A DNA stretch of 64,000 bases from the NCBI GenBank assembly GCA_963724765.1, contig CAVRVY010000002.1, positions 384,001 to 448,000 of the forward strand, in the 5' to 3' direction. This document shows positions 1 through 64,000 of the stretch, piece by piece (position 1 is the first letter of the stretch; every line of letters starts with the position of its first letter). Both the position numbers and the translations under genes were made by a program. This DNA comes from an uncultured delta proteobacterium (lineage in GTDB: Bacteria; Desulfobacterota; Binatia; Binatales; Binataceae). The notes under the pieces are model-generated. The model did no database searches, was not told the origin of the DNA, and saw only the letters and a program-made list of their open reading frames with translations.

Positions 1-1
1 C

Positions 2-598
2 CGGCGCTTCGTCGACGAAGGCGCCGACTTCCGCAATTACACTTACGCCAAGTATGGCCGCGTAGTTCTCGAGCAGCCGGGCCAGTTCGCCTGGCAGGTC
101 TTCGATCGCAAGGTGACGCATCTGTTGCGCGACGAGTACCGCATCAAGCGCGTGACCAAGGTCAGTGCCGACACGCTCGAGGCGCTGGCGGGCAAGCTCG
201 AGGACGTCGACGCGGCGGCTTTCCTGGACGAGGTCAAAACCTACAACGCCGCCGTCGACACCGGCGTCGAATTCAATCCGAATATCAAGGACGGGCGGCG
301 CACCCGCGGCCTTGCGGTCGACAAGACCAACTGGGCCAACACGATCGACACGCTGCCGTTCGAGGCCTACGCGGTGACCTGCGGCGTCACATTCACGTTC
401 GGCGGCCTGCGCGTCGATCAGCAGGCGCGCGTGATCAACACCGACGGCGATCCGATCGGCGGCCTGGCGGCGGCGGGCGAGCTGGTCGGCGGACTTTTTT
501 ACTTCAACTATCCAGGCGGCACCGGCTTGATGTCGGGTTCCGTGTTCGGGCGAATCGCGGGGACCAGCGCCGCGCGCGCCTCGCTCGAGCGCAAGTGA
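2..598 (+). CDS. tcuA: FAD-dependent tricarballylate dehydrogenase-like flavoprotein, C-terminal part (5' end outside window)
   Basis: Frame open from position 2: RFVDEGADFRNYTYAKYG ... TFTFGGL ... AAGELVGGLFYFNYPGGTGLMSGSVFGRIAG, typical of the TcuA/FAD_binding_2 C-terminus. Confidence 0.75.
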   Translation, partial: RRFVDEGADFRNYTYAKYGRVVLEQPGQFAWQVFDRKVTHLLRDEYRIKRVTKVSADTLEALAGKLEDVDAAAFLDEVKTYNAAVDTGVEFNPNIKDGRRTRGLAVDKTNWANTIDTLPFEAYAVTCGVTFTFGGLRVDQQARVINTDGDPIGGLAAAGELVGGLFYFNYPGGTGLMSGSVFGRIAGTSAARASLERK

Positions 599-622
599 CT
601 GCGTGCTCGGCGCCCCAATTCG

Positions 623-2053
623 CTACTTGCGGCTGTCCAGCAGGCGCGTGACGATGTCCTTGTATTCCCTGGCCATCGGCGAGCGGTAAAAGCGCTGGCG
701 CGTGAAGTACGGGTCGCCCGCGTAGAACCATTCGTATTGCAACTGGCGGCTGCCGAACTGCTCGCCGATCATGTCCCACGCGAGTTTGAAGAGTTGCACG
801 CGATCGCGCGCCGAGGCGTCCTTGCCGCGCAGATATTTTTCCAGGTAGCCGGCGATCTCGGGATTGGCGAAGTCCTTTTCGCTGGGCGTCATGATAAGGC
901 CGCTGCCGCTGACCTCGCGGATAACCTGGATCGCGCGCACCTGGCATTGCGGGATCAGCACCCATAGCGTCGCCGCGACCGATCGATGCGCCAACTGCTC
1001 GCGCCTGGCGGTCGCGACCTCCTGCGCCGCCGCGCGCACCAATCCGCCCACCAGCTCGACGTTGGCGATAAGCTCGCCCAACTGCGCCTGCACGTGAACC
1101 GCTTCGGTGCGACCGATCGTCTCGGCGATCTGGCAGGCGAGGCCAGCTAGCAGCTTCAGCTTCGCCAGCCCGCGGATGCATCCCTGGAGCTGCGCATAAC
1201 CGGGTCGGCGCACCAGGATGCTGTTGAAGATCGCGATGTCGCGATAGATGAACATCCGCTCCCACGGCACCGTCACGTCGTCGAAAACCGCGAGCGAGTC
1301 TTCCTCGTCGTAGTGCGAGCTCAGCGGGCGGTCGAAATCGCCGCGGCCAGTGTCGTAGGGCTCACGGCAGACGAACTTGAGACCCGGCGCGCCGCACGGG
1401 ATCGCGAAACAGAGCGTGTAGTCCTCCTCGCCCTCGCGCCGCGGATAAAACGGGCCTACCCATAGCTCGTTGGCGAAGGGCGCCAGCGTCGAGAGCATCT
1501 TGGCCCCGCGCACGACCACGCCCGCGTCGGTCTCGCGCACCACGCGGAGCACCAGGTAGGGGTCGGATTGCTCTGCCGGGCCGCGCGAGCGATCTACCTG
1601 CGGATCGACCAGCGTATGCGTCAGGCACCAGTCGCGCTCGCGGCATTCCTCGTAGTAGCGCCGCATGTTTTCGCCCAGGCGCGGGTCGCGCACGCCCAGG
1701 TCGGCGGCGCCGGCGGCGATATCGGTCAGCAACGCGTTGCAGAAATCCGGCATCCGCCCCATCAGGCCGTAAGTGAAATCGGCGCGCATCTGCTCGGCCC
1801 GGATGCGCTGCTCGACCTGCTCGACCGACCCGGCCATCAGGAAACTCGCCGCCACGCGATCGCCGCTTGTGGGCGAGCGAAAGGTCAGCTCCTCGGGATG
1901 CTCGTGCTGGAGGTCGTAGAGCGAGGCGAGCGTCGCGACGATGCCCTGAAACGGCGGATGAGCGGTCACGTCCTTGACCCGCTCGCCGCCGACGTAGACG
2001 ATGCGCTCGTCGCGCAGGCTCTCGACGAATTCCTTGCCGCTGCGGATTCCCAT
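623..2053 (-). CDS. 4-hydroxyphenylacetate 3-hydroxylase family oxygenase component (HpaB-like)
   Basis: 476 aa; GERVKDVTAHP, GLMGRMPDF, VDPQVDRS, PLSSHYDEEDS, FGSRQLQYEWFYAGDP motifs of the HpaB family. Confidence 0.9.
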   Translation of the reverse strand: MGIRSGKEFVESLRDERIVYVGGERVKDVTAHPPFQGIVATLASLYDLQHEHPEELTFRSPTSGDRVAASFLMAGSVEQVEQRIRAEQMRADFTYGLMGRMPDFCNALLTDIAAGAADLGVRDPRLGENMRRYYEECRERDWCLTHTLVDPQVDRSRGPAEQSDPYLVLRVVRETDAGVVVRGAKMLSTLAPFANELWVGPFYPRREGEEDYTLCFAIPCGAPGLKFVCREPYDTGRGDFDRPLSSHYDEEDSLAVFDDVTVPWERMFIYRDIAIFNSILVRRPGYAQLQGCIRGLAKLKLLAGLACQIAETIGRTEAVHVQAQLGELIANVELVGGLVRAAAQEVATARREQLAHRSVAATLWVLIPQCQVRAIQVIREVSGSGLIMTPSEKDFANPEIAGYLEKYLRGKDASARDRVQLFKLAWDMIGEQFGSRQLQYEWFYAGDPYFTRQRFYRSPMAREYKDIVTRLLDSRK

Positions 2054-2086
2054 CGCGTCTCCCGCCGTCCGCGTCTGGTGCGTCTC

Positions 2087-2599
2087 TTAGTGTGTCTGTT
2101 GGGCGCGGGCGAAGAAGGGCGCGAAATACTCGCGCAGGCTTGGCTCGTCGGAGGCGAAGTCAAGCTTGTCGAGTCCGAAGTACGGATCGCTCATCTTCGC
2201 GATCTCCTCGGGCGTGTTATCGACGTAGACCTCGAGCTGATTGCCGTCGGGATCGAGAAAATAGATGCTCCGCGTCACGCCGTGATTGACGGTGAAGCTG
2301 ATCGGCACGCCGCGCTGCTTGAACTCGCGATAGGCGGCGAGCAAATCCTCGGCGCTCTTGAGGCGGAAGGCGCAATGCGCGAGCCCCACGTCCCCCGGCT
2401 TGGGCGCGCCGGCGCCCTCGCCGACCTCGGCCAGAGCGATCTCGTGATGGTCGCGGCGATTGCTCGCCAGGAACACCATCTTGATCTCCGGCAGCTCCTT
2501 CATCACTTCGAGCCCCAGGACTTCAGTGTAGAAGGGGCGCGAACGCTCGAGGCTGCGCACCTTGAGTACGATGTGGCCGATCCGATCTGGACGAATCAT
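2087..2599 (-). CDS. VOC/glyoxalase family protein (extradiol dioxygenase-like)
   Basis: IGHIVLKV..SRPFYTEVLG, LAHCAF, SIYFLDPDGNQLE; start moved to ATG 2599, which has a GGAGG RBS. Confidence 0.85.
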   Translation of the reverse strand: MIRPDRIGHIVLKVRSLERSRPFYTEVLGLEVMKELPEIKMVFLASNRRDHHEIALAEVGEGAGAPKPGDVGLAHCAFRLKSAEDLLAAYREFKQRGVPISFTVNHGVTRSIYFLDPDGNQLEVYVDNTPEEIAKMSDPYFGLDKLDFASDEPSLREYFAPFFARAQQTH

Positions 2600-2662
2600 C
2601 GCAATCCTCCTTCCGCTCGTGCGCTCGGCTAAACGCATGCAAGCGTTCGCCGGCACGCGCGC

Positions 2663-3802
2663 TCAGTGCAGGTTATAGAGCCGTTTCGCGCCGCCCGCCA
2701 GCACCGCGGCTTCGGTCTCGGGCGGCATCCCCATCTTCTTGATCATTTTGGCCGCGCCCCAAAACCCGTCCAGATGCGGATAGTCGGTCGCCCACAGGAT
2801 GGTATCGGCGCCCAGGTAATCCGCGAGCAGCTTGAGGCTCCTTTCGACCGGCTCGAACGAGATGAAGCACTGGCGGCGATAGATCTCGCTCGGGCGCATC
2901 GAGAGCCCCGTGTCGTTCATGCCCTTGTCGTCGTAATGCCGATCCATCCGATCGAGCCATCCCGCCATCCAGCCGCCGCCCGATTCAAGGAAGGCGACGC
3001 GCAGGCGCGGAAACTTGTCGCACACTCCGCACATGATCATGCTGGTCGATGCCGCGATCATCTCGAACGTATGCGCGACCGCGTGGCGCACTGCGCCGCC
3101 GCGCTTGAACCGATCCATCGCGAGCGTCTCCTGACCGCTCTCGGAGCCGCCGTGGATGCCGATGGCGAAGTCGAGTTCCTGCGCCTCCTCCCATAGCGGA
3201 TAGTAGTCGCGGTCGTGGAGCGGGCGGTCGTTATACGGATTAGGCCGCACGAAGCCGGTGCGAAACCCCAGTTCGCGCCGGACGAAACGCAGTTCGTCGA
3301 TGATTTGTGGGACCGATGACTGCATCGGCAGCATCGCCGCGCCAAACAGCCGGTCGGGGTAGGGCTTGCAGTAATCCGCGAGCCAGCGGTTGTAGGCGCG
3401 GCAGGCCGCCGCCGCGGCGTCCGGGTCTTTCATCCCGCCCAGGAACAGGCCCAGGCTCGGGTAGAGGAAGGCGGCGTCGATTCCTTCGCGGTCCATGTCG
3501 ACGATGCGCGCGTGCGGATCGAAACCGCCCTTGCGCCCTTCGAGGTACGGCATGCGCGTGTCGACCTCGCCGTCGCGCGAGCCGATCGAGCCGAGCACGC
3601 CGAGCGTCGCTGGCTCCTTGCCGCGGCGCCGCAGGCCGAAGTCGAAGCTTTCGTCGACGAAGAAGCTCTCGTTGCCTTCGGCGTCGATGACGAGCTTGGG
3701 GCAGTGGTCGCGGTACTTGGGGTCGATGTACCGTTCCCACAGATCGGGCGGCTCCAGAATGTGGCCGTCCGCGTCGATGACGTTGTATATACGGGCCCTC
3801 AC
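2663..3802 (-). CDS. Amidohydrolase_2 family metallo-hydrolase/decarboxylase
   Basis: IDADGHILEP, FLESGGGW, WATDYPHLD motifs; likely start GTG 3802 (the longer ORF overlaps the upstream gene). Confidence 0.88.
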   Translation of the reverse strand: MRARIYNVIDADGHILEPPDLWERYIDPKYRDHCPKLVIDAEGNESFFVDESFDFGLRRRGKEPATLGVLGSIGSRDGEVDTRMPYLEGRKGGFDPHARIVDMDREGIDAAFLYPSLGLFLGGMKDPDAAAAACRAYNRWLADYCKPYPDRLFGAAMLPMQSSVPQIIDELRFVRRELGFRTGFVRPNPYNDRPLHDRDYYPLWEEAQELDFAIGIHGGSESGQETLAMDRFKRGGAVRHAVAHTFEMIAASTSMIMCGVCDKFPRLRVAFLESGGGWMAGWLDRMDRHYDDKGMNDTGLSMRPSEIYRRQCFISFEPVERSLKLLADYLGADTILWATDYPHLDGFWGAAKMIKKMGMPPETEAAVLAGGAKRLYNLH

Positions 3803-3894
3803 ATACACCTCGTTGCGGAAGACGTTATGTTTGAAGCTTAGCAAAGCGCCGCGCGCCGGGTATACAGAATGTAGCGATCTGCGTGGCGTGCCGG

Positions 3895-5019
3895 TCAGCC
3901 CCAGATCTCGCGCGCGACCTCCACGCACAGCCGGATTTTCGCCGCCTCGTCCTCGACCGTGACCTTGTTGCCCGGCGCCGTGCTGGCGAAACCGCATTGT
4001 GGGCTTAGCGAGAGCTGGTCGAGGCCGATATATTTCGCGGCCTCGTCGATACGCATCTTGAGCAGCTCCTTGGGTTCGAGCTCGGGGAACTTGGAGCTGA
4101 TCAGTCCCAGCACGACGGTCTTGTGCCTGGGCACCAGGCGCAGCGGCTCGAAAGTGCCGGCGCGCGGCGTGTCGTATTCGAGGAAATAGGAATCGACGTT
4201 GATCTTGTTGAACAGCGTGTCGGCGACCAGGTCGTAGCCGCCCTCGGCGCTCCAGTGGCTCTGATTGTTGCCGCGGCAGATATGCATCGCGAGATGCAGC
4301 CCGGCCGGGCGTCCCGCGAACGCCGCGTTCATGATCTCGGGGTAGGTTTCGAGCAGGAGCTTGCGGCCGTCGTCGCCGCGGCGCGCAAGATACGTCCAGC
4401 TCGAGGTGTCACTCAGCGAGGCAAGCGTAGTCTCGTCGATCTGCACGTAACGGCATCCGGCCTCGTAAAGCGCGGCAAGCTCCTTGCGAAAGGCGTCGAC
4501 CACGTCCTCCCAGAAAAGATCGAGCTCGGGATACGCCTCGCGGCTGATATGCTCGCGCCCGGAGCGGAGATGCAGAATGGTGGGTGAGGGGATGGTCATC
4601 TTGGGCGTGCGCGAGGTGAGCGAGCGGAGAAACTTGAACTCGGCGGCGTGAATCGGCGCCTTCCATTTGAGCCGCGCCTCGACGGTCGGAATTATCAGCG
4701 GCAGCTTGTGCCCCTGGCGATCGACGAAGGCCCATTCCTGACCCGAGGTGTCGTAGGTTGCAGAGACCCCGCCCAGTCCGCCGTAAAAGCCCATGTAAAA
4801 TACCGCGCGCCGGTACTCGCCGTCGGTTATCGATTGGAGTCCGAGGCTTTCCTGGAAGTTGACCACGTCGCGAATCGCGGCGTCCTCGACCGCGCGGAGA
4901 TCCGTGGCGGAAAGTTTGCCGGCTTCGCGATCGGCGCGCGCGCTCAACAGTTGCGGCGGTCTAAGGAAACTGCCGACGTGATCGGCGCGAAACGGCGGAT
5001 TGTGCGGTGCGGACGCCAT
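3895..5019 (-). CDS. Cobalamin-independent methionine synthase II family (MetE-like, single barrel)
   Basis: RADHVGSFLRP, TDGEYRR, HICRGN, LEYD, LSPQCGFAS (His/Cys/Glu/Cys Zn ligands); GGAGG RBS. Confidence 0.9.
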   Translation of the reverse strand: MASAPHNPPFRADHVGSFLRPPQLLSARADREAGKLSATDLRAVEDAAIRDVVNFQESLGLQSITDGEYRRAVFYMGFYGGLGGVSATYDTSGQEWAFVDRQGHKLPLIIPTVEARLKWKAPIHAAEFKFLRSLTSRTPKMTIPSPTILHLRSGREHISREAYPELDLFWEDVVDAFRKELAALYEAGCRYVQIDETTLASLSDTSSWTYLARRGDDGRKLLLETYPEIMNAAFAGRPAGLHLAMHICRGNNQSHWSAEGGYDLVADTLFNKINVDSYFLEYDTPRAGTFEPLRLVPRHKTVVLGLISSKFPELEPKELLKMRIDEAAKYIGLDQLSLSPQCGFASTAPGNKVTVEDEAAKIRLCVEVAREIWG

Positions 5020-5209
5020 ACGATACCTCCCGTCCGGAGACTCGACGCGTTGCGGCGCGTGATCGATTCGATGATCCGATTTCGATGATCCGATTCGCTT
5101 GTAATACTAAGACTCAACGCGTGCGATTGAAAACCGGTTGCGCCCGCTTGCGCGGCGAGTCTGGCGCGATGAACTCTACATCGATGAGCTTGCACGCTGA
5201 GTCTGACTA

Positions 5210-6547
5210 GTGGCTGAAACAGAATTTCGCGCCGCCCGGCCCGATGAACTCCCCGGGCATGAGGCATCTTCGTGGCGTCCGCGATGGCTCAATCGCAACC
5301 TGGTCTGCCTGTTCGCGGGACGCGGGCTGCGCAGCGCCTCACAGGCCTACCTGGTGATTGTGGTGCCGCTCTATCTCGCGGCGCTCGGCTACAACGCTAC
5401 GCATATCGGATTGATGTTCGCGATCGTGGCGATGGCCAGCGCCGTGATGGCCGCGCTCACCGGGATCATGTCGGACCGCTTCGGGCGCAAGGCGATGCTT
5501 ATCGTGATCTCGCTGATGACTGCGGCGGGCGGCGCGGTGTTCGCCTTCTCGACCAGCTTTGTTGTGCTGACGGTGGCCGCGGCCTTAGGCACGATCGGCC
5601 GCGGTGGCGGGGCCGGGAGCGCCGGCGCATTCGGTCCCTATTATCCCGCTGAGCAGCCGCTGATCGCCGAGCAGGTTTCCGACTTCGATCGCACCACGGT
5701 CTTCGGCGCGCTGTCATTCGTCGCGGTGCTCGGGGGCGCGGCCGGATCGCTGCTCGCATGGACGCCGCGGCTGATGCAACTGGGCTTCGGGTGGCCAATT
5801 GTCGAGGGCTACCGCGCGCTGTTCATCCTGACGGCCGCGCTTGGGCTCGCGATGGTGGCGGTGGTGATACCCGTGCGCGAGTATCACAGCGCACCGGGAG
5901 CGCCTCGGCACGAAAGGGCGCGGACCGGCCCACTGTTACTCGGGCTTTCGCGCGCTTCGTGGCGGCTGGTCTCGCGCTTCATGGTCACCGCCGCGACCAA
6001 TGGGCTTGCGATCGGGATGCTCGGGCCGCTGCTGGTCTACTGGTTCTACCGTCGCTTCGGGGTCGACGCGGCGGAAATCGGCAAGCTGTATTTCGTGCTC
6101 AACCTGGTCGCCGCCGCGCCCTACCTGCTGGCGGGGCGGATGGCCGCGCGGTTCGGCTCGGTGAAAGCGGTCGTTTTTTGCCGTGCGGTCGCCTCAGTAT
6201 TGCTCGGGGTGATGGTAGTGATGCCGAGCTTCTGGCTGGCGGGTCTGCTGTATGGCGCGCGGATGATTTTCAACACGCTCTCGATCCCGGTGCGCCAGTC
6301 ATTCCTGATGGGCGTGATTCCGCCCGCCGAGCGCTCCGCCGCGGCCGGGATGGCGAGCTTTCCCGCGCAGGTCGGCTCATCGATAAGCCCGTACATGGCA
6401 GGCTATCTGATGCAGCAGGTGTCGCTGGAGTTGCCGCTTGAACTGGCAGCGCTGCTCCAGGCGCTGAACGCGACGCTCTACTATTTCTTTTTTCGCGCGG
6501 TGCGGCCGCCCGAAGAAATCAGCGCCGACACCGGCGAGCGACTGTGA
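5210..6547 (+). CDS. MFS transporter
   Basis: About 12 hydrophobic segments; motif A GIMSDRFGRK. Confidence 0.88.
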   Translation: MAETEFRAARPDELPGHEASSWRPRWLNRNLVCLFAGRGLRSASQAYLVIVVPLYLAALGYNATHIGLMFAIVAMASAVMAALTGIMSDRFGRKAMLIVISLMTAAGGAVFAFSTSFVVLTVAAALGTIGRGGGAGSAGAFGPYYPAEQPLIAEQVSDFDRTTVFGALSFVAVLGGAAGSLLAWTPRLMQLGFGWPIVEGYRALFILTAALGLAMVAVVIPVREYHSAPGAPRHERARTGPLLLGLSRASWRLVSRFMVTAATNGLAIGMLGPLLVYWFYRRFGVDAAEIGKLYFVLNLVAAAPYLLAGRMAARFGSVKAVVFCRAVASVLLGVMVVMPSFWLAGLLYGARMIFNTLSIPVRQSFLMGVIPPAERSAAAGMASFPAQVGSSISPYMAGYLMQQVSLELPLELAALLQALNATLYYFFFRAVRPPEEISADTGERL

Positions 6548-6651
6548 GCCATCCCGCCAGTGCCGGCACTGTTAGACCCGGTGGCCGACCATTCGGAGAT
6601 TAGTTGCCGTCTGTTCGAAGATTAATTGCTGGCTGTTCGAGAGTTGCCGAG

Positions 6652-6831
6652 TTACGCGGCCCAGCGAGGCGAACGATCACCAGATTGTGCCTTCACGTCA
6701 GACAGGTTCACTGCCAGTTCGGTGGCATCGCGCCTCTCGAAACGTCCGGGCTCAAGCAGATAGCCAAGGAATGATCCGATCACGGAGATGATCACGATAC
6801 CGAGCAGAAGCACTGGAACTGAATTAACCAT
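6652..6831 (-). CDS. Small single-pass membrane protein, 59 aa (not in ORF track)
   Basis: Translated by hand: MVNSVPVLLLGIVIISVIGSFLGYLLEPGRFERRDATELAVNLSDVKAQSGDRSPRWAA; GGAGG RBS 8 nt upstream of the ATG. Confidence 0.6.
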   Translation of the reverse strand: MVNSVPVLLLGIVIISVIGSFLGYLLEPGRFERRDATELAVNLSDVKAQSGDRSPRWAA

Positions 6832-6889
6832 TTTCGTCGCCTCCCTGTTGTATAACCCCGCGCCGACGCTGCCGTGAATCCGGATGCGC

Positions 6890-7114
6890 CTACGCCGCCT
6901 CGCGGTTTGCGCGCCGCGACACTATAGCGATCGAGCGCGTCGCTCGATTTTTCTCGCTCGCCGGCCGGCACGCGATCGCGCATACGGACGGCAGTCCGAA
7001 CATGCCCATCGGGTCGGCCCGCCGCGGATTGAAGATCGATCCGAACAGCACGACAGCCGCGCCGACGAGAATCAAACCCAAAGTAAACATCTGAATCAAA
7101 GCCCCGATAACCAC
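6890..7114 (-). CDS. Small single-pass membrane protein, about 74 aa
   Basis: N-terminal hydrophobic stretch (IGALIQMFTLGLILVGAAVVLFGSIF); purine-rich RBS upstream of GTG 7114. Confidence 0.5.
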   Translation of the reverse strand: MVIGALIQMFTLGLILVGAAVVLFGSIFNPRRADPMGMFGLPSVCAIACRPASEKNRATRSIAIVSRRANREAA

Positions 7115-7530
7115 GAATCTCTTTCTCCCTCTTCCTCTGTTCGGTTGGAGATACAGCATCGATCGTGCCATTCGCGCTGCTGCGGTGCAGATGTGGAAAA
7201 CCTCGAATTATGGCTAGATTTCGGGAGCGCGCGGGAATCGCGAATGCAGCCTGATGCATGCGAACCTTTGCGAAACGCGAATCAGATCGCGAAACGGGAA
7301 GGATCGCGAAGAATCGCGAATGCCAACAGCCTTTAGGCACTAAACTCATACGCCGCCGCCATCAACCTGTTACGGGCTCGTGATCGAGCCGCGCCAAGCC
7401 CACTGCACGCACATCGTTGAACAACGGACTCTTGATAGCCGAGCCGCCCTTGGCTGGACGCGGACGGCGCGGCGAGTAATTCTTGGCTGCCGAGGGCGGA
7501 GCGCGTTGCGCTCGCCAAGTGGGGCGGCAA

Positions 7531-9711
7531 GTGGCGGAAACGGGCGAGCAGATCGAACTTCTGATAGAGGGCACGCTGGACCAGCTGCTCTACGTCAACG
7601 AGCAGAGCGGCTATGCGGTCGCGGTGCTCGAGCGTAGCGATGAAGACCTGCGTCGCCGCGTTACCGTGGTCGGCAGCCTGGCCGGGCTCGACGTCGGCGC
7701 GGGCCTGCGCCTGCGCGGCCGCTTCGAGCGCCATCCCAAGTACGGCGAGCAATTCCGGGTCGAGGATTTCGAGACCGTTCGCCCGGCCTCGGTGGCCGCG
7801 CTCGAGCGCTACCTCGCCGGCGAGATAAAGGGTGTCGGACCCGCGCTCGCGCGGCGGATCGCTGAGCATTTCGGCGAGGCGCTGCCGGGCGTGCTCGACG
7901 AGACGCCCGAGCGCTTGCGCGAGGTGCGCGGCCTCGGCGCGGTGGTGGCCGCGCGAATCGCCGTGACGTGGCGCGATTCCTCGGGCCTCCGCGAGCTCAC
8001 GGTTTTTCTGCGGGGCAACGGGATCGCCGCCGGCCACGCCCGGCGCATCCACAAGATGTACGGGCGCGACTCGCTCGAGACGGTGCGGCGCGACCCCTAC
8101 GTGCTCGCACGCACCATCGCGGGCATCGGCTTTCGCACCGCCGACACGGTGGCCGAGAAACTCGGCATCCCCAAAAACTCGATCCAGCGCGCGCGCGCCG
8201 CGATGGTCTTCCTGCTCGAGCGGATGGCCGAAGAGGGTCACGTCTTCGCGCCCTTCGGCTATCTCGAACATCAGTTCGCCGCAGGGCTCGAGATGGACCC
8301 GCAGCTTGCCTCGCAGGCGGTCGAAGAGCTGGTCGAAACCGGCGAGCTGGTGGCGGAAGATCTCGGCGGCGACGGCAATCGCGCGATTTATTTGCGCCGC
8401 CTGCACGACGCCGAGACCGCGGTGGCGGAGCGGATGCGGCGGCTGACGCTGGGGCGTCCGATGGGCCGCGCGGTGGTCGAGCGCGCGATGGAAGCGGCCG
8501 GGAGCGCCGGCGGCGTCGAGCTCTCGGCCGAGCAGCGCTCGGCGCTCCGCTGCGCGTTGCAGAGCAAAGTCACCGTGATCACCGGTGGCCCCGGCACCGG
8601 CAAGACCACGCTCCTGCGCTCGCTGCTGGCGGCGCTTTCCAGCGCCGGCGTCAAGGCGACGCTCGCCGCGCCCACCGGACGCGCCGCGCGCCGGCTCGCG
8701 GAAGCCTGCGGACGCGAGGCCAAGACCATCCATCGCCTGCTCGAATACTCACCCGAGTCGGGCGGCTTCATCCGCGGCGAGGCTTTTCCGTTGCGCACCA
8801 CGTGGCTGGTCATCGACGAGGCCTCGATGATGGACCTCGAGCTCGCGGCGAGCCTTTTGGCGGCGCTGCCGCCCGATTGCTCGCTGCTGCTGGTCGGCGA
8901 CCGCGACCAGTTGCCCTCGGTCGGGCCGGGGAGCGTGCTCAAGGACGTAATCGCTTCGGGCTTGGTGCCGGTGGTCGAGCTGAGCCAGATCTATCGCCAG
9001 GCGCGCGCGAGCCTGATCGTCGCCAACGCGCATCGCCTGAACCGCGGCGAGATGCCCGAGACCGCCAACGATCCCGAGGGCGATTTCTTTTTCTTCGAAC
9101 GCGGCGCGCCGGAAGACGTCGTCGCGACCATCAAGCAACTGGTGCAGCATCGCCTCCTCGGCGATCGCTTCGAGCTGCGCGACCCGCGCGAAATCCAGGT
9201 GCTCGCGCCGATGAACCGCGGGCCGCTCGGCGCCCACGCGCTCAACCATGAGCTGCAAGGGCTGCTGAATCCGGCCGGGCATGAAATTCGCGCCGGCGAT
9301 CGGGCGCTCCGCGTGGGCGACCGCGTCATCCAGTTGCGCAACAACTACGACAAGCTGGTCTTCAACGGCGAGATCGGACGCATCGTGGCGGTCGATCCCG
9401 AGCGCGGCCGCGTCGGCGTGGCCTTCGAGGACAATCACGCGGAATACGATATCGCCGAGCTCGACGAGCTGGCGCTGGCCTACGCCATCTCGGTGCACAA
9501 GAGCCAGGGTAGCCAATACCCCGCAGTCGTCATCCCGCTCCATCCGAGTCACTACCTGATGCTGCGGCGCAACCTGCTCTATACGGCGATCACGCGCGCC
9601 GAGCGGGTGTGCGTGTTGGTCGGCACGCGGAGCGCGCTGATGCAGGCGGTACGCAACGTCGACGAGCGCCGCCGCTTCAGCCGCCTGGCCGACCGCCTGC
9701 GGATCGATTAG
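7531..9711 (+). CDS. recD2: ATP-dependent RecD-like DNA helicase (SF1B)
   Basis: HPKYGEQF, HhH repeats, GGPGTGKTT, VIDEASM, VGDRDQLPSVGPG, YAISVHKSQGSQ, LYTAITRA; start at GTG 7531 is approximate. Confidence 0.95.
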   Translation: MAETGEQIELLIEGTLDQLLYVNEQSGYAVAVLERSDEDLRRRVTVVGSLAGLDVGAGLRLRGRFERHPKYGEQFRVEDFETVRPASVAALERYLAGEIKGVGPALARRIAEHFGEALPGVLDETPERLREVRGLGAVVAARIAVTWRDSSGLRELTVFLRGNGIAAGHARRIHKMYGRDSLETVRRDPYVLARTIAGIGFRTADTVAEKLGIPKNSIQRARAAMVFLLERMAEEGHVFAPFGYLEHQFAAGLEMDPQLASQAVEELVETGELVAEDLGGDGNRAIYLRRLHDAETAVAERMRRLTLGRPMGRAVVERAMEAAGSAGGVELSAEQRSALRCALQSKVTVITGGPGTGKTTLLRSLLAALSSAGVKATLAAPTGRAARRLAEACGREAKTIHRLLEYSPESGGFIRGEAFPLRTTWLVIDEASMMDLELAASLLAALPPDCSLLLVGDRDQLPSVGPGSVLKDVIASGLVPVVELSQIYRQARASLIVANAHRLNRGEMPETANDPEGDFFFFERGAPEDVVATIKQLVQHRLLGDRFELRDPREIQVLAPMNRGPLGAHALNHELQGLLNPAGHEIRAGDRALRVGDRVIQLRNNYDKLVFNGEIGRIVAVDPERGRVGVAFEDNHAEYDIAELDELALAYAISVHKSQGSQYPAVVIPLHPSHYLMLRRNLLYTAITRAERVCVLVGTRSALMQAVRNVDERRRFSRLADRLRID

Positions 9712-9821
9712 GGCCGAGGTTACCGGGAGATTGCCGTCGTGCGGAACTCATGTTGAGATTCATCGAACCATTAAGCGAAAGCGACTTGCCTGAATCGGAT
9801 CGTCGGAGAAGGAATTCTTAG

Positions 9822-10771
9822 TTGAGCAGAACGAGCTTGTGCGTGTTGCTGATCCTTCTTGTTCTGCCGGGCGTTGCCAGGGCGCAGGTCGGTAAGCGCA
9901 ATTTCATCGAACCGCTGATTGTCGAGGACCCCAACCCCAGCAACGAAGTTGACCTGATTCCCAATTGGGTTGCGATCGCCAAGGGCAGCAACTTTTCGTT
10001 TAACTTCACCCTGGAGAAAACATTCAGCCAGAACTTCAGCATCGAACTCGGAAACGCCTGGAACGATCCTTCATGTAGTCCGGGTTTCATCTGCCTTGGC
10101 GCGGGCTCCGGCCGCCGTGGCCGGTCTCGCCATGTGCAAGCGAATTCAAATAACCTCTCGCAGCAACTGCTCACCGGCTTCGATGACCTGGAAGTTCTGC
10201 CAAAATATGCCTTTTATCGCTCCGATGAGCATGAAACGCGACTGGCAATCGGACTGGATACCTTTCTCCCGATCGGCAACAAGACTGCCGGCGGCACCAC
10301 CCACGCCTCCATTTGCCCCATTTTCATGTTCGCCAGGGGCTTGGGCGACATCCCCAACCAAGGCTTCGAAAAATACTTGCGCCCGCTGGCGGTTCAGGGC
10401 GAGCTTGCCTATTTGATCAAGACCAGCGGTCAGCAGAATGACGACGCGATCGCGGACTGGAATATCTCCTATGAGCTTTCCTACCTGACGGACAATGTCG
10501 ACGACTTCGGCCTACCCGCAATCATCAACAATCTCGCGCCGTTCGCTGAATTCAGCTACGAGCAAATCGTGAATGGGCCGCAGGGTGGAACTCAACCTGA
10601 TCTCTAGTGCTGCCGGGGCTGGCCTATGTCGCCGTAGCCTACCAGGTCAGTCTCGCCACCGAATTTGCGCTCAATGAGGCCTCTATTTACAATTGTCATG
10701 GCGCTGTCTTCGGCATGCTAAGCCTGACGCTGGATCAGTTGTTTTCGGAAGCCGGCCAGACCCTGTTCTGA
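9822..10771 (+). pseudogene. Exported/outer-membrane hypothetical protein with an apparent frameshift near 10604
   Basis: Signal peptide; ORF stops at 10607, but the -1 frame from 10604 continues LVLPGLAYVAVAYQVSLATEFALN...GQTLF* (C-terminal Phe) to 10771. Confidence 0.55.
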
Positions 10772-10961
10772 ATTGAGTATTGCGACGGCTCGCGCGGATC
10801 GCGGCATCGACGTCGTAGCTCGCAGCCTCTCTACGAGGCGTGTCCAGCAGGTAGTGCGGTCGGGTGGCGTAGCGGCGGCGCGGGCTTCCCAGTTGTACCG
10901 AATTTGCCGGCGCCACTTTCGGCTTCCGGAATCGCCTCTCCTTCGCCGCGAGGCCCGGTGC

Positions 10962-11456
10962 TCAGCGAGAAGCGGCCGCTTCGCGCGGCGGCCGGCGGCG
11001 CGCGCCGCGCTCCAGACCGAGCGCGGCCAGCGCGTCGAGAATCGCCGCGGCTTCGGCGCGAATCGCGTCGAAGTCGCCGCCGCGTTCGGCTACGATGCGC
11101 GCGACCTCGGCGGTCGTGCGTGCGTAGTCGTTCTTGAAGCGGCGGTTAAGCTCCTTCCACGGAATCCCGGCCAGCGCCCGCGTCGCCTCGGCGGTCGCGT
11201 GCAGAATCCCGCGCGCCATCAGCACCGCGATCGCCGGATAGCCGAGGTAGCCCTGCCAGTATGAGGCATTGTCATTGGAACTGATCTCCCGGCCGTCAGC
11301 CGAGACCTCGACGCGATACTTCTTGGCGCCGTCGGACGAGACGACAGCCCATGTGCCCGGCGCATCGCTATCATCGATAACCCGAACGCGTCCGTCGCCG
11401 ATCGCACCGATCGCCTCGTAAATCTTGATCGGCGGCGGCATCTCCCATTTTTTCAA
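10962..11456 (-). CDS. Conserved hypothetical protein
   Basis: 164 aa with protein-like composition (PPIKIYEAIGAIGDGRV, SNDNASYWQGYLGYPAIA); co-oriented with neighbours. Confidence 0.7.
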   Translation of the reverse strand: MKKWEMPPPIKIYEAIGAIGDGRVRVIDDSDAPGTWAVVSSDGAKKYRVEVSADGREISSNDNASYWQGYLGYPAIAVLMARGILHATAEATRALAGIPWKELNRRFKNDYARTTAEVARIVAERGGDFDAIRAEAAAILDALAALGLERGARRRPPREAAASR

Positions 11457-11510
11457 TTTTTCACTGACACTCCCCGCGCTACTCCGCTCTCGGCGCTGGA
11501 GGCCTTCGTA

Positions 11511-11981
11511 TCACTTCTTGTTGAGCCGCAGACCCGGTACGACCTTCTCCCATTCGGGATCGGCCGACAGCGTCGGATAGCCCGCGCCAATCTGGATCAA
11601 CACGCCGTTGGACGAGCGCGGCGAGATAAAGGCCTCGTAAGAGTCCGGCGAATGTTCCTTTTCTTGCACAACTCGCACTCCGGACGCCTTCAGTTCAGCG
11701 ATGCGCGCTTTGGTGTCCGGAACGTCGAAGGTGACGTGGTGAAAGCCTTCCCCATGCTCGGCAATGAACTTGTGCATGAATGAGTCCTCGCCCAGTGGCT
11801 CGAGCAACTCGATTATCGTGCCGGCGAGGTCGAATTCGGCGAAGCGGAAACCTGCCTCGCGGCGTTCATAGTCGTACATGAAAGTTGCGCCGAGCGTTCC
11901 TTCCCAGAACTTGCGCGCCTCCGCGATGCTTTTGACCGCGATTCCGATGTGATCGAGTTTTCCGATTGGCTGCTTGCTCAT
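11511..11981 (-). CDS. VOC family protein, methylmalonyl-CoA epimerase-like
   Basis: LDHIGIAV, IELLEP, GEGFHHVTF, NGVLIQ. Confidence 0.85.
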   Translation of the reverse strand: MSKQPIGKLDHIGIAVKSIAEARKFWEGTLGATFMYDYERREAGFRFAEFDLAGTIIELLEPLGEDSFMHKFIAEHGEGFHHVTFDVPDTKARIAELKASGVRVVQEKEHSPDSYEAFISPRSSNGVLIQIGAGYPTLSADPEWEKVVPGLRLNKK

Positions 11982-12032
11982 CGTTTAACCAAATCTCCCA
12001 TTTATCTCAGCCCGTAATCTCGACCCGTCGTC

Positions 12033-12383
12033 TCAACCCTTCATCGGCACTTCCTCGGTCACCATGAAGATGCAGTTGGCGAGGTCGAGGAACTTGTGCT
12101 CGTCGGGCCGAACGATTTCGAGATAGCGCGGCTCGGCGAACGCTTTCTTCACTTCGTCGAGGTTGTCGGCCCACAGTTCCGCGACGCCGTCGTACGCTCC
12201 CGACCCGCCCGGCGTGTCGGACAAACCGGTGTCGATAGCATGGCTTTGGACGTACTTGCGAAAATGGCGCATCATTTCCGGCACGCTCAGCACCAGCGGC
12301 CCGTGCACATCTCTCCAGTAGCGATGGAATTCCTGCGCGCCCATCCCGGCCTTGCGTTTGACTATCACTGCGACCTTTACCAT
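12033..12383 (-). CDS. EthD domain-containing protein
   Basis: KRKAGM..EFHRYWRDVHGPLV, YDGVAELW, DEHKFLD; ATG 12383 has a GGAGG RBS. Confidence 0.85.
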   Translation of the reverse strand: MVKVAVIVKRKAGMGAQEFHRYWRDVHGPLVLSVPEMMRHFRKYVQSHAIDTGLSDTPGGSGAYDGVAELWADNLDEVKKAFAEPRYLEIVRPDEHKFLDLANCIFMVTEEVPMKG

Positions 12384-12585
12384 CGGAGCATCCTCCATCG
12401 TTTCGAGAGTGAAAGTTGAATTTTCGACTTGTGGCTTCCTTAGCACACAATCGGACCAACCGTGGCGCGGGGGCCGAGCGCGTAGAGCTTCGCTTGGAGC
12501 CCACTACAACTCGCCTCTGCTATCTGGCACGATTGCTTGAAGCCAACGCGATGAACATCGTCTGACCTGATAGATGCCGCAATAG

Positions 12586-14250
12586 ATGAAGGACCTGATC
12601 GTATCCATTCTTAAAGCCGCTATCGAGCGCGCGCGCGCCGCCGGCCAACTCACCGCCGCGCCGCCCATCGCCGCAAGCGTCGAGGCGCCCAAGGACCCGG
12701 CCCACGGCGACGCGGCGAGCAACCTCGCGCTGGTGATGGCGCGCGGTGAGAAAAAACCGCCGCGCGCGATCGCCGAGATCATCCGCGCCAACCTGGAACT
12801 CCCGCCCGAAGTTGCGGAGGCGAACGTGGCCGGCGCGGGGTTCATCAATTTCCGGATGGCGCCGGCGTTCTGGCATGGCGAGTTGCGCCGCGCCGCGGCC
12901 GCAGGCGAGCGCTTCTGGCGTCCGCAAATCGGCGACGGGCGCAAGGTGCAGGTGGAGTTTCTCTCGGCCAATCCCACCGGGCCGCTAACCGTCGGCCACG
13001 GGCGCAATGCCGTGCTCGGCGACACGCTCGCGCGGATGCACGAGGCAAGCGGCTTCGTCGTCACGCGCGAGTACTATTTCAACAACGGCGGGCGCCAGAT
13101 GAAGCTGCTCGGCGAATCGGTGCGCGCGCGCTATCTCGAAGAGATCAACCGCCCCGCGACGATGCCCGAGGACGGCTACCAGGGCGAATACATCCGCGAC
13201 ATCGCACGCGAGCTGGTGAAGCGCCATAGCGAGGCGCTCGCCGACGCGGCCGAACTGGAAGTTTTTCGCGCACCGGCCGAGGAGGCGATCTTCGCCGACA
13301 TCCGTCGCACCTGCGAGCGCCTGGGCATCCGCTTCGACGTTTACACCAACGAACTCGACCTCATCCGCGGCGGCCAGGTCGACGCGGTGATCGAGGGCTT
13401 GCGCGAACGCGGCCTTATCGCCGAGTACGACGGCGCGGTGTGGCTCAAGGGCGAGCCGTTGGGCCTGCCCAAGGATCGCGTGCTGGTGCGCTCGGGACCT
13501 GGGCGCGAGCCGACCTACCGCACCCCCGACATCGCTTATCATATAGAGAAGCTGCGGCGCGGCTTCGACAGCGTGATCGACGTCTTCGGCGCCGACCATA
13601 TCGCGGAGCATCAGGGCGTGCTGGCGGCGGTCAAGGCGCTCGGCCACGACGTGACGCCGATTCACGCGATTATCTACCAGTTCGTGACGCTCACGCGCGC
13701 CGGCGAAAAGGTCAAAATGTCCACGCGCAAGGCGACCTACGTCACGCTCGACGAACTGATCGACGAGGTCGGCGCGGACGTGGTGCGGTTTTTTTTCCTG
13801 TTTCGCAAGCACGACAGCCATCTCGACTTCGACCTCGACCTGGCCAAGCGTCAGGCGCCCGAGAACCCGGTCTTTTACGTGCAGTACGCGCACGCGCGCC
13901 TGGCCAGCGTCTTTCGCGAGGCGGACAAGAAGGGGGTCGGCTTGCCTGCGGAAGTCTCTTCAGTCGATCTCGCGCCGCTCTCGGAGGAGGAGATCGGGCT
14001 TGCACGCAAGCTGATCGCGCTGCCCGAAGTTATCAGCGGCGCGGTCGAGAGCCTCGAGCCGCATCGCGTGCCGTTCTATCTGCTGGAATTGGCGGGCGAT
14101 TTTCACCGCTACTACAACAAGCCGTCGAATCGTATAATAAGTGAACAACGCGAACTGAGCCTCGCGCGGCTGTTTCTGGCGCGGTTGTTGATGGATGGGA
14201 TCAAAAGCGGGCTCAACCTGTTGGGCGTAAGTGCTCCCGATCGCATGTAA
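12586..14250 (+). CDS. argS: Arginine--tRNA ligase
   Basis: VEFLSANPTGPLTVGHGR (HIGH-like), KMSTR, YVQYAHAR, SAPDRM C-terminus. Confidence 0.98.
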   Translation: MKDLIVSILKAAIERARAAGQLTAAPPIAASVEAPKDPAHGDAASNLALVMARGEKKPPRAIAEIIRANLELPPEVAEANVAGAGFINFRMAPAFWHGELRRAAAAGERFWRPQIGDGRKVQVEFLSANPTGPLTVGHGRNAVLGDTLARMHEASGFVVTREYYFNNGGRQMKLLGESVRARYLEEINRPATMPEDGYQGEYIRDIARELVKRHSEALADAAELEVFRAPAEEAIFADIRRTCERLGIRFDVYTNELDLIRGGQVDAVIEGLRERGLIAEYDGAVWLKGEPLGLPKDRVLVRSGPGREPTYRTPDIAYHIEKLRRGFDSVIDVFGADHIAEHQGVLAAVKALGHDVTPIHAIIYQFVTLTRAGEKVKMSTRKATYVTLDELIDEVGADVVRFFFLFRKHDSHLDFDLDLAKRQAPENPVFYVQYAHARLASVFREADKKGVGLPAEVSSVDLAPLSEEEIGLARKLIALPEVISGAVESLEPHRVPFYLLELAGDFHRYYNKPSNRIISEQRELSLARLFLARLLMDGIKSGLNLLGVSAPDRM

Positions 14251-14340
14251 GATGGATCAGGGCTCGGTAGGAAGACTTGAGGAAGAAGACCTGGGCAAGA
14301 CTCGGTGAAAAAAAGACTCGAGCGGATGTGAGTAGGACGC

Positions 14341-15174
14341 ATGCGTTTTGAAATCGGACCGGGCGGGGGATTTGTCATCCTGGTGGGATTGGTGGGACTT
14401 TCGGCCGCCGTGTTTTTCCTGGGAATGATTTCCGGGCGCGAGATGGCGCAAAGCGAGCAGGGCCAGTCCCAGCTCGCGAGCGTCTATCCGATGCCTGCCG
14501 GCGCTCCCTCTACCGCGCCGCCACAAGTCGCCACGCCACCGTCTCAAGCCGCCGCGCCCGCCGCGCCGCCGCCTGCCGCTGCGGCTGCCGTCGCTACGCC
14601 CAGGCAGCCGAATGCGCACAAGGCGCCGGCCCGTCCAACGCTGGCAAGCGTCCCACCGCCGCATCGATCCGCGCCTGCGGCTGAAGAATCGGACGACGAT
14701 TCTTCAGCTCCGTCGGGTTCTTCAGCTTCGTCAAATGAAGCGGATACCGGCTCAGACGAGGGCGCGCCCAGCACTCCGGCGCCGAGCGCTCGGACTCGCG
14801 GCAAGGGATACAACATCGTGATCGACGCCGCGATGGACCGTGCGGCGGCAAATCGGATGGCGTCGCGGCTGCTCGGACTCGGCTACACCTCGCATATTAT
14901 GCCGACGCAAATTAACGGTCAGACGTGGTATCGTGTGCAGGTCGGGCCATATCCATCCCCGGACGACGCGCGCGCCGCACAGGCGCAATTGCGTGCAGCC
15001 TACACCGCCCGCTACGTCAACCGCGCGGGCGCGTCGAGCACGGGGACAGCCAGCGGCGGCGCAGCCGGCGCGGGCTCCGCCACTGACACTGACACGAGCG
15101 ATTCCGGCGCGGCGGATACGGGCTCGGATGACAGCGGCGGCGGAGATTCCGGGTCGCAGGCGCCCACGGATTGA
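14341..15174 (+). CDS. SPOR domain cell-division protein (FtsN/DedD-like)
   Basis: N-terminal TM, Pro/Ala linker, WYRVQVGPY SPOR motif; conserved position after argS. Confidence 0.85.
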   Translation: MRFEIGPGGGFVILVGLVGLSAAVFFLGMISGREMAQSEQGQSQLASVYPMPAGAPSTAPPQVATPPSQAAAPAAPPPAAAAAVATPRQPNAHKAPARPTLASVPPPHRSAPAAEESDDDSSAPSGSSASSNEADTGSDEGAPSTPAPSARTRGKGYNIVIDAAMDRAAANRMASRLLGLGYTSHIMPTQINGQTWYRVQVGPYPSPDDARAAQAQLRAAYTARYVNRAGASSTGTASGGAAGAGSATDTDTSDSGAADTGSDDSGGGDSGSQAPTD

Positions 15175-15214
15175 CAATCCGTGCGGCGGCTGGCTAACTG
15201 AAAAGGAGATGGAA

Positions 15215-15292
15215 ATGATGACCCTGAAGCTCAAGGCCGTATCGCGCTGGTGGTGGCACACCATCGCGCTCGCCTGCGCTCCGGGATCGTAA
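15215..15292 (+). CDS. trpL: trp operon leader peptide MMTLKLKAVSRWWWHTIALACAPGS
   Basis: AGGAG RBS at 15204-15208, three consecutive TGG codons, directly upstream of a terminator and trpE. Confidence 0.85.
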   Translation: MMTLKLKAVSRWWWHTIALACAPGS

Positions 15293-15315
15293 TTTAACGA
15301 TCAGCAGGGTTGTTG

Positions 15316-15360
15316 AAGGGGCCGCGGGCGAGAAGTCCGGCGGCCCTTTTCTTTTTTTGT
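15316..15360 (+). terminator. trp attenuator terminator hairpin
   Basis: GGGCCGC(15319-15325)...GCGGCCC(15340-15346) stem followed by a long T tract. Confidence 0.85.
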
Positions 15361-15438
15361 TTTTCGCTTTTCACTTTTTGCTTTTCACTGGCCTTCCGGG
15401 CTTTCGCGAGCGGTGAGAAGGCGTTTTGGGAGGGAGCG

Positions 15439-16948
15439 ATGCTGACGCCAAACGAGCGCGAGTTCGAGGCCCTGGCCGCAAAGGGCTACAACCTGATTCC
15501 GGTCTGGCGCGAGATTGCCGCCGACCTCGAGACGCCAGTCGGCGCCTTTCTCAAAGTCGCGCGCGGCGAGTACGCTTTTTTGCTCGAGAGCGTGCAGGGC
15601 GGAGAGAAGTGGGGGCGCTATACTTTTCTCGGCTCGGAGCCCGCGATGGTGATGCGCGGGCGGGGCGGGCGATTGGATCTCACGCGGCCGGGACGCAGCG
15701 TCGAGGTGCGCTCGGTCAAAGGTCCGCTGGAAGGCCTGCGCGATGAGATGCGCCGCTTTCGCGCCTATCAGTCGCCCGATCTGCCTCGCTTCTTCGGCGG
15801 CGCGGTCGGCTTTCTTGCCTATGACATCGCGCGCTACTTCGAGCGCCTGCCCACGCATGCGCACGACGAACTCGGCACGCCCGACCTCTACCTGATGCTG
15901 ACCGACACGGTGCTGATTTTCGACAACGTCCGCCAAACGCTCAAAATCGTCGCCAACGTGGCGCTCGAAGATCATCCCTCGACCCGTGCCGCCTACCGCG
16001 ACGCAGCGGCGAAGATCGATGAGCTAATCGCGCGCCTCGATACTCCCGCGAGGGCGCCGCGGCTCGAGAGCGCCGCGAATCTCAACGGCGACGTAGTGAA
16101 GCTTGTCTCCAACCAGACCCGCGAGGGTTACATGGCGATGGTCGAGGCGGCCAAGGAGTACATCGCGGCCGGCGACGTGATCCAGGTGGTGCCCTCGCAG
16201 CGTTTCGAGGCGCCGCTGGAGAGCCATCCGTTCAACCTCTACCGCAGCCTGCGCACGATCAATCCGTCGCCCTACATGTTCTACCTGCAGCTCGACGATC
16301 ACACGCTGGTCGGCGCGTCGCCCGAGGTGATGGTGCGGGTGGAGGGGCGTGAAATCACGCTCCGGCCGATCGCGGGCACGCGCCGGCGCGGCGCCACCGA
16401 GGCCGAGGACCGCGCGCTCGAGCGCGAGCTGCTCGCCGATCCCAAGGAGCGCGCCGAGCACGTGATGCTGGTTGACCTGGGGCGCAACGACGTCGGCCGG
16501 GTCGCGGAAATCGGTTCGGTCCAAGTGACCGAGCTGATGACGGTCGAGCGCTACTCGCACGTGATGCATATCGTCTCCAACGTGCGCGGGCGGCTGCGCG
16601 AGGGATGCGACGCGTACGACGCGTTTCGCGCGACCTTCCCGCAGGGCACGGTGTCGGGCGCGCCGAAAATCCGCGCGATGGAGATAATCGACGAACTCGA
16701 ACCGGTGCGCCGCGGCGTGTACGCCGGCGCGGTCGGCTATTTCAGTTACACCGGCAACACCGACACCGCGATCGCGCTGCGAACGATCCTGAGTGAAAAA
16801 CGGCCGCGTCTATATCCAGGCCGGCGGCGGCGTGGTCGCCGATTCCGACCCCGGCGCCGAGTACGAGGAATCGGTCAATAAGGCGCGCGCGATGGTCCGG
16901 GCGCTCAGCGCGGCACGTGCCTTCGAGACCGCGGGCGGGAGCAAGTAG
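15439..16948 (+). CDS. trpE: Anthranilate synthase component I, with a +1 frameshift at about 16792
   Basis: [43 protein letters not shown]; removing one A at 16792 restores [33 protein letters not shown], ending TAG 16948. Confidence 0.95.
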
Positions 16949-16950
16949 CC

Positions 16951-17537
<587 letters not shown>

Positions 17538-17541
<4 letters not shown>

Positions 17542-18563
17542 GCGAATTGCGCGACGCTTTCGCCGCCGTGCTCGCCGGCCGCTCGCTCGACGCCGCTCGC
17601 GCCGAGCGCGTGATGGGCGAGATTTTCGACAGCGAGCCGGCCGAGCCGCTGGTCGCGGGCTTTCTGATCGCGCTCAAGATCAAGGGCGAGTCGGCCGCCG
17701 AACTGACCGGCGGAGCACGTGCGATGCGGGCGCGGGCGCGCGCGCTCGATCTCAACGGCGGTAACATTCTCGATACCGCCGGGACCGGCGGCGACGGCGC
17801 CGGCACTTTCAACATCTCTACCGGCGCGGCGCTGGTCGCGGCGGCAGCCGGCGTGCCGGTCGCCAAGCACGGCAATCGTGCGATCAGCGGACGGGTCGGC
17901 GCGGCCGACGTGCTCGAACGCTTCGGGGTGAAAATCGATCTCGACGCCGAGGGCGTGCAACGATGCCTTCGCGCCGCCGGATGCTGCTTCATCTTCGCTC
18001 CGGCGTACCATCCGGTGCTCGCCCGCCTGGCGGACCTTAGGCGTGCGCTCGGCGTGCGCACAGTGTTCAACCTGATCGCGCCGCTCAGCAATCCGGCGCG
18101 TCCGCGCCGGCAGTTGCTCGGCGTCGCCGAGCCCCGGCTGGTGCGCCTGATGGCCGAAGCGCTGGCCGCGCTCGGGGTGGACCACGCGATGGTGGTGCAT
18201 GGCGAAGACGGACTCGACGAGCTGTCGCTCGCCGCGCCGACGCGGGTCGCTGAGGTGCGCGGCTTGGCGATAAACGAGTTCGAGGTCCGGCCGCGCGAGC
18301 TCGGATTCGAGCCCGGCGACGCCTCGGCGCTGATGGTGACCGACGCGGAGCAGGCGACCGAGGTCCTGCGCCGCACGCTTGCGGGTGAGGATGGGGCGGC
18401 GCAAGATGTGCTCGCGCTCAACGCGGCAGCGGCGATTTACGTTGGCGGCCGTGCGCGGTCGCTCAAAGAGGGCGTCGCGATGGCGCGCGAGATTCTCGCC
18501 GCCGGCCGGGCGCTAGAGGTGGTGGAGCGGATGAGGCGGGCGAGTCACGGAGAGACATCATGA
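17538..18563 (+). CDS. trpD: Anthranilate phosphoribosyltransferase
   Basis: DTAGTGGDG, NISTG, KHGNR, GLDE. Confidence 0.96.
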
Positions 18564-19384
18564 GTTCAAGTTCCGCTTCAACTTCGGCTGCGAATTCGAT
18601 CCTGGAGCGGATTTTCGCTGCCAAGCGCGCCGAACTCGAAGCGGAACGCGCTGCCGTGCCGCTCGAGGCGATTCGCGAGGCCGCCCGGCGCGCATCTCAG
18701 CCCCGTGATTTCCTGGCCGCGCTGCGTAGCTGCCGCCCCGCGATCATCGCCGAGATCAAACGCGCTTCGCCAAGCAAGGGCGATATCCTACCCAGCCTCG
18801 ACCCGGCCGCCGTGGCGCGCGATTATGCGGCCGCGGGAGCGGCCGCGATTTCGGTGCTGACCGACCGTCATTTTAAAGGCTCGCTTGAAGATTTGCGGGC
18901 GGTGCGAGAGGCGGTCGATCTGCCGCTGCTGCGCAAGGATTTTATTTTCAACTCCTATCAGCTCTATCAGGCGCGCGCGGCCGGCGCCGACTGTATCCTC
19001 CTGATCGCGGCGATGCTGAAGGAGGCCGAGATGCGTGCGCTGTACGTCGAAGCCCGTGAGCTTCGCCTTCAAGCGTTGGTTGAAGTCCATAACGAGGATG
19101 AGTTGCGCGCCGCAATCCGCGCTGGCGCCGAAATCGTCGGTATCAACAATCGTGACTTGCATACGTTCGTCACCGATATCGCGGTCACCGAGCGGCTGCT
19201 CGGCGGCTATCGCGGTACGGCGCTCGTCGTCTCGGAAAGCGGAATCGACATGCCCGAGGATATCCGCCGGCTCGACCACGCCGGCGCGCGCGCCTTTCTT
19301 ATCGGCGAGAGCCTGCTGCGCGGGGGCGATCCGCACCACAAGCTCGAAGCGCTCTGCGCCGCGCTGGGGCGGGCTGAAGGTTAA
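18560..19384 (+). CDS. trpC: Indole-3-glycerol phosphate synthase
   Basis: IAEIKRASPSKG, LRKDF, GINNRDL, VSESGI, LIGESL. Confidence 0.96.
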   Translation: MSSSSASTSAANSILERIFAAKRAELEAERAAVPLEAIREAARRASQPRDFLAALRSCRPAIIAEIKRASPSKGDILPSLDPAAVARDYAAAGAAAISVLTDRHFKGSLEDLRAVREAVDLPLLRKDFIFNSYQLYQARAAGADCILLIAAMLKEAEMRALYVEARELRLQALVEVHNEDELRAAIRAGAEIVGINNRDLHTFVTDIAVTERLLGGYRGTALVVSESGIDMPEDIRRLDHAGARAFLIGESLLRGGDPHHKLEALCAALGRAEG

Positions 19385-19392
19385 ATCCCCTG

Positions 19393-20073
19393 ATGACGGT
19401 GCGAATAAAGGTTTGCGGCATCACGCGATGCGAGGACGCCGAGATGGCGGTTGGCCTCGGCGCGGATTTCATCGGGCTCAACTTTTATCCGCCCAGTCCG
19501 CGGTGCTTGGCGCTGGAGCCGGCGGCGGCGATCGCGCGTATCGTCAAGGGACGCGGGCGGCTGGTCGGCGTCTTCGTCAACGCCGCGCGCGCCTATGTAA
19601 GGGAGCGCCTGGAATCGCTTGAGCTTGACCTGCTGCAGTTTCACGGCGACGAAGACGACGATGCGCTGGCAGGATGGCCGGTACCGGTGATTCGCGCGCT
19701 TCGGCTGCGCTCCGACGCGGCGCTCGACGTGATCGATATCGGCAAAATCAAGGCGGACTTTATTTTGCTCGACACGTTTCATCCGCAGCTTTTCGGCGGC
19801 ACCGGACAGGCGCGCCGGCTCGACGCCCTCGGGGCGCTCGATTTAAGCCGCGTCTTCGTCTCGGGCGGATTGACGCCGGATAACGTGACCGAGGCCGCGG
19901 CGCTCAATCCCTATGCGATCGACGTCGCCAGCGGCGTCGAGTCGGCGCCGGCTATCAAGGACCACGACAAGCTCCGGAGCTTCATCGCGAATGCCGGAGC
20001 TTCAAAAGCTTCCTCCGTCAACTCGAAACCTTCGCCAGGATCTTCCCACGCCCATGCAAAGCTACCCCGATAG
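19393..20073 (+). CDS. trpF: Phosphoribosylanthranilate isomerase
   Basis: [32 protein letters not shown]. Confidence 0.96.
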
Positions 20074-21247
20074 GCGCGGACACTTCGGCGAGTTCGGCGG
20101 CCGCTACGTCGCCGAGACGCTGATGCCGGCGCTCGCCGAACTGGAGAGCGCCTACCGCGCGGCGCGGCGCGACCCGGGCTTTCGCGCCGAGCTCGAGCGC
20201 TACTCGCGCGAGTACGTCGGCCGCCCGACGCCGCTTTACTTCGCCGCCAACCTGACCGCGAAACTCGGCGGCGCGAAAATCTACATCAAGCGCGAAGACC
20301 TCTGTCATACCGGCGCGCACAAGGTGAACAACACGCTCGGCCAGGCGCTGCTCGCGGTGCGGATGGGCAAGTCGCGGATTACCGCCGAGACCGGCGCGGG
20401 ACAGCACGGCGTGGCGACGGCCACGATGGCCGCGCTGTTTCGGCGCGAGTGCGAGGTCTTCATGGGCAGCGTCGACGTCGAGCGCCAGTCGCTCAACGTC
20501 TTTCGCATGAAGCTGCTGGGCGCGAAGGTCACCGCGGTCGACGCCGGCAGCCGCAGCCTCAAGGACGCGCTCAACGAGGCGCTGCGCGACTGGATCGCCA
20601 CCGTCGCCAATACCTACTACCTCATCGGTACCGCGGCCGGGCCGCATCCGTATCCGATGATTGTGCGCGACTTCCAATCGGTGATCGGACGCGAGGCGCG
20701 CCGCCAGATTCTCAAGCACGAGGGCCGGCTGCCCGACGCGCTGGTCGCCTGCGTCAACGGCGGCTCCAACGCGATCGGGCTCTTCTATCCGTTCATCGCC
20801 GACAAGGACGTGCGCATGTACGGCGTCGAGGCGGGCGGCCTGGGGCTGAACGGCCCCTCGCATGCGGCGACGATCACCGCCGGTAGCGTCGGCGTGCTGC
20901 ACGGCAATCGCACCTACCTGTTGCAGGACGAACTCGGGCAGATTCGCGAGACTCATTCGATCGCTGCCGGACTCGACTACCCCGGCGTCGGCCCGGAACT
21001 CGCATGGCTCAAGCAGAGCGGCCGCGCCGAGTACGCCGCGGTCACCGACGCCGAGGCGCTCGACGGACTGCGCCTGCTCTCCGAGAGCGAGGGCATCATT
21101 GCGGCGCTGGAGAGCGCGCATGCGGTCGCGTATGCGGCGCGGCTGGCGCCCACGATGGCCAAGGATCGCGTGATGATCATCAATCTCTCGGGGCGCGGCG
21201 ACAAGGACATGCAGACCGTCGCGCGCGCGTTGGGGGTGACGCTGTGA
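20054..21247 (+). CDS. trpB: Tryptophan synthase beta chain
   Basis: [48 protein letters not shown]. Confidence 0.98.
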
Positions 21248-22104
21248 GCGGGCGCGCGATGGCGAAGAAAGCGGCGGGGCGAATCGAAAAAAAATTCGCC
21301 GAGCTGCGTGCGCGCAATGAAGCGGCGCTGATTCCGTTTATCGTCGCCGGCGACCCCAACCTCGAAGCGACGCGCGGCCTGGTGCTCGAATTGGAAACCC
21401 GCGGCGCCGACCTGATCGAACTGGGCGTCCCGTTTTCCGATCCAATGGCGGACGGGCCGGCCAACCAGCGCGCGCTCGCGCGCGGGCTTGCCTCGGGCGC
21501 CTCGCTGGCCGCGATCCTCGCGATGGTGAGCGAGCTTCGCCGCCAAAGCCAGATCCCAATCGTGCTGTTCGGCTACTACAATCCGATCCTCCACTACGGA
21601 TGCGAGCGGCTGTGCGCCGACGCGGCGCGCGCCGGCGTCGACGGCCTGCTCGCCGTCGACCTGCCGCCTGAAGAGGCGGCCGAGCTTGCGCGCCCCGCCC
21701 GCGCCCACGGCCTCGACCTTATCTATCTGCTCGCGTCGACCACGCCGGTCGAGCGCATGCGCAAGATCGCGCGCGTAGGCAGCGGCTTTCTATACTACGT
21801 CGCGGTGACCGGCGTGACCGGCGCGCGCACCAGTCTCGCCGCTGGTCTCGAGGCCCGCGTGCGTGCGCTGCGTGCGGTGACCGACCTTCCAGTGGGCGTC
21901 GGCTTCGGCATCTCGACCGCCGCGCAGGCGGGCGAGGTCGCCGGGTACGCCGACGCGGTCGTAGTCGGCAGCGCGCTCTCGTTGATAATCGAGCGCGAGG
22001 GTGTCGGCTCGGGCCTTGCGCCCGCGGTGGGCGAGGCGGTGGGTGCGATGAAGAACGCGATGCGCGCGGCGCGCGGAGTTGTGCGCGCCCCGGCGGGAGG
22101 CTGA
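21244..22104 (+). CDS. trpA: Tryptophan synthase alpha chain
   Basis: [39 protein letters not shown]; start at GTG 21244 or ATG 21259. Confidence 0.97.
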
Positions 22105-22107
22105 GCG

Positions 22108-22974
<867 letters not shown>

Positions 22975-23009
22975 GCTTTAGGCGGGCGGCAGGCTAAAAT
23001 TCCGCAGCG

Positions 23010-24320
23010 ATGGCACGGATATCCAAAACGCTTGACTGGCTCTATTCGCTCGAGGGCCGCGGCGAGATCTACAAGCTCGAGCGCATGGACCAGGCGCTCG
23101 CGCTGATCGGCGATCCGCATCGGCGCTTGCGCGCGGTCCATATCGCCGGCACCAAGGGCAAGGGTTCGGTGGCCGCGATGCTCGACGCGATCGCGCGCGC
23201 CGCGGGGTTGCGTTGCGGGCTTTACACCAAGCCGCACCTGGTCCATCTGACCGAGCGCACCCGGATCGACGGCGCCGAGATGCCGGCGCGGCTGATCCTG
23301 GAGTACATCGAGCGGCTGCGTGCGATTTACGAACGCGCGGATCTTGCGCTCACCTTCTTCGAGTTCACGGTCGCGCTGATGTTCCTGTACTTCGCCGAGG
23401 CGTCGGTCGACCTCGCGATTATCGAGACCGGGCTAGGCGGGCGGTTGGACTCGACCAACGTGGTGACGCCGCTGGTCAGTGTGATAACGCCGATCGGCTT
23501 CGACCACATGGATCGCCTCGGCCACACGATCGCGGCGATCGCGGCCGAGAAGGGTGGCATCATCAAGCCCGGCGTGCCGGTGGTGATCGGCGCGCGCGAT
23601 CCCGAGGCGCGCCGGGTGCTGACGTCTTTAGCCGCACAACGCCAAAGCCCGGTCCGGATTGTGGACCGCGATTTCTCTTTTCGCTCCGGCGCACCCGCCC
23701 ATCTGCTTGACTATTTCGGTCTGGGGCTCGACCTTGAGCGAGTTGAGCTGGGGGTGGCCGGGCCGTTTCAGCATGAGAACGCCGCGACCGCGCTCGCCGC
23801 GGTCGAGGCCCTGCGGGCGCAAGGGTGGCGGTTGGAGGAGCGGGCGATACGGCAGGGGCTGAAGGAACTGCGCTGGCCCGGGCGGTTCGATGTGGTGTCG
23901 CGCCGGCCGCTGGTCATCCTTGATTGCGCGCACAACGAACTCAGCATTGGCGCGCTGCTTGAAACGATTGCCGTAGAGCTGGGGCCGCAGGTCAGGCCGC
24001 GCCTGGTCTTCGGCTGCCTCGAGGACAAGCAGTGGGCGAAGATGGCGGCCATGCTGGCGCCGCGCGTGCGCGACGTGACGCTGACACGGGCGCAGCCCAA
24101 ACGTCCGCTCGAGCCCGAGAATTTGCTGCCGCTGTTTTCCGCGCAGGTTCCCGCGCGCGTGGTGCGCGACCCACGCCGCGCGGTGGAGCAGGTGATATCG
24201 GAGAGCGGACCTGACGACGTTATCGTGGTGACTGGATCGGTCTACCTGGTGGGCGAGATATATCCATTCTTCCTCAAGCGGCAGGGACGGCGGGGGCTAT
24301 TTCCTGAAGCTGCTATGTAG
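23010..24320 (+). CDS. folC: Folylpolyglutamate synthase/dihydrofolate synthase
   Basis: HIAGTKGKGS, ETGLGGRLDSTNV, WPGRF, LDCAHN, TGSVYLVGE. Confidence 0.95.
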   Translation: MARISKTLDWLYSLEGRGEIYKLERMDQALALIGDPHRRLRAVHIAGTKGKGSVAAMLDAIARAAGLRCGLYTKPHLVHLTERTRIDGAEMPARLILEYIERLRAIYERADLALTFFEFTVALMFLYFAEASVDLAIIETGLGGRLDSTNVVTPLVSVITPIGFDHMDRLGHTIAAIAAEKGGIIKPGVPVVIGARDPEARRVLTSLAAQRQSPVRIVDRDFSFRSGAPAHLLDYFGLGLDLERVELGVAGPFQHENAATALAAVEALRAQGWRLEERAIRQGLKELRWPGRFDVVSRRPLVILDCAHNELSIGALLETIAVELGPQVRPRLVFGCLEDKQWAKMAAMLAPRVRDVTLTRAQPKRPLEPENLLPLFSAQVPARVVRDPRRAVEQVISESGPDDVIVVTGSVYLVGEIYPFFLKRQGRRGLFPEAAM

Positions 24321-24419
24321 AGCGCTGCTCGCGATATTGTTTGCGCTCGCGGCCGTGGGCGCACTCGCCCCGCCGCACGCCCATGCACGGGCAGTCCAGG
24401 CCGCGCACCGCGGCGTCGT

Positions 24420-25076
24420 ATGAGCGCGCTCCTCGCCGCGATCGTCCACTTCGTCGAGCGCACCGCGGCTATCGCGCGCACCGGGCTCGCGTTCAGTCCC
24501 CACGGCTTCGACGCCGAGCGTTACGAGGATCTGTTGCGCGAGGCGGCTGCGATGCGCGCGGCGCTCGACGGCGCGGGTCCCGAGGAGGCCGCCGAGCTTC
24601 TGCGCCGCTGGCGCGCCGAGGTGCGCGAGGGTTACGACGGCTACGTCACCACGGCCTCGGGATGCGGCGTGATCGCGTTCAATCAGCGCGGCGAGCTGCT
24701 GATGATCCTGCGCCCTAACGGCCGCTGGTGGTATCCAACCGGGTTCTGCGAGGTCGGGATGTCGCCGGCGGAGAACGTGGCCAAGGAGGCCCGGGAGGAG
24801 ACCGGGCTAATCGTGCGGCCGCTTTGCCTGATGGCGATCATCGACAGCCGCAAGGCCGGCTCGGTCCATCGCCACATTTATTCGCACCTGTTCTACTGCC
24901 GCATCGAGGGCGGCGAGCTCAGGCCCAACCCGCTCGAGGCGCTGGAGGCCGGCTTCTTCCCGTTGGATCAACTGCCCGAGCCGCTTCACGGAGTGGACCG
25001 CAAATGGATCGGCCTTGCGCGCGAGTTCCATTTCCAGGGCCGCCGCGAAACCTACTTCGATCCGCTCGACTCATAG
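24420..25076 (+). CDS. NUDIX hydrolase with N-terminal domain
   Basis: IARTGLAFS..FDAERY N-domain; Nudix box GFCEVGMSPAENVAKEAREETG. Confidence 0.9.
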   Translation: MSALLAAIVHFVERTAAIARTGLAFSPHGFDAERYEDLLREAAAMRAALDGAGPEEAAELLRRWRAEVREGYDGYVTTASGCGVIAFNQRGELLMILRPNGRWWYPTGFCEVGMSPAENVAKEAREETGLIVRPLCLMAIIDSRKAGSVHRHIYSHLFYCRIEGGELRPNPLEALEAGFFPLDQLPEPLHGVDRKWIGLAREFHFQGRRETYFDPLDS

Positions 25077-25105
25077 CCTTTCGATGACGCGGTGCTTGTG
25101 ACAAG

Positions 25106-25160
25106 TCAGGTCAGGCGGGATCAGATCGGTCAGGCCGGATCAGATCAGTTCAGGCGGATT
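25106..25160. repeat. Short imperfect tandem repeat (TCAGGC(G/C)GGATCAGATC) at the NUDIX/RES junction
   Basis: tcaggcgggatcagatcgg / tcaggccggatcagatcagt / tcaggcggat, read directly. Confidence 0.55.
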
Positions 25161-25863
25161 TGAGCGCCTCGATCGCCGGCACCGGAGTGCCTTTCCAGCA
25201 AAACCGATAGGTTGTCGACTTGCGCACGTTCATCACCAGCGGCGGCCGAAAGCATCCCAGGCACGCGCCGCCCTTGTGGCGCACGCTCGGATAAACCACG
25301 CCCAGCGAGCGCGCCCGGACGAGCAGCCGATGCGCCAGCTCCTGGGAGGCTACGTAGCTCGCGGGCGCGAGGCACTCGGCAAAGCGCTTGTCGCCACAAA
25401 GATCGTGGAACTCGGCGCTGAAGTCGGCGAGGAAATCGTCGTAGGTAACGACCTCGTCGAACCAGCCGACTTCCGCCAACTCGACCGATTTTCGAAACGC
25501 GACCTCGGCTTGGGCGGTTTCGAGCTCGAAGGCGGCGTACCAGGCGCCGCGCTCCGGCCCGTTGAAACGACTGCCCAGCGGATGCGCGTGGCCGAAGGCG
25601 GCGTTGACGATGCGATAGTACGGAACGCCAAACACGAGTTCATCGATGCCGATGCCAGGCAAAAGGCTATTTTCCGCCAGCAGCCGGTCGTTGGCGGCGT
25701 TATCGAGATCGAAGATGTCGCGCAGGTGCTTTGCGTCGTCAGCGATGGCGGCCAGGACGCTCGCGTCGTCGCCGGAGTATTTGGACGGGATCAGGCGATG
25801 TGTATCGAATTGGCGGACGAGCGTCATGCGCGGGAGCGGTGCGTCGCGGCGCGAGCGGGCCAC
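25150..25863 (-). CDS. RES domain toxin (NAD+ phosphorylase, MbcT/ParT-like)
   Basis: THRLIPS, GSRFN..GAWYAA..ETAQAEV, GVVYPSVRH (R-E-S residues). Confidence 0.85.
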   Translation of the reverse strand: MARSRRDAPLPRMTLVRQFDTHRLIPSKYSGDDASVLAAIADDAKHLRDIFDLDNAANDRLLAENSLLPGIGIDELVFGVPYYRIVNAAFGHAHPLGSRFNGPERGAWYAAFELETAQAEVAFRKSVELAEVGWFDEVVTYDDFLADFSAEFHDLCGDKRFAECLAPASYVASQELAHRLLVRARSLGVVYPSVRHKGGACLGCFRPPLVMNVRKSTTYRFCWKGTPVPAIEALKSA

Positions 25864-25883
25864 GTTCGCGCGACCCGCCCGGG

Positions 25884-26324
25884 CTACATCCCGCCGCGGC
25901 GCGCGTCGAGCAGCCGATGCACGGTCTGAATCGCGGGCATGCCGGCGCTCATCATGAAGGCGAGCGGCGTGCGCCCGGCGAAGATGCGGTTGCTGTTGGA
26001 TAGCTGCACCCAGGCGTCGGCCAGCTTCCTGGAATAGATGATGTTCAGCGCCTTGAATATGCCGACCAGGTGAGAAATTCGCAGCAGGCGGTCGGGGTCG
26101 AGCATCCGGCTGGCCGGCGCCTTCTTCATCTCGTAAAACGGCCCGTTCGAGATCCCGCCGAGCAGGACGCGGGCATCCTCGTCGCGCACCTTCCAGCGCG
26201 CCATGACGTTGAAGAATGCCCTGATCGCGGACGGGCTAAGCCGCTCACGTTCGGCCTTGGCGGAGAGGTCGATTAACGGCGAGGGCTCGTAGCGGGTGGC
26301 CGGATAGCTGAGAGCGAAAGACAT
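25884..26324 (-). CDS. Xre/MbcA/ParS-type antitoxin
   Basis: DRLLRISHLVGIFKAL..ADAWV..N..F.G.TPL..M..VHRLLDARRGG; directly upstream of the RES gene. Confidence 0.85.
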   Translation of the reverse strand: MSFALSYPATRYEPSPLIDLSAKAERERLSPSAIRAFFNVMARWKVRDEDARVLLGGISNGPFYEMKKAPASRMLDPDRLLRISHLVGIFKALNIIYSRKLADAWVQLSNSNRIFAGRTPLAFMMSAGMPAIQTVHRLLDARRGGM

Positions 26325-26424
26325 GATGGGTCTCCGTCTTAGGAGTATTGTTACTCCGATTGCGTAGACCGTCAACCGGGTGCGCGAAGACGAGAGCGGC
26401 GTCGAAGCGCGGTGCTGGCGGCGC

Positions 26425-27215
26425 TTAGCCGGCGGCGACCTGGCTGCGCTGGGCGACGCGCGCCGCAAACCACATCGCGGCCGCCGCAAAAACGAGGCTG
26501 ATCCCGACCGATGACGCCGCGCCCGGCAGCGCGCCCAGTGTGTGCGGCTCGGCCAGGTAGAGCGCGCGCCTCAACGCCGCCATCCCGTAGGTCAGCGGAT
26601 TGAGCCACATGACCCAGCGCAGCCAGACCGGCGCGCCGGCGGCCGGAAAGAACGCGCCGGACAGAAACCAGATCGGCACCAGGATCGAGTTCATGATCAG
26701 ATGAAACCCGCGGGTCGACTCGATGCGCCATGCGATCAGGAGCCCGATGCAGTTAAACGCGAACGCGATTATCGTCATCACGGCGATCGATGCAACTACC
26801 GCAACGGCGCTCAGATGGATTCCGGCGAGCGGCGCCAGCACCAGGAACACGCATCCCTGGAACAGCGCGAGCGTGGTGCCGCCCAGCGCCTGCCCCGCCA
26901 CCACCGTGTCGCGCGCGATCGGCGCGACCAGCACACCCTGCAGGAACCCCTGGCGGCGGTCGTCGACGGTCGCGATGGTGGCGAAGATCGCGGTGAACAG
27001 CAGCACCAGCATGATTACGCCGGGGTAGAAGTACTGCACGTAGTCGATCCCGAGGGCATCCCGCTCGGCTTGAACGAGGCCCGAAAGCCCCATCCGATTA
27101 GCACCCAGAAAATCAGCGGCTGCACGAACGACCCGATAATCACGCTGCGCTGGCGGCGAAAGCGCACGATCTCGCGCCACCACAGGGTCCACACTTGCAG
27201 GGCGATCCGGCCCAT
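26425..27215 (-). CDS. ABC-2 type transporter permease, with a frameshift at about 27050
   Basis: N-part MGRIALQVWTLWWREIVRF...KPSGMPSG joins IDYVQYFYPGV...LSGAFFP..NPLTYG if one G is added to the GGG run. Confidence 0.85.
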
Positions 27216-28216
27216 CAGCGGCCATCCTCTTCGCGCGTGCGGGTGACGAAACGATGGCCCGTTAAGTGAACGAAAACGTCCTCCAGCGTGGGCCGGCCGA
27301 AGGTCACCGATTCGATCTCGCCGCCGAATTCGTCGACCAGCCGTGCCACCAGTTCGTGTCCGCGCGGCCGTTCGATCCGCAGCGTGCCGTCGACCAGTGC
27401 CGCGTCGATCTGGAACCGACCGGCGATCTTCTGCGCCAGCGCCGCGGGGGCCGGCGCGCTTATGACCATCACGTCGCCGCCGACCCGTTGCTTGAGCTCG
27501 CCTGGCGGCGCGATCGCCACCAGCCGGCCCTGGTCGAGAATGCCGATGCGGTCGCAGCGCTCGGCCTCTTCCATGTAGTGCGTGGTAAGGACGATAGTGA
27601 CGCCGTCGCTTTCGCGCAGAAGCGTAAGCAGGTTGAAGAACTCGCGCCGTGCAGCGGGGTCAAGGCCGGTGCTCGGTTCGTCGAGCAGCAGCAGTTCGGG
27701 CTCGTGCAGCAGGGCCTTGGCCAGCTCGACCCGCCGGCGCAGTCCGCCCGAGAGCGCCTCGGCGAGGTCGCTCGCGCGATCGCTCACGTTCAGGCGCGCC
27801 AGCATCGCCTGCGTGCGTTCTTTGAGCCGCGCACCGTGCATCCCGTAGAGGTTGCCGTGGATCGTGAGGTTCTCGGCCACGGTCAGCTTGCCGTCGAGGC
27901 TGGGACTCTGGAAGACCACGCCGATCTTGCGCCGCAGCGCCTGGGTCGCGCCGCGCAAGTCGTAACCCAGGATGCGCGCGTTGCCGGACTGGATCGGCAC
28001 CAGGGTCGAGAGCAGCCGGAACAGCGTGCTCTTGCCGCCGCCGTTGGGGCCGAGAAAGCCGAAGATCTCGCCGCGCGCGATGATGAATTCGACCGCGCGG
28101 AGCGCCTGCCGATCGCCATAGCTGAAGTCGAGACCCGCGACTTCGATCGCGGGTTCGGCGGACATCTGCGCGGCGCGCTCAGCTTGCGACGCGCCCGTTG
28201 CTGCTGAAGCATTCAT
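27215..28216 (-). CDS. ABC transporter ATP-binding protein (DrrA-like)
   Basis: GPNGGGKST, LSGG, LLLDEPSTGLD, TTHYMEEA, PTLEDVF. Confidence 0.93.
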   Translation of the reverse strand: MNASAATGASQAERAAQMSAEPAIEVAGLDFSYGDRQALRAVEFIIARGEIFGFLGPNGGGKSTLFRLLSTLVPIQSGNARILGYDLRGATQALRRKIGVVFQSPSLDGKLTVAENLTIHGNLYGMHGARLKERTQAMLARLNVSDRASDLAEALSGGLRRRVELAKALLHEPELLLLDEPSTGLDPAARREFFNLLTLLRESDGVTIVLTTHYMEEAERCDRIGILDQGRLVAIAPPGELKQRVGGDVMVISAPAPAALAQKIAGRFQIDAALVDGTLRIERPRGHELVARLVDEFGGEIESVTFGRPTLEDVFVHLTGHRFVTRTREEDGR

Positions 28217-28312
28217 GTAGAGGACTCGACCGATGATTATTCCGCGCCGGGGCATCGGTAGCAATCCGCCCGGCAATCTTGTCCCGCGCACCTGCGTCCT
28301 GCGTGCGCGCGA

Positions 28313-29134
28313 TTGCGCGGACGCATCGGCTCGGCTAAAGCCTTGTGCCTTGTGAGTGAAGGGCGGCGCGCGCGGGTCGATTTTTTTCAACTATTCGAAC
28401 GAATGGGGCGCGGTCGCTTGCTCGATATCCCGGCCGGCGCGGGCGGCGAGTCGGCGCGGCTCGAGCGGATGGGCTTCGAGGTAGTCTCGGCCGATCTTTT
28501 TCCGCCGTCCGCTGGCGCGCCGGCCCCGCGATGGGTCCGCGCCGACTGCAACGCGCAGTTGCCCTTTCGCTCCGGCGCCTTCGACGCCGTGCTCTCGCGC
28601 GAGGGTATCGAGCATTTCGAAAACCAGGCCGGCTTCGTGCGTGAGTGCGCCCGCGTGTTGCGTCCCGGTGGCCGGATCGTGCTGACCACGCCCAACGTGA
28701 TGCACTTAAGTGCGCGGCTGAGCGCGATGCTTACCGGGCAGCGCACGATGCGCCGCGGACTGGCCAATGAAGTCGAGACGCTGCGCGCGCGCTCGGGGAG
28801 CCGCTTCTACCACGGGCATATTTTCCTTATCGATTATTTCCGCCTGCGCTACCTGATGCGCCTGGCGGGGCTCGGCGCGATCGAGGTCTACACCGATCGC
28901 TTCAGCCCGTCGTCGATCGCGCTTGCGCCGATAGCGCCGGCGATGTACGCGGCCTCACGCGGCGCGGTCGCCGCGTTTGCCCGCAAGGCGCGCCAGCATC
29001 GCCGCGCCGTCGCGCCGCCCGAGCTTACCGCCGAGATTATGCGCCACGTTTTCTCGCCCGCGCTCCTGTTCGGCAAGCGGATGATCGTGACCGCGGTGCG
29101 CGAAGCCGCACCCGCGAACGCGCTAAGACGCTGA
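28313..29134 (+). CDS. Class I SAM-dependent methyltransferase
   Basis: LLDIPAGAG, LPFRSGAFDAV, RVLRPGG..LTTPN; start uncertain. Confidence 0.85.
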   Translation: MRGRIGSAKALCLVSEGRRARVDFFQLFERMGRGRLLDIPAGAGGESARLERMGFEVVSADLFPPSAGAPAPRWVRADCNAQLPFRSGAFDAVLSREGIEHFENQAGFVRECARVLRPGGRIVLTTPNVMHLSARLSAMLTGQRTMRRGLANEVETLRARSGSRFYHGHIFLIDYFRLRYLMRLAGLGAIEVYTDRFSPSSIALAPIAPAMYAASRGAVAAFARKARQHRRAVAPPELTAEIMRHVFSPALLFGKRMIVTAVREAAPANALRR

Positions 29135-29917
29135 GGCCGCGCCCGAGGCGCCGCCCGCCTTGAGCATCGCGAAGAACTCACGGATGCGGTTGTAGTTCAC
29201 GCCGAAGTCGCCGGTGCCGTCGCGCGAGCGCGAACGCATCTCGACCAGGCTGCTGTTCGCGTCAGGGCCCGGACGCACCTGGATCACGAAGTCGTCGCGA
29301 AAGCGGAACAGCCGGGAGATCTCGACTCCCTCAATCGTTCGCGTCGCCGGGTCGATATAAACGATGAACCAACCCGGCGCCGATGGAATCTGATCGGTCA
29401 TCTGCCGGCCAACCAGGCGCGCGACGTTGGCCGCTGCTTTCACTGCGGCGAAGGCGTCGTCGGGCTTTTCGTCGAGCCGCAGCGGATCGAGCTTCGGATA
29501 ATACCTGGTCTGGATAGGCGCCAACCTGGCGCGGTCGTATTTCATCGAGTCGGCCGACAATCCCGGCGGATTAACGAACTGTGGCGGATTATCGTAGTCG
29601 GTGGTGATGTCGTTAATGTTCGGATACGGCATCGACCACCAGCGCCACATCGTGAATCCAACCGGGACGGCGACGAGCAGGCCCAGCACGATACCGGCGA
29701 CGGCCCTGGGCCGCCCGGGCCGGCGCTCGGGGGACGAGGTGCGGGCGAGACCTGCCAGTCCGAAGATCACTGCAAGGATCGCGATTACGAAGCTCAGCAG
29801 GAATGCCAGGAAGCCGGTCATGGGCGCGATCGCACCCTGACTCGCTCCCGCCACGCCCGTTGCGAACAGCACGATGGCGAATATCGCATTAAATATGGAA
29901 AGCCACGCCGGGATCAT
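29123..29917 (-). CDS. DUF1499 domain membrane protein
   Basis: Three N-terminal TMs, PNINDITTD..NPPQF, SRLFRFRDD, RSRSRDGTGDFGVN..RI. Confidence 0.85.
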   Translation of the reverse strand: MIPAWLSIFNAIFAIVLFATGVAGASQGAIAPMTGFLAFLLSFVIAILAVIFGLAGLARTSSPERRPGRPRAVAGIVLGLLVAVPVGFTMWRWWSMPYPNINDITTDYDNPPQFVNPPGLSADSMKYDRARLAPIQTRYYPKLDPLRLDEKPDDAFAAVKAAANVARLVGRQMTDQIPSAPGWFIVYIDPATRTIEGVEISRLFRFRDDFVIQVRPGPDANSSLVEMRSRSRDGTGDFGVNYNRIREFFAMLKAGGASGAASAS

Positions 29918-29970
29918 CGCGGGATATGCAGAGCTGGTCGGGATTCGATCATCGCCGCGAATTGTCCTCT

Positions 29971-31056
29971 TTAATTCCGCGGGTAACCGAATTCGTCGAA
30001 CATTTCAGGCCAGCGAGCTTGAACCAGCCCGCGCCAGTTGGCTGAATGCGTCTCGGCTGAATGCGTCGCGGAGGGTGGATTTTGTGCCATGTACGCGCTC
30101 ACCTTCGGCAATAGCGGGGACGGATCGCCCAGAGCCAGTCGTTCATATAGAAGCTCAATTGTGCGGCACGGGTCAGCAACCAGATCCTCGTAGCGGACGG
30201 TCTCAACCCGGTCGTCGGGCAGCGTCCGCAAGGCGCTTTGTAGCTTTCGCTCCAGCGTAAGCCGCGTTCCCAGAATCCGCTCGATCAGAACTTCCTGCGC
30301 GAGCGGTGCGGCTAGCGCATAGCGCTCCCACATGTTGCGCCAGAGCCTCAAAGTCGAAGCAAAAACGGCGCATGGCTCGCGCACCAGCCGAATGAACCTC
30401 GCGCCGGGGAAGAGCGTACAGAGCCTCGCAATCCGAAACGAGTTGGCCGGAGATTTGACCAGCAGCCGCTTGTTTGTACCACACACGTAGGCCGTCGCTT
30501 TCAGGATCCACGTAATCGCGCCGTTCCATCGAAGCTCCTGTGAAGGCTCGAAGAGGTCCGGGTCGCATAAGGCCTCGAACTGACGCAGCGCCGAGGGGAA
30601 TACGAAGGCTTCGTAGGGTGACGTCGCGCCCATGCAGAGCAGGGCGAACTCTTCCTCCTGCGGTGAGGAAGATGAAACGGTCATATCGCCGGTCGGCCGG
30701 GCCAGCCGTGTCGCAGCGGGCGCGCGATGGTGCGCGAGCAGGAATTGATGGGGATTGAAGCAGGCGTATGTGCTGGGAGCGGCAAAGTCCTCGTCCAGCG
30801 CGAGCAACTCGTGCAGCAGGGTCGTTCCGCTGCGCCAATGTCCTACGAGGAAGAGCGGCGGCCTGAGATCGAGTTGGTCCAGGGTGCGCCGGTACGTTCG
30901 CGCCTGGATTGTCCCGATCGCGGAGAACACGCTTGCGGTCAGCCAGAAGCGCAATTCGAGGGCGCGATCGATCGGGTCGGGATGACGTCCCCGGATACTG
31001 CGCCATGCGGAGAGATTCAGATTGAATACCGGCCGAGACCAGGCACCCGAACTCAT
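29971..31056 (-). CDS. Sulfotransferase family protein
   Basis: PLFLVGHWRSGTTLL PAPS loop, PQEEE, LVKSP, VREP, VRYEDLV. Confidence 0.9.
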   Translation of the reverse strand: MSSGAWSRPVFNLNLSAWRSIRGRHPDPIDRALELRFWLTASVFSAIGTIQARTYRRTLDQLDLRPPLFLVGHWRSGTTLLHELLALDEDFAAPSTYACFNPHQFLLAHHRAPAATRLARPTGDMTVSSSSPQEEEFALLCMGATSPYEAFVFPSALRQFEALCDPDLFEPSQELRWNGAITWILKATAYVCGTNKRLLVKSPANSFRIARLCTLFPGARFIRLVREPCAVFASTLRLWRNMWERYALAAPLAQEVLIERILGTRLTLERKLQSALRTLPDDRVETVRYEDLVADPCRTIELLYERLALGDPSPLLPKVSAYMAQNPPSATHSAETHSANWRGLVQARWPEMFDEFGYPRN

Positions 31057-32981
31057 CGAGAGGCGCCTGGAGGGTTGTTATTGAGCGCATTGCCAAAGCG
31101 CTGGTGGATGTCCGCTACCAGCGCCATCGTCATGCCGGGAGGATAAGGAGGATAAAGCGCGGGCATGGGGTGGTTTTCTTCGGGGTCACGGGCGATGTCG
31201 AAAAGCTCGACGCCGCCGGAGGGAAAATACCACACCAGATGATAGGGACCGGAATTCGCGGCGATCGACCCGACGGTGGGACGGCTAAAGGGATCCGATT
31301 GGGCGAGATACATCGAAAAGCTGGGTTGCGCCGCGGATGCCGCCTGCGTGGGCCCGATGAGCGAATGACCATCCATCCATGACGGCTTCCCGATTCCCAG
31401 CACGGCGAGAAGCGTGGGCGCGATATCGGCAAGGTCGCCGTCTTCGGATTCAGTATAGCCGCGGTTCTGGCCTGGCAACGAAATCAGCAGGGGAATGTGA
31501 GTCTCGGCATAGTGCAGATCCGGCGATTCGTGGCTCCACCAGCCGGCGGAGAAGTTCTCGCCATGATCGGCGGTCACAACCAGGACGGTATTCGCATCTC
31601 GACGGCTTGTCGCCATCCAGTCAAGGAATTCTCCCAGGGCGTTGTCGCATTCGGCGACACGCTCGTCGTAGCGGAGCCGCAGCAGATCGACGTCGTGCTG
31701 GATTTCCGGCGGATACTGCGACCCGGGCGTTTGCCAAAAGTACTGCGCTTGAGTGGTGAAGTCGGAACCCGGCAGAAAGCGGCCTAGAAAGCGCGGGTCC
31801 GTCACGTAGGGCGCATGAGGTGGGTACAGGTGAACCCACAGGAAGTAGGGCGTGCGCGCGCCGTCGATAAAGTCCCGGGCTGAGGCGAAGACCGCACGCG
31901 GCTCGACCCAGCTCACTTTGTTGAACAAGCCGAAAAGAGAGCTGAACCGAAGGAACGCGTTGACCGCAACGCCGTTGACGGCGTTGAAGAGCAGGCCATG
32001 CCGTAGCTGCAGCAGAAAGGTTCCAGGAAAAACCCATGACGACACCGGTGGCCAGGGCAAGCTCGAAAAGGAATCACCGAGCCGCAAAGCCAGGGGATGG
32101 GCCGCTGGATTGGTAACGATTGCCGCGGTGGTGTAGCCGCGTCGCCGCAGTATCCAGGCGATGTTGTCTTCGCGCAGGCGGTGAGGAACATGCCCATAGA
32201 GCTGGAACACCCGATTCGTCAGCGGGTACTGGCCGGTCAACAGCGACGCGACGGCCGGCGTGGTGAAATCCGAGGTCGAGACGAAATTGACGAAATTGTA
32301 GCTGCGATGGGCGAGCCGCTCAAATTGCGGAGTGGTCGGGAGTCTGTAGCCGTATAGTGACATGTCCTGCGCCGTCAGCGCATCGAAGCTGATCAGCACG
32401 ACGTTAGGCTTCGCCGATGGGTCTGGGGCAAAGCGCTGCGCCTGCGGCATCGGATCAAAGCTGCGCCAGCCAAAGCCCCCGGTAAGTAAGGGAATCAGCA
32501 GGAGCGGACAAACCGCCAGTACTATTTGCGCCGATTGGTTGAGCCGGTTGAACAGCGCGAAAGCACGCTGCCAACCGAAGAATGTAGGCAGGGCGATAGC
32601 CGCGAGGACGAGCGCCGCCTGCAGGCCGGCGCTCGCGACCCGGCCGATGATCACATTGAGAGGAAACAGCAACGCAAGGCCGCACAAGGTGGCGCTTGCG
32701 AGGGCAAGGAAGCCCGCACAATTGATATCGGCCCGATCATTCTCTGGTTTGCGCCACAGCTTGAGCGCATCACCCGCCGAAAGGATGAGCGCGAGAAATG
32801 CTGCGCACAAGACTTCGAGCAAAAGAACCGCCGAAATCTCCAGCGCCAGTTCCGCGACCGCACCCCTAACCGAGAGAAGATAGGACCACGGACGCAACTG
32901 CTGGATCGCGAGAACCGGCGCGAAAAAAAGGACCGTTGGTACTGCGAGGCCGCGAAACAGCAACCACCACCGCCCGCCCAT
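31053..32981 (-). CDS. Membrane-anchored sulfatase-like/alkaline phosphatase superfamily transferase
   Basis: Five N-terminal TMs; PNVVLISFDAL, FTTPAVASLLTG, HLYPPHAPY, TADHGE, DIAPT. Confidence 0.85.
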   Translation of the reverse strand: MGGRWWLLFRGLAVPTVLFFAPVLAIQQLRPWSYLLSVRGAVAELALEISAVLLLEVLCAAFLALILSAGDALKLWRKPENDRADINCAGFLALASATLCGLALLFPLNVIIGRVASAGLQAALVLAAIALPTFFGWQRAFALFNRLNQSAQIVLAVCPLLLIPLLTGGFGWRSFDPMPQAQRFAPDPSAKPNVVLISFDALTAQDMSLYGYRLPTTPQFERLAHRSYNFVNFVSTSDFTTPAVASLLTGQYPLTNRVFQLYGHVPHRLREDNIAWILRRRGYTTAAIVTNPAAHPLALRLGDSFSSLPWPPVSSWVFPGTFLLQLRHGLLFNAVNGVAVNAFLRFSSLFGLFNKVSWVEPRAVFASARDFIDGARTPYFLWVHLYPPHAPYVTDPRFLGRFLPGSDFTTQAQYFWQTPGSQYPPEIQHDVDLLRLRYDERVAECDNALGEFLDWMATSRRDANTVLVVTADHGENFSAGWWSHESPDLHYAETHIPLLISLPGQNRGYTESEDGDLADIAPTLLAVLGIGKPSWMDGHSLIGPTQAASAAQPSFSMYLAQSDPFSRPTVGSIAANSGPYHLVWYFPSGGVELFDIARDPEENHPMPALYPPYPPGMTMALVADIHQRFGNALNNNPPGASR

Positions 32982-32987
32982 GATGGT

Positions 32988-33215
32988 TTATTTTCCGGCC
33001 TCATGCGAAGCGCCGCGCGAATCGATTTTTTTCCATCGGTCACGAATGGATTTGGCGAATCTTCTTATTTCCTTACGGCAGTAGAAGACAAACGAAAGGA
33101 GAATCGCTGAGAGCGGGGCTAGAATTTGCGACAGGAATCCCCCTGCGTTGGGGTCAATGTAAGCCCAGCACTTGCCTCGCCAAAACAGCACAAGCGACAA
33201 CACGAGCGACAACAC
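32988..33215 (-). CDS. Small membrane protein with AYIDP motif (start uncertain)
   Basis: AYIDPNAGGFLSQILAPLSAILLSFVFY followed by a basic tail; abuts the sulfatase-like gene. Confidence 0.55.
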   Translation of the reverse strand: MLSLVLSLVLFWRGKCWAYIDPNAGGFLSQILAPLSAILLSFVFYCRKEIRRFAKSIRDRWKKIDSRGASHEAGK

Positions 33216-33790
33216 GAGTAACGACCTGAGTGACGACCTGAGGATGATCGCGTTTGCGCCGGTTACAGTCGCGGACGAGCGGCGCGCGTAGGGCACGCCA
33301 CTCCCGCAGCGATAAGCGGGAGCTCCATCTCTTTGATGTTTTCGCGCCAACTTGCGCGGATATCCGCAGCGATTAACGGTACTTCCCTGCTCCACAGGCG
33401 TCATGGTTGCGGTTCTCCACCTAAGCGGCGACTGGTCCGAGACTGCAATGCTACTGCTCTTTCCGTCCACCTTGCTAGTGGACGCATCCTATCGCGCACA
33501 AGGTTCGTGGCTTCCTTGGCCCGGGATTTCCGTTTGAGTTCGAAAAAGATGACTCACCGCCGGGTGTTGGATCGATATGGGCGCGGGCGCATGCTATTCA
33601 ATTGCGCCGACACGCGGACCATTCATGGGCCTGCACAAAGGTTCGCAACCGTTAAGCGGGAAACGGCGCAAGAAAACGACGGGGGAAGTAGCGGATGACG
33701 TGGTGAGGATGTTGAGGGGTGCGATGACAGCGGCGAGAATGCGGCGGGAATGCGGGATTGACGCGCGGGTGACCACAGCGGTGACCATCA

Positions 33791-35110
33791 ATGGATGACG
33801 CGCAGGCGCGTCGCGAGGCGGCGGCGCCGGCCTCCGGCGGGGACGCGCCGGTTTCCGGCGGCGCGGCAAGTTTTCCGCGACCGCCGCGCGCGTATCTGTG
33901 GCAGTTGCTCGGGCTGCTAATCCCGGCGACGATTTTCGAAGGCTACGACATCACGATTTTCCATCTCTGCACGCCCGACATCGCCGCGACCTTTCACCTT
34001 GGCAACGAGGCGATCGGTTTGATCGCCTCGATCGTGCGCCTGGGCACGGTGATGTCATTCCTGGTGATCTCCTGTTCCGACCGCGTTGGGCGCAAGCCGG
34101 TCATCTCGGTGACAGTGTTGGGCTACGGCCTCTTCACCCTGTTTACGGGACTCTCGCGCGGGTTGGTCAGTTTCACGCTCTTCCAGAGCTGCTCGCAGGT
34201 GTTTCTGGCCAGCGAGTTCGGGATGGCGATCATCATTATCAGTGAGGAGTTTCCCGACGAGTTGCGCGGCCGGGCGATCGCGGGCTTTCACATGGCGGCG
34301 TTCGTTGGCGTCGCGGTGGCGGGCTCATTGTATGGCTACGTGGCCGAGTCGGCGTGGGGATGGCGCGGGATGTATCTGCTGGGGATCGCGCCGCTTCTGC
34401 TGGTGGCGTTTCTGCGGCAGTACGTGCGCGAGACCGCGCGCTTTCTCGCGCATCGCGCCTCGCTGACCGTGCATCACAACTGGCGCGAGAGCGTCCGCAC
34501 GCATATCAAGCTGTTTCGCGGACCCTACCGCGGACGCCTGCTGCTGGTTGCGCTGCTGGCCAACAGCGTCGGCTTCGTCGGCGGCCCGACGATTACCTAC
34601 TTCAGCCTCTTCGCCAAGCGTGACCATCACTGGACCTCGGCGCAGGTCGGCTCGGCGGTTATCGTGGCCTACCTGATGGCGACGGTGGGAACGATTCTGT
34701 GCGGATACCTGCTCGACCTGGTCGGGCGTCGGGTGACGACCAGCCTGTTCTACCTTGGCGCCGGAATTTCGATGGTGGTGCTGTTCCAGTCTTCGCGGCA
34801 CCACGCGATCCTGTTGGGGTTCATGGCGACGATGTTCGCCTACCAGGGCGCGCGCACCGCGACCTCGGCCTTGTCGGCGGAACTGTTTCCCACCGAGATT
34901 CGGGCGGCCGGCTACAGCAGCACTATCCAGACCCTGGGGCAGTTGGCCTGGTTCATCAGCCCGGTGCTGGTCGGGACGATGTCGCTGGTCGTAGGCGGAT
35001 TGGGCAACGCGGCGTCGTTGTGCGCGATAGGGCCGCTGCTCGGCGCGCTGTTGATCCTGCTTTACGCGCCGGAAACGCGCGGCAAAACGCTCGAGGAGAT
35101 GGCGCTCTAG
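33791..35110 (+). CDS. MFS transporter (aromatic acid/sugar porter-like)
   Basis: FEGYD, SDRVGRK, EEFPDELRG, ELFPTEIRA, PETRGKTLEE. Confidence 0.92.
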   Translation: MDDAQARREAAAPASGGDAPVSGGAASFPRPPRAYLWQLLGLLIPATIFEGYDITIFHLCTPDIAATFHLGNEAIGLIASIVRLGTVMSFLVISCSDRVGRKPVISVTVLGYGLFTLFTGLSRGLVSFTLFQSCSQVFLASEFGMAIIIISEEFPDELRGRAIAGFHMAAFVGVAVAGSLYGYVAESAWGWRGMYLLGIAPLLLVAFLRQYVRETARFLAHRASLTVHHNWRESVRTHIKLFRGPYRGRLLLVALLANSVGFVGGPTITYFSLFAKRDHHWTSAQVGSAVIVAYLMATVGTILCGYLLDLVGRRVTTSLFYLGAGISMVVLFQSSRHHAILLGFMATMFAYQGARTATSALSAELFPTEIRAAGYSSTIQTLGQLAWFISPVLVGTMSLVVGGLGNAASLCAIGPLLGALLILLYAPETRGKTLEEMAL

Positions 35111-35240
35111 TTTGGACCCACACTCGTGCCTGGGGTAGGGTGGAGTTGCCGAGAGACAATTTCTGGTCAGACTAACGGGGTTTCGCTAAGATTTCGTTCG
35201 AGTCTCCATCTTTTGGCGTTAGAGCGGAGTCAAAATAGAA

Positions 35241-35765
35241 ATGTCAGACCATACCGTTGACCAAAAGTTTATTCCGCTGGACCGCGACATATTTTTTCGC
35301 TCGTTGATTCGTGAACTTGCAGGGGCCTTGGAAGGAATCGTCGGCCTCAAAGAAGCGAGCGGTCTCGTGAGCATCGTCGGACAACGTATCGGTGACGAGA
35401 TCAACCACAATTATCGATCCGCCCTGGGCACCGACAGACTCGATCGCTCTCAAGTGGCGAACATTCTGGTCGATCTGAAGCGCCGTATCGGTGACGATTT
35501 TTTTATCATGGAGGAAAACGAGGATCGAATTGTTCTCGGCAATCGCCGTTGTCCGTTTGGAGAAAAGGTTCTCGGCCGCCCTTCGATGTGCATGATGACT
35601 TCCAATGTCTTCGGGTCGATCACGGCTGACAATCTGGGATTCGCCAAGGTCGAGTTACGCGAAACTATTGCGGCCGGCAAGGGCGGCTGCGATGTTGTGG
35701 TTGTACATCTCAAGTCGGTACCCGAAACCGACGCGATTGAGGGCCGGGAGTACGTCAGGGCTTGA
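35241..35765 (+). CDS. Methanogen output domain 1 (MetOD1, V4R-like) protein
   Basis: [55 protein letters not shown]. Confidence 0.8.
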
Positions 35766-35774
35766 ACTTCGGCC

Positions 35775-36913
35775 GTGCAGTTTGAGACTGACATTCCTCC
35801 AGCGGAAAAGGACCGAGTGCTTTACTTCGACGCGGTACGCGGGCTATCCGATCCCATCTTTCTGCTAACCTCGGATCGCGTGCTGGTCGAAGCCAACCCG
35901 GCGGGCTTGAGGCTCGTTGGATTGACGACGGTCAGCGGCGTGCCCCTGTCTTCCCTGGTTGAGAATTCCGACGCGGACTTGCGATTCCGCACCTGGGCTC
36001 AGAGCCGGTCGCCGGTTCCGGGCAGACTAATCTGGAAAACGGTTAATGGTCCCGAATCTCTGCGGCTGGAAGCCTGGTGCGCTAAGCCCGCGAGCGATCA
36101 TCGGCCCGCACTGGTGATCGTCCAGTGCAAGCCATTCGATAATATTGACTATCGGCTACTGCTGCTCAATGAGCGCCTGGAATTGCTGAGCAAAGAGATG
36201 CTGGCGCGAAAGCGGGCAGAGGCTCAGTTGATCGAAGCCTTGAAAGCGCGCGACGAATTTATCGCAGTCGCCGCTCATGAACTCAGAAATCCGCTCAACG
36301 TGTTTCACTTAAGCTTGCAACTCCTGCACTACCGTGCCGGTGAAATCGAGGGCGTTCGCGACATCCTCAACCGATCGCGCTTCCAGCTCAATCACTTGAA
36401 CATGCTGATCGAGCGTTTGCTCGACGTATCGCGGATCCGATCGGGCAGGTTTGAGTTGCAGCTTGATAGATTCATATCAAGGATTTGGTGGACGAAGTGG
36501 TCTCCCGATTTCTCGAGCAATATCCCGACGTGCCGATTTCCGTTGAGACCAGTCCCGATGCCGCCATCGGAAACTGGGATCGCGTCAGGATCGATCAGGC
36601 GGTCACTAACCTCCTGTCGAATGCGATAAAATATGGCGAGAGGAAGCCCGTCAAGGTCACCGTCGCGATGGTTCGCGACGACGCGACCGTCAGCATAACT
36701 GACCAGGGGATTGGCCTGGCGCCGGGCGACATCGAGCGAATTTTCAAACAGTTTGAGCGTGCGACCCCGCGGGTAAGTAGCGAAGGATTTGGACTCGGAC
36801 TTTGGATTACGCAGCAGATTGCCGAAGCTCACGGTGGCTCCGTTTCTGCTGAGGGCGAACTGGACAAGGGCTCGACTTTCACCCTGCGCCTGCCACTCCA
36901 TCGGCTCCGATGA
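35775..36913 (+). CDS. PAS/sensor histidine kinase, with a frameshift at about 36475
   Basis: H-box AAHELRNPL in frame 1; N, G1, F, G2 boxes (NLLSNAIKY, DQGIG, IFKQF, GLGL) in the second ORF 36485-36913. Confidence 0.85.
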
Positions 36914-36938
36914 TCACAGCAGGGAGCGACGAAGAACA

Positions 36939-37301
36939 ATGCTCGATAACGACACGGTACTGGTGGTCGAGGACGAAGACGAGGCGCGCAGGTTTCTGGT
37001 CGAGATCCTCAATTTCGAGGGCTTCAAGGCGGTTGGATTTTCCAATGGCGCCGAGGCGCTGAATTACCTGTACACCGCGGCGGCCCCCTGCCTCATCGTG
37101 CTCGATATTCTGATGCCGGTGATGGACGGCAGACAGTTCCGCGCCGCAATGCTGCAACAGCCGCACCTCGCAAAAATCCCGGTCGTCGTCGTCACCGCGC
37201 TCGACGCGTCCACCGCGGAACGCGACCTTAATGCGGTGCGGATACTGCGCAAACCCCTCGACATCAACGCGTTCCTCGCCGTCGTGCGAGCCCATTGTTG
37301 A
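36939..37301 (+). CDS. Single-domain response regulator
   Basis: VLVVEDE, LDILMPVMDG, VVVTA, KP. Confidence 0.92.
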   Translation: MLDNDTVLVVEDEDEARRFLVEILNFEGFKAVGFSNGAEALNYLYTAAAPCLIVLDILMPVMDGRQFRAAMLQQPHLAKIPVVVVTALDASTAERDLNAVRILRKPLDINAFLAVVRAHC

Positions 37302-37392
37302 TCCGACGGGTATGTGGTTTTCAGACGTTTTTCCTATTTTGCCATTATGGTAACATGGATTGCGTGGGCGGCGTCCAGAGGAGACTGGGTTC

Positions 37393-38005
37393 GTGAAATC
37401 GTCAATGGTTTTCAACAAAGCGCGCTACTCGTGCGGACATCGTCACCGCCCATAGCACCGGCGAAATCGGACATTTCGTACACTTCTACGAAGACGATCG
37501 CTTCGCGCTCGAGAATATCGGTCGCCTTGCGAACAAGCGCCTGGCGGCGGGAGATTTGGGAATCTTCGTAGCAACCAGGCCGCACCTCGATATTATTGAA
37601 CGAGAGCTTCTGGGAGCCGGTCTCGACCTGAACGCACTGCGTACGCAAGGTCGCTACGTAACGCATGACGCTGACGCGACCCTAGCGCGCTTCATGCAAG
37701 ACGGATGGCCGAATCAGGAGAGATTTCTCGATGTGGTCGGCGGGATTATCAGGGATGTAATTGATCGAACCCCCCACCGCTCAGTCTTGATCTTCGGTGA
37801 GATGGTTGCGCAGCTCTGTGCGGAGAACAATTCGCCGGCGGCGATTAGTCTCGAGCGCCTGTGGAACATTCTAGCGAGACAAATTGAATTCGCGCTGTGG
37901 TGCGCATATCCGCTCAGCAGTTTTCAGAACGATGCGGCGGCGAGCGCGTGGGTTCAGATCTGCGCGGAGCACTCGCTGGTAGTGCCTGCCGAAAGTCCCC
38001 TATAG
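37393..38005 (+). CDS. MEDS domain protein (probable frameshift near the 5' end)
   Basis: The frame of ORF 37556 extends upstream as GHFVHFYEDD; FGEMVAQL, AAISLERLWN and CAYP motifs present; the GAGGAG RBS with GTG 37393 is in a different frame. Confidence 0.75.
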
Positions 38006-38213
38006 GACCGCACATTCCCGCGCCATTGGCTCCGGTCCGGCGCCTATCCTGATATACGATCCACGCCTAAGCGATCTACGCTCTTCAAAAGCGCGCTCGA
38101 GGAGATAGTGCTCTAGCAGATTGCGCAGTTGACCCTCGCCTCGCGCGGGGTGTAAACCGCAGTTGGCCGCGCACGCATTCAAACAACGCTCAATCGAAAG
38201 GCGGTTTTATACA

Positions 38214-39254
38214 ATGAAAGCTGCGGTTCTTCACGACTACGATGAGGCTCTGAAGCGATCCGACTTCGTTCGTTACGAGGAAGTGCCGGAGCCGAAAATC
38301 GAAAAGCCCACCGACGTGATCGTGCGCATCGGCGGCGCCGGCGTGTGCCGCACCGACCTTCATGTGATCGAGGGGCTGTGGCGCAGCATGATTCCGGTCA
38401 ACCTGCCTTACATCATGGGGCACGAGAACGCGGGCTGGATCGAGGAGGCCGGTAGCGCGGTCGAAGTCGTCAAGCGCGGCGACCCGGTTATCTGCCATCC
38501 GCTGGCTAGCAGCGGCGAAACGCTGGCCGCGCGCCGCGGCAACGACATGCACGGCGGCGGAACGTTTCCGGGGCTGGACTCCAATGGCGGCTATGCGGAA
38601 TTGCTCAAGACCAGCGTGCGCGCGCTGATCAAGCTGCCGCAGACGCTCGCACCCAAGGACGTAGCACCCCACGCCGACGCCGGTATCACCGCGTACCACG
38701 CGGCCAAAAAAGCCTCGCGCCACCTGCTGCCCGGCGAATGGGCGGTGGTGATCGGCGCGGGCGGCCTGGGCCATATTGGCATCCAGACCCTGCGTGCGTT
38801 GTGCGCGGCGTCGATCATCGCGGTCGACCGCTCAGACCTCGCGCTAGGGCTCGCGCGCGAATGCGGCGCCGATCACACCGTCAAGGCCGACGGCAACGAG
38901 GTCGAAGCGGTGCAGCGGCTCACCGGCGGCACTGGCGCGCAGGCGGTAATCGACTTCGTGGGCGAGGGCAACGCGGTCGCCAACGGACTCAAAATGACCG
39001 CCAATGCCGGCTACTACTACGTCGTGGGTTATGGCGGCAAAATCGAAATACCCACGATGGAGATGGTCGCCACCGAAAAAACCATCGTGGGCAACCTGGT
39101 CGGCACCTATCCCGACCTCGTCGAACTGATGGCGCTCGCCGATCGCGGGAAGGTGAAGCTCGCGACCCAGGAATACCGGCTGAGCGAGGCGAATAACGCC
39201 CTGCACGATCTTGTGGCGGGCAAGGTCAAGGGCCGCGCGGTGCTGATTCCGTAA
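38214..39254 (+). CDS. Zn-dependent NAD(P) alcohol dehydrogenase
   Basis: GVCRTDLH, GHENAG, GAGGLGH, GRAVLIP. Confidence 0.92.
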   Translation: MKAAVLHDYDEALKRSDFVRYEEVPEPKIEKPTDVIVRIGGAGVCRTDLHVIEGLWRSMIPVNLPYIMGHENAGWIEEAGSAVEVVKRGDPVICHPLASSGETLAARRGNDMHGGGTFPGLDSNGGYAELLKTSVRALIKLPQTLAPKDVAPHADAGITAYHAAKKASRHLLPGEWAVVIGAGGLGHIGIQTLRALCAASIIAVDRSDLALGLARECGADHTVKADGNEVEAVQRLTGGTGAQAVIDFVGEGNAVANGLKMTANAGYYYVVGYGGKIEIPTMEMVATEKTIVGNLVGTYPDLVELMALADRGKVKLATQEYRLSEANNALHDLVAGKVKGRAVLIP

Positions 39255-39321
39255 CGGGCCGAGATGATTCCCTTCCCCCAAAAACCGAGGAGGGAGGTGA
39301 GAGTCAGGAGCGCTCGATTTA

Positions 39322-39891
39322 TCAGTAGCTGCGCTCGACCTGGAAGCGCCCCTGCTCGATATAACCGCCGCCCTGCATGCAGAAGTACGTGCCGGTCAAT
39401 TTGTTCTGCTTGTCCTGCGAGGGCCTGCCGTTGAACAGACAGCTCGATCCGTCGGGCATCATCACGCGCATGCCCACGTTGCCCTCGCGCACTTTGCCGT
39501 CGGCGATTGTGCCGCTGCTGTTGGAATCGCGGCAGACCATCGTGCCGGTCGCGCAGGTGTAGTGGCCGGTCAGCGCGGAGCCCTGTTGAAACATCTGGAG
39601 CGTGATCTTGACGATCGCGTTGCAGCGCCCAGGGTCGGGCTGCAACGGCATGCAACCGCTGATCGACGTTCCTGCCCATAGCCCGGTGTAACCCTGCTGC
39701 TCGTGGGCGGCGGTGGCGTCGGCGGCCGGCGCGGCTTGCGCCGCGGGCTCGGCGCGGGAGGGAGCGTATTGAGGCGGCTCGCCGGCGGCGCATCCGCAAA
39801 GCATCGCGAGCGCGGCCAGCGCCGGCCACCACAGAATTCCGCCCGAACCTTTGCCCCGGGGGCGGGCGGAAGTTTTATCCGTGGGGGGCAA
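39322..39891 (-). CDS. Cys-containing putative lipoprotein
   Basis: Hydrophobic signal ending LCGC; six further Cys in the mature domain. Confidence 0.65.
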   Translation of the reverse strand: MPPTDKTSARPRGKGSGGILWWPALAALAMLCGCAAGEPPQYAPSRAEPAAQAAPAADATAAHEQQGYTGLWAGTSISGCMPLQPDPGRCNAIVKITLQMFQQGSALTGHYTCATGTMVCRDSNSSGTIADGKVREGNVGMRVMMPDGSSCLFNGRPSQDKQNKLTGTYFCMQGGGYIEQGRFQVERSY

Positions 39892-40006
39892 GCGATGGAT
39901 TGCGCGCCGACGGCTGCGGCCTCGTGCGCGCGTTGAATCCTAGCTATCGCGCGCGCCGCCGAATCGCAACCGGCGATTCGCCGGTCGCGTTCGCAGCGAG
40001 GCGGCC

Positions 40007-40618
40007 TCAGCTCCAGATACCGAGCAGTTCCAGCGTGCGAGCGGTGCCGCGCAACAACGGCATCAGGACCAGATGCGCGAGGCGCCCGAACGGCAGCCAG
40101 ATCATCAGGAACTCGACGCTCAGCAGATGGGCCGTCAGCAGGGCGGCGTAAGGGCGCGTGAGCGCGGTGCCGCCCAGGTGCGGGAAGGCGAGCATCCCGG
40201 TCGCCAGTGGCGTCAGCACCACCAGCCAACTGAAGTACTCGTCCGCCCGCGCGCGCCAGGTGGAGCGCGCCTCGTCGGGCGGGCGATGCAGCAGCACCGC
40301 GATCATCGCGACCACCGTGACCGATCCCGCAAACCAGACCAGTCCGATCGGCAGGCCGGGCCAGCTTATGCCCGTGAGGTCGCTGACCAGCAGGATGTGC
40401 GGGGCGAAGCCGAAGAGCACGATCAGCAGGCCCAGGTGCATCACGTAGCTCTCGATCTGCCAATGCCCACGCCCCAGCCAGAACTGCTTGCGCGCCCAGT
40501 AGAGGTCGCGCTCGGGCGGGCTGAAGATGAAGGCGCCCAGCCGCCAGCACAGTCCAAAGACCATGATCGCAAGCGCCCAGTGCAGGGCGGGTCCGCGTGC
40601 GAAGGCGATCCAGTCCAT
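40007..40618 (-). CDS. NarI/HmcE-like di-heme cytochrome b membrane protein
   Basis: MDWIAFARGP start, about five TMs, four His in TMs (VMH, APH, TAH, LAH), WLPFGRLAH motif. Confidence 0.75.
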   Translation of the reverse strand: MDWIAFARGPALHWALAIMVFGLCWRLGAFIFSPPERDLYWARKQFWLGRGHWQIESYVMHLGLLIVLFGFAPHILLVSDLTGISWPGLPIGLVWFAGSVTVVAMIAVLLHRPPDEARSTWRARADEYFSWLVVLTPLATGMLAFPHLGGTALTRPYAALLTAHLLSVEFLMIWLPFGRLAHLVLMPLLRGTARTLELLGIWS

Positions 40619-40631
40619 CGTAATCCGTCGC

Positions 40632-41309
40632 TCAGCCTTTACGCCGCCGCCGCAGTCTAAGCCGCCGCCATCCGCCGAACACCGCCCCCGCGAGCAGACC
40701 CACCAGCGCGGCATCGCCCCAGGTGCGCCCGCGATTCCAGGCTTCCCCGCCGGCGGCGGGCGCGAGCTGGAAGGTGGGACTCATCCGAACCATCACGACG
40801 TGGCAGTCAAAGCAGGCCATCCGGCGCAGGGGATGAGTTATACCACCGTGCCAGAAGGCCTCGTCATGGCATTGGAGACAGGCCCGGTTGTTGCGCTCAA
40901 TCGACTGTCCGCGATCGATTCGGAACTCCGCCATCCCTCCGACGCCTAGGCCGCCGCCCGATTCGGCGTGATCGCTGGCCGGCCCATGGCATCCCTCGCA
41001 ACCCTTGCGCTCGAGGTCGTTTTGCGGCTTGACCAGGAATAGCCGGCCCATCTTGGTGCGGGCGAATTCGAGCGACAACTCCTGGTGGCAGGCGTAGCAG
41101 TACACGGTGCCGACGTAGTGGGGTGGCCGCCGCCTGGCGCCGGAGCTTTCAGTTGTCACGCCGCCCGGGTTGGCTTGCGCCACGGTGCTGTCCGGCGCGG
41201 CCAAGGTCTCGCCGAGCGGCACAAGCGCGAATGCCAACAGCGACAGCGCCAAGGCGCCGATGATAAAGCTTGCCGGTGTCGCGCGGACGGCTATTCGATT
41301 TTTATTCAT
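40632..41309 (-). CDS. Tetraheme cytochrome c (resembles N-half of DmsE/MtrA) with C-terminal membrane anchor
   Basis: Signal peptide; CYACH, CEGCH, CLQCH, CFDCH; C-terminal hydrophobic helix followed by RRLRLRRRRK. Confidence 0.85.
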   Translation of the reverse strand: MNKNRIAVRATPASFIIGALALSLLAFALVPLGETLAAPDSTVAQANPGGVTTESSGARRRPPHYVGTVYCYACHQELSLEFARTKMGRLFLVKPQNDLERKGCEGCHGPASDHAESGGGLGVGGMAEFRIDRGQSIERNNRACLQCHDEAFWHGGITHPLRRMACFDCHVVMVRMSPTFQLAPAAGGEAWNRGRTWGDAALVGLLAGAVFGGWRRLRLRRRRKG

Positions 41310-41565
41310 CGGCCGAGCCGTATCGCGCTCCACGCGCGCGATCGGGTGACAGCCGGTTCTGACCTCTTTGCCGCCGTTCGTCAACGGTTTGCCCAACCCA
41401 TCGATGCAGTCAGGAGCTTCTTGCCCGGTTCCAGCGTTCATTGTCCGGTAGGCATTGATGGGGCCGGTGCTTGGCGACAGCGTCTAGATCAGTTATGCGT
41501 TGGGACCGGTTAAATGGTTTTCTTTGAGGGTCCGAACTGAGCAAAGTCGGCTTGAATAATTTTGA

Positions 41566-41593
41566 GCAAATTTTCGCTTCGGCAAATGTTTGC
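41566..41593. promoter_or_regulatory. Tandem GCAAA-N2-TT(T/C)GC palindromes, candidate enhancer-binding-protein sites
   Basis: gcaaattttcgc (41566-41577) and gcaaatgtttgc (41582-41593), about 230-250 bp upstream of the sigma54 motif. Confidence 0.4.
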
Positions 41594-41818
41594 ATTGTTA
41601 AGCGACCGTGCGGTAGGTTTGCGCCGAGGAATCAGGATATTAGCCGCGGGAGCGCCGCGAATTAATTTTTTGAAGTTTGATTTCGCGCGACGAGGTGCTG
41701 CAAGAAGCCGTGTGCGATCGGCTTGGACAAGCTGCCTTTGTGTCGGGCAAGCGCCCGGCGGCCTAGCATTCTGATCGGCCTTTGGGAGGCTGGAACTGAG
41801 AATTTGGCAAGCTTTAGT

Positions 41819-41834
41819 TGGCATCTGCATTGCT
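41819..41834 (+). promoter_or_regulatory. Sigma54 (-24/-12) promoter
   Basis: TGGCATCTGCATTGCT: GG-N10-GC spacing matches TGGCAC-N5-TTGCW; 87 bp upstream of ATG 41921. Confidence 0.75.
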
Positions 41835-41920
41835 TCGGGCTGAGCGAATTGAACAAGAGATTAAGGTCTTCGTTAAATTCCCGTGACGAGAGACCTCTAT
41901 ACGGGGAAGGGGTTATAGCC

Positions 41921-43291
41921 ATGGCTCGACGTTTAATCGCCGTCGCCGGATTGTTAGGCGTCGCTCTGTTGCTGGGGGCAATGCCCTCGCCGGCGCATGC
42001 GCAGCCTGCTCCCTGGCAGGCCGAGAAGGGGTACGAGAACGGAATTCCGATCGGCACCAAGATCACTCAGGCGAACTGGCAGCAATACCAGCAGTTTATG
42101 CCCGAGAGCATGATCCATCTTTTCAAGGGCGACCTCTTCTGGCACATGCCGGCGAATGTCGAGATCGACGTCGGTCCCACGCGTCACATTTTCCCGCCCA
42201 AGCCGTTCAATGAAGACACCGAGAAGTACGGCAGCCAGACGTCGTTGGTGAAGACCTCGGATGGCGGCTACCTGCCGAAGGGCTACGTTGGCGGATTCCC
42301 GTTCGCCAATCCGTTCACGGGCGATAAATCCGAAGTGGGCGCGAAGATGTACTACAACAACTACTACCGCCCCGCCCCGGTCGTGGAGGAGGCCCCCAAC
42401 TGCTCCTACACCCTGGACAAGTACGCAAACTTCACCCGCACTGCCGACTCGAACATCGTCTTTTCACAGCTCACCCATCTGAGTGAGCCTGGGTATCCGC
42501 GGGAATTGCCGGGCAACAATGGCTACTTCTTCGCTGCATATTTCGAGCAGACCGCTCCCGAGCAGGGTAAGTATTTCGCCTCGCTCGACATGACCTGGAA
42601 CGACCCGGCCGTGCTGGATGAGCTTTACGAATACATCCCGAGCCTCAGGCGCTCACTGCGTGTCTCCCAGGCGGCGCGTTGCGCACCGATCTTCGGTACC
42701 GACATCGTGTACGAAGACGCCCAGGAAGGGGCTCCGCGGATGGGGAACCTGTTCAACAACGTGTACCTCGGTGAAAAGAGAATTCTCAACCTCATGCACG
42801 GAGCTCCCGCCAGCTTCGATACCTGCGGCACGCCTACCTCGCTCGATCCCCGGTATTATTACTTTGGCCTCAAAGGCGTGGTGCCGTTCCCCAATCCAGG
42901 CTCGGGTGAATGGGAAGTCCGCAATGTGTATATGGTGGAGATGACGCGGCTTCCCGCGGTCTCTCGCGGTTACTGTTACGGTAAGCGCCTGCTGTACCTC
43001 GACAAGGAGAACTATTTCCCTGACCAGACCGAGGTTTGGGACCGGGCGGGGAATCTTTACAAATGGATTGTGGTGCTTGCCTACCCGGCGATTCTCCCGG
43101 GTCTTGGCCTGGAGGGCCAGGAAGTGACGATAACCGGACCGAACACCGCGTATGTCGTGAATTTCCAGGATGAGCACGCGACCGTTTTTATCGGTCTGCA
43201 CGTATGCGTGGACCACGAGTGCGACGCCCAGGGGTTCTCGAACGTTGATCGGTATGCGCAGCCTGACGGCCTGATGAAGATTATGCAGTAG
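41921..43291 (+). CDS. DUF1329 domain periplasmic protein
   Basis: Signal peptide; IT.AN, GGFPF.NP, YIPSLRRSLR, YCYGKRLLYLDKE, WDRAGNLYK. Confidence 0.85.
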   Translation: MARRLIAVAGLLGVALLLGAMPSPAHAQPAPWQAEKGYENGIPIGTKITQANWQQYQQFMPESMIHLFKGDLFWHMPANVEIDVGPTRHIFPPKPFNEDTEKYGSQTSLVKTSDGGYLPKGYVGGFPFANPFTGDKSEVGAKMYYNNYYRPAPVVEEAPNCSYTLDKYANFTRTADSNIVFSQLTHLSEPGYPRELPGNNGYFFAAYFEQTAPEQGKYFASLDMTWNDPAVLDELYEYIPSLRRSLRVSQAARCAPIFGTDIVYEDAQEGAPRMGNLFNNVYLGEKRILNLMHGAPASFDTCGTPTSLDPRYYYFGLKGVVPFPNPGSGEWEVRNVYMVEMTRLPAVSRGYCYGKRLLYLDKENYFPDQTEVWDRAGNLYKWIVVLAYPAILPGLGLEGQEVTITGPNTAYVVNFQDEHATVFIGLHVCVDHECDAQGFSNVDRYAQPDGLMKIMQ

Positions 43292-44464
43292 ATGGGCCGG
43301 CAGGACGGTGCGGCTCAGCGAAAGGGCGCGCGTAGCGCGTGGGAACGTTTGATGGGCTTGGTGTCGCCTGAAAAGGCAGAACTGCCCGCCTCGCATTCGG
43401 ACCAGGCCCGGGGCAAGGAACAGACCCCGCGAGCGCTCCGATGCAGTCTGTCGGCACTGGTACTGATGGCGGCGGCTGTGATGTTGGTGTTTCCAATCGC
43501 GGTGGCCGCGGCCCCCGCCCCCGCTGCGGACAACAGCTCGAACCTGGCCCGGCCTTGGGATTCATTCTTCAGCGTTGCGTATCTGCCCTCTGGCAAATGC
43601 TACGTCGTCGGAGCGGAGGGCGCGCTGCTGACCTCGACCGATGGTGGACAGAACTGGCAGCGGCGCGCGATCGCCGAGCGCGGCGATCTATCCTGGTCCG
43701 ACCTCTACAGCATCCGTTTCGCCAGCGACGGGCAGACCGGATGGATCGGCGGTGAGGGCGGGCTGATCCTCAAAACTACCGATGGCGGCCAGACCTGGAA
43801 CCCTCAGACGAGCGGCACCACTGAGAACATCTTTCGCATCGCGGTGGTCGACCCGCGAACCGCTTATGCTTCCGGCTCCAACGGCCTGCTGATGGGCACA
43901 ACTGATGGCGGTGCGCACTGGCAGTCGCAAACCCTCAAGAGTGGTCTCATCTTCATGGATATCGCGTTCGCCGACGCGCAGAACGGATGGGCGGTGGGCG
44001 AGTTCGAGACGATCATGCATACCGTCGACGGCGGTAAGACGTGGACCGCGCAGATGGGCGGCAAGCGGGCCAACTTCAAACTGCCGGCGCTGTTTGCGAT
44101 TAGCTTCAGCGACGCGCAACACGGATGGGCGGCGGGGCAGGGCGGCACGCTTCTGCGTACTGACAACGGCGGCGCAACCTGGCAACCCTTTGCCTCACCT
44201 TCAGCGTCCCCGATGTATAGCGTCGCTTACGCTGGCGGGACGTCAGGCTCCGCGCCGTCGGAGTTGTGGGGCTCCGGCGAAGGCGGCGTGCTGCTGGGCG
44301 TCGGGCTTGGCGGCGCCGCCGCACCCGTCGTGAAGACGCCAACGGTGTTCGATCTGGCCGACGTCGCGTTCAATGGACAAAATGGTGTCGCGGTCGGGCT
44401 TGGCGGCACAATCGTGCACACCGCCAACGGCGGCGCACATTGGGAAGTGGTGACAGGAAAGTGA
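43292..44464 (+). CDS. YCF48-like BNR-repeat beta-propeller protein
   Basis: Repeated G..G.(I/L)L.T.DGG..W units; start uncertain. Confidence 0.88.
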   Translation: MGRQDGAAQRKGARSAWERLMGLVSPEKAELPASHSDQARGKEQTPRALRCSLSALVLMAAAVMLVFPIAVAAAPAPAADNSSNLARPWDSFFSVAYLPSGKCYVVGAEGALLTSTDGGQNWQRRAIAERGDLSWSDLYSIRFASDGQTGWIGGEGGLILKTTDGGQTWNPQTSGTTENIFRIAVVDPRTAYASGSNGLLMGTTDGGAHWQSQTLKSGLIFMDIAFADAQNGWAVGEFETIMHTVDGGKTWTAQMGGKRANFKLPALFAISFSDAQHGWAAGQGGTLLRTDNGGATWQPFASPSASPMYSVAYAGGTSGSAPSELWGSGEGGVLLGVGLGGAAAPVVKTPTVFDLADVAFNGQNGVAVGLGGTIVHTANGGAHWEVVTGK

Positions 44465-46854
44465 TGGGCCGGTTCATACTGCGCTATCGCGCGATAATCG
44501 GGATAGCCTTGCTGGTGATCACGGGCATCTTTGGCTACTACGCGAGCAAGCTCACGATCGGCACCAGCTTCATCGACTTTTTTCCCAAGAACCACCCCTA
44601 CGTCAAGCTCTACCACGAATACGAACGCTACGGCGGCGCGCAACGGCTGACCCTGATGGTTCAGGTCAAGCACGGGGACATCTTCAACTATAAGACGTTA
44701 AGAAAAATCCAGGACATCAGTTACGACGTCGACCTGCTGCCCGACGTCAACCACCAATCGATCCGCTCATTGGGATCCTTCCGTGTGCGATACGCGGTCG
44801 CGCTGCCGGGCAATCTCGTCTACAAGGCCTACATGTATCCCAACGTCCCGACCACGGGGGCGGGGATACAGGAGATCAAGCGCGAAATTTTCATCCATCG
44901 CCTGGAGATGCGCAGTCTGGTGAGCGATGACGGGCGCAGTGCGGCGATCATGGCCTCGTTCTATGAGGGCCGGCTCAACTATCGCGAGGTCTTCAACAAG
45001 ATCCAGGCGCTCATAGCCAAGTACCAGGATGACAACACGGTCATCTATGCCGCCGGCGAACCGATGATCCGCGGCTACGGGTATTACTACCTGCCCATGC
45101 TCGTGACGATCTTCTTCATCTCTGACGGCATCATGATCCTGATCCTATACATCTTCTTCAGAGGCCGCAGCACCTGGTGGGCGCCGCTCATCACCGGCCT
45201 GTTGTCGACCGTCTGGGGCCTCGGATTCATCGGGATGCAGGGCTACGAGTTCGACCCGGTGATGCTGGTCATACGATTTATATTGACCGCCCGCGATATG
45301 AGCCACGGCATCCAGTGGCAGGGCCGCTATTACGACGAGCTTGAAACGCACGGCCACGACAAGATGGCCGCGTGCGAAGTAACGACCACCCTGATGCTGC
45401 CGCCGGGCTTGCTCGCGATCCTGGCCGACATCGCGGGCATCGTCTTCATCTCCTTCGGCGGCATCCCGTCGCTCCAGCACGTGGCCTCCTCGGGTGCGGT
45501 ATGGCTGGGCGGCAGTCTCACGATGGTCTTCATCTTCCAGCCGATCATGATGAGCTATCTGCCTACGCCCAAGCCACTGCCGCCGGCTAAGGCGAAGCGG
45601 GGATGGCTGACGTTGGTCGAGGACAAGCTGGTCGAATTCCCGATCACGCCCGGCTATGCGCGCGAGGGTGCTTTGATAGCAGTCGGCGTGCTGATCGTTG
45701 TGGGTTTCGTCGCAGGTGTTCGGGCCAAAATCGGCTATACGGAACCGGGCACGCCGCTTTACCGGCACAATGCCAAAGTCAACCAGGATATCAATGCGGT
45801 GCGGCAGGTGTTCCCGCTGGATGAGGGATGGCTAATCGTGCGGGCGCGAGCGTCGACTACTATCAGCGCCGCCTACACGCCCGATATGCTCGCGCCCGAC
45901 GTGATCCGGCTGCAGCGTGACCTCGGACGCTTCCTGCTGGAGGATCCTAAGGTCTCGAGCATTATTTCGGTCGCGCCGGACATAATCGAGCCGTACAACC
46001 AGATGTTCCACTACGGCTATCCGAAATACCTGGCGGTGCCGCGCACCGCAGACGACGCGATGGGCCTGTACTTCCTGTTTATGCAGGGGACTGCGCCGGG
46101 AGAGGCCGAGCAATGGATCAACTTAAACACCAACGACGGAATCCTGCGCGTGCTGCTCGCGGATCACACTTACCAGACGCTCAATAACATCCAGGCGCGG
46201 CTGGCCGAATTCGTCCGCCGGCGTGCCAAATGGGATCCGGCGTACAAGAAAGTCGAGATCGTGTACTTGGGCGGCGTAGCGGGCCTCTATGCCGCGGCCA
46301 ATGATGTGCTCTACCAACTCGACTTCATCAACATCACGTTTGTGCTCGGCGTGGTCTTCCTGTTCTGCGCCGTAGTCTACCGCTCGCTGGTGGCCGGAGT
46401 GTTGTTCGTGGTGTCCTGTATCGCGGCGAACTTTTCTGCGTTTATCTACATGCGGCTGGCGGATATCGGCATCACGATTGACACGATACCGGTTATCTCG
46501 CTGGGTATCGGTCTGGGCGTGGACTACGGTATCTACGCGGTCTCCCGCATCTGCGACGAGTGCGCCGAGGGCAGGCGGCTGGAGGATGCCATCACGACCG
46601 CGCTAAGAGGCACCGGCGCCGCCGTGCTGGCGACCTTTTCGGTCATCGTCGGCGGCTTGGCGCCGTGGGTATTTTCCCCGGTGCTGTTCCATAACGAGAT
46701 GAGCGTATTGCTGATTATCCTGATGTCGACCAATGTGATCGTGGGGCTTTTGATACTACCGGCGTATATAGCGTGGGCGCGCCCGCGCTTCATTTTCGGT
46801 GGCGTTGCGGAGGAAGAGTTACGCAAGGAAACGATGGCTGCGGCTTCAAATTGA
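44464..46854 (+). CDS. MMPL/RND family transporter
   Basis: Two TM blocks with large periplasmic loops; GIGLGVDYGIY, A..TGAAV. Confidence 0.88.
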   Translation: MGRFILRYRAIIGIALLVITGIFGYYASKLTIGTSFIDFFPKNHPYVKLYHEYERYGGAQRLTLMVQVKHGDIFNYKTLRKIQDISYDVDLLPDVNHQSIRSLGSFRVRYAVALPGNLVYKAYMYPNVPTTGAGIQEIKREIFIHRLEMRSLVSDDGRSAAIMASFYEGRLNYREVFNKIQALIAKYQDDNTVIYAAGEPMIRGYGYYYLPMLVTIFFISDGIMILILYIFFRGRSTWWAPLITGLLSTVWGLGFIGMQGYEFDPVMLVIRFILTARDMSHGIQWQGRYYDELETHGHDKMAACEVTTTLMLPPGLLAILADIAGIVFISFGGIPSLQHVASSGAVWLGGSLTMVFIFQPIMMSYLPTPKPLPPAKAKRGWLTLVEDKLVEFPITPGYAREGALIAVGVLIVVGFVAGVRAKIGYTEPGTPLYRHNAKVNQDINAVRQVFPLDEGWLIVRARASTTISAAYTPDMLAPDVIRLQRDLGRFLLEDPKVSSIISVAPDIIEPYNQMFHYGYPKYLAVPRTADDAMGLYFLFMQGTAPGEAEQWINLNTNDGILRVLLADHTYQTLNNIQARLAEFVRRRAKWDPAYKKVEIVYLGGVAGLYAAANDVLYQLDFINITFVLGVVFLFCAVVYRSLVAGVLFVVSCIAANFSAFIYMRLADIGITIDTIPVISLGIGLGVDYGIYAVSRICDECAEGRRLEDAITTALRGTGAAVLATFSVIVGGLAPWVFSPVLFHNEMSVLLIILMSTNVIVGLLILPAYIAWARPRFIFGGVAEEELRKETMAAASN

Positions 46855-46948
46855 ATCGGGGATGCCGCCGCTGCATCCGCACGCCGCAAGGACGCGGCGG
46901 CGCGGCAAGCGGCGCGGCACGCGGCCACGAGCCTCGGGAGGGGTAGGT

Positions 46949-48694
46949 ATGAAACCCATTCTAAAAAGCCGTTCCGGACTGCTTTTGGCGGTGGCTATGA
47001 TGATCGCGCTGGCGTGCCTCGGCGCGACAGGAGGTTCGGCGCTGGCGCAGACCGCCGGTGGCGGTTCTCAGCCGCCGGCTGTGCCGCTTTGGAAGAGCGC
47101 CGTGCTGGGCAGCAGCGCGCCGTTCATCGACGTAAGTGAGCAACCGGGGTGGTTGCAGGGCCTGTCAGTCTCGGGCTTTATCAGCAATACCACCGGGATG
47201 TGGGTCGATTCCGCCGGTATCCGCTATCAGAAGAGCAAGAATTCGCTGGCCACCGAGCGCAACTGGGTCCAGTTGGACCTCAACTACATACTCAACGGCG
47301 ACAACCGGTTTTTCATTCGCGGATGGGGTGTGTACGAGCCGCCCTACCCATTCGAGTACAAGGCCGGCATGACCGACATGTCGGATTACTACAACCAGTA
47401 CAACGTCAGGGACGCGTACTGGAAGAACACCACCGGACCGCTGACGTTTTTTGTAGGCCGCCAGATCGTGACCTGGGGCGAGTCGCTGGCCTTCCGTGTG
47501 GGCGACGTGATCAACCCGCAGGATTTTACCTGGAACTTCGGCTTCTCCAACCTCGAGCAGTCGCGCTTGCCGTTGTGGATGGTGCATCCGATCCTGAACC
47601 TCCCGAGCTGGGGGCCATTGGGCAACAACTTCATCGAGGGAGTTTGGACGCCGGCCTGGCAGCCGATGTATAACCCCTCGGTCGATACTCCGAATCAGGA
47701 TTCCAATCCCCACAGCAACTGGTATGACGGCCAGCACGACGTCGCCGGTTCGGTTTCGCTGCTTGCGCCGTTCACTTTGGTCTCGGCGGCTCGGTTCCAG
47801 GTCCAACCCTACCCGCTGCTGTTCGGGACGCCCGGCGTTCCGGCAAACATGACGGCCTTTCCGCAGCTGCGAGGGTCCAGCTTTGCTCCGCCGTTCTTCT
47901 CCTATCACCTGCCGAGCGATACGCTAGGCAGTTCAACCGAAGGCTTCCGAATCCATACGCTGGTGAAGAACGCTGAGATCACGCTGCTCTATTGGCATGG
48001 TCATCAGTTCAACGAGGGCGGGACGCCGGGCGCGCCATTCTACGTCATGGGCAGCCCTTCCACGGGCCAGTACCTGCAGGCCTACTTTCCCCAGTTCAAC
48101 GACATCGGCGCGACGCTGAACCGGCCGATTTATCTGCCCGGTGAAATTCTCTCAAGCGTACCGATCGTGCTCAGGACCGAGGCGGTGTGGCAGGACCGGA
48201 CACCGTTCAACACCACCGACGTGTCGGTAACCAACGGGGTGGTCGATAAGAACACGATCAATTCACTCGTCGCGCTGGACCTGGACGGCCTCTATGCGCC
48301 GTGGCTGACCAAGACCGGTACGCTGAGCGGCAACCTCGAATGGAACCAGTACACGATCGTGGGCTATGGCAAAAGCCTGGTCTACGATTTCTATGCTGAA
48401 CGCTATCGCCACAACGAAGAGCAGCTCCTGATCAGCGTCAACACGAGCTGGTGGTGGGGCGCGATCTTGCCAACTTACACCATGATCTGGAATCCCTCTG
48501 GCGACACCTCGCTGCTGTTCCCGACCCTGGTGCTGACGCCGCCCTGGACCAACAAGTACTTCGCCACTCTCGGCTACGTCGGCATCCTCGGCAATGACAA
48601 GTTCAACTCGTTTTCCGGCGGTGTCTTCAAGGGCAAGAGCATTCTGTATATGCAGTTCCAGTACAACTTCCAGCCCGTCAAAGGACGCAGCTGA
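46949..48694 (+). CDS. DUF1302 family outer-membrane beta-barrel protein
   Basis: Signal peptide; RDAYW, VGRQIVTWGES..FRVGD.INPQD, C-terminal QFQYNF. Confidence 0.85.
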   Translation: MKPILKSRSGLLLAVAMMIALACLGATGGSALAQTAGGGSQPPAVPLWKSAVLGSSAPFIDVSEQPGWLQGLSVSGFISNTTGMWVDSAGIRYQKSKNSLATERNWVQLDLNYILNGDNRFFIRGWGVYEPPYPFEYKAGMTDMSDYYNQYNVRDAYWKNTTGPLTFFVGRQIVTWGESLAFRVGDVINPQDFTWNFGFSNLEQSRLPLWMVHPILNLPSWGPLGNNFIEGVWTPAWQPMYNPSVDTPNQDSNPHSNWYDGQHDVAGSVSLLAPFTLVSAARFQVQPYPLLFGTPGVPANMTAFPQLRGSSFAPPFFSYHLPSDTLGSSTEGFRIHTLVKNAEITLLYWHGHQFNEGGTPGAPFYVMGSPSTGQYLQAYFPQFNDIGATLNRPIYLPGEILSSVPIVLRTEAVWQDRTPFNTTDVSVTNGVVDKNTINSLVALDLDGLYAPWLTKTGTLSGNLEWNQYTIVGYGKSLVYDFYAERYRHNEEQLLISVNTSWWWGAILPTYTMIWNPSGDTSLLFPTLVLTPPWTNKYFATLGYVGILGNDKFNSFSGGVFKGKSILYMQFQYNFQPVKGRS

Positions 48695-48740
48695 GGCTTA
48701 GGCAGGAATCGTAGGTTGGACCTGCAAGGGAGTAAGTGAG

Positions 48741-49895
48741 ATGGCGAAACGGACCGTATTCATCATCGCAATCCTGCTCGCCCTGTCGGCCTGGTGTAGG
48801 TCCGGCGCGCTGGCCCAGATGCCGCCTGAGGAGGGCGTCAAGGTACGCGAGTTGCCGCTGCCCGGACCACACTGGGTATTCGTGATGAATCCGTTCAGCG
48901 GCACGCTGGAAGTCACCAGCGTGTTCGTCATCGACGGCGATTCGCTCCAGGTGCTTGGTCAGATGACCGGTGGAGTGGTCAGCGCATTCGCGATCGCGCC
49001 GGACCACAAGCAGTTCTACATGGCCGACACTTACTACTCGCGCGGCGCGCGCGGCGATCGCACTGACGTACTGACTATCTATGAGGCGCGTCACCTGGCG
49101 CCGGTCGGTGAAGTGATTCTTCCGACCAAGCGCCAGCTTTCGATACCCGACAGCTCGCAGCTCTCGGTCACGCCGGACGGCCGCTTCGTATTGGTCGCCA
49201 ATCTGACTCCAGCGACGTCGGTTAGCGTGGTCGATATCCAGAACCGCAGCGTCGCCGGCGAGATCGAAACTTCCGGATGCGCCGAAGTCCTGATCGCCGG
49301 GCCGCGCCGCTTCGTTTCCATTTGCAGCGACGGCACGATGATGACCACCGAATTCAACGACAACGGCAAGGCGACGGCGCAAAAGCGCACCGCCAAGCCG
49401 TTTTTTGACATCGAGAAGGATCCTGTCTTCGGGGTGCCGGCGCGAGTTGGCGACGACGCCTACTTCGTCAGCTATCATGGGATGGTCTACCCGATGAACC
49501 TCGGGGCGAACCCGGCCGAGCCGGGCCAGTCCTGGTCGTTGCTCAGCGACAGCGAAAAGACGGCGGGATGGTTGCCGGGCGGCTATCAGCCGATTTGGGC
49601 CAACGCCGCCAAGGGCTTGCTGTTCGTCCTGATGCATCGCGGCGGCGGCGACTGGACGCATAAGAACCCGGGCACCGAAGTGTGGGTGTACGACGTGAAG
49701 ACACAAAAGCGGGTCGACCGGATCGCGCTGCCGCAGAAGGCCAACTCCATTCTGGTCACCCAGGACGATGCCCCGACGCTGTTCGCCCTGAGCACGATGC
49801 CCGCCATGATGCAGGCGTTCTCCGCACTGGACGGCAGGTATCTCGGCGCGATCCAGGATCTGTCGGGTGTCCCGTGGGAGATGTTCGGGCTCTGA
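48741..49895 (+). CDS. mauB: TTQ amine dehydrogenase large (heavy) subunit
   Basis: Signal peptide; ADTYYSRGARGDRTDV, NLTPATSVSVVD, WLPGGYQ, THKNPGTEVWVYD. Confidence 0.92.
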   Translation: MAKRTVFIIAILLALSAWCRSGALAQMPPEEGVKVRELPLPGPHWVFVMNPFSGTLEVTSVFVIDGDSLQVLGQMTGGVVSAFAIAPDHKQFYMADTYYSRGARGDRTDVLTIYEARHLAPVGEVILPTKRQLSIPDSSQLSVTPDGRFVLVANLTPATSVSVVDIQNRSVAGEIETSGCAEVLIAGPRRFVSICSDGTMMTTEFNDNGKATAQKRTAKPFFDIEKDPVFGVPARVGDDAYFVSYHGMVYPMNLGANPAEPGQSWSLLSDSEKTAGWLPGGYQPIWANAAKGLLFVLMHRGGGDWTHKNPGTEVWVYDVKTQKRVDRIALPQKANSILVTQDDAPTLFALSTMPAMMQAFSALDGRYLGAIQDLSGVPWEMFGL

Positions 49896-49927
49896 TGATT
49901 GAGCTTTAAAGTTACGCACGGAGAGCG

Positions 49928-50476
49928 ATGCCTCAGATCGACCCAGTACTCGTATGGATGGCCGTGGTCTCGGCTGCGGCCATCTTCGTCGCGTCGGGGG
50001 CGCTCAAGTTCTATGACCTCGAAACCTTTCGCGGCGCGGTGACCAATTACCGCCTGATTCCCGAGTGGCTCGCGACGCCCTTTGCCTGGACGGCGCCGGT
50101 GATCGAGTGCGCCGCGGCGCTGGGCCTGCTGCTGAGCCCGATCCGTGAGTCCGCGGCGCTGGTGTTGATCGTGCTGCTCGGGGTCTTCACGGGTGCGATC
50201 GTTATCAATCTCGCGCGCGGCCGTACCGATATCGACTGCGGATGCTTCGGCCCGGCACTGCGCCAGCGGCTGAGCTGGTGGCTGCTGTTGCGCAACGCAG
50301 CGCTGTTTGCGCTGCTCGCGATCGCTCTGATGCCCGCCGGTGCGCGAGCCATGGACTTTCTCGACCTCGCGACCGCCGGCATGGCGGCTGCCACGGTGGT
50401 GGTGCTCTATACTGCCGCCAACTATCTAATCGCGAACGCCCCCGGGCTTCGCGCGCTGGGTGCGCTAAATGCTTGA
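49928..50476 (+). CDS. mauE: Methylamine utilization protein MauE
   Basis: TMs; GALK, NLARGRTDIDCGCFG, LLRN. Confidence 0.92.
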   Translation: MPQIDPVLVWMAVVSAAAIFVASGALKFYDLETFRGAVTNYRLIPEWLATPFAWTAPVIECAAALGLLLSPIRESAALVLIVLLGVFTGAIVINLARGRTDIDCGCFGPALRQRLSWWLLLRNAALFALLAIALMPAGARAMDFLDLATAGMAAATVVVLYTAANYLIANAPGLRALGALNA

Positions 50477-51191
50477 AGCGTTGGTGATTTCGCAGATTCT
50501 GCTGTGGGCGCTGGTGCTGGCGATGGCGCTGATGATGCTCGCGCTGTTGCGCCAGGTCGGCGTCCTGCACGAGCGGATCGCGCCGATGGGCGCGCTTACG
50601 CTGGACCGCGGGCCCAAGGAGGGCGAGGCCGCGCCGCTGTTCGAGGTCAAGGACCTGCGCCGCGGCACGCCGCTCAAGATCGGCGGCGCACGCGGCCGCA
50701 GCATGCTGCTCTTTTTCCTCTCCCCGACCTGTCCGGTATGCAAGAAACTGCTGCCGATCGTCAAATCGATCCAGCAGTCCGAGAACTCATGGCTCGACGT
50801 GGTTCTGACCAGCGACGGCGAACCGGTCGAGCACGAACGCTTCATCCGCGTGCAGCATCTCGAAGACTTCCCCTACGTGCTCTCGGCCGACGTCGGCATG
50901 ACCTACCGGATCGGCAAGCTTCCCTACGGCGTCATGATCGACGACTCGGGTGTGATCCGGGCCAAGGGATTGCTCAACACGCGCGAGCACCTGGAGAGCC
51001 TGATCGAGGCCAAGCAGATGGGTGTTCCATCGATCCAGCAGTTCCTTCAATCTAGGCAGCCCGAGGGCCACGAACCGCACGATCACCCGCACGACGATGG
51101 ACACGATCACTCGCACGATCGTGTAGATGACCACGCGAACAACCACGAAGCCCCATCGCTTGCCGCAACCGGCAAGAGCGGACGCAAATAG
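50469..51191 (+). CDS. mauD: Methylamine dehydrogenase accessory protein MauD, with His-rich tail
   Basis: RQVGVLHERIAPMGAL, SPTCPVCKKLLP, KLPY, KGLLNTREHLESL. Confidence 0.95.
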   Translation: MLEALVISQILLWALVLAMALMMLALLRQVGVLHERIAPMGALTLDRGPKEGEAAPLFEVKDLRRGTPLKIGGARGRSMLLFFLSPTCPVCKKLLPIVKSIQQSENSWLDVVLTSDGEPVEHERFIRVQHLEDFPYVLSADVGMTYRIGKLPYGVMIDDSGVIRAKGLLNTREHLESLIEAKQMGVPSIQQFLQSRQPEGHEPHDHPHDDGHDHSHDRVDDHANNHEAPSLAATGKSGRK

Positions 51192-51218
51192 GCCGAAAGA
51201 CGGGCAAGGAGACGAACA

Positions 51219-51746
51219 ATGGACTCCCTGATGGAACAGCTGACCCGCACGGTCGCGCAGCGCACTTCGCGCCGTGGCTTCCTGGCCCGGATGGGCAAAT
51301 TGATGCTCGGGGGGATGGTCCTGCCGCTTTTGCCAATCGATCGCGTGATGGGGAGCGCACAGGCGCAGATGACGATGGGTGCGACCGGCACCGGACGCAC
51401 TGACGATCCCTCGACCTGCGACTACTGGCGCTATTGCGGCTTCGATGGGAACCTATGCGGCTGCTGCGGCGGCAGCCATACCGAGTGCCCCGCCGGCACT
51501 ATCATGTCGCCGACCTCGTGGGTGGGCACCTGCCGGGATCCCAACGACGGCAAGGAATACATAATTGGCTATCGCGACTGTTGCGGCAAAGACGTATGTG
51601 GCCGCTGCTTTTGCGAAAATAACAAGGGCGACATGCCCATTTACCGGACTCAACTGGATAACGGAGTCATCTGGTGCTTCGGAACAAAACCTTCATCCTA
51701 CGTCGTCAACTGCACGACGGCCGTCCGACTCGGTCTCAAAACCTGA
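51219..51746 (+). CDS. mauA: TTQ amine dehydrogenase small subunit, copy 1
   Basis: Tat motif TSRRGFL; CDYWRYC, SWVGTC, YRDCCG, VIWCFG (both TTQ Trp present). Confidence 0.93.
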   Translation: MDSLMEQLTRTVAQRTSRRGFLARMGKLMLGGMVLPLLPIDRVMGSAQAQMTMGATGTGRTDDPSTCDYWRYCGFDGNLCGCCGGSHTECPAGTIMSPTSWVGTCRDPNDGKEYIIGYRDCCGKDVCGRCFCENNKGDMPIYRTQLDNGVIWCFGTKPSSYVVNCTTAVRLGLKT

Positions 51747-52231
51747 GTCCTCGTACCTGGCTGATTGCGGCCGCGTGCGCGGTCGTGCTCTCGGCGGGCG
51801 CAGCCACCGCGCAGGCGGACGGCCACAACGTCTTCATCTCGAATTGCGCCGTATGCCATCAGCCCGACGGCAAGGGCGCGCCCTCGGTTTATCCGCCGCT
51901 GGCCGACTCGGTAGGCCGCTATGTGGCGCTCAAGGATGGCCGCGCCTACATTATCGACGTGGTGTCGTTCGGGATGGGCGGCAAGATCGAATCCGACGGC
52001 GACAGGTTCGAGGGCGACATGCCGCCGTGGCCGCAGTTGAGTGACCAGGACGTCGCCGAGGTGCTCACCTACGTCCTGACGGGCCTCAATTCCAAGCTGC
52101 TGCCCGCGGATTTCAAGCCGATCTCCGCGGACGAAGTCAAAGCGGAGCGCGCCAAGCAGCTTACCGCCGCCGGCATCCATGCCGAGCGCGAATCGCTGCT
52201 TAAAAAGCTGGACAGCAAGGCCGCGAAGTAG
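51743..52231 (+). CDS. Monoheme cytochrome c (probable CTG start overlapping the mauA stop)
   Basis: Signal peptide ending AQA; CAVCH; GDMPPW distal Met; LSDQDVAEVLTYV. Confidence 0.85.
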   Translation: MSPRTWLIAAACAVVLSAGAATAQADGHNVFISNCAVCHQPDGKGAPSVYPPLADSVGRYVALKDGRAYIIDVVSFGMGGKIESDGDRFEGDMPPWPQLSDQDVAEVLTYVLTGLNSKLLPADFKPISADEVKAERAKQLTAAGIHAERESLLKKLDSKAAK

Positions 52232-52245
52232 GACGCGCGCCTGCG

Positions 52246-52722
52246 ATGAAACCGCGCGCTATCGCCGTGCTGATCGCCGCGCTCTCGATTGCGAGCACCG
52301 CGCTGGCCGGCGGCTCGCCGGCCGAGCTGTACACGCTCAACTGCTGGGGCTGTCACAAGCCACGCGCCGAAGGCATACCCGGCACCGTTCCGCGCCTGGC
52401 GGACTCGATGGCGGATTTTCTGCATGTGCCCGGCGGACGCGAGTATCTTGTCGAGGTGCCGGGCGTAGCGGCCTCTGCGCTGAGCGATGCCGAAATCGCG
52501 CAGGTGCTCAACTGGCTGCTCTTCAACTTCAACAAGGCCGAGATGCCAGCGGATTTTAAACCTTACACCGCTGCCGAGATCGCACGGGTCCGGCCGCATC
52601 AACTGATTCGCATTACCGAAACCCGCGACGACCTGGTCAAACGGCTAAAGGCCAAAGGCATAATCGTCCCCGACGACCAGCTTGCGGGCGAGGCGCTCGC
52701 GACCCCGCTCGCGCAGCACTAA
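52246..52722 (+). CDS. Monoheme cytochrome c
   Basis: Signal peptide; YTLNCWGCH, GREYLVEVPGV, LSDAEIAQVLNW. Confidence 0.88.
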   Translation: MKPRAIAVLIAALSIASTALAGGSPAELYTLNCWGCHKPRAEGIPGTVPRLADSMADFLHVPGGREYLVEVPGVAASALSDAEIAQVLNWLLFNFNKAEMPADFKPYTAAEIARVRPHQLIRITETRDDLVKRLKAKGIIVPDDQLAGEALATPLAQH

Positions 52723-52867
52723 CGGAAGGTGCCCGGGCCGCGGGGCCGCGTGGCGGAGCAACTGGCATCGCGGGGCGGGCGATGCTACTGGAAACGCTGG
52801 CAGGAGCGCAGCGGGAACCGGCCTTGGGGATTCCGGGGGCGCGCCTGGCGAAACAGGAGACGGGCGA

Positions 52868-53389
52868 ATGGACGCACTGGTGGAACGTCTTTCACGAACG
52901 GTGGCGCAGCGGACCTCGCGGCGCGGCTTTCTGGGCTACCTGGGCAAGGCGCTGGTGGGCGGGATGATGATTCCGCTGCTGCCGATCAACCGGGTGGTGG
53001 AACAGGCGCAGGCGCAGATGAGCGAGGGGCCCACGGCGGAGGGCGAGGGGGGCGATCTGACGAGTTGCGATTACTGGCGCTACTGCGGCTTCGACGGCTA
53101 CCTGTGCAGTTGCTGCGGCGGGGCGCTGACTTCGTGTCCGCCGGGGACGGTGGCGTCGCCGACCTCGTGGGTGGGGACGTGCCAGCATCCGACCGACGGC
53201 AAGGAATACATCATCGCGTACCGGGACTGCTGCGGTAAGGACGTATGCAACCGCTGCTTCTGCGACAACAACAAGGGGCAGGTGCCGATCTACCGGCCGC
53301 AGTTGGACAACGACATCATCTGGTGCTTCGGGGCCAAGAACTTCGCCTACCACTGCACCACGGCGATCCGATTGGGCGTCAAAACCTGA
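52868..53389 (+). CDS. mauA: TTQ amine dehydrogenase small subunit, copy 2
   Basis: AGGAG RBS; Tat motif TSRRGFL; SWVGTC, YRDCCG, NDIIWCFG, YHC. Confidence 0.93.
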   Translation: MDALVERLSRTVAQRTSRRGFLGYLGKALVGGMMIPLLPINRVVEQAQAQMSEGPTAEGEGGDLTSCDYWRYCGFDGYLCSCCGGALTSCPPGTVASPTSWVGTCQHPTDGKEYIIAYRDCCGKDVCNRCFCDNNKGQVPIYRPQLDNDIIWCFGAKNFAYHCTTAIRLGVKT

Positions 53390-53460
53390 CCGCTTGGCTT
53401 AGGCTGTACTTTCTGACCAGCGCGCGCCGCTGAGCGCGCCGGCGCGCGGCCGCAACCGGT

Positions 53461-54888
53461 ATGGACGAACGCAAATTCGCCGAGGCCCTGGAACGTGCGT
53501 CCGCGTGGGTCGTGCGCTACTTCGAGCGTACGCGCGAGTTCCCCGTGCTGTCGCAAGTGCACCCGGGCGAGGTCGCCGCCGCGATGGGGCCCGCGATGCC
53601 GGAGGAGGGCGAAGACTTCGACGCCCTGCTCGACGACTTCGAGCGCATCGTGGTCCCCGGCATCACGCACTGGAACCATCCGCGCTTTTTCGCCTACTTC
53701 TCGATCACCGGCTCGGAGCCGGCCGTGCTGGCCGAGTTGCTCGCCGCAGCGCTCAACGTCAACGGGATGCTGTGGCGGACCTCGCCGGCGGCGACCGAGG
53801 TCGAGGAGGTCGCGCTCAAGTGGCTGCGCGACGCGCTGGGCCTGCCGCCGAGCTTCTTCGGTGTGGTGTACGATACCGCCAGCGTCTCGGGGCTGCATGC
53901 GCTGGCGGCCGCGCGCGAGTCGCTCGGGCTTGACGTGCGCAATCTCGGCACTGCGGGTCGCGATCTTCCGCGCCTGCGCGTCTACTGCACTGACCAGACC
54001 CACTCGCACATAGAGAAGGATGCGATCCTGCTCGGCGTGGGCCGCGAAAACGTGGTCAAGATCGCAACCGACGGTGCGTTCAGGATGGACCCGGCAGCGC
54101 TCGACCGCGCGATCGCTGAGGATCTCGCGCGCGGCTTTTTGCCGATGGCCGTGGCGGCAACGGTGGGCACCACCTCGACCACCTCGGTCGATCCGGTCGC
54201 CGCGATCGCCGAGGTCTGTCGCGCGCATCGCATATGGCTGCACGTCGACGCCGCCTACGCCGGGCCCGCGGCGATCGTGCCGGAGTTGCGCTGGCTGCTC
54301 GACGGCGCCGCGGCGGCCGACTCGCTGGTGGTCAATCCGCACAAGTGGATGTTCGTGCCAGTCGATCTTTCGATCCTCTACACCCCGCATGAGCCGCTGC
54401 TGCGCCGCGCGTTCAGCCTGATCCCGGCCTACCTCGAGACGCCCGAGAGCGAAGTGCGCAATTACATGGACTACGGCGTGCAACTGGGCCGGCGCTTTCG
54501 CGGCCTGAAGCTGTGGTTCGTGCTGCGCGCATACGGGCGGCGCAGGATGGTCGAGATAATCCGCAGCCACGTCGCCTGGGCGCAGGAACTGGCACGATGG
54601 ATCGGTGAGGCCGGCGATTTCGAAACCCTGGCGCCGCATCCGCTGTCGGTGGTCTGCTTCCGGCACCTGCCCGCGGGGCTTGCGCAAAGCCCCGGCGCGC
54701 TTGACCAGCACAATCAGCGCGTGGTCGACGAGATCAACCGCGGCGGCTTCGCGTTTCTCTCAACCACGCGGCTTAACGAACGCGTCGCGATACGCTTCGC
54801 GATCGGTAACGCGCGCACCACGGTCGCCGACCTGCGCGAGACCTGGGATCTGTTGCTGACCACCGCCCGTCGTCTCGCCAACGCCTGA
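53461..54888 (+). CDS. PLP-dependent group II (aromatic L-amino acid-type) decarboxylase
   Basis: PGITHWNHPRFFAYF, TSPAATEVE, HVDAAY, NPHKW (PLP Lys), LGRRFRGLKLW. Confidence 0.92.
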   Translation: MDERKFAEALERASAWVVRYFERTREFPVLSQVHPGEVAAAMGPAMPEEGEDFDALLDDFERIVVPGITHWNHPRFFAYFSITGSEPAVLAELLAAALNVNGMLWRTSPAATEVEEVALKWLRDALGLPPSFFGVVYDTASVSGLHALAAARESLGLDVRNLGTAGRDLPRLRVYCTDQTHSHIEKDAILLGVGRENVVKIATDGAFRMDPAALDRAIAEDLARGFLPMAVAATVGTTSTTSVDPVAAIAEVCRAHRIWLHVDAAYAGPAAIVPELRWLLDGAAAADSLVVNPHKWMFVPVDLSILYTPHEPLLRRAFSLIPAYLETPESEVRNYMDYGVQLGRRFRGLKLWFVLRAYGRRRMVEIIRSHVAWAQELARWIGEAGDFETLAPHPLSVVCFRHLPAGLAQSPGALDQHNQRVVDEINRGGFAFLSTTRLNERVAIRFAIGNARTTVADLRETWDLLLTTARRLANA

Positions 54889-55436
54889 TCGCGCGGCCCT
54901 TGCGACCCGCGAGCGTGGCGAACCGGGCGGGGCTCGGCCGACGCCACGCTGCTGGAGCGGATGCTCTCGGCGGCGGCCCTCTGCGACGGATCAATTGGCA
55001 GAGCTGGGGAGTGCCCAGCGCCGCTGCCGTTCGGCAACGCATCGCAGCCGCTGGCGCAACTCGTGGTTGCGATTCAGCGCTGGTTTGCGCCTGAAGCCGC
55101 GTGGCGTGACAATCAACAGTCAGGCGCGACGCTAGGCTGCATGACACGCGAGATAAAAACTTGCAAATCGAATAAGAATAAGATTGACAAATTAGAATCA
55201 AACCAGCGAAATAGAGGATCAAGAAAACTCGGCGGAATTCGCATGCGGTAGCTGCCTGGGATCGAACATCGCTTTTCTGATCCTTGAAGGAGACTGCTTC
55301 GGACGGTCTTTGTCTAGCAGATTGCGTCTATGAGGGGTTTAACTATTGTAAGAGGCGGAGACTTCTGATAAATGTCTCTGCGTTACGCTTTGATGCGGGC
55401 AGGGCAGCAAATTACTAGGTTAAAGGAAGGCGCACG

Positions 55437-56384
55437 ATGAAGAGTAAGTGGACAACCCTTATAGCGGCATTTTTTGGTCTTTCGGTCGGGCTTGTCTTAA
55501 TGGGCTCGCAGGTCGCTTGGGCCAAGGTCGCTCGTCCGTTTGTGGGGGCAGTAGATCCCACGAATGTCTCCGGCTGCACGACGCTCAGCGGGAATGGCAC
55601 CATCTATCTGTTGACGCAGAACATCACTACTACTGGTACCGGCAACTGCATCGTTGTCAGCGGCCATGACGACACCCTGGATCTCCAGGGTTTCAATATC
55701 ACGGGACCTGGCGACTCCTCGAACGGAGATGGAATTAGGATTACGGGTAGCGAAAACGTGATTGAAGGTTTTAATGGCACCATCTCCGGGTTTGCGGTGG
55801 GCGTGTACGATGTCGGAGCGAACACCGCCGGCGATGGGATCAACGTCGAATCAAACACAGTCGGGCTGGAGATGGCCGGATCGGGCGAAGCAACGGAAAT
55901 TTGGACCAATTTTTCCGCGGACGGTAACAGCGAGCAGGGGGTCTACCTCAAAAGTTGTGGCGATGAGTGCAGCATTAGCGACTTCGACGCGTCGAATAAC
56001 GGCGCCGATGGCTTGCTCATAACGGGTTCGGAGGGACCGAGGATCAGTATCTTCACGGCGCTTGACAATGGCGGTGACGGCGTGCACGTAGGCTGCACGT
56101 CCGGTTGCGGCAGCAATTCCGAGGTCAAAGTCGGCGACGCGCCCATCGGGATTACGACTACGCCTGCGATTAGCGGAAACGCGGGTGACGGAGTTTTCCT
56201 GGATGCAAGCGAGTCGAGCAACCAGGACCAGGTCTACGTCATGAATTCGACTGGCAATGGCGGGATCGATCTACACGATGCGAGCAGCACGTGCGGCAAC
56301 AACCATTGGGTTCACAACAACTTCGGTACGTCCAAGGCCGGCTCTGTGACGAGTCCCAGCTGCATTCCGCTGAGCCCGTTCTGA
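55437..56384 (+). CDS. Secreted right-handed parallel beta-helix protein
   Basis: Signal peptide; TLDLQGFNITG, repeated N..DG(V/I/L).(I/L) units, paired Cys. Confidence 0.75.
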   Translation: MKSKWTTLIAAFFGLSVGLVLMGSQVAWAKVARPFVGAVDPTNVSGCTTLSGNGTIYLLTQNITTTGTGNCIVVSGHDDTLDLQGFNITGPGDSSNGDGIRITGSENVIEGFNGTISGFAVGVYDVGANTAGDGINVESNTVGLEMAGSGEATEIWTNFSADGNSEQGVYLKSCGDECSISDFDASNNGADGLLITGSEGPRISIFTALDNGGDGVHVGCTSGCGSNSEVKVGDAPIGITTTPAISGNAGDGVFLDASESSNQDQVYVMNSTGNGGIDLHDASSTCGNNHWVHNNFGTSKAGSVTSPSCIPLSPF

Positions 56385-56589
56385 TCGGCATGCGGAAACT
56401 CCTGGTTAGAGTCTTGATCGTTTGGGCGATTGCTCCGCGGGTCTTGCGACCCGCGGAGCGTCGGCTGTTTGATTCTTCCGACGACCCGCGTCGTTGAAAT
56501 ACCGATAGGCTTCCTGCCGGTGCTGGCGTCGCAACGGAAGCCGCACCACCGTCCTCAGAAATGTATTTTCCGGTATCGCTGTATAGCTG

Positions 56590-57579
56590 CTAAAGCGCAG
56601 TGCGGCGAACGTTCAAGTCGCGCAGGATCGCCTCTCTCACATCGGGAAGCGCGGAAAATTCGTTGGGTACGATGAGGCGTTTGACCGGGACGCGCCCGGC
56701 GACGAAGGACAGAAAATGGAACTGACGCTTCAGCATCGCGCGGTCGTTAATGTCGAGCCGGTAGGCCGCTTTGACCAGCCCCATAAGCGCATCCCCGAAA
56801 GCGAGTTCCCGGATCACGATCCGATCTAAGCGTTTGCTCGAGCGCGAGCGCTTGAGCAAATAGACGCGCGCGAGGCGGCGCCTTGTCGAGCAGAAGTCGG
56901 CGCGTCGAGAGCGGTCTTGCCAGCGCGATTTCGTCGTATAGCCGGCGACTGGCTTCAGATTTCGTGAACTTGCGCCAAGTCCCCGCATCGAATCGTCCCA
57001 CAACCGCAAGCCCGGATAGCCGGGGAGCGCCATGATGGCAGGGCCCTTGGCCAGCGCCAGGCAATCATCGCAGACCAGCGGATACCCCGATAACACGAAG
57101 CTCGCGGCGAGCGTCGATTTACCCGAGCCTGCAGGACCTGTGAACGCGCAAACGCCCTTGGGCGTCGCGATGGCGGTAGCATGGAGCGCCTCACGTCCAC
57201 GCAGGTTTACTACCAGCGGAAGCACCTGGTCGATCAGGAGATGTCTGATGGTTTCGAGGCTGTGGTCGCGGTTGGCGTTGCAGCAGACTATCTGGCTCCC
57301 GGAGCGGTCAACGATAAAATCGGCAATATCAGGAAACGACAGTACATAGTCCTCCGCGGTGGTACCGTAGCGAAGCCACATCTTGCCGCCTGGCGGCCGC
57401 GAATGCAGGTACCATCGAGGATTGAGCCGCACGTGCCGAAATCGTCCGCCAAGAATCGCGCGAACGGTCGCCTTACGCGCCGGTGCCTGAAGAGCGGAAA
57501 ACTCCGCAAGCGGGAGGTCTGAAACTATTCGCAGCCCGTAGGCCTGCTGAGGAAAGTCCGGGATCTCGGTCTGCTCAGG
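56590..57579 (-). CDS. HPr kinase-like P-loop kinase (RiPP-associated); true start unresolved
   Basis: LHATAI, GPAGSGKST, LVCDD; the frame stays open 49 codons upstream of GTG 57432 and includes YGLRIVSDLPL. Confidence 0.82.
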   Translation of the reverse strand, partial: PEQTEIPDFPQQAYGLRIVSDLPLAEFSALQAPARKATVRAILGGRFRHVRLNPRWYLHSRPPGGKMWLRYGTTAEDYVLSFPDIADFIVDRSGSQIVCCNANRDHSLETIRHLLIDQVLPLVVNLRGREALHATAIATPKGVCAFTGPAGSGKSTLAASFVLSGYPLVCDDCLALAKGPAIMALPGYPGLRLWDDSMRGLGASSRNLKPVAGYTTKSRWQDRSRRADFCSTRRRLARVYLLKRSRSSKRLDRIVIRELAFGDALMGLVKAAYRLDINDRAMLKRQFHFLSFVAGRVPVKRLIVPNEFSALPDVREAILRDLNVRRTAL

Positions 57580-57641
57580 TCAGCGATGGTTCGCGCCGAC
57601 CGGAAAATGTCCTGTTGAAACCACCCGATTTATCCTGCGGA

Positions 57642-57685
57642 GAAAAAACACGGCCCGCTTCTTTCCCAAAGGTCCGAAGCGGCCA
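57642..57685 (-). terminator. Terminator-like hairpin after the precursor gene
   Basis: Minus strand: GGCCGCTTC...GAAGCGGGCC followed by GTGTTTTTTC. Confidence 0.65.
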
Positions 57686-57736
57686 TAATTTCATCAACGC
57701 AACCAGCTGGTCGAGAATTGGAAGTCAGATTCGGGA

Positions 57737-57892
57737 TCAGACCATGCGAGACCTGCCGTCAAAAGGGGGAATACTACCACCCGACGATGTGAGTTTTGCC
57801 ACGTCGCCATACTCTACAAGGCGAGGACGGGCATAAGCTTTCTTGATGGGCCGTATTTCTGGCTTTTTGAGCTCTTTCTTGGCTTTAGTCAT
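57737..57892 (-). CDS. Lasso peptide precursor, 51 aa (not in ORF track)
   Basis: MTKAKKELKKPEIRPIKKAYARPRLVEYGDVAKLTS|SGGSIPPFDGRSRMV: YxxPxL motif, G-x5-T with Thr at -2, core Ser1 and Asp9; AGGAG RBS 6 nt upstream. Confidence 0.88.
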   Translation of the reverse strand: MTKAKKELKKPEIRPIKKAYARPRLVEYGDVAKLTSSGGSIPPFDGRSRMV

Positions 57893-58062
57893 GCTTGCTC
57901 CTGTAGCTCCGTTTGCAGCTCCTACTGCATTAAGGCAATGCGCCTCTTTATATAGAAGTATTCCGCGTCTTGCAACCTGCGTAAAGCGCTCGTCAGTTAA
58001 TTTGTCCTTGTGTTACTTAGTCGTGAGATAACACGATATCAGAAGAGATAACTAGGGTCAAA

Positions 58063-59208
58063 TCAACCGCCGTCTGCGTCAGGGAGGATAATTTTGGCTA
58101 CGAATTCCGACGCTTTAGCCAACGAAGGGAAAAGATCCGGATGAATCCGGATCATTTCTCTTTCTATTTCCGACAGCGTGCGTGTTCCATTTGCCAAGTT
58201 GACCGCAGACCTTCGCGCCAAACCCCACTCCGACAACCGAGGCACAAAGTCCGGCCGTGTCTTAGCCAACTCCCGTGGCATCAGCACCGTACTCTTAAGC
58301 GTGGAATGTACAAACCGTGCCTTCTCCCTACTCTTGGTATCAAGAACCAGGACCTTCCAGCTAACGAGATTCTGGGTGGTGATAGCTGTGATCGTAATAT
58401 TCAGAAACTCTCCTTTCTTCAGCACGACAGGCTTCTCGATCGGAAAGAACACGGCAGACCGTTTGATCCGCTTCTTGCTGAAGGGCGAGTTGGTAATGAT
58501 GACGCCTGGCGTCAGCTCGGCAATGAACCAGCCGCTAAGACCGTGCATGATGCCGGCCGCTGAAACCCTGATCTCCGCTTTCGCCGTGAAATGTTCCGGT
58601 GTCAGGTCCGTGAGGTCGAAGGTGACGAGGTGGGCGGGTTCGCCCAGCATTCGGCGCGGGCGCTTCTCGCTCGGGTAAGCGAAGTTGAATGCAATGCTGC
58701 GTGCCGGCGACATCGTCAGCCCCGCATGTCTATGTTTCCAGAAGCCTGCGATGCGCCACATTTCGGGAAAATTCACTGGCGCGAGGAACAGCTCGAGGCG
58801 TCGAGGTATAGCACGGGCGCCCGGCTTGAGCAGACGCCGACGGACGTCGTTGAATATCTCGGGCATCCCGGCGCCGATTCCGAAATAGCCTAGCTGATCT
58901 GCGATCACGACGTCGGCCTTTTCGGGAAGCTTCACACGACCGGAGTTTTCGTGAATCCCAAAGGTACTTTGCCCGTAACCATTCGCGGCGGCTACGTCGC
59001 GGGCGATTTGGATCATCGGCGTCTGATCAACCTGGTATACTTTCGCGGCCCCCGCCTCCATCGCGAGCAGGCCAAGCACGCCTGTCCCACAGGCGAGGTC
59101 AAGCACGATGTCTCCAGGCTTGACCACCGCGTTAATCGCCCGTCGAAACGCTGACGTTCGGTACAGGTCGGAGAGATACAGGCGATGCTCGTCTAGCATC
59201 AGAGACAT
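58063..59208 (-). CDS. Protein arginine methyltransferase (PRMT)-like SAM-dependent methyltransferase
   Basis: EH..YLSD..RT..F..AI, VLDLACGTGVL, GAAKVY, LPEKADVVIADQLG, RRLLKPG...IP, HGLSGWF beta-barrel segment. Confidence 0.8.
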   Translation of the reverse strand: MSLMLDEHRLYLSDLYRTSAFRRAINAVVKPGDIVLDLACGTGVLGLLAMEAGAAKVYQVDQTPMIQIARDVAAANGYGQSTFGIHENSGRVKLPEKADVVIADQLGYFGIGAGMPEIFNDVRRRLLKPGARAIPRRLELFLAPVNFPEMWRIAGFWKHRHAGLTMSPARSIAFNFAYPSEKRPRRMLGEPAHLVTFDLTDLTPEHFTAKAEIRVSAAGIMHGLSGWFIAELTPGVIITNSPFSKKRIKRSAVFFPIEKPVVLKKGEFLNITITAITTQNLVSWKVLVLDTKSREKARFVHSTLKSTVLMPRELAKTRPDFVPRLSEWGLARRSAVNLANGTRTLSEIEREMIRIHPDLFPSLAKASEFVAKIILPDADGG

Positions 59209-59245
59209 TTTGCCGGTTCCATTCCAGTTAGCTCTAACTTACTCG

Positions 59246-61195
59246 TCAGAAAGCCGCTGCCCTGGTTTCGGTTACGTGCTTGAATGGATCGCTGATACCC
59301 AGACACACCACGCTGAACCAGAGTTCGATCGCAAAGACACTCCATAGTTCCAAGACATAATCCATGTAAGAGGGATCGCGCCGGGAAAATGATTCGGCCA
59401 TCGAGCGGTAAAACTCGCGCACAACGACGCCATCGACCCATCCGTTTTTCACGACGTTTAGGCGATCGAACAGGCGCTCCCCTCCAAGCGCATTCACTGC
59501 CATGGGGAATAACTCCGTAAGGTCGGCCTTGTCCGACCGCAGTCGTAGTCGCTCCGGCAGGATTCCCCGCATCGAATTGCGCAGCACGAACTTGCTGACG
59601 CCGGGCCTGAATCGTTGATCAGTAGGTATGGCGTAGGCGAACTCGAGTATCCGACGGTCCAGGAAAGGATTGCGTCCCTCCATTCGAAAGCCCGCAGTCC
59701 AGCGGGCGTCCATCTCCAGCGCATACGGAAGCCATCCGGATGAGTAGCATAGATACAACTTCTGCTGCGTGACGGTGCGGCAGTGGGGCACGGGCGGCCT
59801 CGTGGTCAGCCGCTCCAGAAGTCCCGTCCTGGCCGCGAACTCGGGTGTAATGAACGTGGGAAGCTCAGGCGGACGCAGCCATGGCCTGAGCGCGGTCTTG
59901 AGACCGTTCGGCATGAGCGGAAGGACTCCCCACCGCGCCAGGGCTTTAGCATAGCCGGGGAAGGGCGCGAACCCATTCAATGGCTGTCGATCGCTCCGCA
60001 TCATCCGCACCAGCGCCACGATGCGAAGCTGCCTCAGCAAGTCTGCGTAGGCAGCGTACGTTGCGCCGAACCATTCGTCGCCACCTAACCCGCTCAGCCT
60101 GACTCTAAGGTCGTTGCGATGGCCAAGGAGCGGCGTGTAATCGGCGCACACAGCATTGGGAGAATCCGGGAGGTCCAGGTAATGCGCTACTTGGGCGATG
60201 AGTTGGTCCAGCGGAGGCATTCCGGGAGCAAGATAGGTATGGCGATGAGGATACTTACTCAATACCTCTTCGACGTACTGAGTTTCGGCGGCAGGGCCGG
60301 ACTCGAAGCGAACCGAGAAGGTTTCAAAACTTGGGAGTTGCACTTTGCCGTCGTGGAGAAATTGTTCGGTAACACAGACTATGGACGAAGAATCAAGGCC
60401 GCCGCTCAGCTCCGAGGCAACTCCTTTGTTACTGCGAAGGTGGGATCGCATTACCTTCTTGAACAGCGAAAGAAAATGCTCGGAGTATTCGTCGTCGCTG
60501 CGATAGGTAATCTCCCGCGAGGCATCCAGATCGTGGTAGCGGCGGCATTCAACGCCGCGCGCGCTCACGCTGAGATGGTGCGCCGGCGCGAGGCGGCGGA
60601 TACCTTCGAAGAGCGTCTCCTCGCGGTCAACCGGAAGCCTCACTAGCATGTCGGCTATAGCCCGCTCGTTCGGCTTTCGTACGACCCTTGGATCCTGAAA
60701 CAGTTGATGAAGCTCCGAGGCGCACAGAAAGAATCCCGGACCATCGAAGTAGTAGAAGCCCTTTACTCCCAAAGGATCGCGGGCACAAAAAAGTGTCCGC
60801 TTCGATGGGTCCCACAATGCAAACGCGAAGTCGCCTATGATCCTTGTCGGGGCGTCCGCGGCCCAACACTGCCAGGCCCGCAGGACGATCTCGGCGTCCG
60901 TGCCCGTGCGAACGCGATGGCCCCGAGAATTAAGCTCGGCCAGGAGTTCGTCGCGGTTATCCACCCGCCCGTCCATCGATAGAACGAGTCCGCTGGTTTC
61001 GTCCACGAACGGGCTGGTCTCGGCAGCAGCTTCGGGCGTGGTCTGAAGCTTTGCATGCCCAAGAGCGATATTGCCGTTGCTCCATACGCCAGAGCCGTCA
61101 ATCGAGCAATACGGAATGGCAGCAATCATCCGCTCGACAGTCGAGCGGTCCGCTGGAGCCCCGTCCCACTGATATAGGGCCGCGACGCCACTCAT
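59246..61195 (-). CDS. Lasso cyclase (asparagine synthetase B homolog)
   Basis: N-terminal MSG (Ser in place of the catalytic Cys), GRVDNRDEL, ARDPLG, ELSGGLDSS, SGLGGDE, RNPFLDRR. Confidence 0.88.
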   Translation of the reverse strand: MSGVAALYQWDGAPADRSTVERMIAAIPYCSIDGSGVWSNGNIALGHAKLQTTPEAAAETSPFVDETSGLVLSMDGRVDNRDELLAELNSRGHRVRTGTDAEIVLRAWQCWAADAPTRIIGDFAFALWDPSKRTLFCARDPLGVKGFYYFDGPGFFLCASELHQLFQDPRVVRKPNERAIADMLVRLPVDREETLFEGIRRLAPAHHLSVSARGVECRRYHDLDASREITYRSDDEYSEHFLSLFKKVMRSHLRSNKGVASELSGGLDSSSIVCVTEQFLHDGKVQLPSFETFSVRFESGPAAETQYVEEVLSKYPHRHTYLAPGMPPLDQLIAQVAHYLDLPDSPNAVCADYTPLLGHRNDLRVRLSGLGGDEWFGATYAAYADLLRQLRIVALVRMMRSDRQPLNGFAPFPGYAKALARWGVLPLMPNGLKTALRPWLRPPELPTFITPEFAARTGLLERLTTRPPVPHCRTVTQQKLYLCYSSGWLPYALEMDARWTAGFRMEGRNPFLDRRILEFAYAIPTDQRFRPGVSKFVLRNSMRGILPERLRLRSDKADLTELFPMAVNALGGERLFDRLNVVKNGWVDGVVVREFYRSMAESFSRRDPSYMDYVLELWSVFAIELWFSVVCLGISDPFKHVTETRAAAF

Positions 61196-61241
61196 CAGAT
61201 CGAAGTGCCGAGGTGACGGCCCGGGGCCTTCGGTTTTGGTC

Positions 61242-61526
61242 TCACCGCAAGTCGCTTTTGGATTCAGCTATCAGTTGCACGAGTCTCTTTTCGACAAGTT
61301 GATCCAAGAGCTTGTCGAGGTCGTGCCGTAGTTCATCGGGCTCGACGTCGAAGTCCCGCTGGAGCGATTCCAAGGTCTTTTCCATGGAACCGTGTTCGAC
61401 GAGTTCACGCCATATCTGGCCACCCGAGCCGTCAAGGCCGAAGTAGAGACCCGTTTCGAGGTTCAGGATGACCACGTCGCCGCCGACATCCTGCCATACG
61501 ACGCCATCGCTGATTTCGACGCGCAT
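61242..61526 (-). CDS. PqqD family RiPP recognition element (lasso B1)
   Basis: VWQDVGGDVVILNLETGLYFGLDGSGGQIW..L, FDVEP.EL..DL..LL..L.EKRLV; AAGGA RBS. Confidence 0.92.
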   Translation of the reverse strand: MRVEISDGVVWQDVGGDVVILNLETGLYFGLDGSGGQIWRELVEHGSMEKTLESLQRDFDVEPDELRHDLDKLLDQLVEKRLVQLIAESKSDLR

Positions 61527-62215
61527 CGAGCTTTCCTTTCGAATGGCGCGGACCGTTGCCTCCCGCCCAGACACCAGCAAAGCAATGTAGAACTTCTCTT
61601 TCCCTGCGGTCGCTGAAGCAATTTTCGCCGTGCAGGCTATCATTTCTCCTGCGAATCCGCGATGGGCGGTTCCTCACCGTGAACCCGAAGAGCCGCGAGC
61701 TGGGCTGCGTGCGGCACCTCGCTCACCTGCGCCCGGCCGTCCCTGAATCTTTGATTTTCTCGCCCTTCGGATCGAGCCGTAAGTGTGCCGCGACCAAGCT
61801 GTCCGCGCAAAAATTCACTGGTTATCTTTTTTTGACGATAGTTGGGAAACTGCTCCCAGCTTTGGCGCTAATATTAGCTGATTTCGTGAGCCATATTATT
61901 GAAAAATAGCGAAAATTGAGCCTCAAAACCGATAAAAAGAGCGATAAGGTTCATTTGCGAAGCTTGCTCCATACTTGCCAAATACTATCAATAAGCCATT
62001 AAAGCTCGCATATTCGACATATTCGAGCGTCGTTCAGATGAGGAACAGGCCCGCGCGCGAAGCTCTACCATAGTTGGGTAAATGTAGCTAAGCTCGGCCT
62101 GTGTGAAGAGCGTGATTGCCGAGACAAAGAATGATGCGAATTGCCTCGATACTTCGCGATACCGCTGCCGAAGAGGGCATCGCATGAATGAGTCTATAGA
62201 TGGCGGTATGATCGT

Positions 62216-62231
62216 TCAAACAGGTGTTTGA
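62216..62231. promoter_or_regulatory. Perfect inverted repeat TCAAACA-GG-TGTTTGA, candidate operator
   Basis: Read directly; lies in the divergent intergenic region between the RiPP operon and the Crp/Fnr gene. Confidence 0.4.
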
Positions 62232-62478
62232 CAACAGCCTAGTTCGCTACGGCGATCCTCGACGAGCCTGCGTCATAGCCCACCGGGCGCAATAGCTGGA
62301 CGCTGATGGATGCTCTTGTATTTGCCACGATTGGCACGATTGGAATGACGCGGAACCGGGAGGACTCTGGTTGCGTTCCGCGCGGATCCGGTAGGCCGCC
62401 GACCAACAGCCGTGGTGAGTACGGACCATTTCCCGGTGGAGAGCCGCGGCGCGCTCTTCGCCTGTCGAGGACTGTTTT

Positions 62479-63282
62479 ATGGCAGGAGCTATCAACCCGT
62501 TGAATGAGGACCGCAGCCGGTTGGCCTGGCGAGTGCGCCAAGCCGGGGTACCGAGCGAGATTATCGACGAGCTCATCAACGACAACATTGTCGCGCGCTA
62601 TGCGCGGCGTTTCCGCCTCTTCCTGCAGGGAGCGCCGGCCGACGTCCTGATGATCATCATCAACGGTGTGGTCAAAGTGCATTGCGCGCAGCCTGACGGC
62701 CGGAGATTTCTGGTGGAACTGGCCGGCCCCGGCGACATAATTGGCTACGTCGACCGGATGGACATCAAGGGCCGGCATTGCCAGGCCTTCGAAGCGCAGG
62801 CCCTGACCAACTGCGCCGTTGCGCTGATCAGCCGCCAGCGCATCCTCAAGCTCCTCGGCGATTCCGATCACGCCACGCTGATCAGCCTGTTCGAGCGCCT
62901 CAACACGTTTTGGGGCTCGGTCGTGCATCGCTACGCCTCGCTGATGACGCTGTCGTATCGCGAGCGGTTGGAGGCGATGCTCACGGAGGTCGCGGCGCGG
63001 TTCGGCGTCAAGGAAGCGCGCGGCACTCTCTTGACGCTCGAGCTGGGCCACGACGATTGGGCCGAGATGATAGGCAGCTCGCGGCCGATGGTGAGCAGGC
63101 TTATCGCGGAGATGGTGCAAAACCGTTTACTCGCGCGCGAGGGCAAGCACTACATCCTGCTGGCGGACGGCGGCTCTGAGAAGCCGGCCCTTCCGATCTC
63201 GCGGATCGAAGCAGTACCGGTAAACGGTATTCCCTCGCGCAAGAACGGCGCGATCGTGCGGACGGCTCGCATTTCTCCCTGA
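62479..63282 (+). CDS. Crp/Fnr family transcriptional regulator
   Basis: LFLQG.PAD..II.G.VK, GPGDIIG, A.ALT, ERL, HTH WAEMIGSSRPMVSRLI. Confidence 0.9.
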   Translation: MAGAINPLNEDRSRLAWRVRQAGVPSEIIDELINDNIVARYARRFRLFLQGAPADVLMIIINGVVKVHCAQPDGRRFLVELAGPGDIIGYVDRMDIKGRHCQAFEAQALTNCAVALISRQRILKLLGDSDHATLISLFERLNTFWGSVVHRYASLMTLSYRERLEAMLTEVAARFGVKEARGTLLTLELGHDDWAEMIGSSRPMVSRLIAEMVQNRLLAREGKHYILLADGGSEKPALPISRIEAVPVNGIPSRKNGAIVRTARISP

Positions 63283-63312
63283 GACCGTATGGCGTCCGCT
63301 TCCCGGCGGGTC

Positions 63313-63343
63313 AAATGGCGGCTCCTGAGGGGCCGCCATTTTT
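63313..63343. terminator. Intrinsic terminator between convergent genes
   Basis: AAATGGCGGC..GCCGCCATTTTT hairpin. Confidence 0.8.
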
Positions 63344-63389
63344 GTATTACATGACAGTCTTTCGCTCGCCGAACAGGCCGACGGCTACC

Positions 63390-64000
63390 TTAGATCGAGC
63401 GGCCGGCGGCGATCGCATCGCGCTTACGCTGGATGATTTCGGCCACCTTGAGATGCGCCATGTCGATCATCTTGCCGTCGAGGCTGGCGGCGCCGCGTCC
63501 TTGGGCGGTCGCTTCATTCATCGCCTCGAGCAGGCGCTCCGCCCAGGCGATCTGCTCGGTGGAGGGCGAGAAAATTTCGTTGGCGAGCGCCACCTGGTTC
63601 GGATGAATCGCCCATTTGCCCTCGAGCCCCAGCGTGGCCGCGCGCCCGGCGCACGCGCGGTAGCCCTCGGCGTCGGCGAAGTCGACGAACGGCCCATCGA
63701 TCGCCCGCAGTCCGTATGCGCGGCAGGCGTTGGTCATCCGCGCGAGCGCGAAATGCCATTGATCGTTCCAATGGCGCGCGCGCATGCCGTCAGCGTCGGC
63801 GGCGGTCAGGATTGAGTAGCGCGCATTGGGCGTCCCGAAAACCACCTCGCCGGTCTGCATACTGATCGAATAGTCGCCGATGCCGAAGATCATCGCCTCG
63901 AGCCGATCGCAGCTTGCCGCGATCTGCTCCACGTTCGACATCCCGAGCGCGGTCTCGATCAGGATTTCAAGCCCGAAAGGATTCGCGCGGCCGGCGTCGC
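63390..64000 (-). CDS. CitE/malyl-CoA lyase (HpcH/HpaI aldolase) family, C-terminal part
   Basis: ILIETALG, MIFGIGDY, AIDGPF.DF.D, GKWAIHPNQ, GAASLDGKMID; 5' end outside window. Confidence 0.85.
   Translation of the reverse strand, partial: DAGRANPFGLEILIETALGMSNVEQIAASCDRLEAMIFGIGDYSISMQTGEVVFGTPNARYSILTAADADGMRARHWNDQWHFALARMTNACRAYGLRAIDGPFVDFADAEGYRACAGRAATLGLEGKWAIHPNQVALANEIFSPSTEQIAWAERLLEAMNEATAQGRGAASLDGKMIDMAHLKVAEIIQRKRDAIAAGRSI

Follow-up and report, generated by a model that had tools for sequence, protein, structure and literature searches.

A sigma-54-type operon in a Binataceae genome that joins a TTQ amine dehydrogenase, an AmeABCD-like envelope transporter and an aromatic amino acid decarboxylase-type gene

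Introduction

An operon at positions 41921-54888 (plus strand) of the window, i.e., of the whole 64,000-nucleotide stretch of DNA analysed, from an uncultured soil bacterium of the family Binataceae, class Binatia, encodes a TTQ amine dehydrogenase together with an envelope transporter and an amino acid decarboxylase. The locus raises the question of which amines such a dehydrogenase oxidises, and whether the decarboxylase has any part in supplying them. The presence of a TTQ dehydrogenase, a transporter for oily molecules and a decarboxylase in one operon suggests bulky amines rather than methylamine. The reading we favour, with a probability of about 0.5, is that this sigma-54-driven operon is a composite specific to its lineage and made of four known parts: an AmeABCD-like, four-component HAE3-RND transporter, an aau-like TTQ cassette of heavy chain, MauE, MauD, one light chain and two mono-haem cytochromes c, a recently duplicated second light-chain gene, and a cytoplasmic decarboxylase of the aromatic amino acid type.

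Operon content and promoter

All twelve genes were assigned to families by Pfam, NCBIfam and PDB matches. They are co-oriented, in the order DUF1329, YCF48/BNR, MMPL (HAE3 RND), DUF1302, MauB, MauE, MauD, MauA1, cytochrome c, cytochrome c, MauA2 and group II PLP decarboxylase. The features of the locus are as follows.

38163..39254, plus: Zn-dependent alcohol dehydrogenase, context only (PF00107, PF08240)
40632..41441, minus: divergent multi-haem c-type cytochrome, context only (weak NrfB-like and deca-haem family matches)
41744..41757, plus: inverted repeat CGGGC-AAGC-GCCCG, read from sequence, about 60-75 nt 5' of the -24 element
41819..41834, plus: sigma-54 type -24/-12 promoter element, TGGCATCTGCATTGCT, exact match to TGGCAY-N5-TTGCW
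41921..43291, plus: DUF1329 / LolA-like periplasmic protein (AmeB-like) with N-terminal signal peptide (PF07044, 78.4 bits; PF17131, 43.4 bits)
43292..44464, plus: YCF48/BNR beta-propeller protein (AmeC-like; PF14870, 128.6 bits)
44464..46854, plus: MMPL / HAE3-family RND inner-membrane transporter (AmeD-like; PF03176, 68.6 bits)
46949..48694, plus: DUF1302 putative outer-membrane protein (AmeA-like; PF06980, 34.2 bits)
48741..49895, plus: TTQ amine dehydrogenase heavy chain MauB (PF06433, 164.1 bits)
49928..50476, plus: MauE membrane accessory protein (PF07291, 102.9 bits)
50469..51191, plus: MauD thiol-disulfide accessory protein (TIGR02661, 238 bits, above the cut-off of 188.6)
51219..51746, plus: light chain MauA1 with SRRGFL twin-arginine-like leader (PF02975, 154.1 bits)
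51674..52231, plus: mono-haem c-type cytochrome 1, CAVCH motif, signal peptide, start uncertain (PF00034, 44.2 bits)
52246..52722, plus: mono-haem c-type cytochrome 2, CWGCH motif, signal peptide (PF00034, 30.2 bits)
52868..53389, plus: second light chain MauA2, likely start 52868 (PF02975, 167.2 bits)
53422..53447, plus: GC-only 8-bp hairpin between mauA2 and the decarboxylase gene (71-nt gap), not followed by a T-run
53461..54888, plus: cytoplasmic group II PLP decarboxylase, aromatic-L-amino-acid decarboxylase type (PF00282, 297.5 bits)

The initial annotation had described twelve co-oriented genes behind a -24/-12 motif, and twelve plus-strand reading frames do span 41921-54888. It had also taken the first four genes for a poorly characterised recurring cluster, and these match a little-studied DUF1302/DUF1329/BNR/RND cluster of the literature; the last gene, proposed as a group II PLP decarboxylase of the amine-making kind, proved to be one at family level, with DOPA, tyrosine and tryptophan decarboxylases as relatives. 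The TTQ dehydrogenase genes are likewise present, yet not as the single MauB/MauA pair that had been described, as the operon has a second light-chain gene and a pair of genes for mono-haem cytochromes c. The start of the DUF1329 gene was read from sequence; the likely MMPL start at 44464 lies in a TGATG overlap with the YCF48 stop, and the likely DUF1302 start at 46949 is an ATG preceded by the ribosome-binding site GGGAGGGG.

Besides the promoter element, no site in the 64-kb window matches TGGCAY-N5-TTGCW exactly; the expectation from shuffles is 0.07 (at least one match in 6 of 100 shuffles). Allowing two mismatches gives no enrichment of the motif in the window (12 observed versus 24.8 expected). 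The site lies on the operon strand inside a 480-bp intergenic gap, 87 nt 5' of the first ATG, and is present in all ten related loci: nine are exact, one has TCGC at -12, and the N5 spacer varies among them. In relatives without the transporter module it stands directly 5' of mauB. The host genome encodes rpoN and about 28 sigma-54 activators, and the inverted repeat, mostly preserved in the alignment of related loci, is a candidate activator site. The twelve genes would form a single transcript. On the other side of the gap, the multi-haem cytochrome gene is syntenic in nine of ten related loci and in genome G009 (locus L019 has no match of half its length), and the alcohol dehydrogenase has 91-94% identity in the related loci that extend that far.

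Decarboxylase and its linkage to the mau genes

The best solved relatives of the decarboxylase are DOPA, tyrosine and tryptophan decarboxylases, at 294-372 bits; DOPA decarboxylase (7xin) and plant tyrosine/tryptophan decarboxylases (6eei, 6eew, 6khn and 6eem) align over full length at 299-372 bits. The enzyme has lysine K295 of the NPHKW motif, loop tyrosine Y324, H181 and G343, as well as Gly at a position which is Gly in solved tryptophan decarboxylases and Ser in poppy tyrosine/DOPA decarboxylase. It carries no signal peptide and reached no curated NCBIfam equivalog.

An orthologue with 83-96% identity was found in 13 of the 16 other genomes of the genus, and in all 13 a mauA gene is 70-1800 bp away. 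Three arrangements exist: the decarboxylase gene follows cytochrome c2, or an inserted mauA2, or, in G009, the mauB'-mauA' pair of a second locus that lies 188 kb away from the main operon. It is adjacent in nine of ten related loci, 24-297 bp from the preceding gene, and no terminator was called at the mauA2-decarboxylase hairpin or in the gaps 5' of the decarboxylase. Given these relatives are close kin, shared ancestry explains part of the linkage.

Outside the genus the picture differs. The class sample holds 201 genomes, 85 of them with mauA, and in none of the 81 mauA-positive genomes outside the genus is the decarboxylase near mauA; among 20 mauA loci inspected from at least ten other families, none has the envelope module or the decarboxylase. 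Orthologues at 53-56% identity occur mostly in a family with no mauA-positive genome among 24. In G018, which belongs to a second genus, an orthologue (77% identity) stands directly after another YCF48-MMPL pair, and genes for ring-hydroxylating and extradiol dioxygenases lie upstream of this set. The decarboxylase-mau linkage is confined to one genus. Co-occurrence across genomes, which the initial annotation had proposed as a check, speaks for the linkage within the genus (13 of 13, in three arrangements) and against it beyond (0 of 81). The make-up of the operon varies too: either the envelope module or the decarboxylase is missing in certain relatives that keep the rest; L010 (and G013), for example, retains mauA1 and mauA2 with the decarboxylase missing.

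Such a distribution would suit a decarboxylase that is a mere passenger, acquired next to the mau genes by the ancestor of a single genus and having an unrelated function, for example in acid stress relief or in the synthesis of a biogenic amine or secondary metabolite, while the dehydrogenase takes environmental amines only. We consider this unlikely, though deserving of weight: besides the restriction to one genus, the relative that retains the rest of the operon and the unrelated contexts of orthologues in mauA-less families agree with it, as does an operon with no amine carrier, yet adjacency was preserved in every orthologue-bearing genome through three arrangements, including the move to a second TTQ locus, and held while neighbouring genes were deleted, duplicated or inserted. 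The short intergenic gaps with no called terminator also argue for a decarboxylase that belongs to the composite operon.

Type of TTQ enzyme

The best solved relative of MauB is the heavy chain of the A. faecalis AADH (193.6 bits, versus 145.1 bits for MADH), and its 179.8 bits against TIGR02658 are far under the equivalog cut-off of 454.45. In the column of MADH alpha-Phe55, three of three MADH-type sequences have Phe, versus Thr, Ser, Asn and Ser in the host's four paralogues. A family search of the operon genes found no mauF, amicyanin, mauJ, mauG, mauM or mauN in the cluster. In the whole genome, no amicyanin reaches the cut-off (best 34.4 bits versus 110.2) and no bona fide mauG was found, the sole candidate, an MbnH/MauG-like di-haem gene on another contig, being below both cut-offs. 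The genome has single copies of mauE (no close second in a genome-wide tblastn) and of mauD (one match).

With the MADH small-subunit equivalog cut-off at 196.85 bits, MauA2 is above (213.2) and MauA1 just under (196.2), and MauA1 keeps both TTQ tryptophan positions in the alignment to MADH light chains. The light-chain motif is IWCFG, as in MADH, versus NWCMAN in the A. faecalis AADH, and the extra cysteines C-x-C-C-G-G and C-G-R-C are common to the AADH chain. The phylogeny is ambiguous. In heavy-chain and light-chain trees that left out the A. faecalis AADH sequence, the Binatia proteins group together in a clade whose sister group includes MADH, and the light chains fall on the MADH side.

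These data bear on whether the operon encodes a methylamine dehydrogenase for methylotrophy, with the remaining genes as unrelated neighbours. In Murphy et al. 2021 (PMC8262859), Binatota mauA and mauB are assigned to methylamine oxidation, which, with the light-chain scores and the sister position of the Binatia clade in both trees, speaks for that possibility. We nevertheless hold it to be improbable: the heavy chain scores well under its equivalog cut-off and is nearer to solved AADH than to MADH, the Phe55 position is other than Phe, and the classical accessory genes are missing from the cluster. The dehydrogenase does not belong to the classical MADH type. The initial annotation's argument against methylamine use is supported with respect to classical MADH; of the phylogeny it had proposed against MADH and AADH, the position outside the MADH clade was recovered, and a grouping with AADH was not, the Binatia sequences being a clade of their own.

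In relatives, the gene of cytochrome c1 occurs in one to three copies, and a homologue of cytochrome c2 follows mauA in 19 of 20 loci of other Binatia families. MauA2, found in four of ten related loci, has a near-twin in a second heavy/light pair (G000:C2:289874-291638), whose light chain shows 99.4% protein identity and 95.7% DNA identity over 52735-53399; of the codon differences, 21 are synonymous and one is non-synonymous. Judged by its sequence, MauA2 is a recent duplicate of the second pair's light chain.

Envelope module and proposed mechanism

The MMPL protein scores 119.9 bits against TIGR00921 (HAE3), under the family cut-off. Three of ten related loci have a clean deletion of the module, with a visible scar in one of them, and G009 lacks it as well. 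In G018 a YCF48-MMPL-DUF1302 set again precedes mauB-E-D, and on a Cupriavidus plasmid the nearest end of a DUF1302-MMPL-YCF48 set is 5 kb upstream of a B-E-D-A-cyt c-cyt c-aldehyde dehydrogenase cluster. DUF1302 modules occur in 184 of 201 class-sample genomes, with several copies per genome, hence chance adjacency is not rare.

In the composite operon, the periplasmic TTQ enzyme would oxidise bulky primary amines (arylalkyl or other hydrophobic ones) to aldehyde and ammonium, and would feed two electrons through the neighbouring c-type cytochromes into respiration. The decarboxylase may make such amines from aromatic amino acids in the cell, which would widen the substrate supply, and transport across the envelope, of the amphiphilic amine or of the reactive aldehyde, may fall to the RND module; we infer the direction and cargo of the transporter, as well as the substrates of both enzymes and the feeding of the decarboxylase product to the dehydrogenase. 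The amino acid-amine-aldehyde route across the membrane that the initial annotation had proposed is plausible. Among the operon's genes there is no carrier for amino acids or amines, and the contig of the operon gave no match to an aldehyde dehydrogenase. Quick searches of the genome yielded no convincing gene of the phenylacetate route (best PaaA match 54 bits, partial) or homogentisate dioxygenase (best 22.7 bits).

It is very improbable that the operon is instead biosynthetic, converting aromatic amino acids via tryptamine or phenylethylamine to an arylacetaldehyde or arylacetate, the RND module exporting an auxin-like or phenylacetate-like compound formed in the periplasm: the tryptophan decarboxylase-like Gly, the lack of a phenylacetate or homogentisate ring-degradation route in the quick searches and the export by Ame-type pumps in the single studied case (PMC6394551) favour it, but sigma-54 control and respiratory cytochrome wiring better suit catabolism or nitrogen scavenging, the module is dispensable in three of ten relatives, and the operon has no dedicated aldehyde dehydrogenase.

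Comparison with known systems

Aromatic amines such as phenylethylamine and tyramine are oxidised to aldehydes outside the cytoplasm, in the periplasm, of enterobacteria and pseudomonads by the copper amine oxidase TynA and quinohaemoprotein amine dehydrogenase, and in lactic acid bacteria decarboxylase-antiporter systems couple decarboxylation to proton-motive energy conservation. The logic is the same as in the Binataceae operon, whereas enzymes and cofactors differ. We know of no system of these kinds with a decarboxylase and a periplasmic dehydrogenase in one operon, and a literature search for TTQ, decarboxylase and phenylethylamine together found no paper.

The operon shares its B-E-D-A core with the MADH mau cluster, and likewise the TTQ tryptophans and a MauD that passes its equivalog cut-off. 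Its B-E-D-A-cyt c-cyt c order differs, however, from mauF-B-E-D-A-amicyanin-J-G in Paracoccus denitrificans and Methylobacterium, and cytochromes c, rather than amicyanin, are encoded beside the dehydrogenase as electron acceptors. This order is that of non-methylamine clusters on Cupriavidus, P. aeruginosa, Haematobacter, Paracoccus SMMA_5 and Chimaeribacter plasmids, and the A. faecalis AADH cluster, in work by Chistoserdov from 2001, reportedly has an aau-like order of B-E-D-A plus cytochrome c. Like aau-like clusters, the operon encodes a two-subunit TTQ enzyme, MauE, MauD and then c-type cytochromes, without mauF/C/J/G. Unlike AADH, its light chains have IWCFG and its heavy chains lie in a separate Binatia clade, and it contains a decarboxylase gene, which is present in none of ten plasmid clusters inspected.

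According to the literature, AmeABCD is a monoterpene efflux system of Castellaniella defragrans and HAE3/Ame-type RND pumps are exporters in the single studied case (PMC6394551), and DUF1302/DUF1329/BNR/RND genes form a cofitness cluster (bioRxiv 10.1101/072470; 10.1101/2020.07.04.188060). Both consist of the same four families as here (DUF1302, DUF1329 LolA-like, COG4447/YCF48-like and HAE3 RND). The Binataceae gene order is B-C-D-A, versus A-B-C-D in AmeABCD, and, unlike AmeABCD, the Binataceae module is inside an amine dehydrogenase operon and deleted in some close relatives. The decarboxylase has the PLP lysine, the loop tyrosine and the histidine in common with solved aromatic L-amino acid decarboxylases and, unlike them, shares an operon with periplasmic redox genes.

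Operon composition

The studied Binataceae genome comprises 5.4 Mb in four contigs, and the window corresponds to C2:384001-448000. Pfam and NCBIfam profiles applied to the window identified twelve co-oriented genes on the plus strand between 41921 and 54888, listed below, and every part named in the initial annotation was found among them. Inspection of the sequence led to revised start codons for three genes (MMPL, DUF1302 and MauA2).

Genes of the operon (window coordinates, strand, product)
41921-43291, +, DUF1329/LolA-like protein
43292-44464, +, YCF48/BNR protein
44464-46854, +, MMPL protein, HAE3-type RND
46949-48694, +, DUF1302 protein
48741-49895, +, MauB (PF06433, 164.1 bits)
49928-50476, +, MauE (PF07291, 102.9 bits)
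50469-51191, +, MauD (TIGR02661, 238 bits, above the cut-off of 188.6)
51219-51746, +, MauA1 (PF02975, 154.1 bits)
51674-52231, +, first mono-haem cytochrome c (start uncertain)
52246-52722, +, second mono-haem cytochrome c
52868-53389, +, MauA2 (PF02975, 167.2 bits)
53461-54888, +, group II PLP decarboxylase (PF00282, 297.5 bits)

Among the ten related loci fetched for comparison (L010-L019), the copy number of the first cytochrome c gene, located between mauA1 and cytochrome c2, ranges from one to three in tandem, with three copies in L011 and two each in L010, L012 and L018. Conserved operon synteny stops at the decarboxylase. Directly past it, G+C drops to 0.54 (55000-56400), and the ORF at 55437-56384 has no Pfam or NCBIfam match and no counterpart in any of the ten related loci. 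Two genes directly upstream of the operon encode a Zn-dependent alcohol dehydrogenase, which is conserved, and a divergently oriented multi-haem cytochrome. Upstream of that alcohol dehydrogenase, 35241-38005 holds short signalling ORFs (MetOD1, PAS/HisKA, receiver domain and MEDS), of which the PAS/HisKA ORF has no ATPase domain match; they could represent pieces of a sensor system. On the minus strand, a sulfatase of 642 aa adjoins a sulfotransferase (29971-32981).

Promoter and regulation

The sole exact match to TGGCAY-N5-TTGCW in the window is TGGCATCTGCATTGCT (41819-41834), which lies on the operon strand, 87 nt upstream of the first ATG, with its GG and GC doublets ten bases apart. Shuffled sequences give an expectation of 0.07 exact matches, with at least one match in 6 of 100 shuffles. 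Given that the motif with two mismatches is not enriched in the window (12 found against 24.8 expected), the case for a promoter rests on position and conservation. The site is retained in all ten related loci, nine times exactly and once, in L013, with TCGC at -12, and its five spacer bases differ among these loci. The sigma-54-type -24/-12 motif initially proposed upstream of the operon is thus present and conserved.

A single rpoN gene is present in the genome, together with about 28 sigma-54 activators. All of these activators are encoded outside the window, the closest at C2:466565, about 18.5 kb beyond its end. A conserved inverted repeat at 41744-41757 is a candidate activator site. Within 41300-56500, promoter prediction gave no sigma-70-like site, and the operon's intergenic gaps are free of terminator-like sites. 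All twelve genes may form one transcript. A structured leader RNA was also considered and rejected, with 0 Rfam matches at E up to 1 and a leader fold (z = -0.85) no better than that of shuffles. Part of the stretch is contained in 20 of the 22 sequencing runs found, none of these 20 being an RNA run.

Class of the dehydrogenase

The operon presents the features of the TTQ superfamily, namely a heavy-chain beta-propeller (PF06433), a light chain (PF02975), mauE and mauD. The tryptophans of SWVG and IWCFG in MauA1, which we take to be the TTQ-forming residues, align with the MADH light chain, and the same motifs occur in MauA2. No di-haem MauG gene was found in the operon. In the genome, the only strong match to the CCP_MauG domain is on contig C4 and scores 209.1 bits against the MauG cut-off of 443.85 and 221.5 bits against the MbnH cut-off of 362.85; a second, weak match (31 bits) is on contig C3. 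Likewise, mauG is absent nearby in the ten non-MADH plasmid clusters examined.

Gene order was compared with annotated reference plasmids; a stretch from Burkholderia arboris is unannotated. The order in Paracoccus denitrificans and Methylobacterium is mauF-B-E-D-A-amicyanin-J-G, and Indioceanicola has mauF-B-E-D-A-mauJ with no annotated amicyanin. By contrast, profile searches found neither amicyanin (mauC) nor mauF, J, G, M or N in the operon, and the best amicyanin match anywhere in the genome reaches 34.4 bits against a cut-off of 110.2. The operon is of the type seen in Cupriavidus, P. aeruginosa RW109, Haematobacter, Paracoccus SMMA_5 and Chimaeribacter, in which one or two cytochrome c genes come after B-E-D-A, and mauF, C, J and G are lacking. 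The aau cluster was reportedly the subject of a 2001 study by Chistoserdov.

Family scores were obtained for both chains. Against TIGR02658, the MADH heavy-chain equivalog with a cut-off of 454.45, MauB scores 179.8 bits and the genome's other three heavy-chain paralogues 181-213 bits. Among solved structures, MauB scores higher against the A. faecalis AADH (193.6 bits) than against MADH (145.1 bits), and its AADH score exceeds those of the P. aeruginosa "aauB" (160.7) and the Cupriavidus protein (149.1). The light chain gives 136-137 bits against MADH (180 for the full-length P. versutus chain) and 131 bits against AADH; with 136 and 131 bits, it is about equally close to the two. The light chains carry IWCFG as in MADH, whereas the A. 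faecalis AADH and the P. aeruginosa group have NWCMAN; they also have AADH's extra cysteines.

Maximum-likelihood analysis of 16 heavy and 15 light chains, the A. faecalis AADH not among them, groups the Binatia sequences in a clade of their own (support 98/96 for heavy and 83/84 for light chains). In both trees, this clade lies outside the MADH clade (100/100), is sister to a group of MADH and a gammaproteobacterial MAG (92/92 and 96/93), and is separate from the P. aeruginosa-type clade. By its sequence, the dehydrogenase is a member of a distinct lineage whose substrate is not readable from the trees.

The pocket offers a further comparison. In the P. denitrificans precursor, Phe occupies position 86, as expected for alpha-Phe55 if the signal peptide has 31 residues. 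In this alignment column, near which there is a one-residue indel, all three MADH-type sequences have Phe, and the four heavy chains of the studied genome have Thr, Ser, Asn and Ser. As Zhu, Sun and Davidson (2000) reportedly found, alpha-Phe55 limits the MADH pocket to small amines, and its replacement admits long-chain amines. As far as sequence comparison goes, the features that define methylamine specificity are missing from this enzyme, and a dedicated methylamine dehydrogenase is unlikely. Gene order, family scores, trees and the alpha-Phe55 column all agree in this with the initial annotation, which had argued against methylamine use. Cassette neighbours in other families are heterogeneous and give no hint of substrate; in one locus from another family (L044, from G037:C3), an amino acid permease gene (10686-11957) directly follows a mauB-E-D-A-cytochrome c cassette.

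Paralogous heavy and light chains

The genome has four heavy-chain and four light-chain genes but single mauE and mauD genes, which are those of this operon.

Heavy-chain genes of the studied genome
48741-49895 (window), operon copy
C2:289874-290962, heavy chain
C1:132325-133413, heavy chain
C1:478740-479864 (within C1:478689-479867; L009:8689-9867), orphan heavy chain with no light chain beside it

MauA2 and the light chain at C2:291120-291638 are 99.4% identical as proteins and 95.7% identical as DNA (52735-53399). Their 23 nucleotide differences include 21 synonymous codon changes and one non-synonymous change, which indicates that both copies are under purifying selection. The orphan heavy chain and that of the C2:290k pair are sisters in the tree (100/100); the orphan may therefore use the extra MauA2-type light chain from the operon. 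Genes for an ECF sigma factor and an NrsF-like anti-sigma protein precede the orphan, and a luciferase-like monooxygenase gene comes after it. Near the C2:289874-291638 pair are an IS1595-type transposase, a phage-type repressor (S24 peptidase/HTH) and a DnaA-C-like HTH protein (C2:282864-287735; L007:864-5735), which suggest a mobile or prophage-like neighbourhood.

MauA2 is found in four of the ten related loci, and mauA usually has three copies per genome in this genus. In a class-level sample of 201 genomes, 85 carry mauA, representing 46 of 88 genera; the 81 of these that are outside the genus have one mauA match each. The class counts include the unpublished genome G447, both among the 85 mauA-positive genomes and among the 184 with DUF1302.

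Envelope module

The DUF1302, DUF1329, COG4447/YCF48-like and HAE3 RND families are all present in adjacent genes. The quartet recognized in the initial annotation corresponds to described clusters: the same four families make up the AmeABCD system of Castellaniella defragrans (PMC6394551) and a cofitness cluster of Price et al. (bioRxiv 10.1101/072470; also 10.1101/2020.07.04.188060).

The module is found in seven of the ten related loci. In L013, a deletion scar at 9640-10000 retains the first ~23 DUF1329 codons, running into a stop, then the last DUF1302 codons before mauB, i.e., a stub of the DUF1329 signal peptide fused to the DUF1302 tail. In L017 and L019, promoter and leader lead directly into mauB. 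These three deletions indicate that the rest of the operon does not require the module.

Outside the genus, proximity of DUF1302 to mauA was read from 20 fetched loci from at least ten other families, and the module is present at none of them. Their common part is mauB-(E-D)-A only, with a cytochrome c2 homologue next in 19 of the 20. Given that DUF1302 occurs in 184 of the 201 class genomes, often in several copies, chance adjacency is not rare. In G018, a Binataceae genome of another genus, YCF48-MMPL-DUF1302 lies upstream of mauB-E-D, and the genome has a second YCF48-MMPL pair with a decarboxylase orthologue (77% identity) immediately behind it. This orthologue closes a co-oriented run (L024, G018:C35:77001-95000, 230-9549) of Rieske ferredoxin, Rieske ring-hydroxylating oxygenase, two-domain extradiol dioxygenase, amidohydrolase_2, YCF48-like protein and MMPL. 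A Cupriavidus plasmid also has DUF1302-MMPL-YCF48, which at its closest point is 5 kb upstream of B-E-D-A-cyt c-cyt c-aldehyde dehydrogenase.

Decarboxylase identity and linkage

The decarboxylase has no signal peptide. Among solved structures, the best match is DOPA decarboxylase 7xin (372.4 bits), plant tyrosine/tryptophan decarboxylases score 332.8-293.9 bits, and glutamate, cysteine-sulfinate and diaminobutyrate decarboxylases score far lower; no NCBIfam equivalog cut-off is reached. By similarity, the substrate is probably an aromatic amino acid. The PLP lysine K295 (NPHKW), the active-site H181 and the catalytic-loop tyrosine Y324 are present; Y324 aligns with residue 348 of chain 6eew, and G343 with residue 370. 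In plant enzymes, Torrens-Spence et al. (2020) reportedly found a tyrosine at the position of Y324 to mark true decarboxylation, not aldehyde synthesis. A Gly/Ser column that splits solved indole-type decarboxylases from the poppy tyrosine/DOPA decarboxylase holds Gly here, yet it was rejected as a substrate marker: the solved DOPA decarboxylase and a tyrosine decarboxylase 1 chain also have Gly, so that this residue does not settle the substrate.

An orthologue with 83-96% identity is present in 13 of the 16 other genomes of the genus, in each of the 13 on the same contig as a mauA gene and 70-1800 bp from it. The remaining three differ: G010 has neither mauA nor decarboxylase, G013 has mauA1 and mauA2 and no decarboxylase, and G016 has only a 30% identical decarboxylase. 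Among the ten fetched loci, the decarboxylase is adjacent in nine, the exception being L010; it directly follows cytochrome c2 in six (gaps of 24-297 bp) and the inserted mauA2 in three, as it does in the window. In G009, it comes after a mauB'-mauA' pair in a second locus; the main operon, 188 kb away, has neither decarboxylase nor envelope module. Hence, in one genus, the decarboxylase is kept beside TTQ dehydrogenase genes despite much local rearrangement.

This co-occurrence, seen in all 13 genus genomes with an orthologue, does not extend further: in none of the 81 mauA-positive genomes outside the genus is there a decarboxylase match within 100 kb of mauA on the same contig. Orthologues with 53-56% identity are mostly in a family in which none of 24 genomes is mauA-positive. 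A phylum-level sample, with mauA in 2 of 251 genomes, is uninformative because the phylum is large, and the class sample was used instead. The main rival explanation, that the decarboxylase is a passenger of the operon, fits the missing linkage outside the genus; the persistence of the linkage within it speaks against this rival.

Product fate and proposed route

The initial interpretation was that the operon makes an aromatic amine in the cytoplasm and oxidises it in the periplasm. This interpretation is partly supported: the parts, the non-MADH enzyme and the genus-level linkage stand, but the linkage is absent outside the genus. We assign this coupled amino acid-amine-aldehyde reading, in which the decarboxylase product would be the dehydrogenase substrate, a probability of about 0.5. 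In a quick genome search, PaaA gave only a partial, unconvincing match (best 54 bits) and homogentisate dioxygenase no clear one (22.7 bits), and none of about ten aldehyde dehydrogenase genes is on the operon's contig. Hence, a complete arylacetate carbon route is not evident. Partial oxidation for electrons and ammonium and full catabolism appear equally probable.

The coupled reading can be extended to a shunt of the type "decarboxylate inside, respire outside", which would have arisen within a single genus of uncultured peat and soil Binataceae; we regard this proposal as rather unlikely. A cytoplasmic aromatic amino acid decarboxylase would consume a proton and release an arylethylamine, which would reach the periplasm and be oxidised by the TTQ dehydrogenase; ammonium would be released, and the electrons would enter respiration through the two c-type cytochromes. 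The AmeABCD-like RND system would clear or channel the hydrophobic amine or aldehyde. If true, the cell would gain energy and nitrogen from aromatic amino acids with no need for ring degradation, and mauAB in Binatia should not be taken as methylotrophy markers.

Comparison with known systems

If the decarboxylase feeds the dehydrogenase, the result is a trans-membrane two-step route for which we found no described counterpart in the literature. Besides, a poorly understood DUF1302/DUF1329/YCF48/RND transporter here adjoins a defined periplasmic enzyme, which suggests a testable cargo. Given a non-MADH, cytochrome-c-linked cluster and no pocket-restricting residue, the dehydrogenase may act on larger amines, which would change the carbon and nitrogen roles assigned to widespread soil and peat Binatota. 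In PMC8262859, Binatota mauA and mauB are taken as evidence of methylamine-based methylotrophy, with amicyanin as the proposed acceptor; in contrast with that reading, the cluster described here is cytochrome-c-linked and of non-MADH type.

Follow-up and report, generated by a model that had tools for sequence, protein, structure and literature searches.

Why would a gene cluster built for a lasso peptide encode a methyltransferase resembling the protein arginine methyltransferases (PRMTs), next to a peptide kinase, and which atom of the peptide would receive the methyl group? Five genes in the window, which is the whole stretch of 64,000 nucleotides that we analysed, raise this question. The original prediction was that the two Arg residues of a short core peptide may be methylated on their guanidino groups and a Ser of its tail phosphorylated.

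Lasso-peptide genes in the window

Checking the open reading frames, we found all five genes on the minus strand in the order read at first, namely RRE, AsnB-type cyclase, methyltransferase, 51-aa peptide and HprK-like kinase (Table 1). The three marks on which the lasso-peptide assignment had been based, a PqqD-like RRE, an ATP-dependent AsnB-homologous cyclase without Cys and a YxxPxL leader with Thr at position -2, were all recovered using Pfam, NCBIfam and the sequence itself. The RRE and the cyclase both scored under the curated NCBIfam cut-offs: B1 gave 50.3 bits against lasso_PqqD_Bac (cut-off 80), and C gave 424.5 bits (E 7.8e-127) against the lasso cyclase model NF033535 (cut-off 525 bits). 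The N-terminus of C reads MSG, so that Cys2, the glutaminase nucleophile of AsnB, is absent. B1 starts from the ATG at 61526, upstream of which the frame remains open up to 61643, and K has an alternative ATG start 17 codons inside its GTG. Taking the whole explanation together, we consider it likely that B1, C, MT, A and K make up the core half of a pathway to a class II lasso peptide.

Table 1 Genes and features of the window cluster and of the remote locus.
Feature	Position	Strand	Size	Basis
B1, PqqD-family RRE (leader-binding chaperone)	61242..61526	-	94 aa	Pfam PqqD 54.8 bits
C, lasso macrolactam cyclase	59246..61195	-	649 aa	Asn_synthase 138 bits, GATase_7 94.8 bits, GATase_6
MT, PRMT-fold SAM methyltransferase	58063..59208	-	381 aa	Pfam PrmA 38.2 bits, PRMT_C 36.1 bits
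A, lasso precursor	57737..57892	-	51 aa	NF033521 lasso_leader_L3 22.6 bits (cut-off 19)
Terminator-like hairpin with U-run	57641..57684	-		53-96 nt past the precursor stop codon
K, HprK-like peptide kinase	56590..57432	-	280 aa from GTG	Kinase motif; weak family matches
B1b, PqqD (remote locus)				72.9 bits
B2, leader peptidase, single Transglut_core3 gene of the genome (remote locus)	G000:C1:90427-90768 (other contig)			73.1 bits
Nucleotidyltransferase, NTP_transf_5 (remote locus)				204.7 bits
ABC transporter (remote locus)				

The precursor leader comprises residues 1-36, with Y20, P23, L25 and T35 at positions -17, -14, -12 and -2. The predicted core, SGGSIPPFDGRSRMV, has 15 residues and begins with Ser, one of the residues (Gly, Ser, Ala or Cys) expected at core position 1 of class II precursors. 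Its sole Asp, Asp9, lies within positions 7-9, where such cores carry their Asp or Glu acceptor, and would close an isopeptide ring with Ser1. The predicted ring of nine residues and tail of six are short for a lasso. The 15-mer with a Ser1-Asp9 ring, as initially proposed, fits its family: among 80 distinct cores encoded beside MT genes, a count that leaves out precursors more than 2 kb from MT (L033/L160 and L007), the acceptor stands at position 8 in 39, at 9 in 37 and at 7 in 3, with one unassigned. The core of the closest relative (locus L092) is SGGSVPPIDAMARMV. Searching the 5.4-Mb genome with a leader HMM, we obtained a single match (E 5e-13; runner-up 0.2), and the precursor call is therefore not a matter of chance. 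A contig of run X1, possibly the source sample, spans the whole precursor gene with 0 differences. The hairpin 3′ of this gene would act as a terminator; the region 57636-57700 of the minus strand folds with -28.5 kcal/mol (z -3.68, matched by 0 of 200 shuffles), and a consensus terminator scan missed it because its loop exceeds 8 nt.

The kinase gave 26.5 bits against TIGR04352 (HprK_rel_A), which is under the cut-off, and a weak match (E 0.025) to the Hpr(Ser) kinase 3tqf. Its sequence contains the full H-x14-G-x2-G-x-G-K-S-x15-D-D motif (HATAIATPKGVCAFTGPAGSGKS...CDD) with the spacing of BsfK, a motif that lasso kinases carry according to the part of PMC10368454 available to us. HprK-homologous kinases also tailor class II precursors of the paeninodin/pseudomycoidin type (PadeK, ThcoK, SyanK, PsmK/PsmN); there, tailoring precedes lasso folding, and pseudomycoidin adds an NTP_transf-type enzyme (PMC9266682, PMC8498205). 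As far as the accessible text of these two papers goes, such clusters differ in lacking a PRMT-like MT, and their kinases phosphorylate the C-terminal Ser, whereas the window core ends in Val and most related cores (51 of the 80) end in Cys-Leu. BsfK of Bradymonas sediminis, described in the same portion of PMC10368454 as the sole characterised lasso kinase with a non-C-terminal target, phosphorylates ring Ser3 in a B1-dependent manner. Ring Ser or Thr occurs in 78 of the 80 cores and tail Ser in 64, and the window core has a ring Ser4. Phosphorylation of a tail Ser, as originally proposed, is possible, but ring Ser/Thr is better conserved, and the predicted target of K is a core Ser, with ring Ser4 favoured.

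A second locus on another contig

The absence of a leader peptidase, anticipated from the letters alone, was borne out by open reading frames and Pfam, which also returned no nucleotidyltransferase and no exporter within the window. Thus, the transglutaminase-like B2 of a class II cluster is missing at the locus and present in the genome, where it lies on another contig together with a second PqqD gene, a nucleotidyltransferase and an ABC transporter. The genome inventory comprises two PqqD genes and a single copy each of the precursor, C, MT, K, B2 and nucleotidyltransferase genes, and the remote locus has no cyclase, precursor or kinase of its own. Judged from this inventory, the remote B2, nucleotidyltransferase and exporter would serve the window cluster in trans. 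A lasso cluster split over two contigs is new here. At 97% completeness in 4 contigs, the assembly may lack one more gene.

Comparing genomes of the genus, we found orthologues of the four remote proteins (B1b, B2, nucleotidyltransferase, exporter) at 71-95% identity; in those related genomes they form part of a second and complete type of cluster, B1b-(MT2)-B1b'-B2-C2-A2-K2-NT-D. By this sequence comparison, the remote locus is what remains of another, related lasso cluster. The leaders of type 1 (window-type) and type 2 precursors are alike (KKPYxxPRLxEYGxVAKLT), which makes cross-processing plausible. Genome G014 carries clusters of both types next to each other; over the stretch examined, the window-type one has no K gene, and a K2 belonging to its neighbour is located about 7 kb upstream. 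The stretches fetched around the window-type clusters of G001, G005 and G009 contained no B2.

The bsf system (BsfA/B1/B2/C/D/K/N) comes close to the two loci combined, with its split B1/B2, HprK-like kinase motif, nucleotidyltransferase and ABC exporter. Aided by the RRE, its kinase modifies an internal Ser of the ring while the precursor is still linear, a target that is predicted in our case. Bsf differs in having Ile at position -2 in place of Thr, in keeping its genes in one locus in place of two contigs and, going by the part of PMC10368454 available, in having no methyltransferase.

The MT-K pair across genomes

MT homologues were expected to be enriched beside lasso precursors under the original proposal, and they are strongly enriched there. 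Across 80 MT loci, which are related to one another so that the counts overstate independent support, C lies beside MT in 67, K in 69 (blastp), a precursor in 64 and all three in 58; a PqqD gene is present in 66. When only loci flanked on each side by 3 kb or more were counted, 53 in all, C was present in 48 and K in 49. The start of K lies at most 60 bp from the end of MT, or overlaps it, in 49 of the 80. Among the 29 metagenome loci, 24 have a precursor, and the other five contigs stop inside the MT gene or at most 10 bases past it. HprK-like genes missed by blastp were found by NCBIfam at L062, L072 and L082; at L072 and L082 the K-MT pair sits inside RiPP clusters with PqqD and radical-SAM/SPASM genes. 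By sequence, the MT-K pair, usually adjacent, marks a widespread uncharacterised lasso subfamily, found in MAGs labelled with many different phyla and apparently unpublished. MT is lost or broken, with K retained, in four type 2 clusters (G003, G016, G013 and G006).

The PRMT fold and the methyl acceptor

Performing a PDB profile search with the MT family, we matched PRMT2, PRMT6 and PRMT1 at E 4e-42 to 1e-36. An AF2 model of MT (pLDDT 85.7) aligned with PRMT1 in Foldseek at a TM of 0.69-0.71 by query and 0.79-0.84 by target. MT is thus a true PRMT homologue, as the name PRMT-like methyltransferase had suggested. Like the eukaryotic type I PRMTs (PRMT1, 2, 3, 6, 8 and CARM1; overall TM about 0.7-0.84), it joins a SAM-binding Rossmann domain to a beta-barrel (PRMT_C) and has an N-terminal helix with His/Asp/Arg contacts to SAM. 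Its GTG motif, D14, R17 and the acidic residue after strand 2 are intact for SAM binding.

The substrate loops differ. D104, Q105, A113 and R250 of MT stand where PRMTs have their double-E and THW residues. The double-E positions, mapped through an alignment to PRMT2, presumably correspond to E144 and E153 of PRMT1, which hold the guanidinium. In place of two Glu nine residues apart, the D104 position holds Asp in 93 and Glu in 6 of 99 sequences, and the A113 position holds Ala in 73, Gly in 9, Ser in 5 and Tyr in 5. The THW loop aligns to R247-I248-x-R250, its Trp position being Arg in 91 and Trp in 7 of the 99, and R9 is Arg in 79. Type I PRMTs thus have E/E and THW against D/A and R-I-x-R in MT, which further differs by its bacterial RiPP setting, by cognate substrates mostly without Arg and by an additional domain of three helices at its C-terminus (residues about 327-374). 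This domain gave E 0.11 against PqqD in hhalign and no match in Pfam as a candidate RRE, and it is missing from L079 and L084, two bacterial relatives of 317 aa that stand alone.

These loops and the cognate cores speak against the guanidino methylation of Arg11 and Arg13 that was first predicted; sequence comparison indicates that MT probably methylates an acceptor other than arginine. Arg gained at the loop positions R250 and R9 would fit an anionic acceptor, and two such oxygens are favoured. We tentatively suggest the phosphate that K would place on the conserved ring Ser/Thr; the C-terminal carboxylate might conceivably be the acceptor too. We found no precedent in the literature for a methyl phosphate ester or for an O-methyltransferase of PRMT fold. 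A genuine peptidyl-arginine N-methyltransferase, mono- or dimethylating Arg11, Arg13 or both in the GRSRMV tail, appears very unlikely to us. PRMT homology over about 270 residues, beta-barrel included, the retained SAM-binding residues and the acid still present at D104 fit it, as do the two Arg of the window core and the R/K-M motif near the C-terminus of many nearest-clade cores. However, the second Glu of the double-E loop is replaced by Ala, Gly or Ser, the His and Trp of THW by Ile and Arg, and the 80 cores contain Arg in 25, Lys in 26 and either in 46. Loci L085 and L087-L089, moreover, keep an intact MT (77-78% identical) beside cores without Arg, Lys or His, and some nearest-clade cores, SGGSAPPSDGMSGMTGPPM for example, have no basic residue and also lack Cys.

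Methylation of sulfur is unlikely as well; its target would be the thiol of the C-terminal Cys in Cys-Leu tails or, in Cys-less cores like that of the window, a tail Met, giving a sulfonium. A thioether or thiolate nucleophile would not need the double-E loop, and besides the prevalent Cys-Leu end, Cys occurs in 55 and Met in 73 of the 80 cores, all seven Met-less ones containing Cys. Against it, the nearest clade is fully Cys-less yet keeps MT at 76-80% identity, and neither Met nor Cys is present in the B1b-B2-MT-C-arrangement precursors L033/L160 (GGGNSTNDTLSKRKGG) and L007 (GVNGSNNDPGQGNQTKRGNG) or in L157, the only precursor of type 2 detected next to an intact MT2. Met richness could also serve peptide function, e.g. 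metal binding, and the gained invariant Arg would be left unexplained. Ser or Thr is present in all 80 cores. We also judge it quite unlikely that the cluster is a decaying remnant making no mature lasso peptide, which has lost its peptidase, nucleotidyltransferase, exporter and Cys-Leu end. The genes missing from the window and from the remote locus and the TGA-broken MT copies of G002 and G013 would suit such decay, but the five window genes and four remote genes are all intact ORFs with family motifs, and MT relatives are 73-85% identical, while the remote orthologues are conserved as given above. The B2-less layout recurs in G001, G005, G009 and metagenome contigs with 3-6 kb flanks, the likeness of the leaders makes cross-processing plausible, and at least 8 distinct cores of the nearest clade have a Cys-less tail, which makes it a lineage trait and no lesion. 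No RNA run containing the stretch was among those listed, which counts neither for nor against decay.

With a non-arginine acceptor preferred, the following pathway can be proposed. B1 would bind the linear precursor through its YxxPxL leader, K would phosphorylate a Ser of the core, with ring Ser4 as the likeliest target, and MT would move one methyl from SAM onto the acceptor, preferably an anionic oxygen. The trans-encoded B1b/B2 pair would then cleave behind Thr(-2)-Ser(-1) to release the leader, C would join Ser1 to Asp9 in a ring around the GRSRMV tail, and the remote ABC transporter would export the product.

Methyltransferases are already known as lasso tailoring enzymes. In the lassomycin type (LasF, StspM), a SAM methyltransferase works on the linear precursor, at the C-terminal carboxylate (PMC9266682, PMC8498205); the review PMC9266682 states the same of StspM, whose model was based on mitomycin 7-O-methyltransferase and has a His/Glu catalytic pair (PMC9266682, PMC8498205). 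In the accessible text of these two sources, StspM differs from MT in belonging to another methyltransferase family, in having no kinase partner and in its actinobacterial clusters. TceM and LihM (cellulonodin-2, lihuanodin) are tailoring methyltransferases too, but they have an isoaspartyl-methyltransferase fold, and their target is a ring Asp in the already threaded peptide, whose methylation yields an aspartimide, as described in the available parts of PMC9266682 and PMC13352647. In the window core the sole Asp is the ring acceptor, and a second acidic residue is present in only 9 of the 80 cores.

As far as gene neighbourhoods suggest, K and MT could be linked through common descent, or because both need the RRE, instead of through sequential chemistry.

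The five-gene cluster and its precursor

The five-gene order of the original prediction was confirmed by five ORFs on the minus strand within 56590-61643 of the window (see table). The N-terminus of the cyclase reads MSG and so is without the nucleophilic Cys found in true asparagine synthetases. The precursor carries the core SGGSIPPFDGRSRMV, preceded by Tyr -17, Pro -14, Leu -12 and Thr -2; these positions match those named for BsfA (PMC10368454). The kinase contains the complete H-x14-G-x2-G-x-GKS-x15-DD motif, reported as conserved and mutation-sensitive among lasso kinases (PMC10368454). By precursor, RRE, cyclase and acceptor residue, the encoded pathway belongs to the lasso class, as had been proposed, with a peptidase that would come from elsewhere in the genome. 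The acceptor of the predicted Ser1-Asp9 ring is present, and that reading of the ring holds. The kinase-bearing bsf, paeninodin and pseudomycoidin clusters share this working scheme, to which the window cluster adds one enzyme, the methyltransferase.

The precursor gene is followed by a strong hairpin and then a U-run, 53-96 nt 3' of its stop (-28.5 kcal/mol, z -3.68). Between the methyltransferase stop and the precursor start lies a sigma-70-like TTGACC-17-TATCGT site with a TG extension. This site would be the precursor's own promoter, and we treat it as a pattern match since such sites were equally frequent in shuffles: scanning for consensus promoters and terminators, we found sites no commoner than in shuffled sequence (2 vs 1.9; 6 vs 5.8). 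The G+C content of the cluster stretch was 0.51-0.61, compared with 0.62-0.69 in the DNA upstream of 54500. The precursor sequence recurred with no differences in contigs of four DNA runs, one of which may be the source sample. Among the sequencing runs listed for the stretch there was none of RNA, which says nothing about expression in either direction.

Immediately next to the kinase gene, a 315-aa ORF showed an N-terminal signal-like segment and a repetitive body rich in Gly, Asn, Asp, Thr and Ser. It sits in a low-G+C stretch (0.54-0.58) and had no Pfam or NCBIfam match. Just outside the cluster are genes for two c-type cytochromes, a methylamine dehydrogenase light chain (167 bits) and a PLP-dependent decarboxylase (297 bits), with no apparent link to the lasso genes.

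Features of the window cluster and of related loci
Feature	Position	Strand	Evidence
RRE (B1), 94 aa	ATG at 61526	-	PqqD domain, 54.8 bits
Lasso cyclase (C), 649 aa		-	Asn_synthase and class II GATase domains; NCBIfam lasso cyclase, E 7.8e-127, 424.5 bits, below the model's 525-bit cut-off
Methyltransferase (MT), 381 aa		-	PrmA, 38.2 bits; PRMT oligomerisation beta-barrel PRMT_C, 36.1 bits
Precursor (A), 51 aa		-	NCBIfam lasso leader model, 22.6 bits (cut-off 19)
Kinase (K), 280 aa		-	HprK-related models, weak, 26.5 bits; Hpr(Ser) kinase 3tqf, E 0.025
Putative promoter	58033-58061	-	pattern match
315-aa ORF	55437-56384	+
Cytochrome, dehydrogenase and decarboxylase genes	51674-54888	+
Remote locus of the source genome (G000)	L002:8359-12140 (G000:C1, ~90.3-94.1 kb)
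Non-lasso RiPP-like arrays	L072:133-5520; L082:4690-10742
Broken MT copies (L121, L124)	G002:C7:523072-524199; G013:C24:9950-10486
Precursors fused to Peptidase_S74	L054:7598-7978; L063:7437-7955		30-31 bits (cut-off 22)
Precursor copy with altered tail	L035:7795-7995

Remote peptidase and exporter genes

No B2 leader peptidase was found within the window. The source genome (5.4 Mb in 4 contigs, 97% complete) holds a single Transglut_core3 gene (B2), located on contig C1. Around it lie genes for a second PqqD protein (72.9 bits), a nucleotidyltransferase of the NTP_transf_5 family (204.7 bits) and an ABC exporter. Searched in all six frames, the genome yielded exactly one precursor of the window type (E 5e-13; next match 0.2), one each of cyclase, methyltransferase, kinase, B2 and nucleotidyltransferase, and two PqqD genes.

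Comparing the layout across 40 related genomes, we distinguished two cluster types in the genus. Type 1 is the window's B1-C-MT-A-K arrangement, seen in G001, G005, G009 and G014; the stretches fetched around it in G001, G005 and G009 contained no B2. Type 2 runs B1b-(MT2)-B1b'-B2-C2-A2-K2-NT-D, where B1b and B1b' are PqqD-type RREs, NT is the nucleotidyltransferase and D the exporter, with cores such as GTTGTSTDKGHMANMHGQG. It is complete in G003, G013, G014 and G016, partial in G006 and reduced to a B1b-B2-K-NT-D remnant in G009, and the two types adjoin each other in G014. The remote genes of the source genome were 86-95% (B1b), 80-87% (B2), 71-79% (NT) and 75-81% (D) identical to complete type 2 components. 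The nucleotidyltransferase gene starts 33 bp after B2 at the remote locus, whereas in related genomes the genes for cyclase, precursor and kinase separate the two. The remote locus is therefore a type 2 cluster minus C2, A2 and K2. Its nucleotidyltransferase ORF also includes about seven consecutive SSQT repeats.

Type 1 and type 2 leaders are very similar, and three loci from other phyla (L008, L009 and L011) hold all nine genes in one array, B1b-B2-B1-C-MT-A-K-NT-D. From the gene inventory, we infer that the precursor of the window is processed and exported in trans, by the remote exporter and by the B1b/B2 peptidase pair encoded at about 89.7-90.8 kb of G000:C1. This two-locus layout is a practical warning, as mining or cloning confined to the contiguous cluster would miss both peptidase and exporter. 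According to PMC12670498, 'Group II' lasso clusters from soil that carry 'phospho- or methyltransferases' have been cloned, and the peptides of the other clusters went undetected in E. coli. A missed remote peptidase and exporter may partly explain such lack of product from soil clusters.

A PRMT-fold methyltransferase and its gene neighbors

A profile built from 22 members of the methyltransferase family matched PRMT2, PRMT6, PRMT3, PRMT8, CARM1 and PRMT1 in the PDB (E 4e-42 to 1e-36, profile positions 8-275). Searching with the AF2 model (pLDDT 85.7, pTM 0.73), Foldseek placed PRMTs alone at the top (PRMT1 E ~1e-25; TM 0.69-0.71 on the query and 0.79-0.84 on the target). Since profile, model and Foldseek agree, the label 'PRMT-like' given in the original prediction is correct as homology. 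Look-alikes in the ESM Atlas bear generic names only, such as "L11 methyltransferase family".

The substrate loops gave a different picture. In the HMMER alignment to PRMT2, the SEW glutamate of the double-E loop is replaced by Asp104, the adjacent Trp by Gln105 and the second glutamate, nine residues further, by Ala113; T-H-W of the THW loop corresponds to Arg247, Ile248 and Arg250. We take these positions to be the guanidinium-binding and catalytic sites of PRMT1 (E144, E153 and H293). Among 99 distinct family sequences, position 104 was D in 93 and E in 6, position 105 Q in 82, position 113 A in 73, G in 9, S in 5 and Y in 5, and position 250 R in 91 and W in 7. Because the SAM-contact residues (GTG motif, D14, R17 and D99) are near-invariant, the protein appears to be catalytically active on an acceptor other than arginine. 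It is a PRMT superfamily member by fold that fails on all three functional PRMT criteria tested, and Asp/Ala/Arg in place of the arginine clamp offers a clear-cut natural example of a repurposed active site.

An extra C-terminal segment (residues 327-374), modeled as three helices, is absent from two stand-alone 317-aa relatives without RiPP neighbors (L079 and L084). Its LxxGxRT(L)xEIE stretch resembles PqqD/RRE proteins by eye only; we do not call it an RRE, because hhalign reached only E 0.11, over 7 columns, when the segment was compared with 61 PqqD sequences, and Pfam gave nothing at E up to 10. A predicted complex of methyltransferase, 51-aa precursor and SAM, run without controls (score 0.02, mark 0.32), speaks neither for nor against binding.

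Methyltransferase homologs are clearly enriched beside lasso precursors, a point that the original prediction had set out for checking. Identifying neighbors by blastp or leader HMM at the best 80 of 237 relatives confirmed in genome contigs, we found a precursor in 64, a cyclase in 67, a kinase in 69, a PqqD gene in 66, B2 in 38, the nucleotidyltransferase in 40, the exporter in 27, and cyclase, kinase and precursor together in 58; the loci are kin, and these counts are not independent events. Many of these 80 contigs are short; of the 53 loci flanked by at least 3 kb on either side, 48 had a cyclase, 49 a kinase and 46 a precursor. On all contigs of 29 close metagenome relatives (65-89% identity), cyclase, precursor or kinase stood beside the methyltransferase. 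A precursor was visible in 24, and the other five contigs end inside the methyltransferase gene or at most 10 bases past it. The subfamily was seen in MAGs labeled Acidobacteriota, Nitrospira, Binataceae, Rokuibacteriota/Methylomirabilota, Actinomycetota, Planctomycetota, Myxococcota and several proteobacterial groups.

The kinase gene starts at most 60 bp from the methyltransferase stop, or overlaps it, in 49 of the best 80 loci. Where blastp missed a kinase (L062, L072 and L082), NCBIfam models detected HprK-related ORFs. Among the full-flank loci of this set, only the short L079 and L084 lack a kinase, and no RiPP-context methyltransferase without a kinase-like gene was found. Conversely, the methyltransferase is lost or broken while the kinase persists in the type 2 clusters of G003, G016, G013 and G006; in G003 and G016, no MT2 separates the two PqqD genes, with kinase and precursor kept. 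In the same genus, the copies of G002 and G013 carry in-frame TGA stops or survive as fragments.

Two loci, L072 and L082, hold a non-lasso RiPP-like array of PqqD, radical SAM/SPASM maturase(s), HprK-related protein, PRMT-like methyltransferase and signal-peptidase-I-like protein, along with an ABC transporter and a 390-400-aa ORF weakly resembling the nucleotidyltransferase by blastp. The kinase-methyltransferase pair is therefore common to lasso and radical-SAM RiPP classes.

Candidate acceptors of the methyl group

From 103 precursor matches, we kept those at most 400 bp from a methyltransferase gene with a core below 45 residues, giving 80 distinct cores including the window's. The distance limit removed L007, L013, L033/L160, L038, L053, the second and third precursors of L034 and L035, and type 2 precursors; the long fusion precursors L054 and L063, and L060, which does not fit the leader pattern, were also left out. 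Ser or Thr occurs in all 80 cores, inside the ring in 78 and in the tail in 64, the ring residue most often as part of a Gly-Ser/Thr pair (position 4 or 5). Met was present in 73, Cys in 55, Lys in 26, Arg in 25 (either basic residue in 46), His in 13 and a second acidic residue in nine. The cores thus share, as possible acceptors, the ring Ser/Thr and the C-terminal carboxylate. Cys-Leu ends 51 cores, while the window core and its nearest relative L092 (SGGSVPPIDAMARMV) both end in Met-Val; no lost Cys-Leu end was found 3' of the window precursor's stop in the in-frame read-through translation, nor by eye in the other two frames.

The original prediction placed N-methylation on Arg11/Arg13, which was not borne out. 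Besides the replaced double-E and THW residues, 55 of the 80 cores lack Arg, and several members of the nearest clade (methyltransferase 76-80% identical) lack any basic residue, e.g. SGGSAPPSDGMSGMTGPPM; we consider Arg a highly improbable acceptor. Sulfur is improbable too. The nearest clade is entirely without Cys, which argues against Cys sulfur, and the precursors of L033/L160, L007 and L157 (type 2, beside an intact MT2) have neither Met nor Cys, so Met is doubtful as the common acceptor. Core composition and this clade together exclude Arg, Lys, His and Cys as the family's common acceptor. For the window core, we rejected PIMT-like Asp methylation, for want of a spare Asp, and N-terminal methylation, which would need the alpha-amine consumed by the ring.

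We consider an anionic oxygen the most likely acceptor. On the model of BsfK, whose target is Ser3 and whose activity B1 stimulates (PMC10368454), the kinase would phosphorylate the linear, RRE-bound precursor at ring Ser4, and the methyltransferase would next methylate an anionic oxygen. The phosphate installed by the kinase is a possible, still tentative acceptor. We counted toward such coupling the near-universal adjacency of the two genes, their pairing in the radical-SAM/SPASM clusters, the loss of the methyltransferase with the kinase kept (the converse not found among full-flank RiPP-context loci of the best 80 of 237), and the invariant arginines gained at the active-site loop positions. 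The C-terminal carboxylate is a somewhat more doubtful candidate; its methylation has a lasso precedent in lassomycin/StspM, although StspM belongs to a methyltransferase family unrelated to the PRMT fold. The rest of the odds may fall to other acceptors or to no activity.

A broader, unlikely reading would join these strands. Kinase and PRMT-fold methyltransferase would form a two-step module moving between lasso and radical-SAM/SPASM RiPPs and building an O-methyl phosphate diester on the conserved Ser/Thr, and the resulting lasso tails rich in Met/Cys or His/Met, which are frequent in MAGs labeled Nitrospira, Methylomirabilota/Rokuibacteriota, Binataceae and Acidobacteriota, could be ligands of soft metals, e.g. 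Cu(I), and not antibiotics. If true, the diester would be a post-translational mark that RiPPs are not known to carry, and the enzyme the first known of the PRMT fold to methylate oxygen instead of guanidino nitrogen.

As a scaffold for antibiotics and for peptide engineering, lasso peptides have been studied in depth, and every added tailoring enzyme extends the range of possible products. Identifying the acceptor of this methyltransferase would establish a new modification of peptides and extend the PRMT fold to a new reaction. The cluster is a good, testable enzyme-discovery lead, not a new kind of system. Methyltransferase-dependent lasso modifications named in the available portions of earlier reports comprise only C-terminal methylation and aspartimide formation (PMC9266682 2022, PMC8498205 2021, PMC13352647 2026). 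Our full-text literature search, covering few subscription journals, returned no description of a PRMT-like enzyme in lasso clusters; supplements or figures of PMC12670498 and PMC10368454 may show such clusters.

Two lasso-type precursors beside PRMT-like methyltransferases (L054 and L063) are C-terminally fused to Peptidase_S74, the self-cleaving 'chaperone of endosialidase' domain, and their core C-terminus would therefore arise by autoproteolysis. We know of no other lasso precursor with this domain. At L035, one precursor copy reads GGAGSGD and then RRRRRCQHDHDV..., apparently a frameshifted tail, and 70 bp upstream of it is another copy that looks intact.
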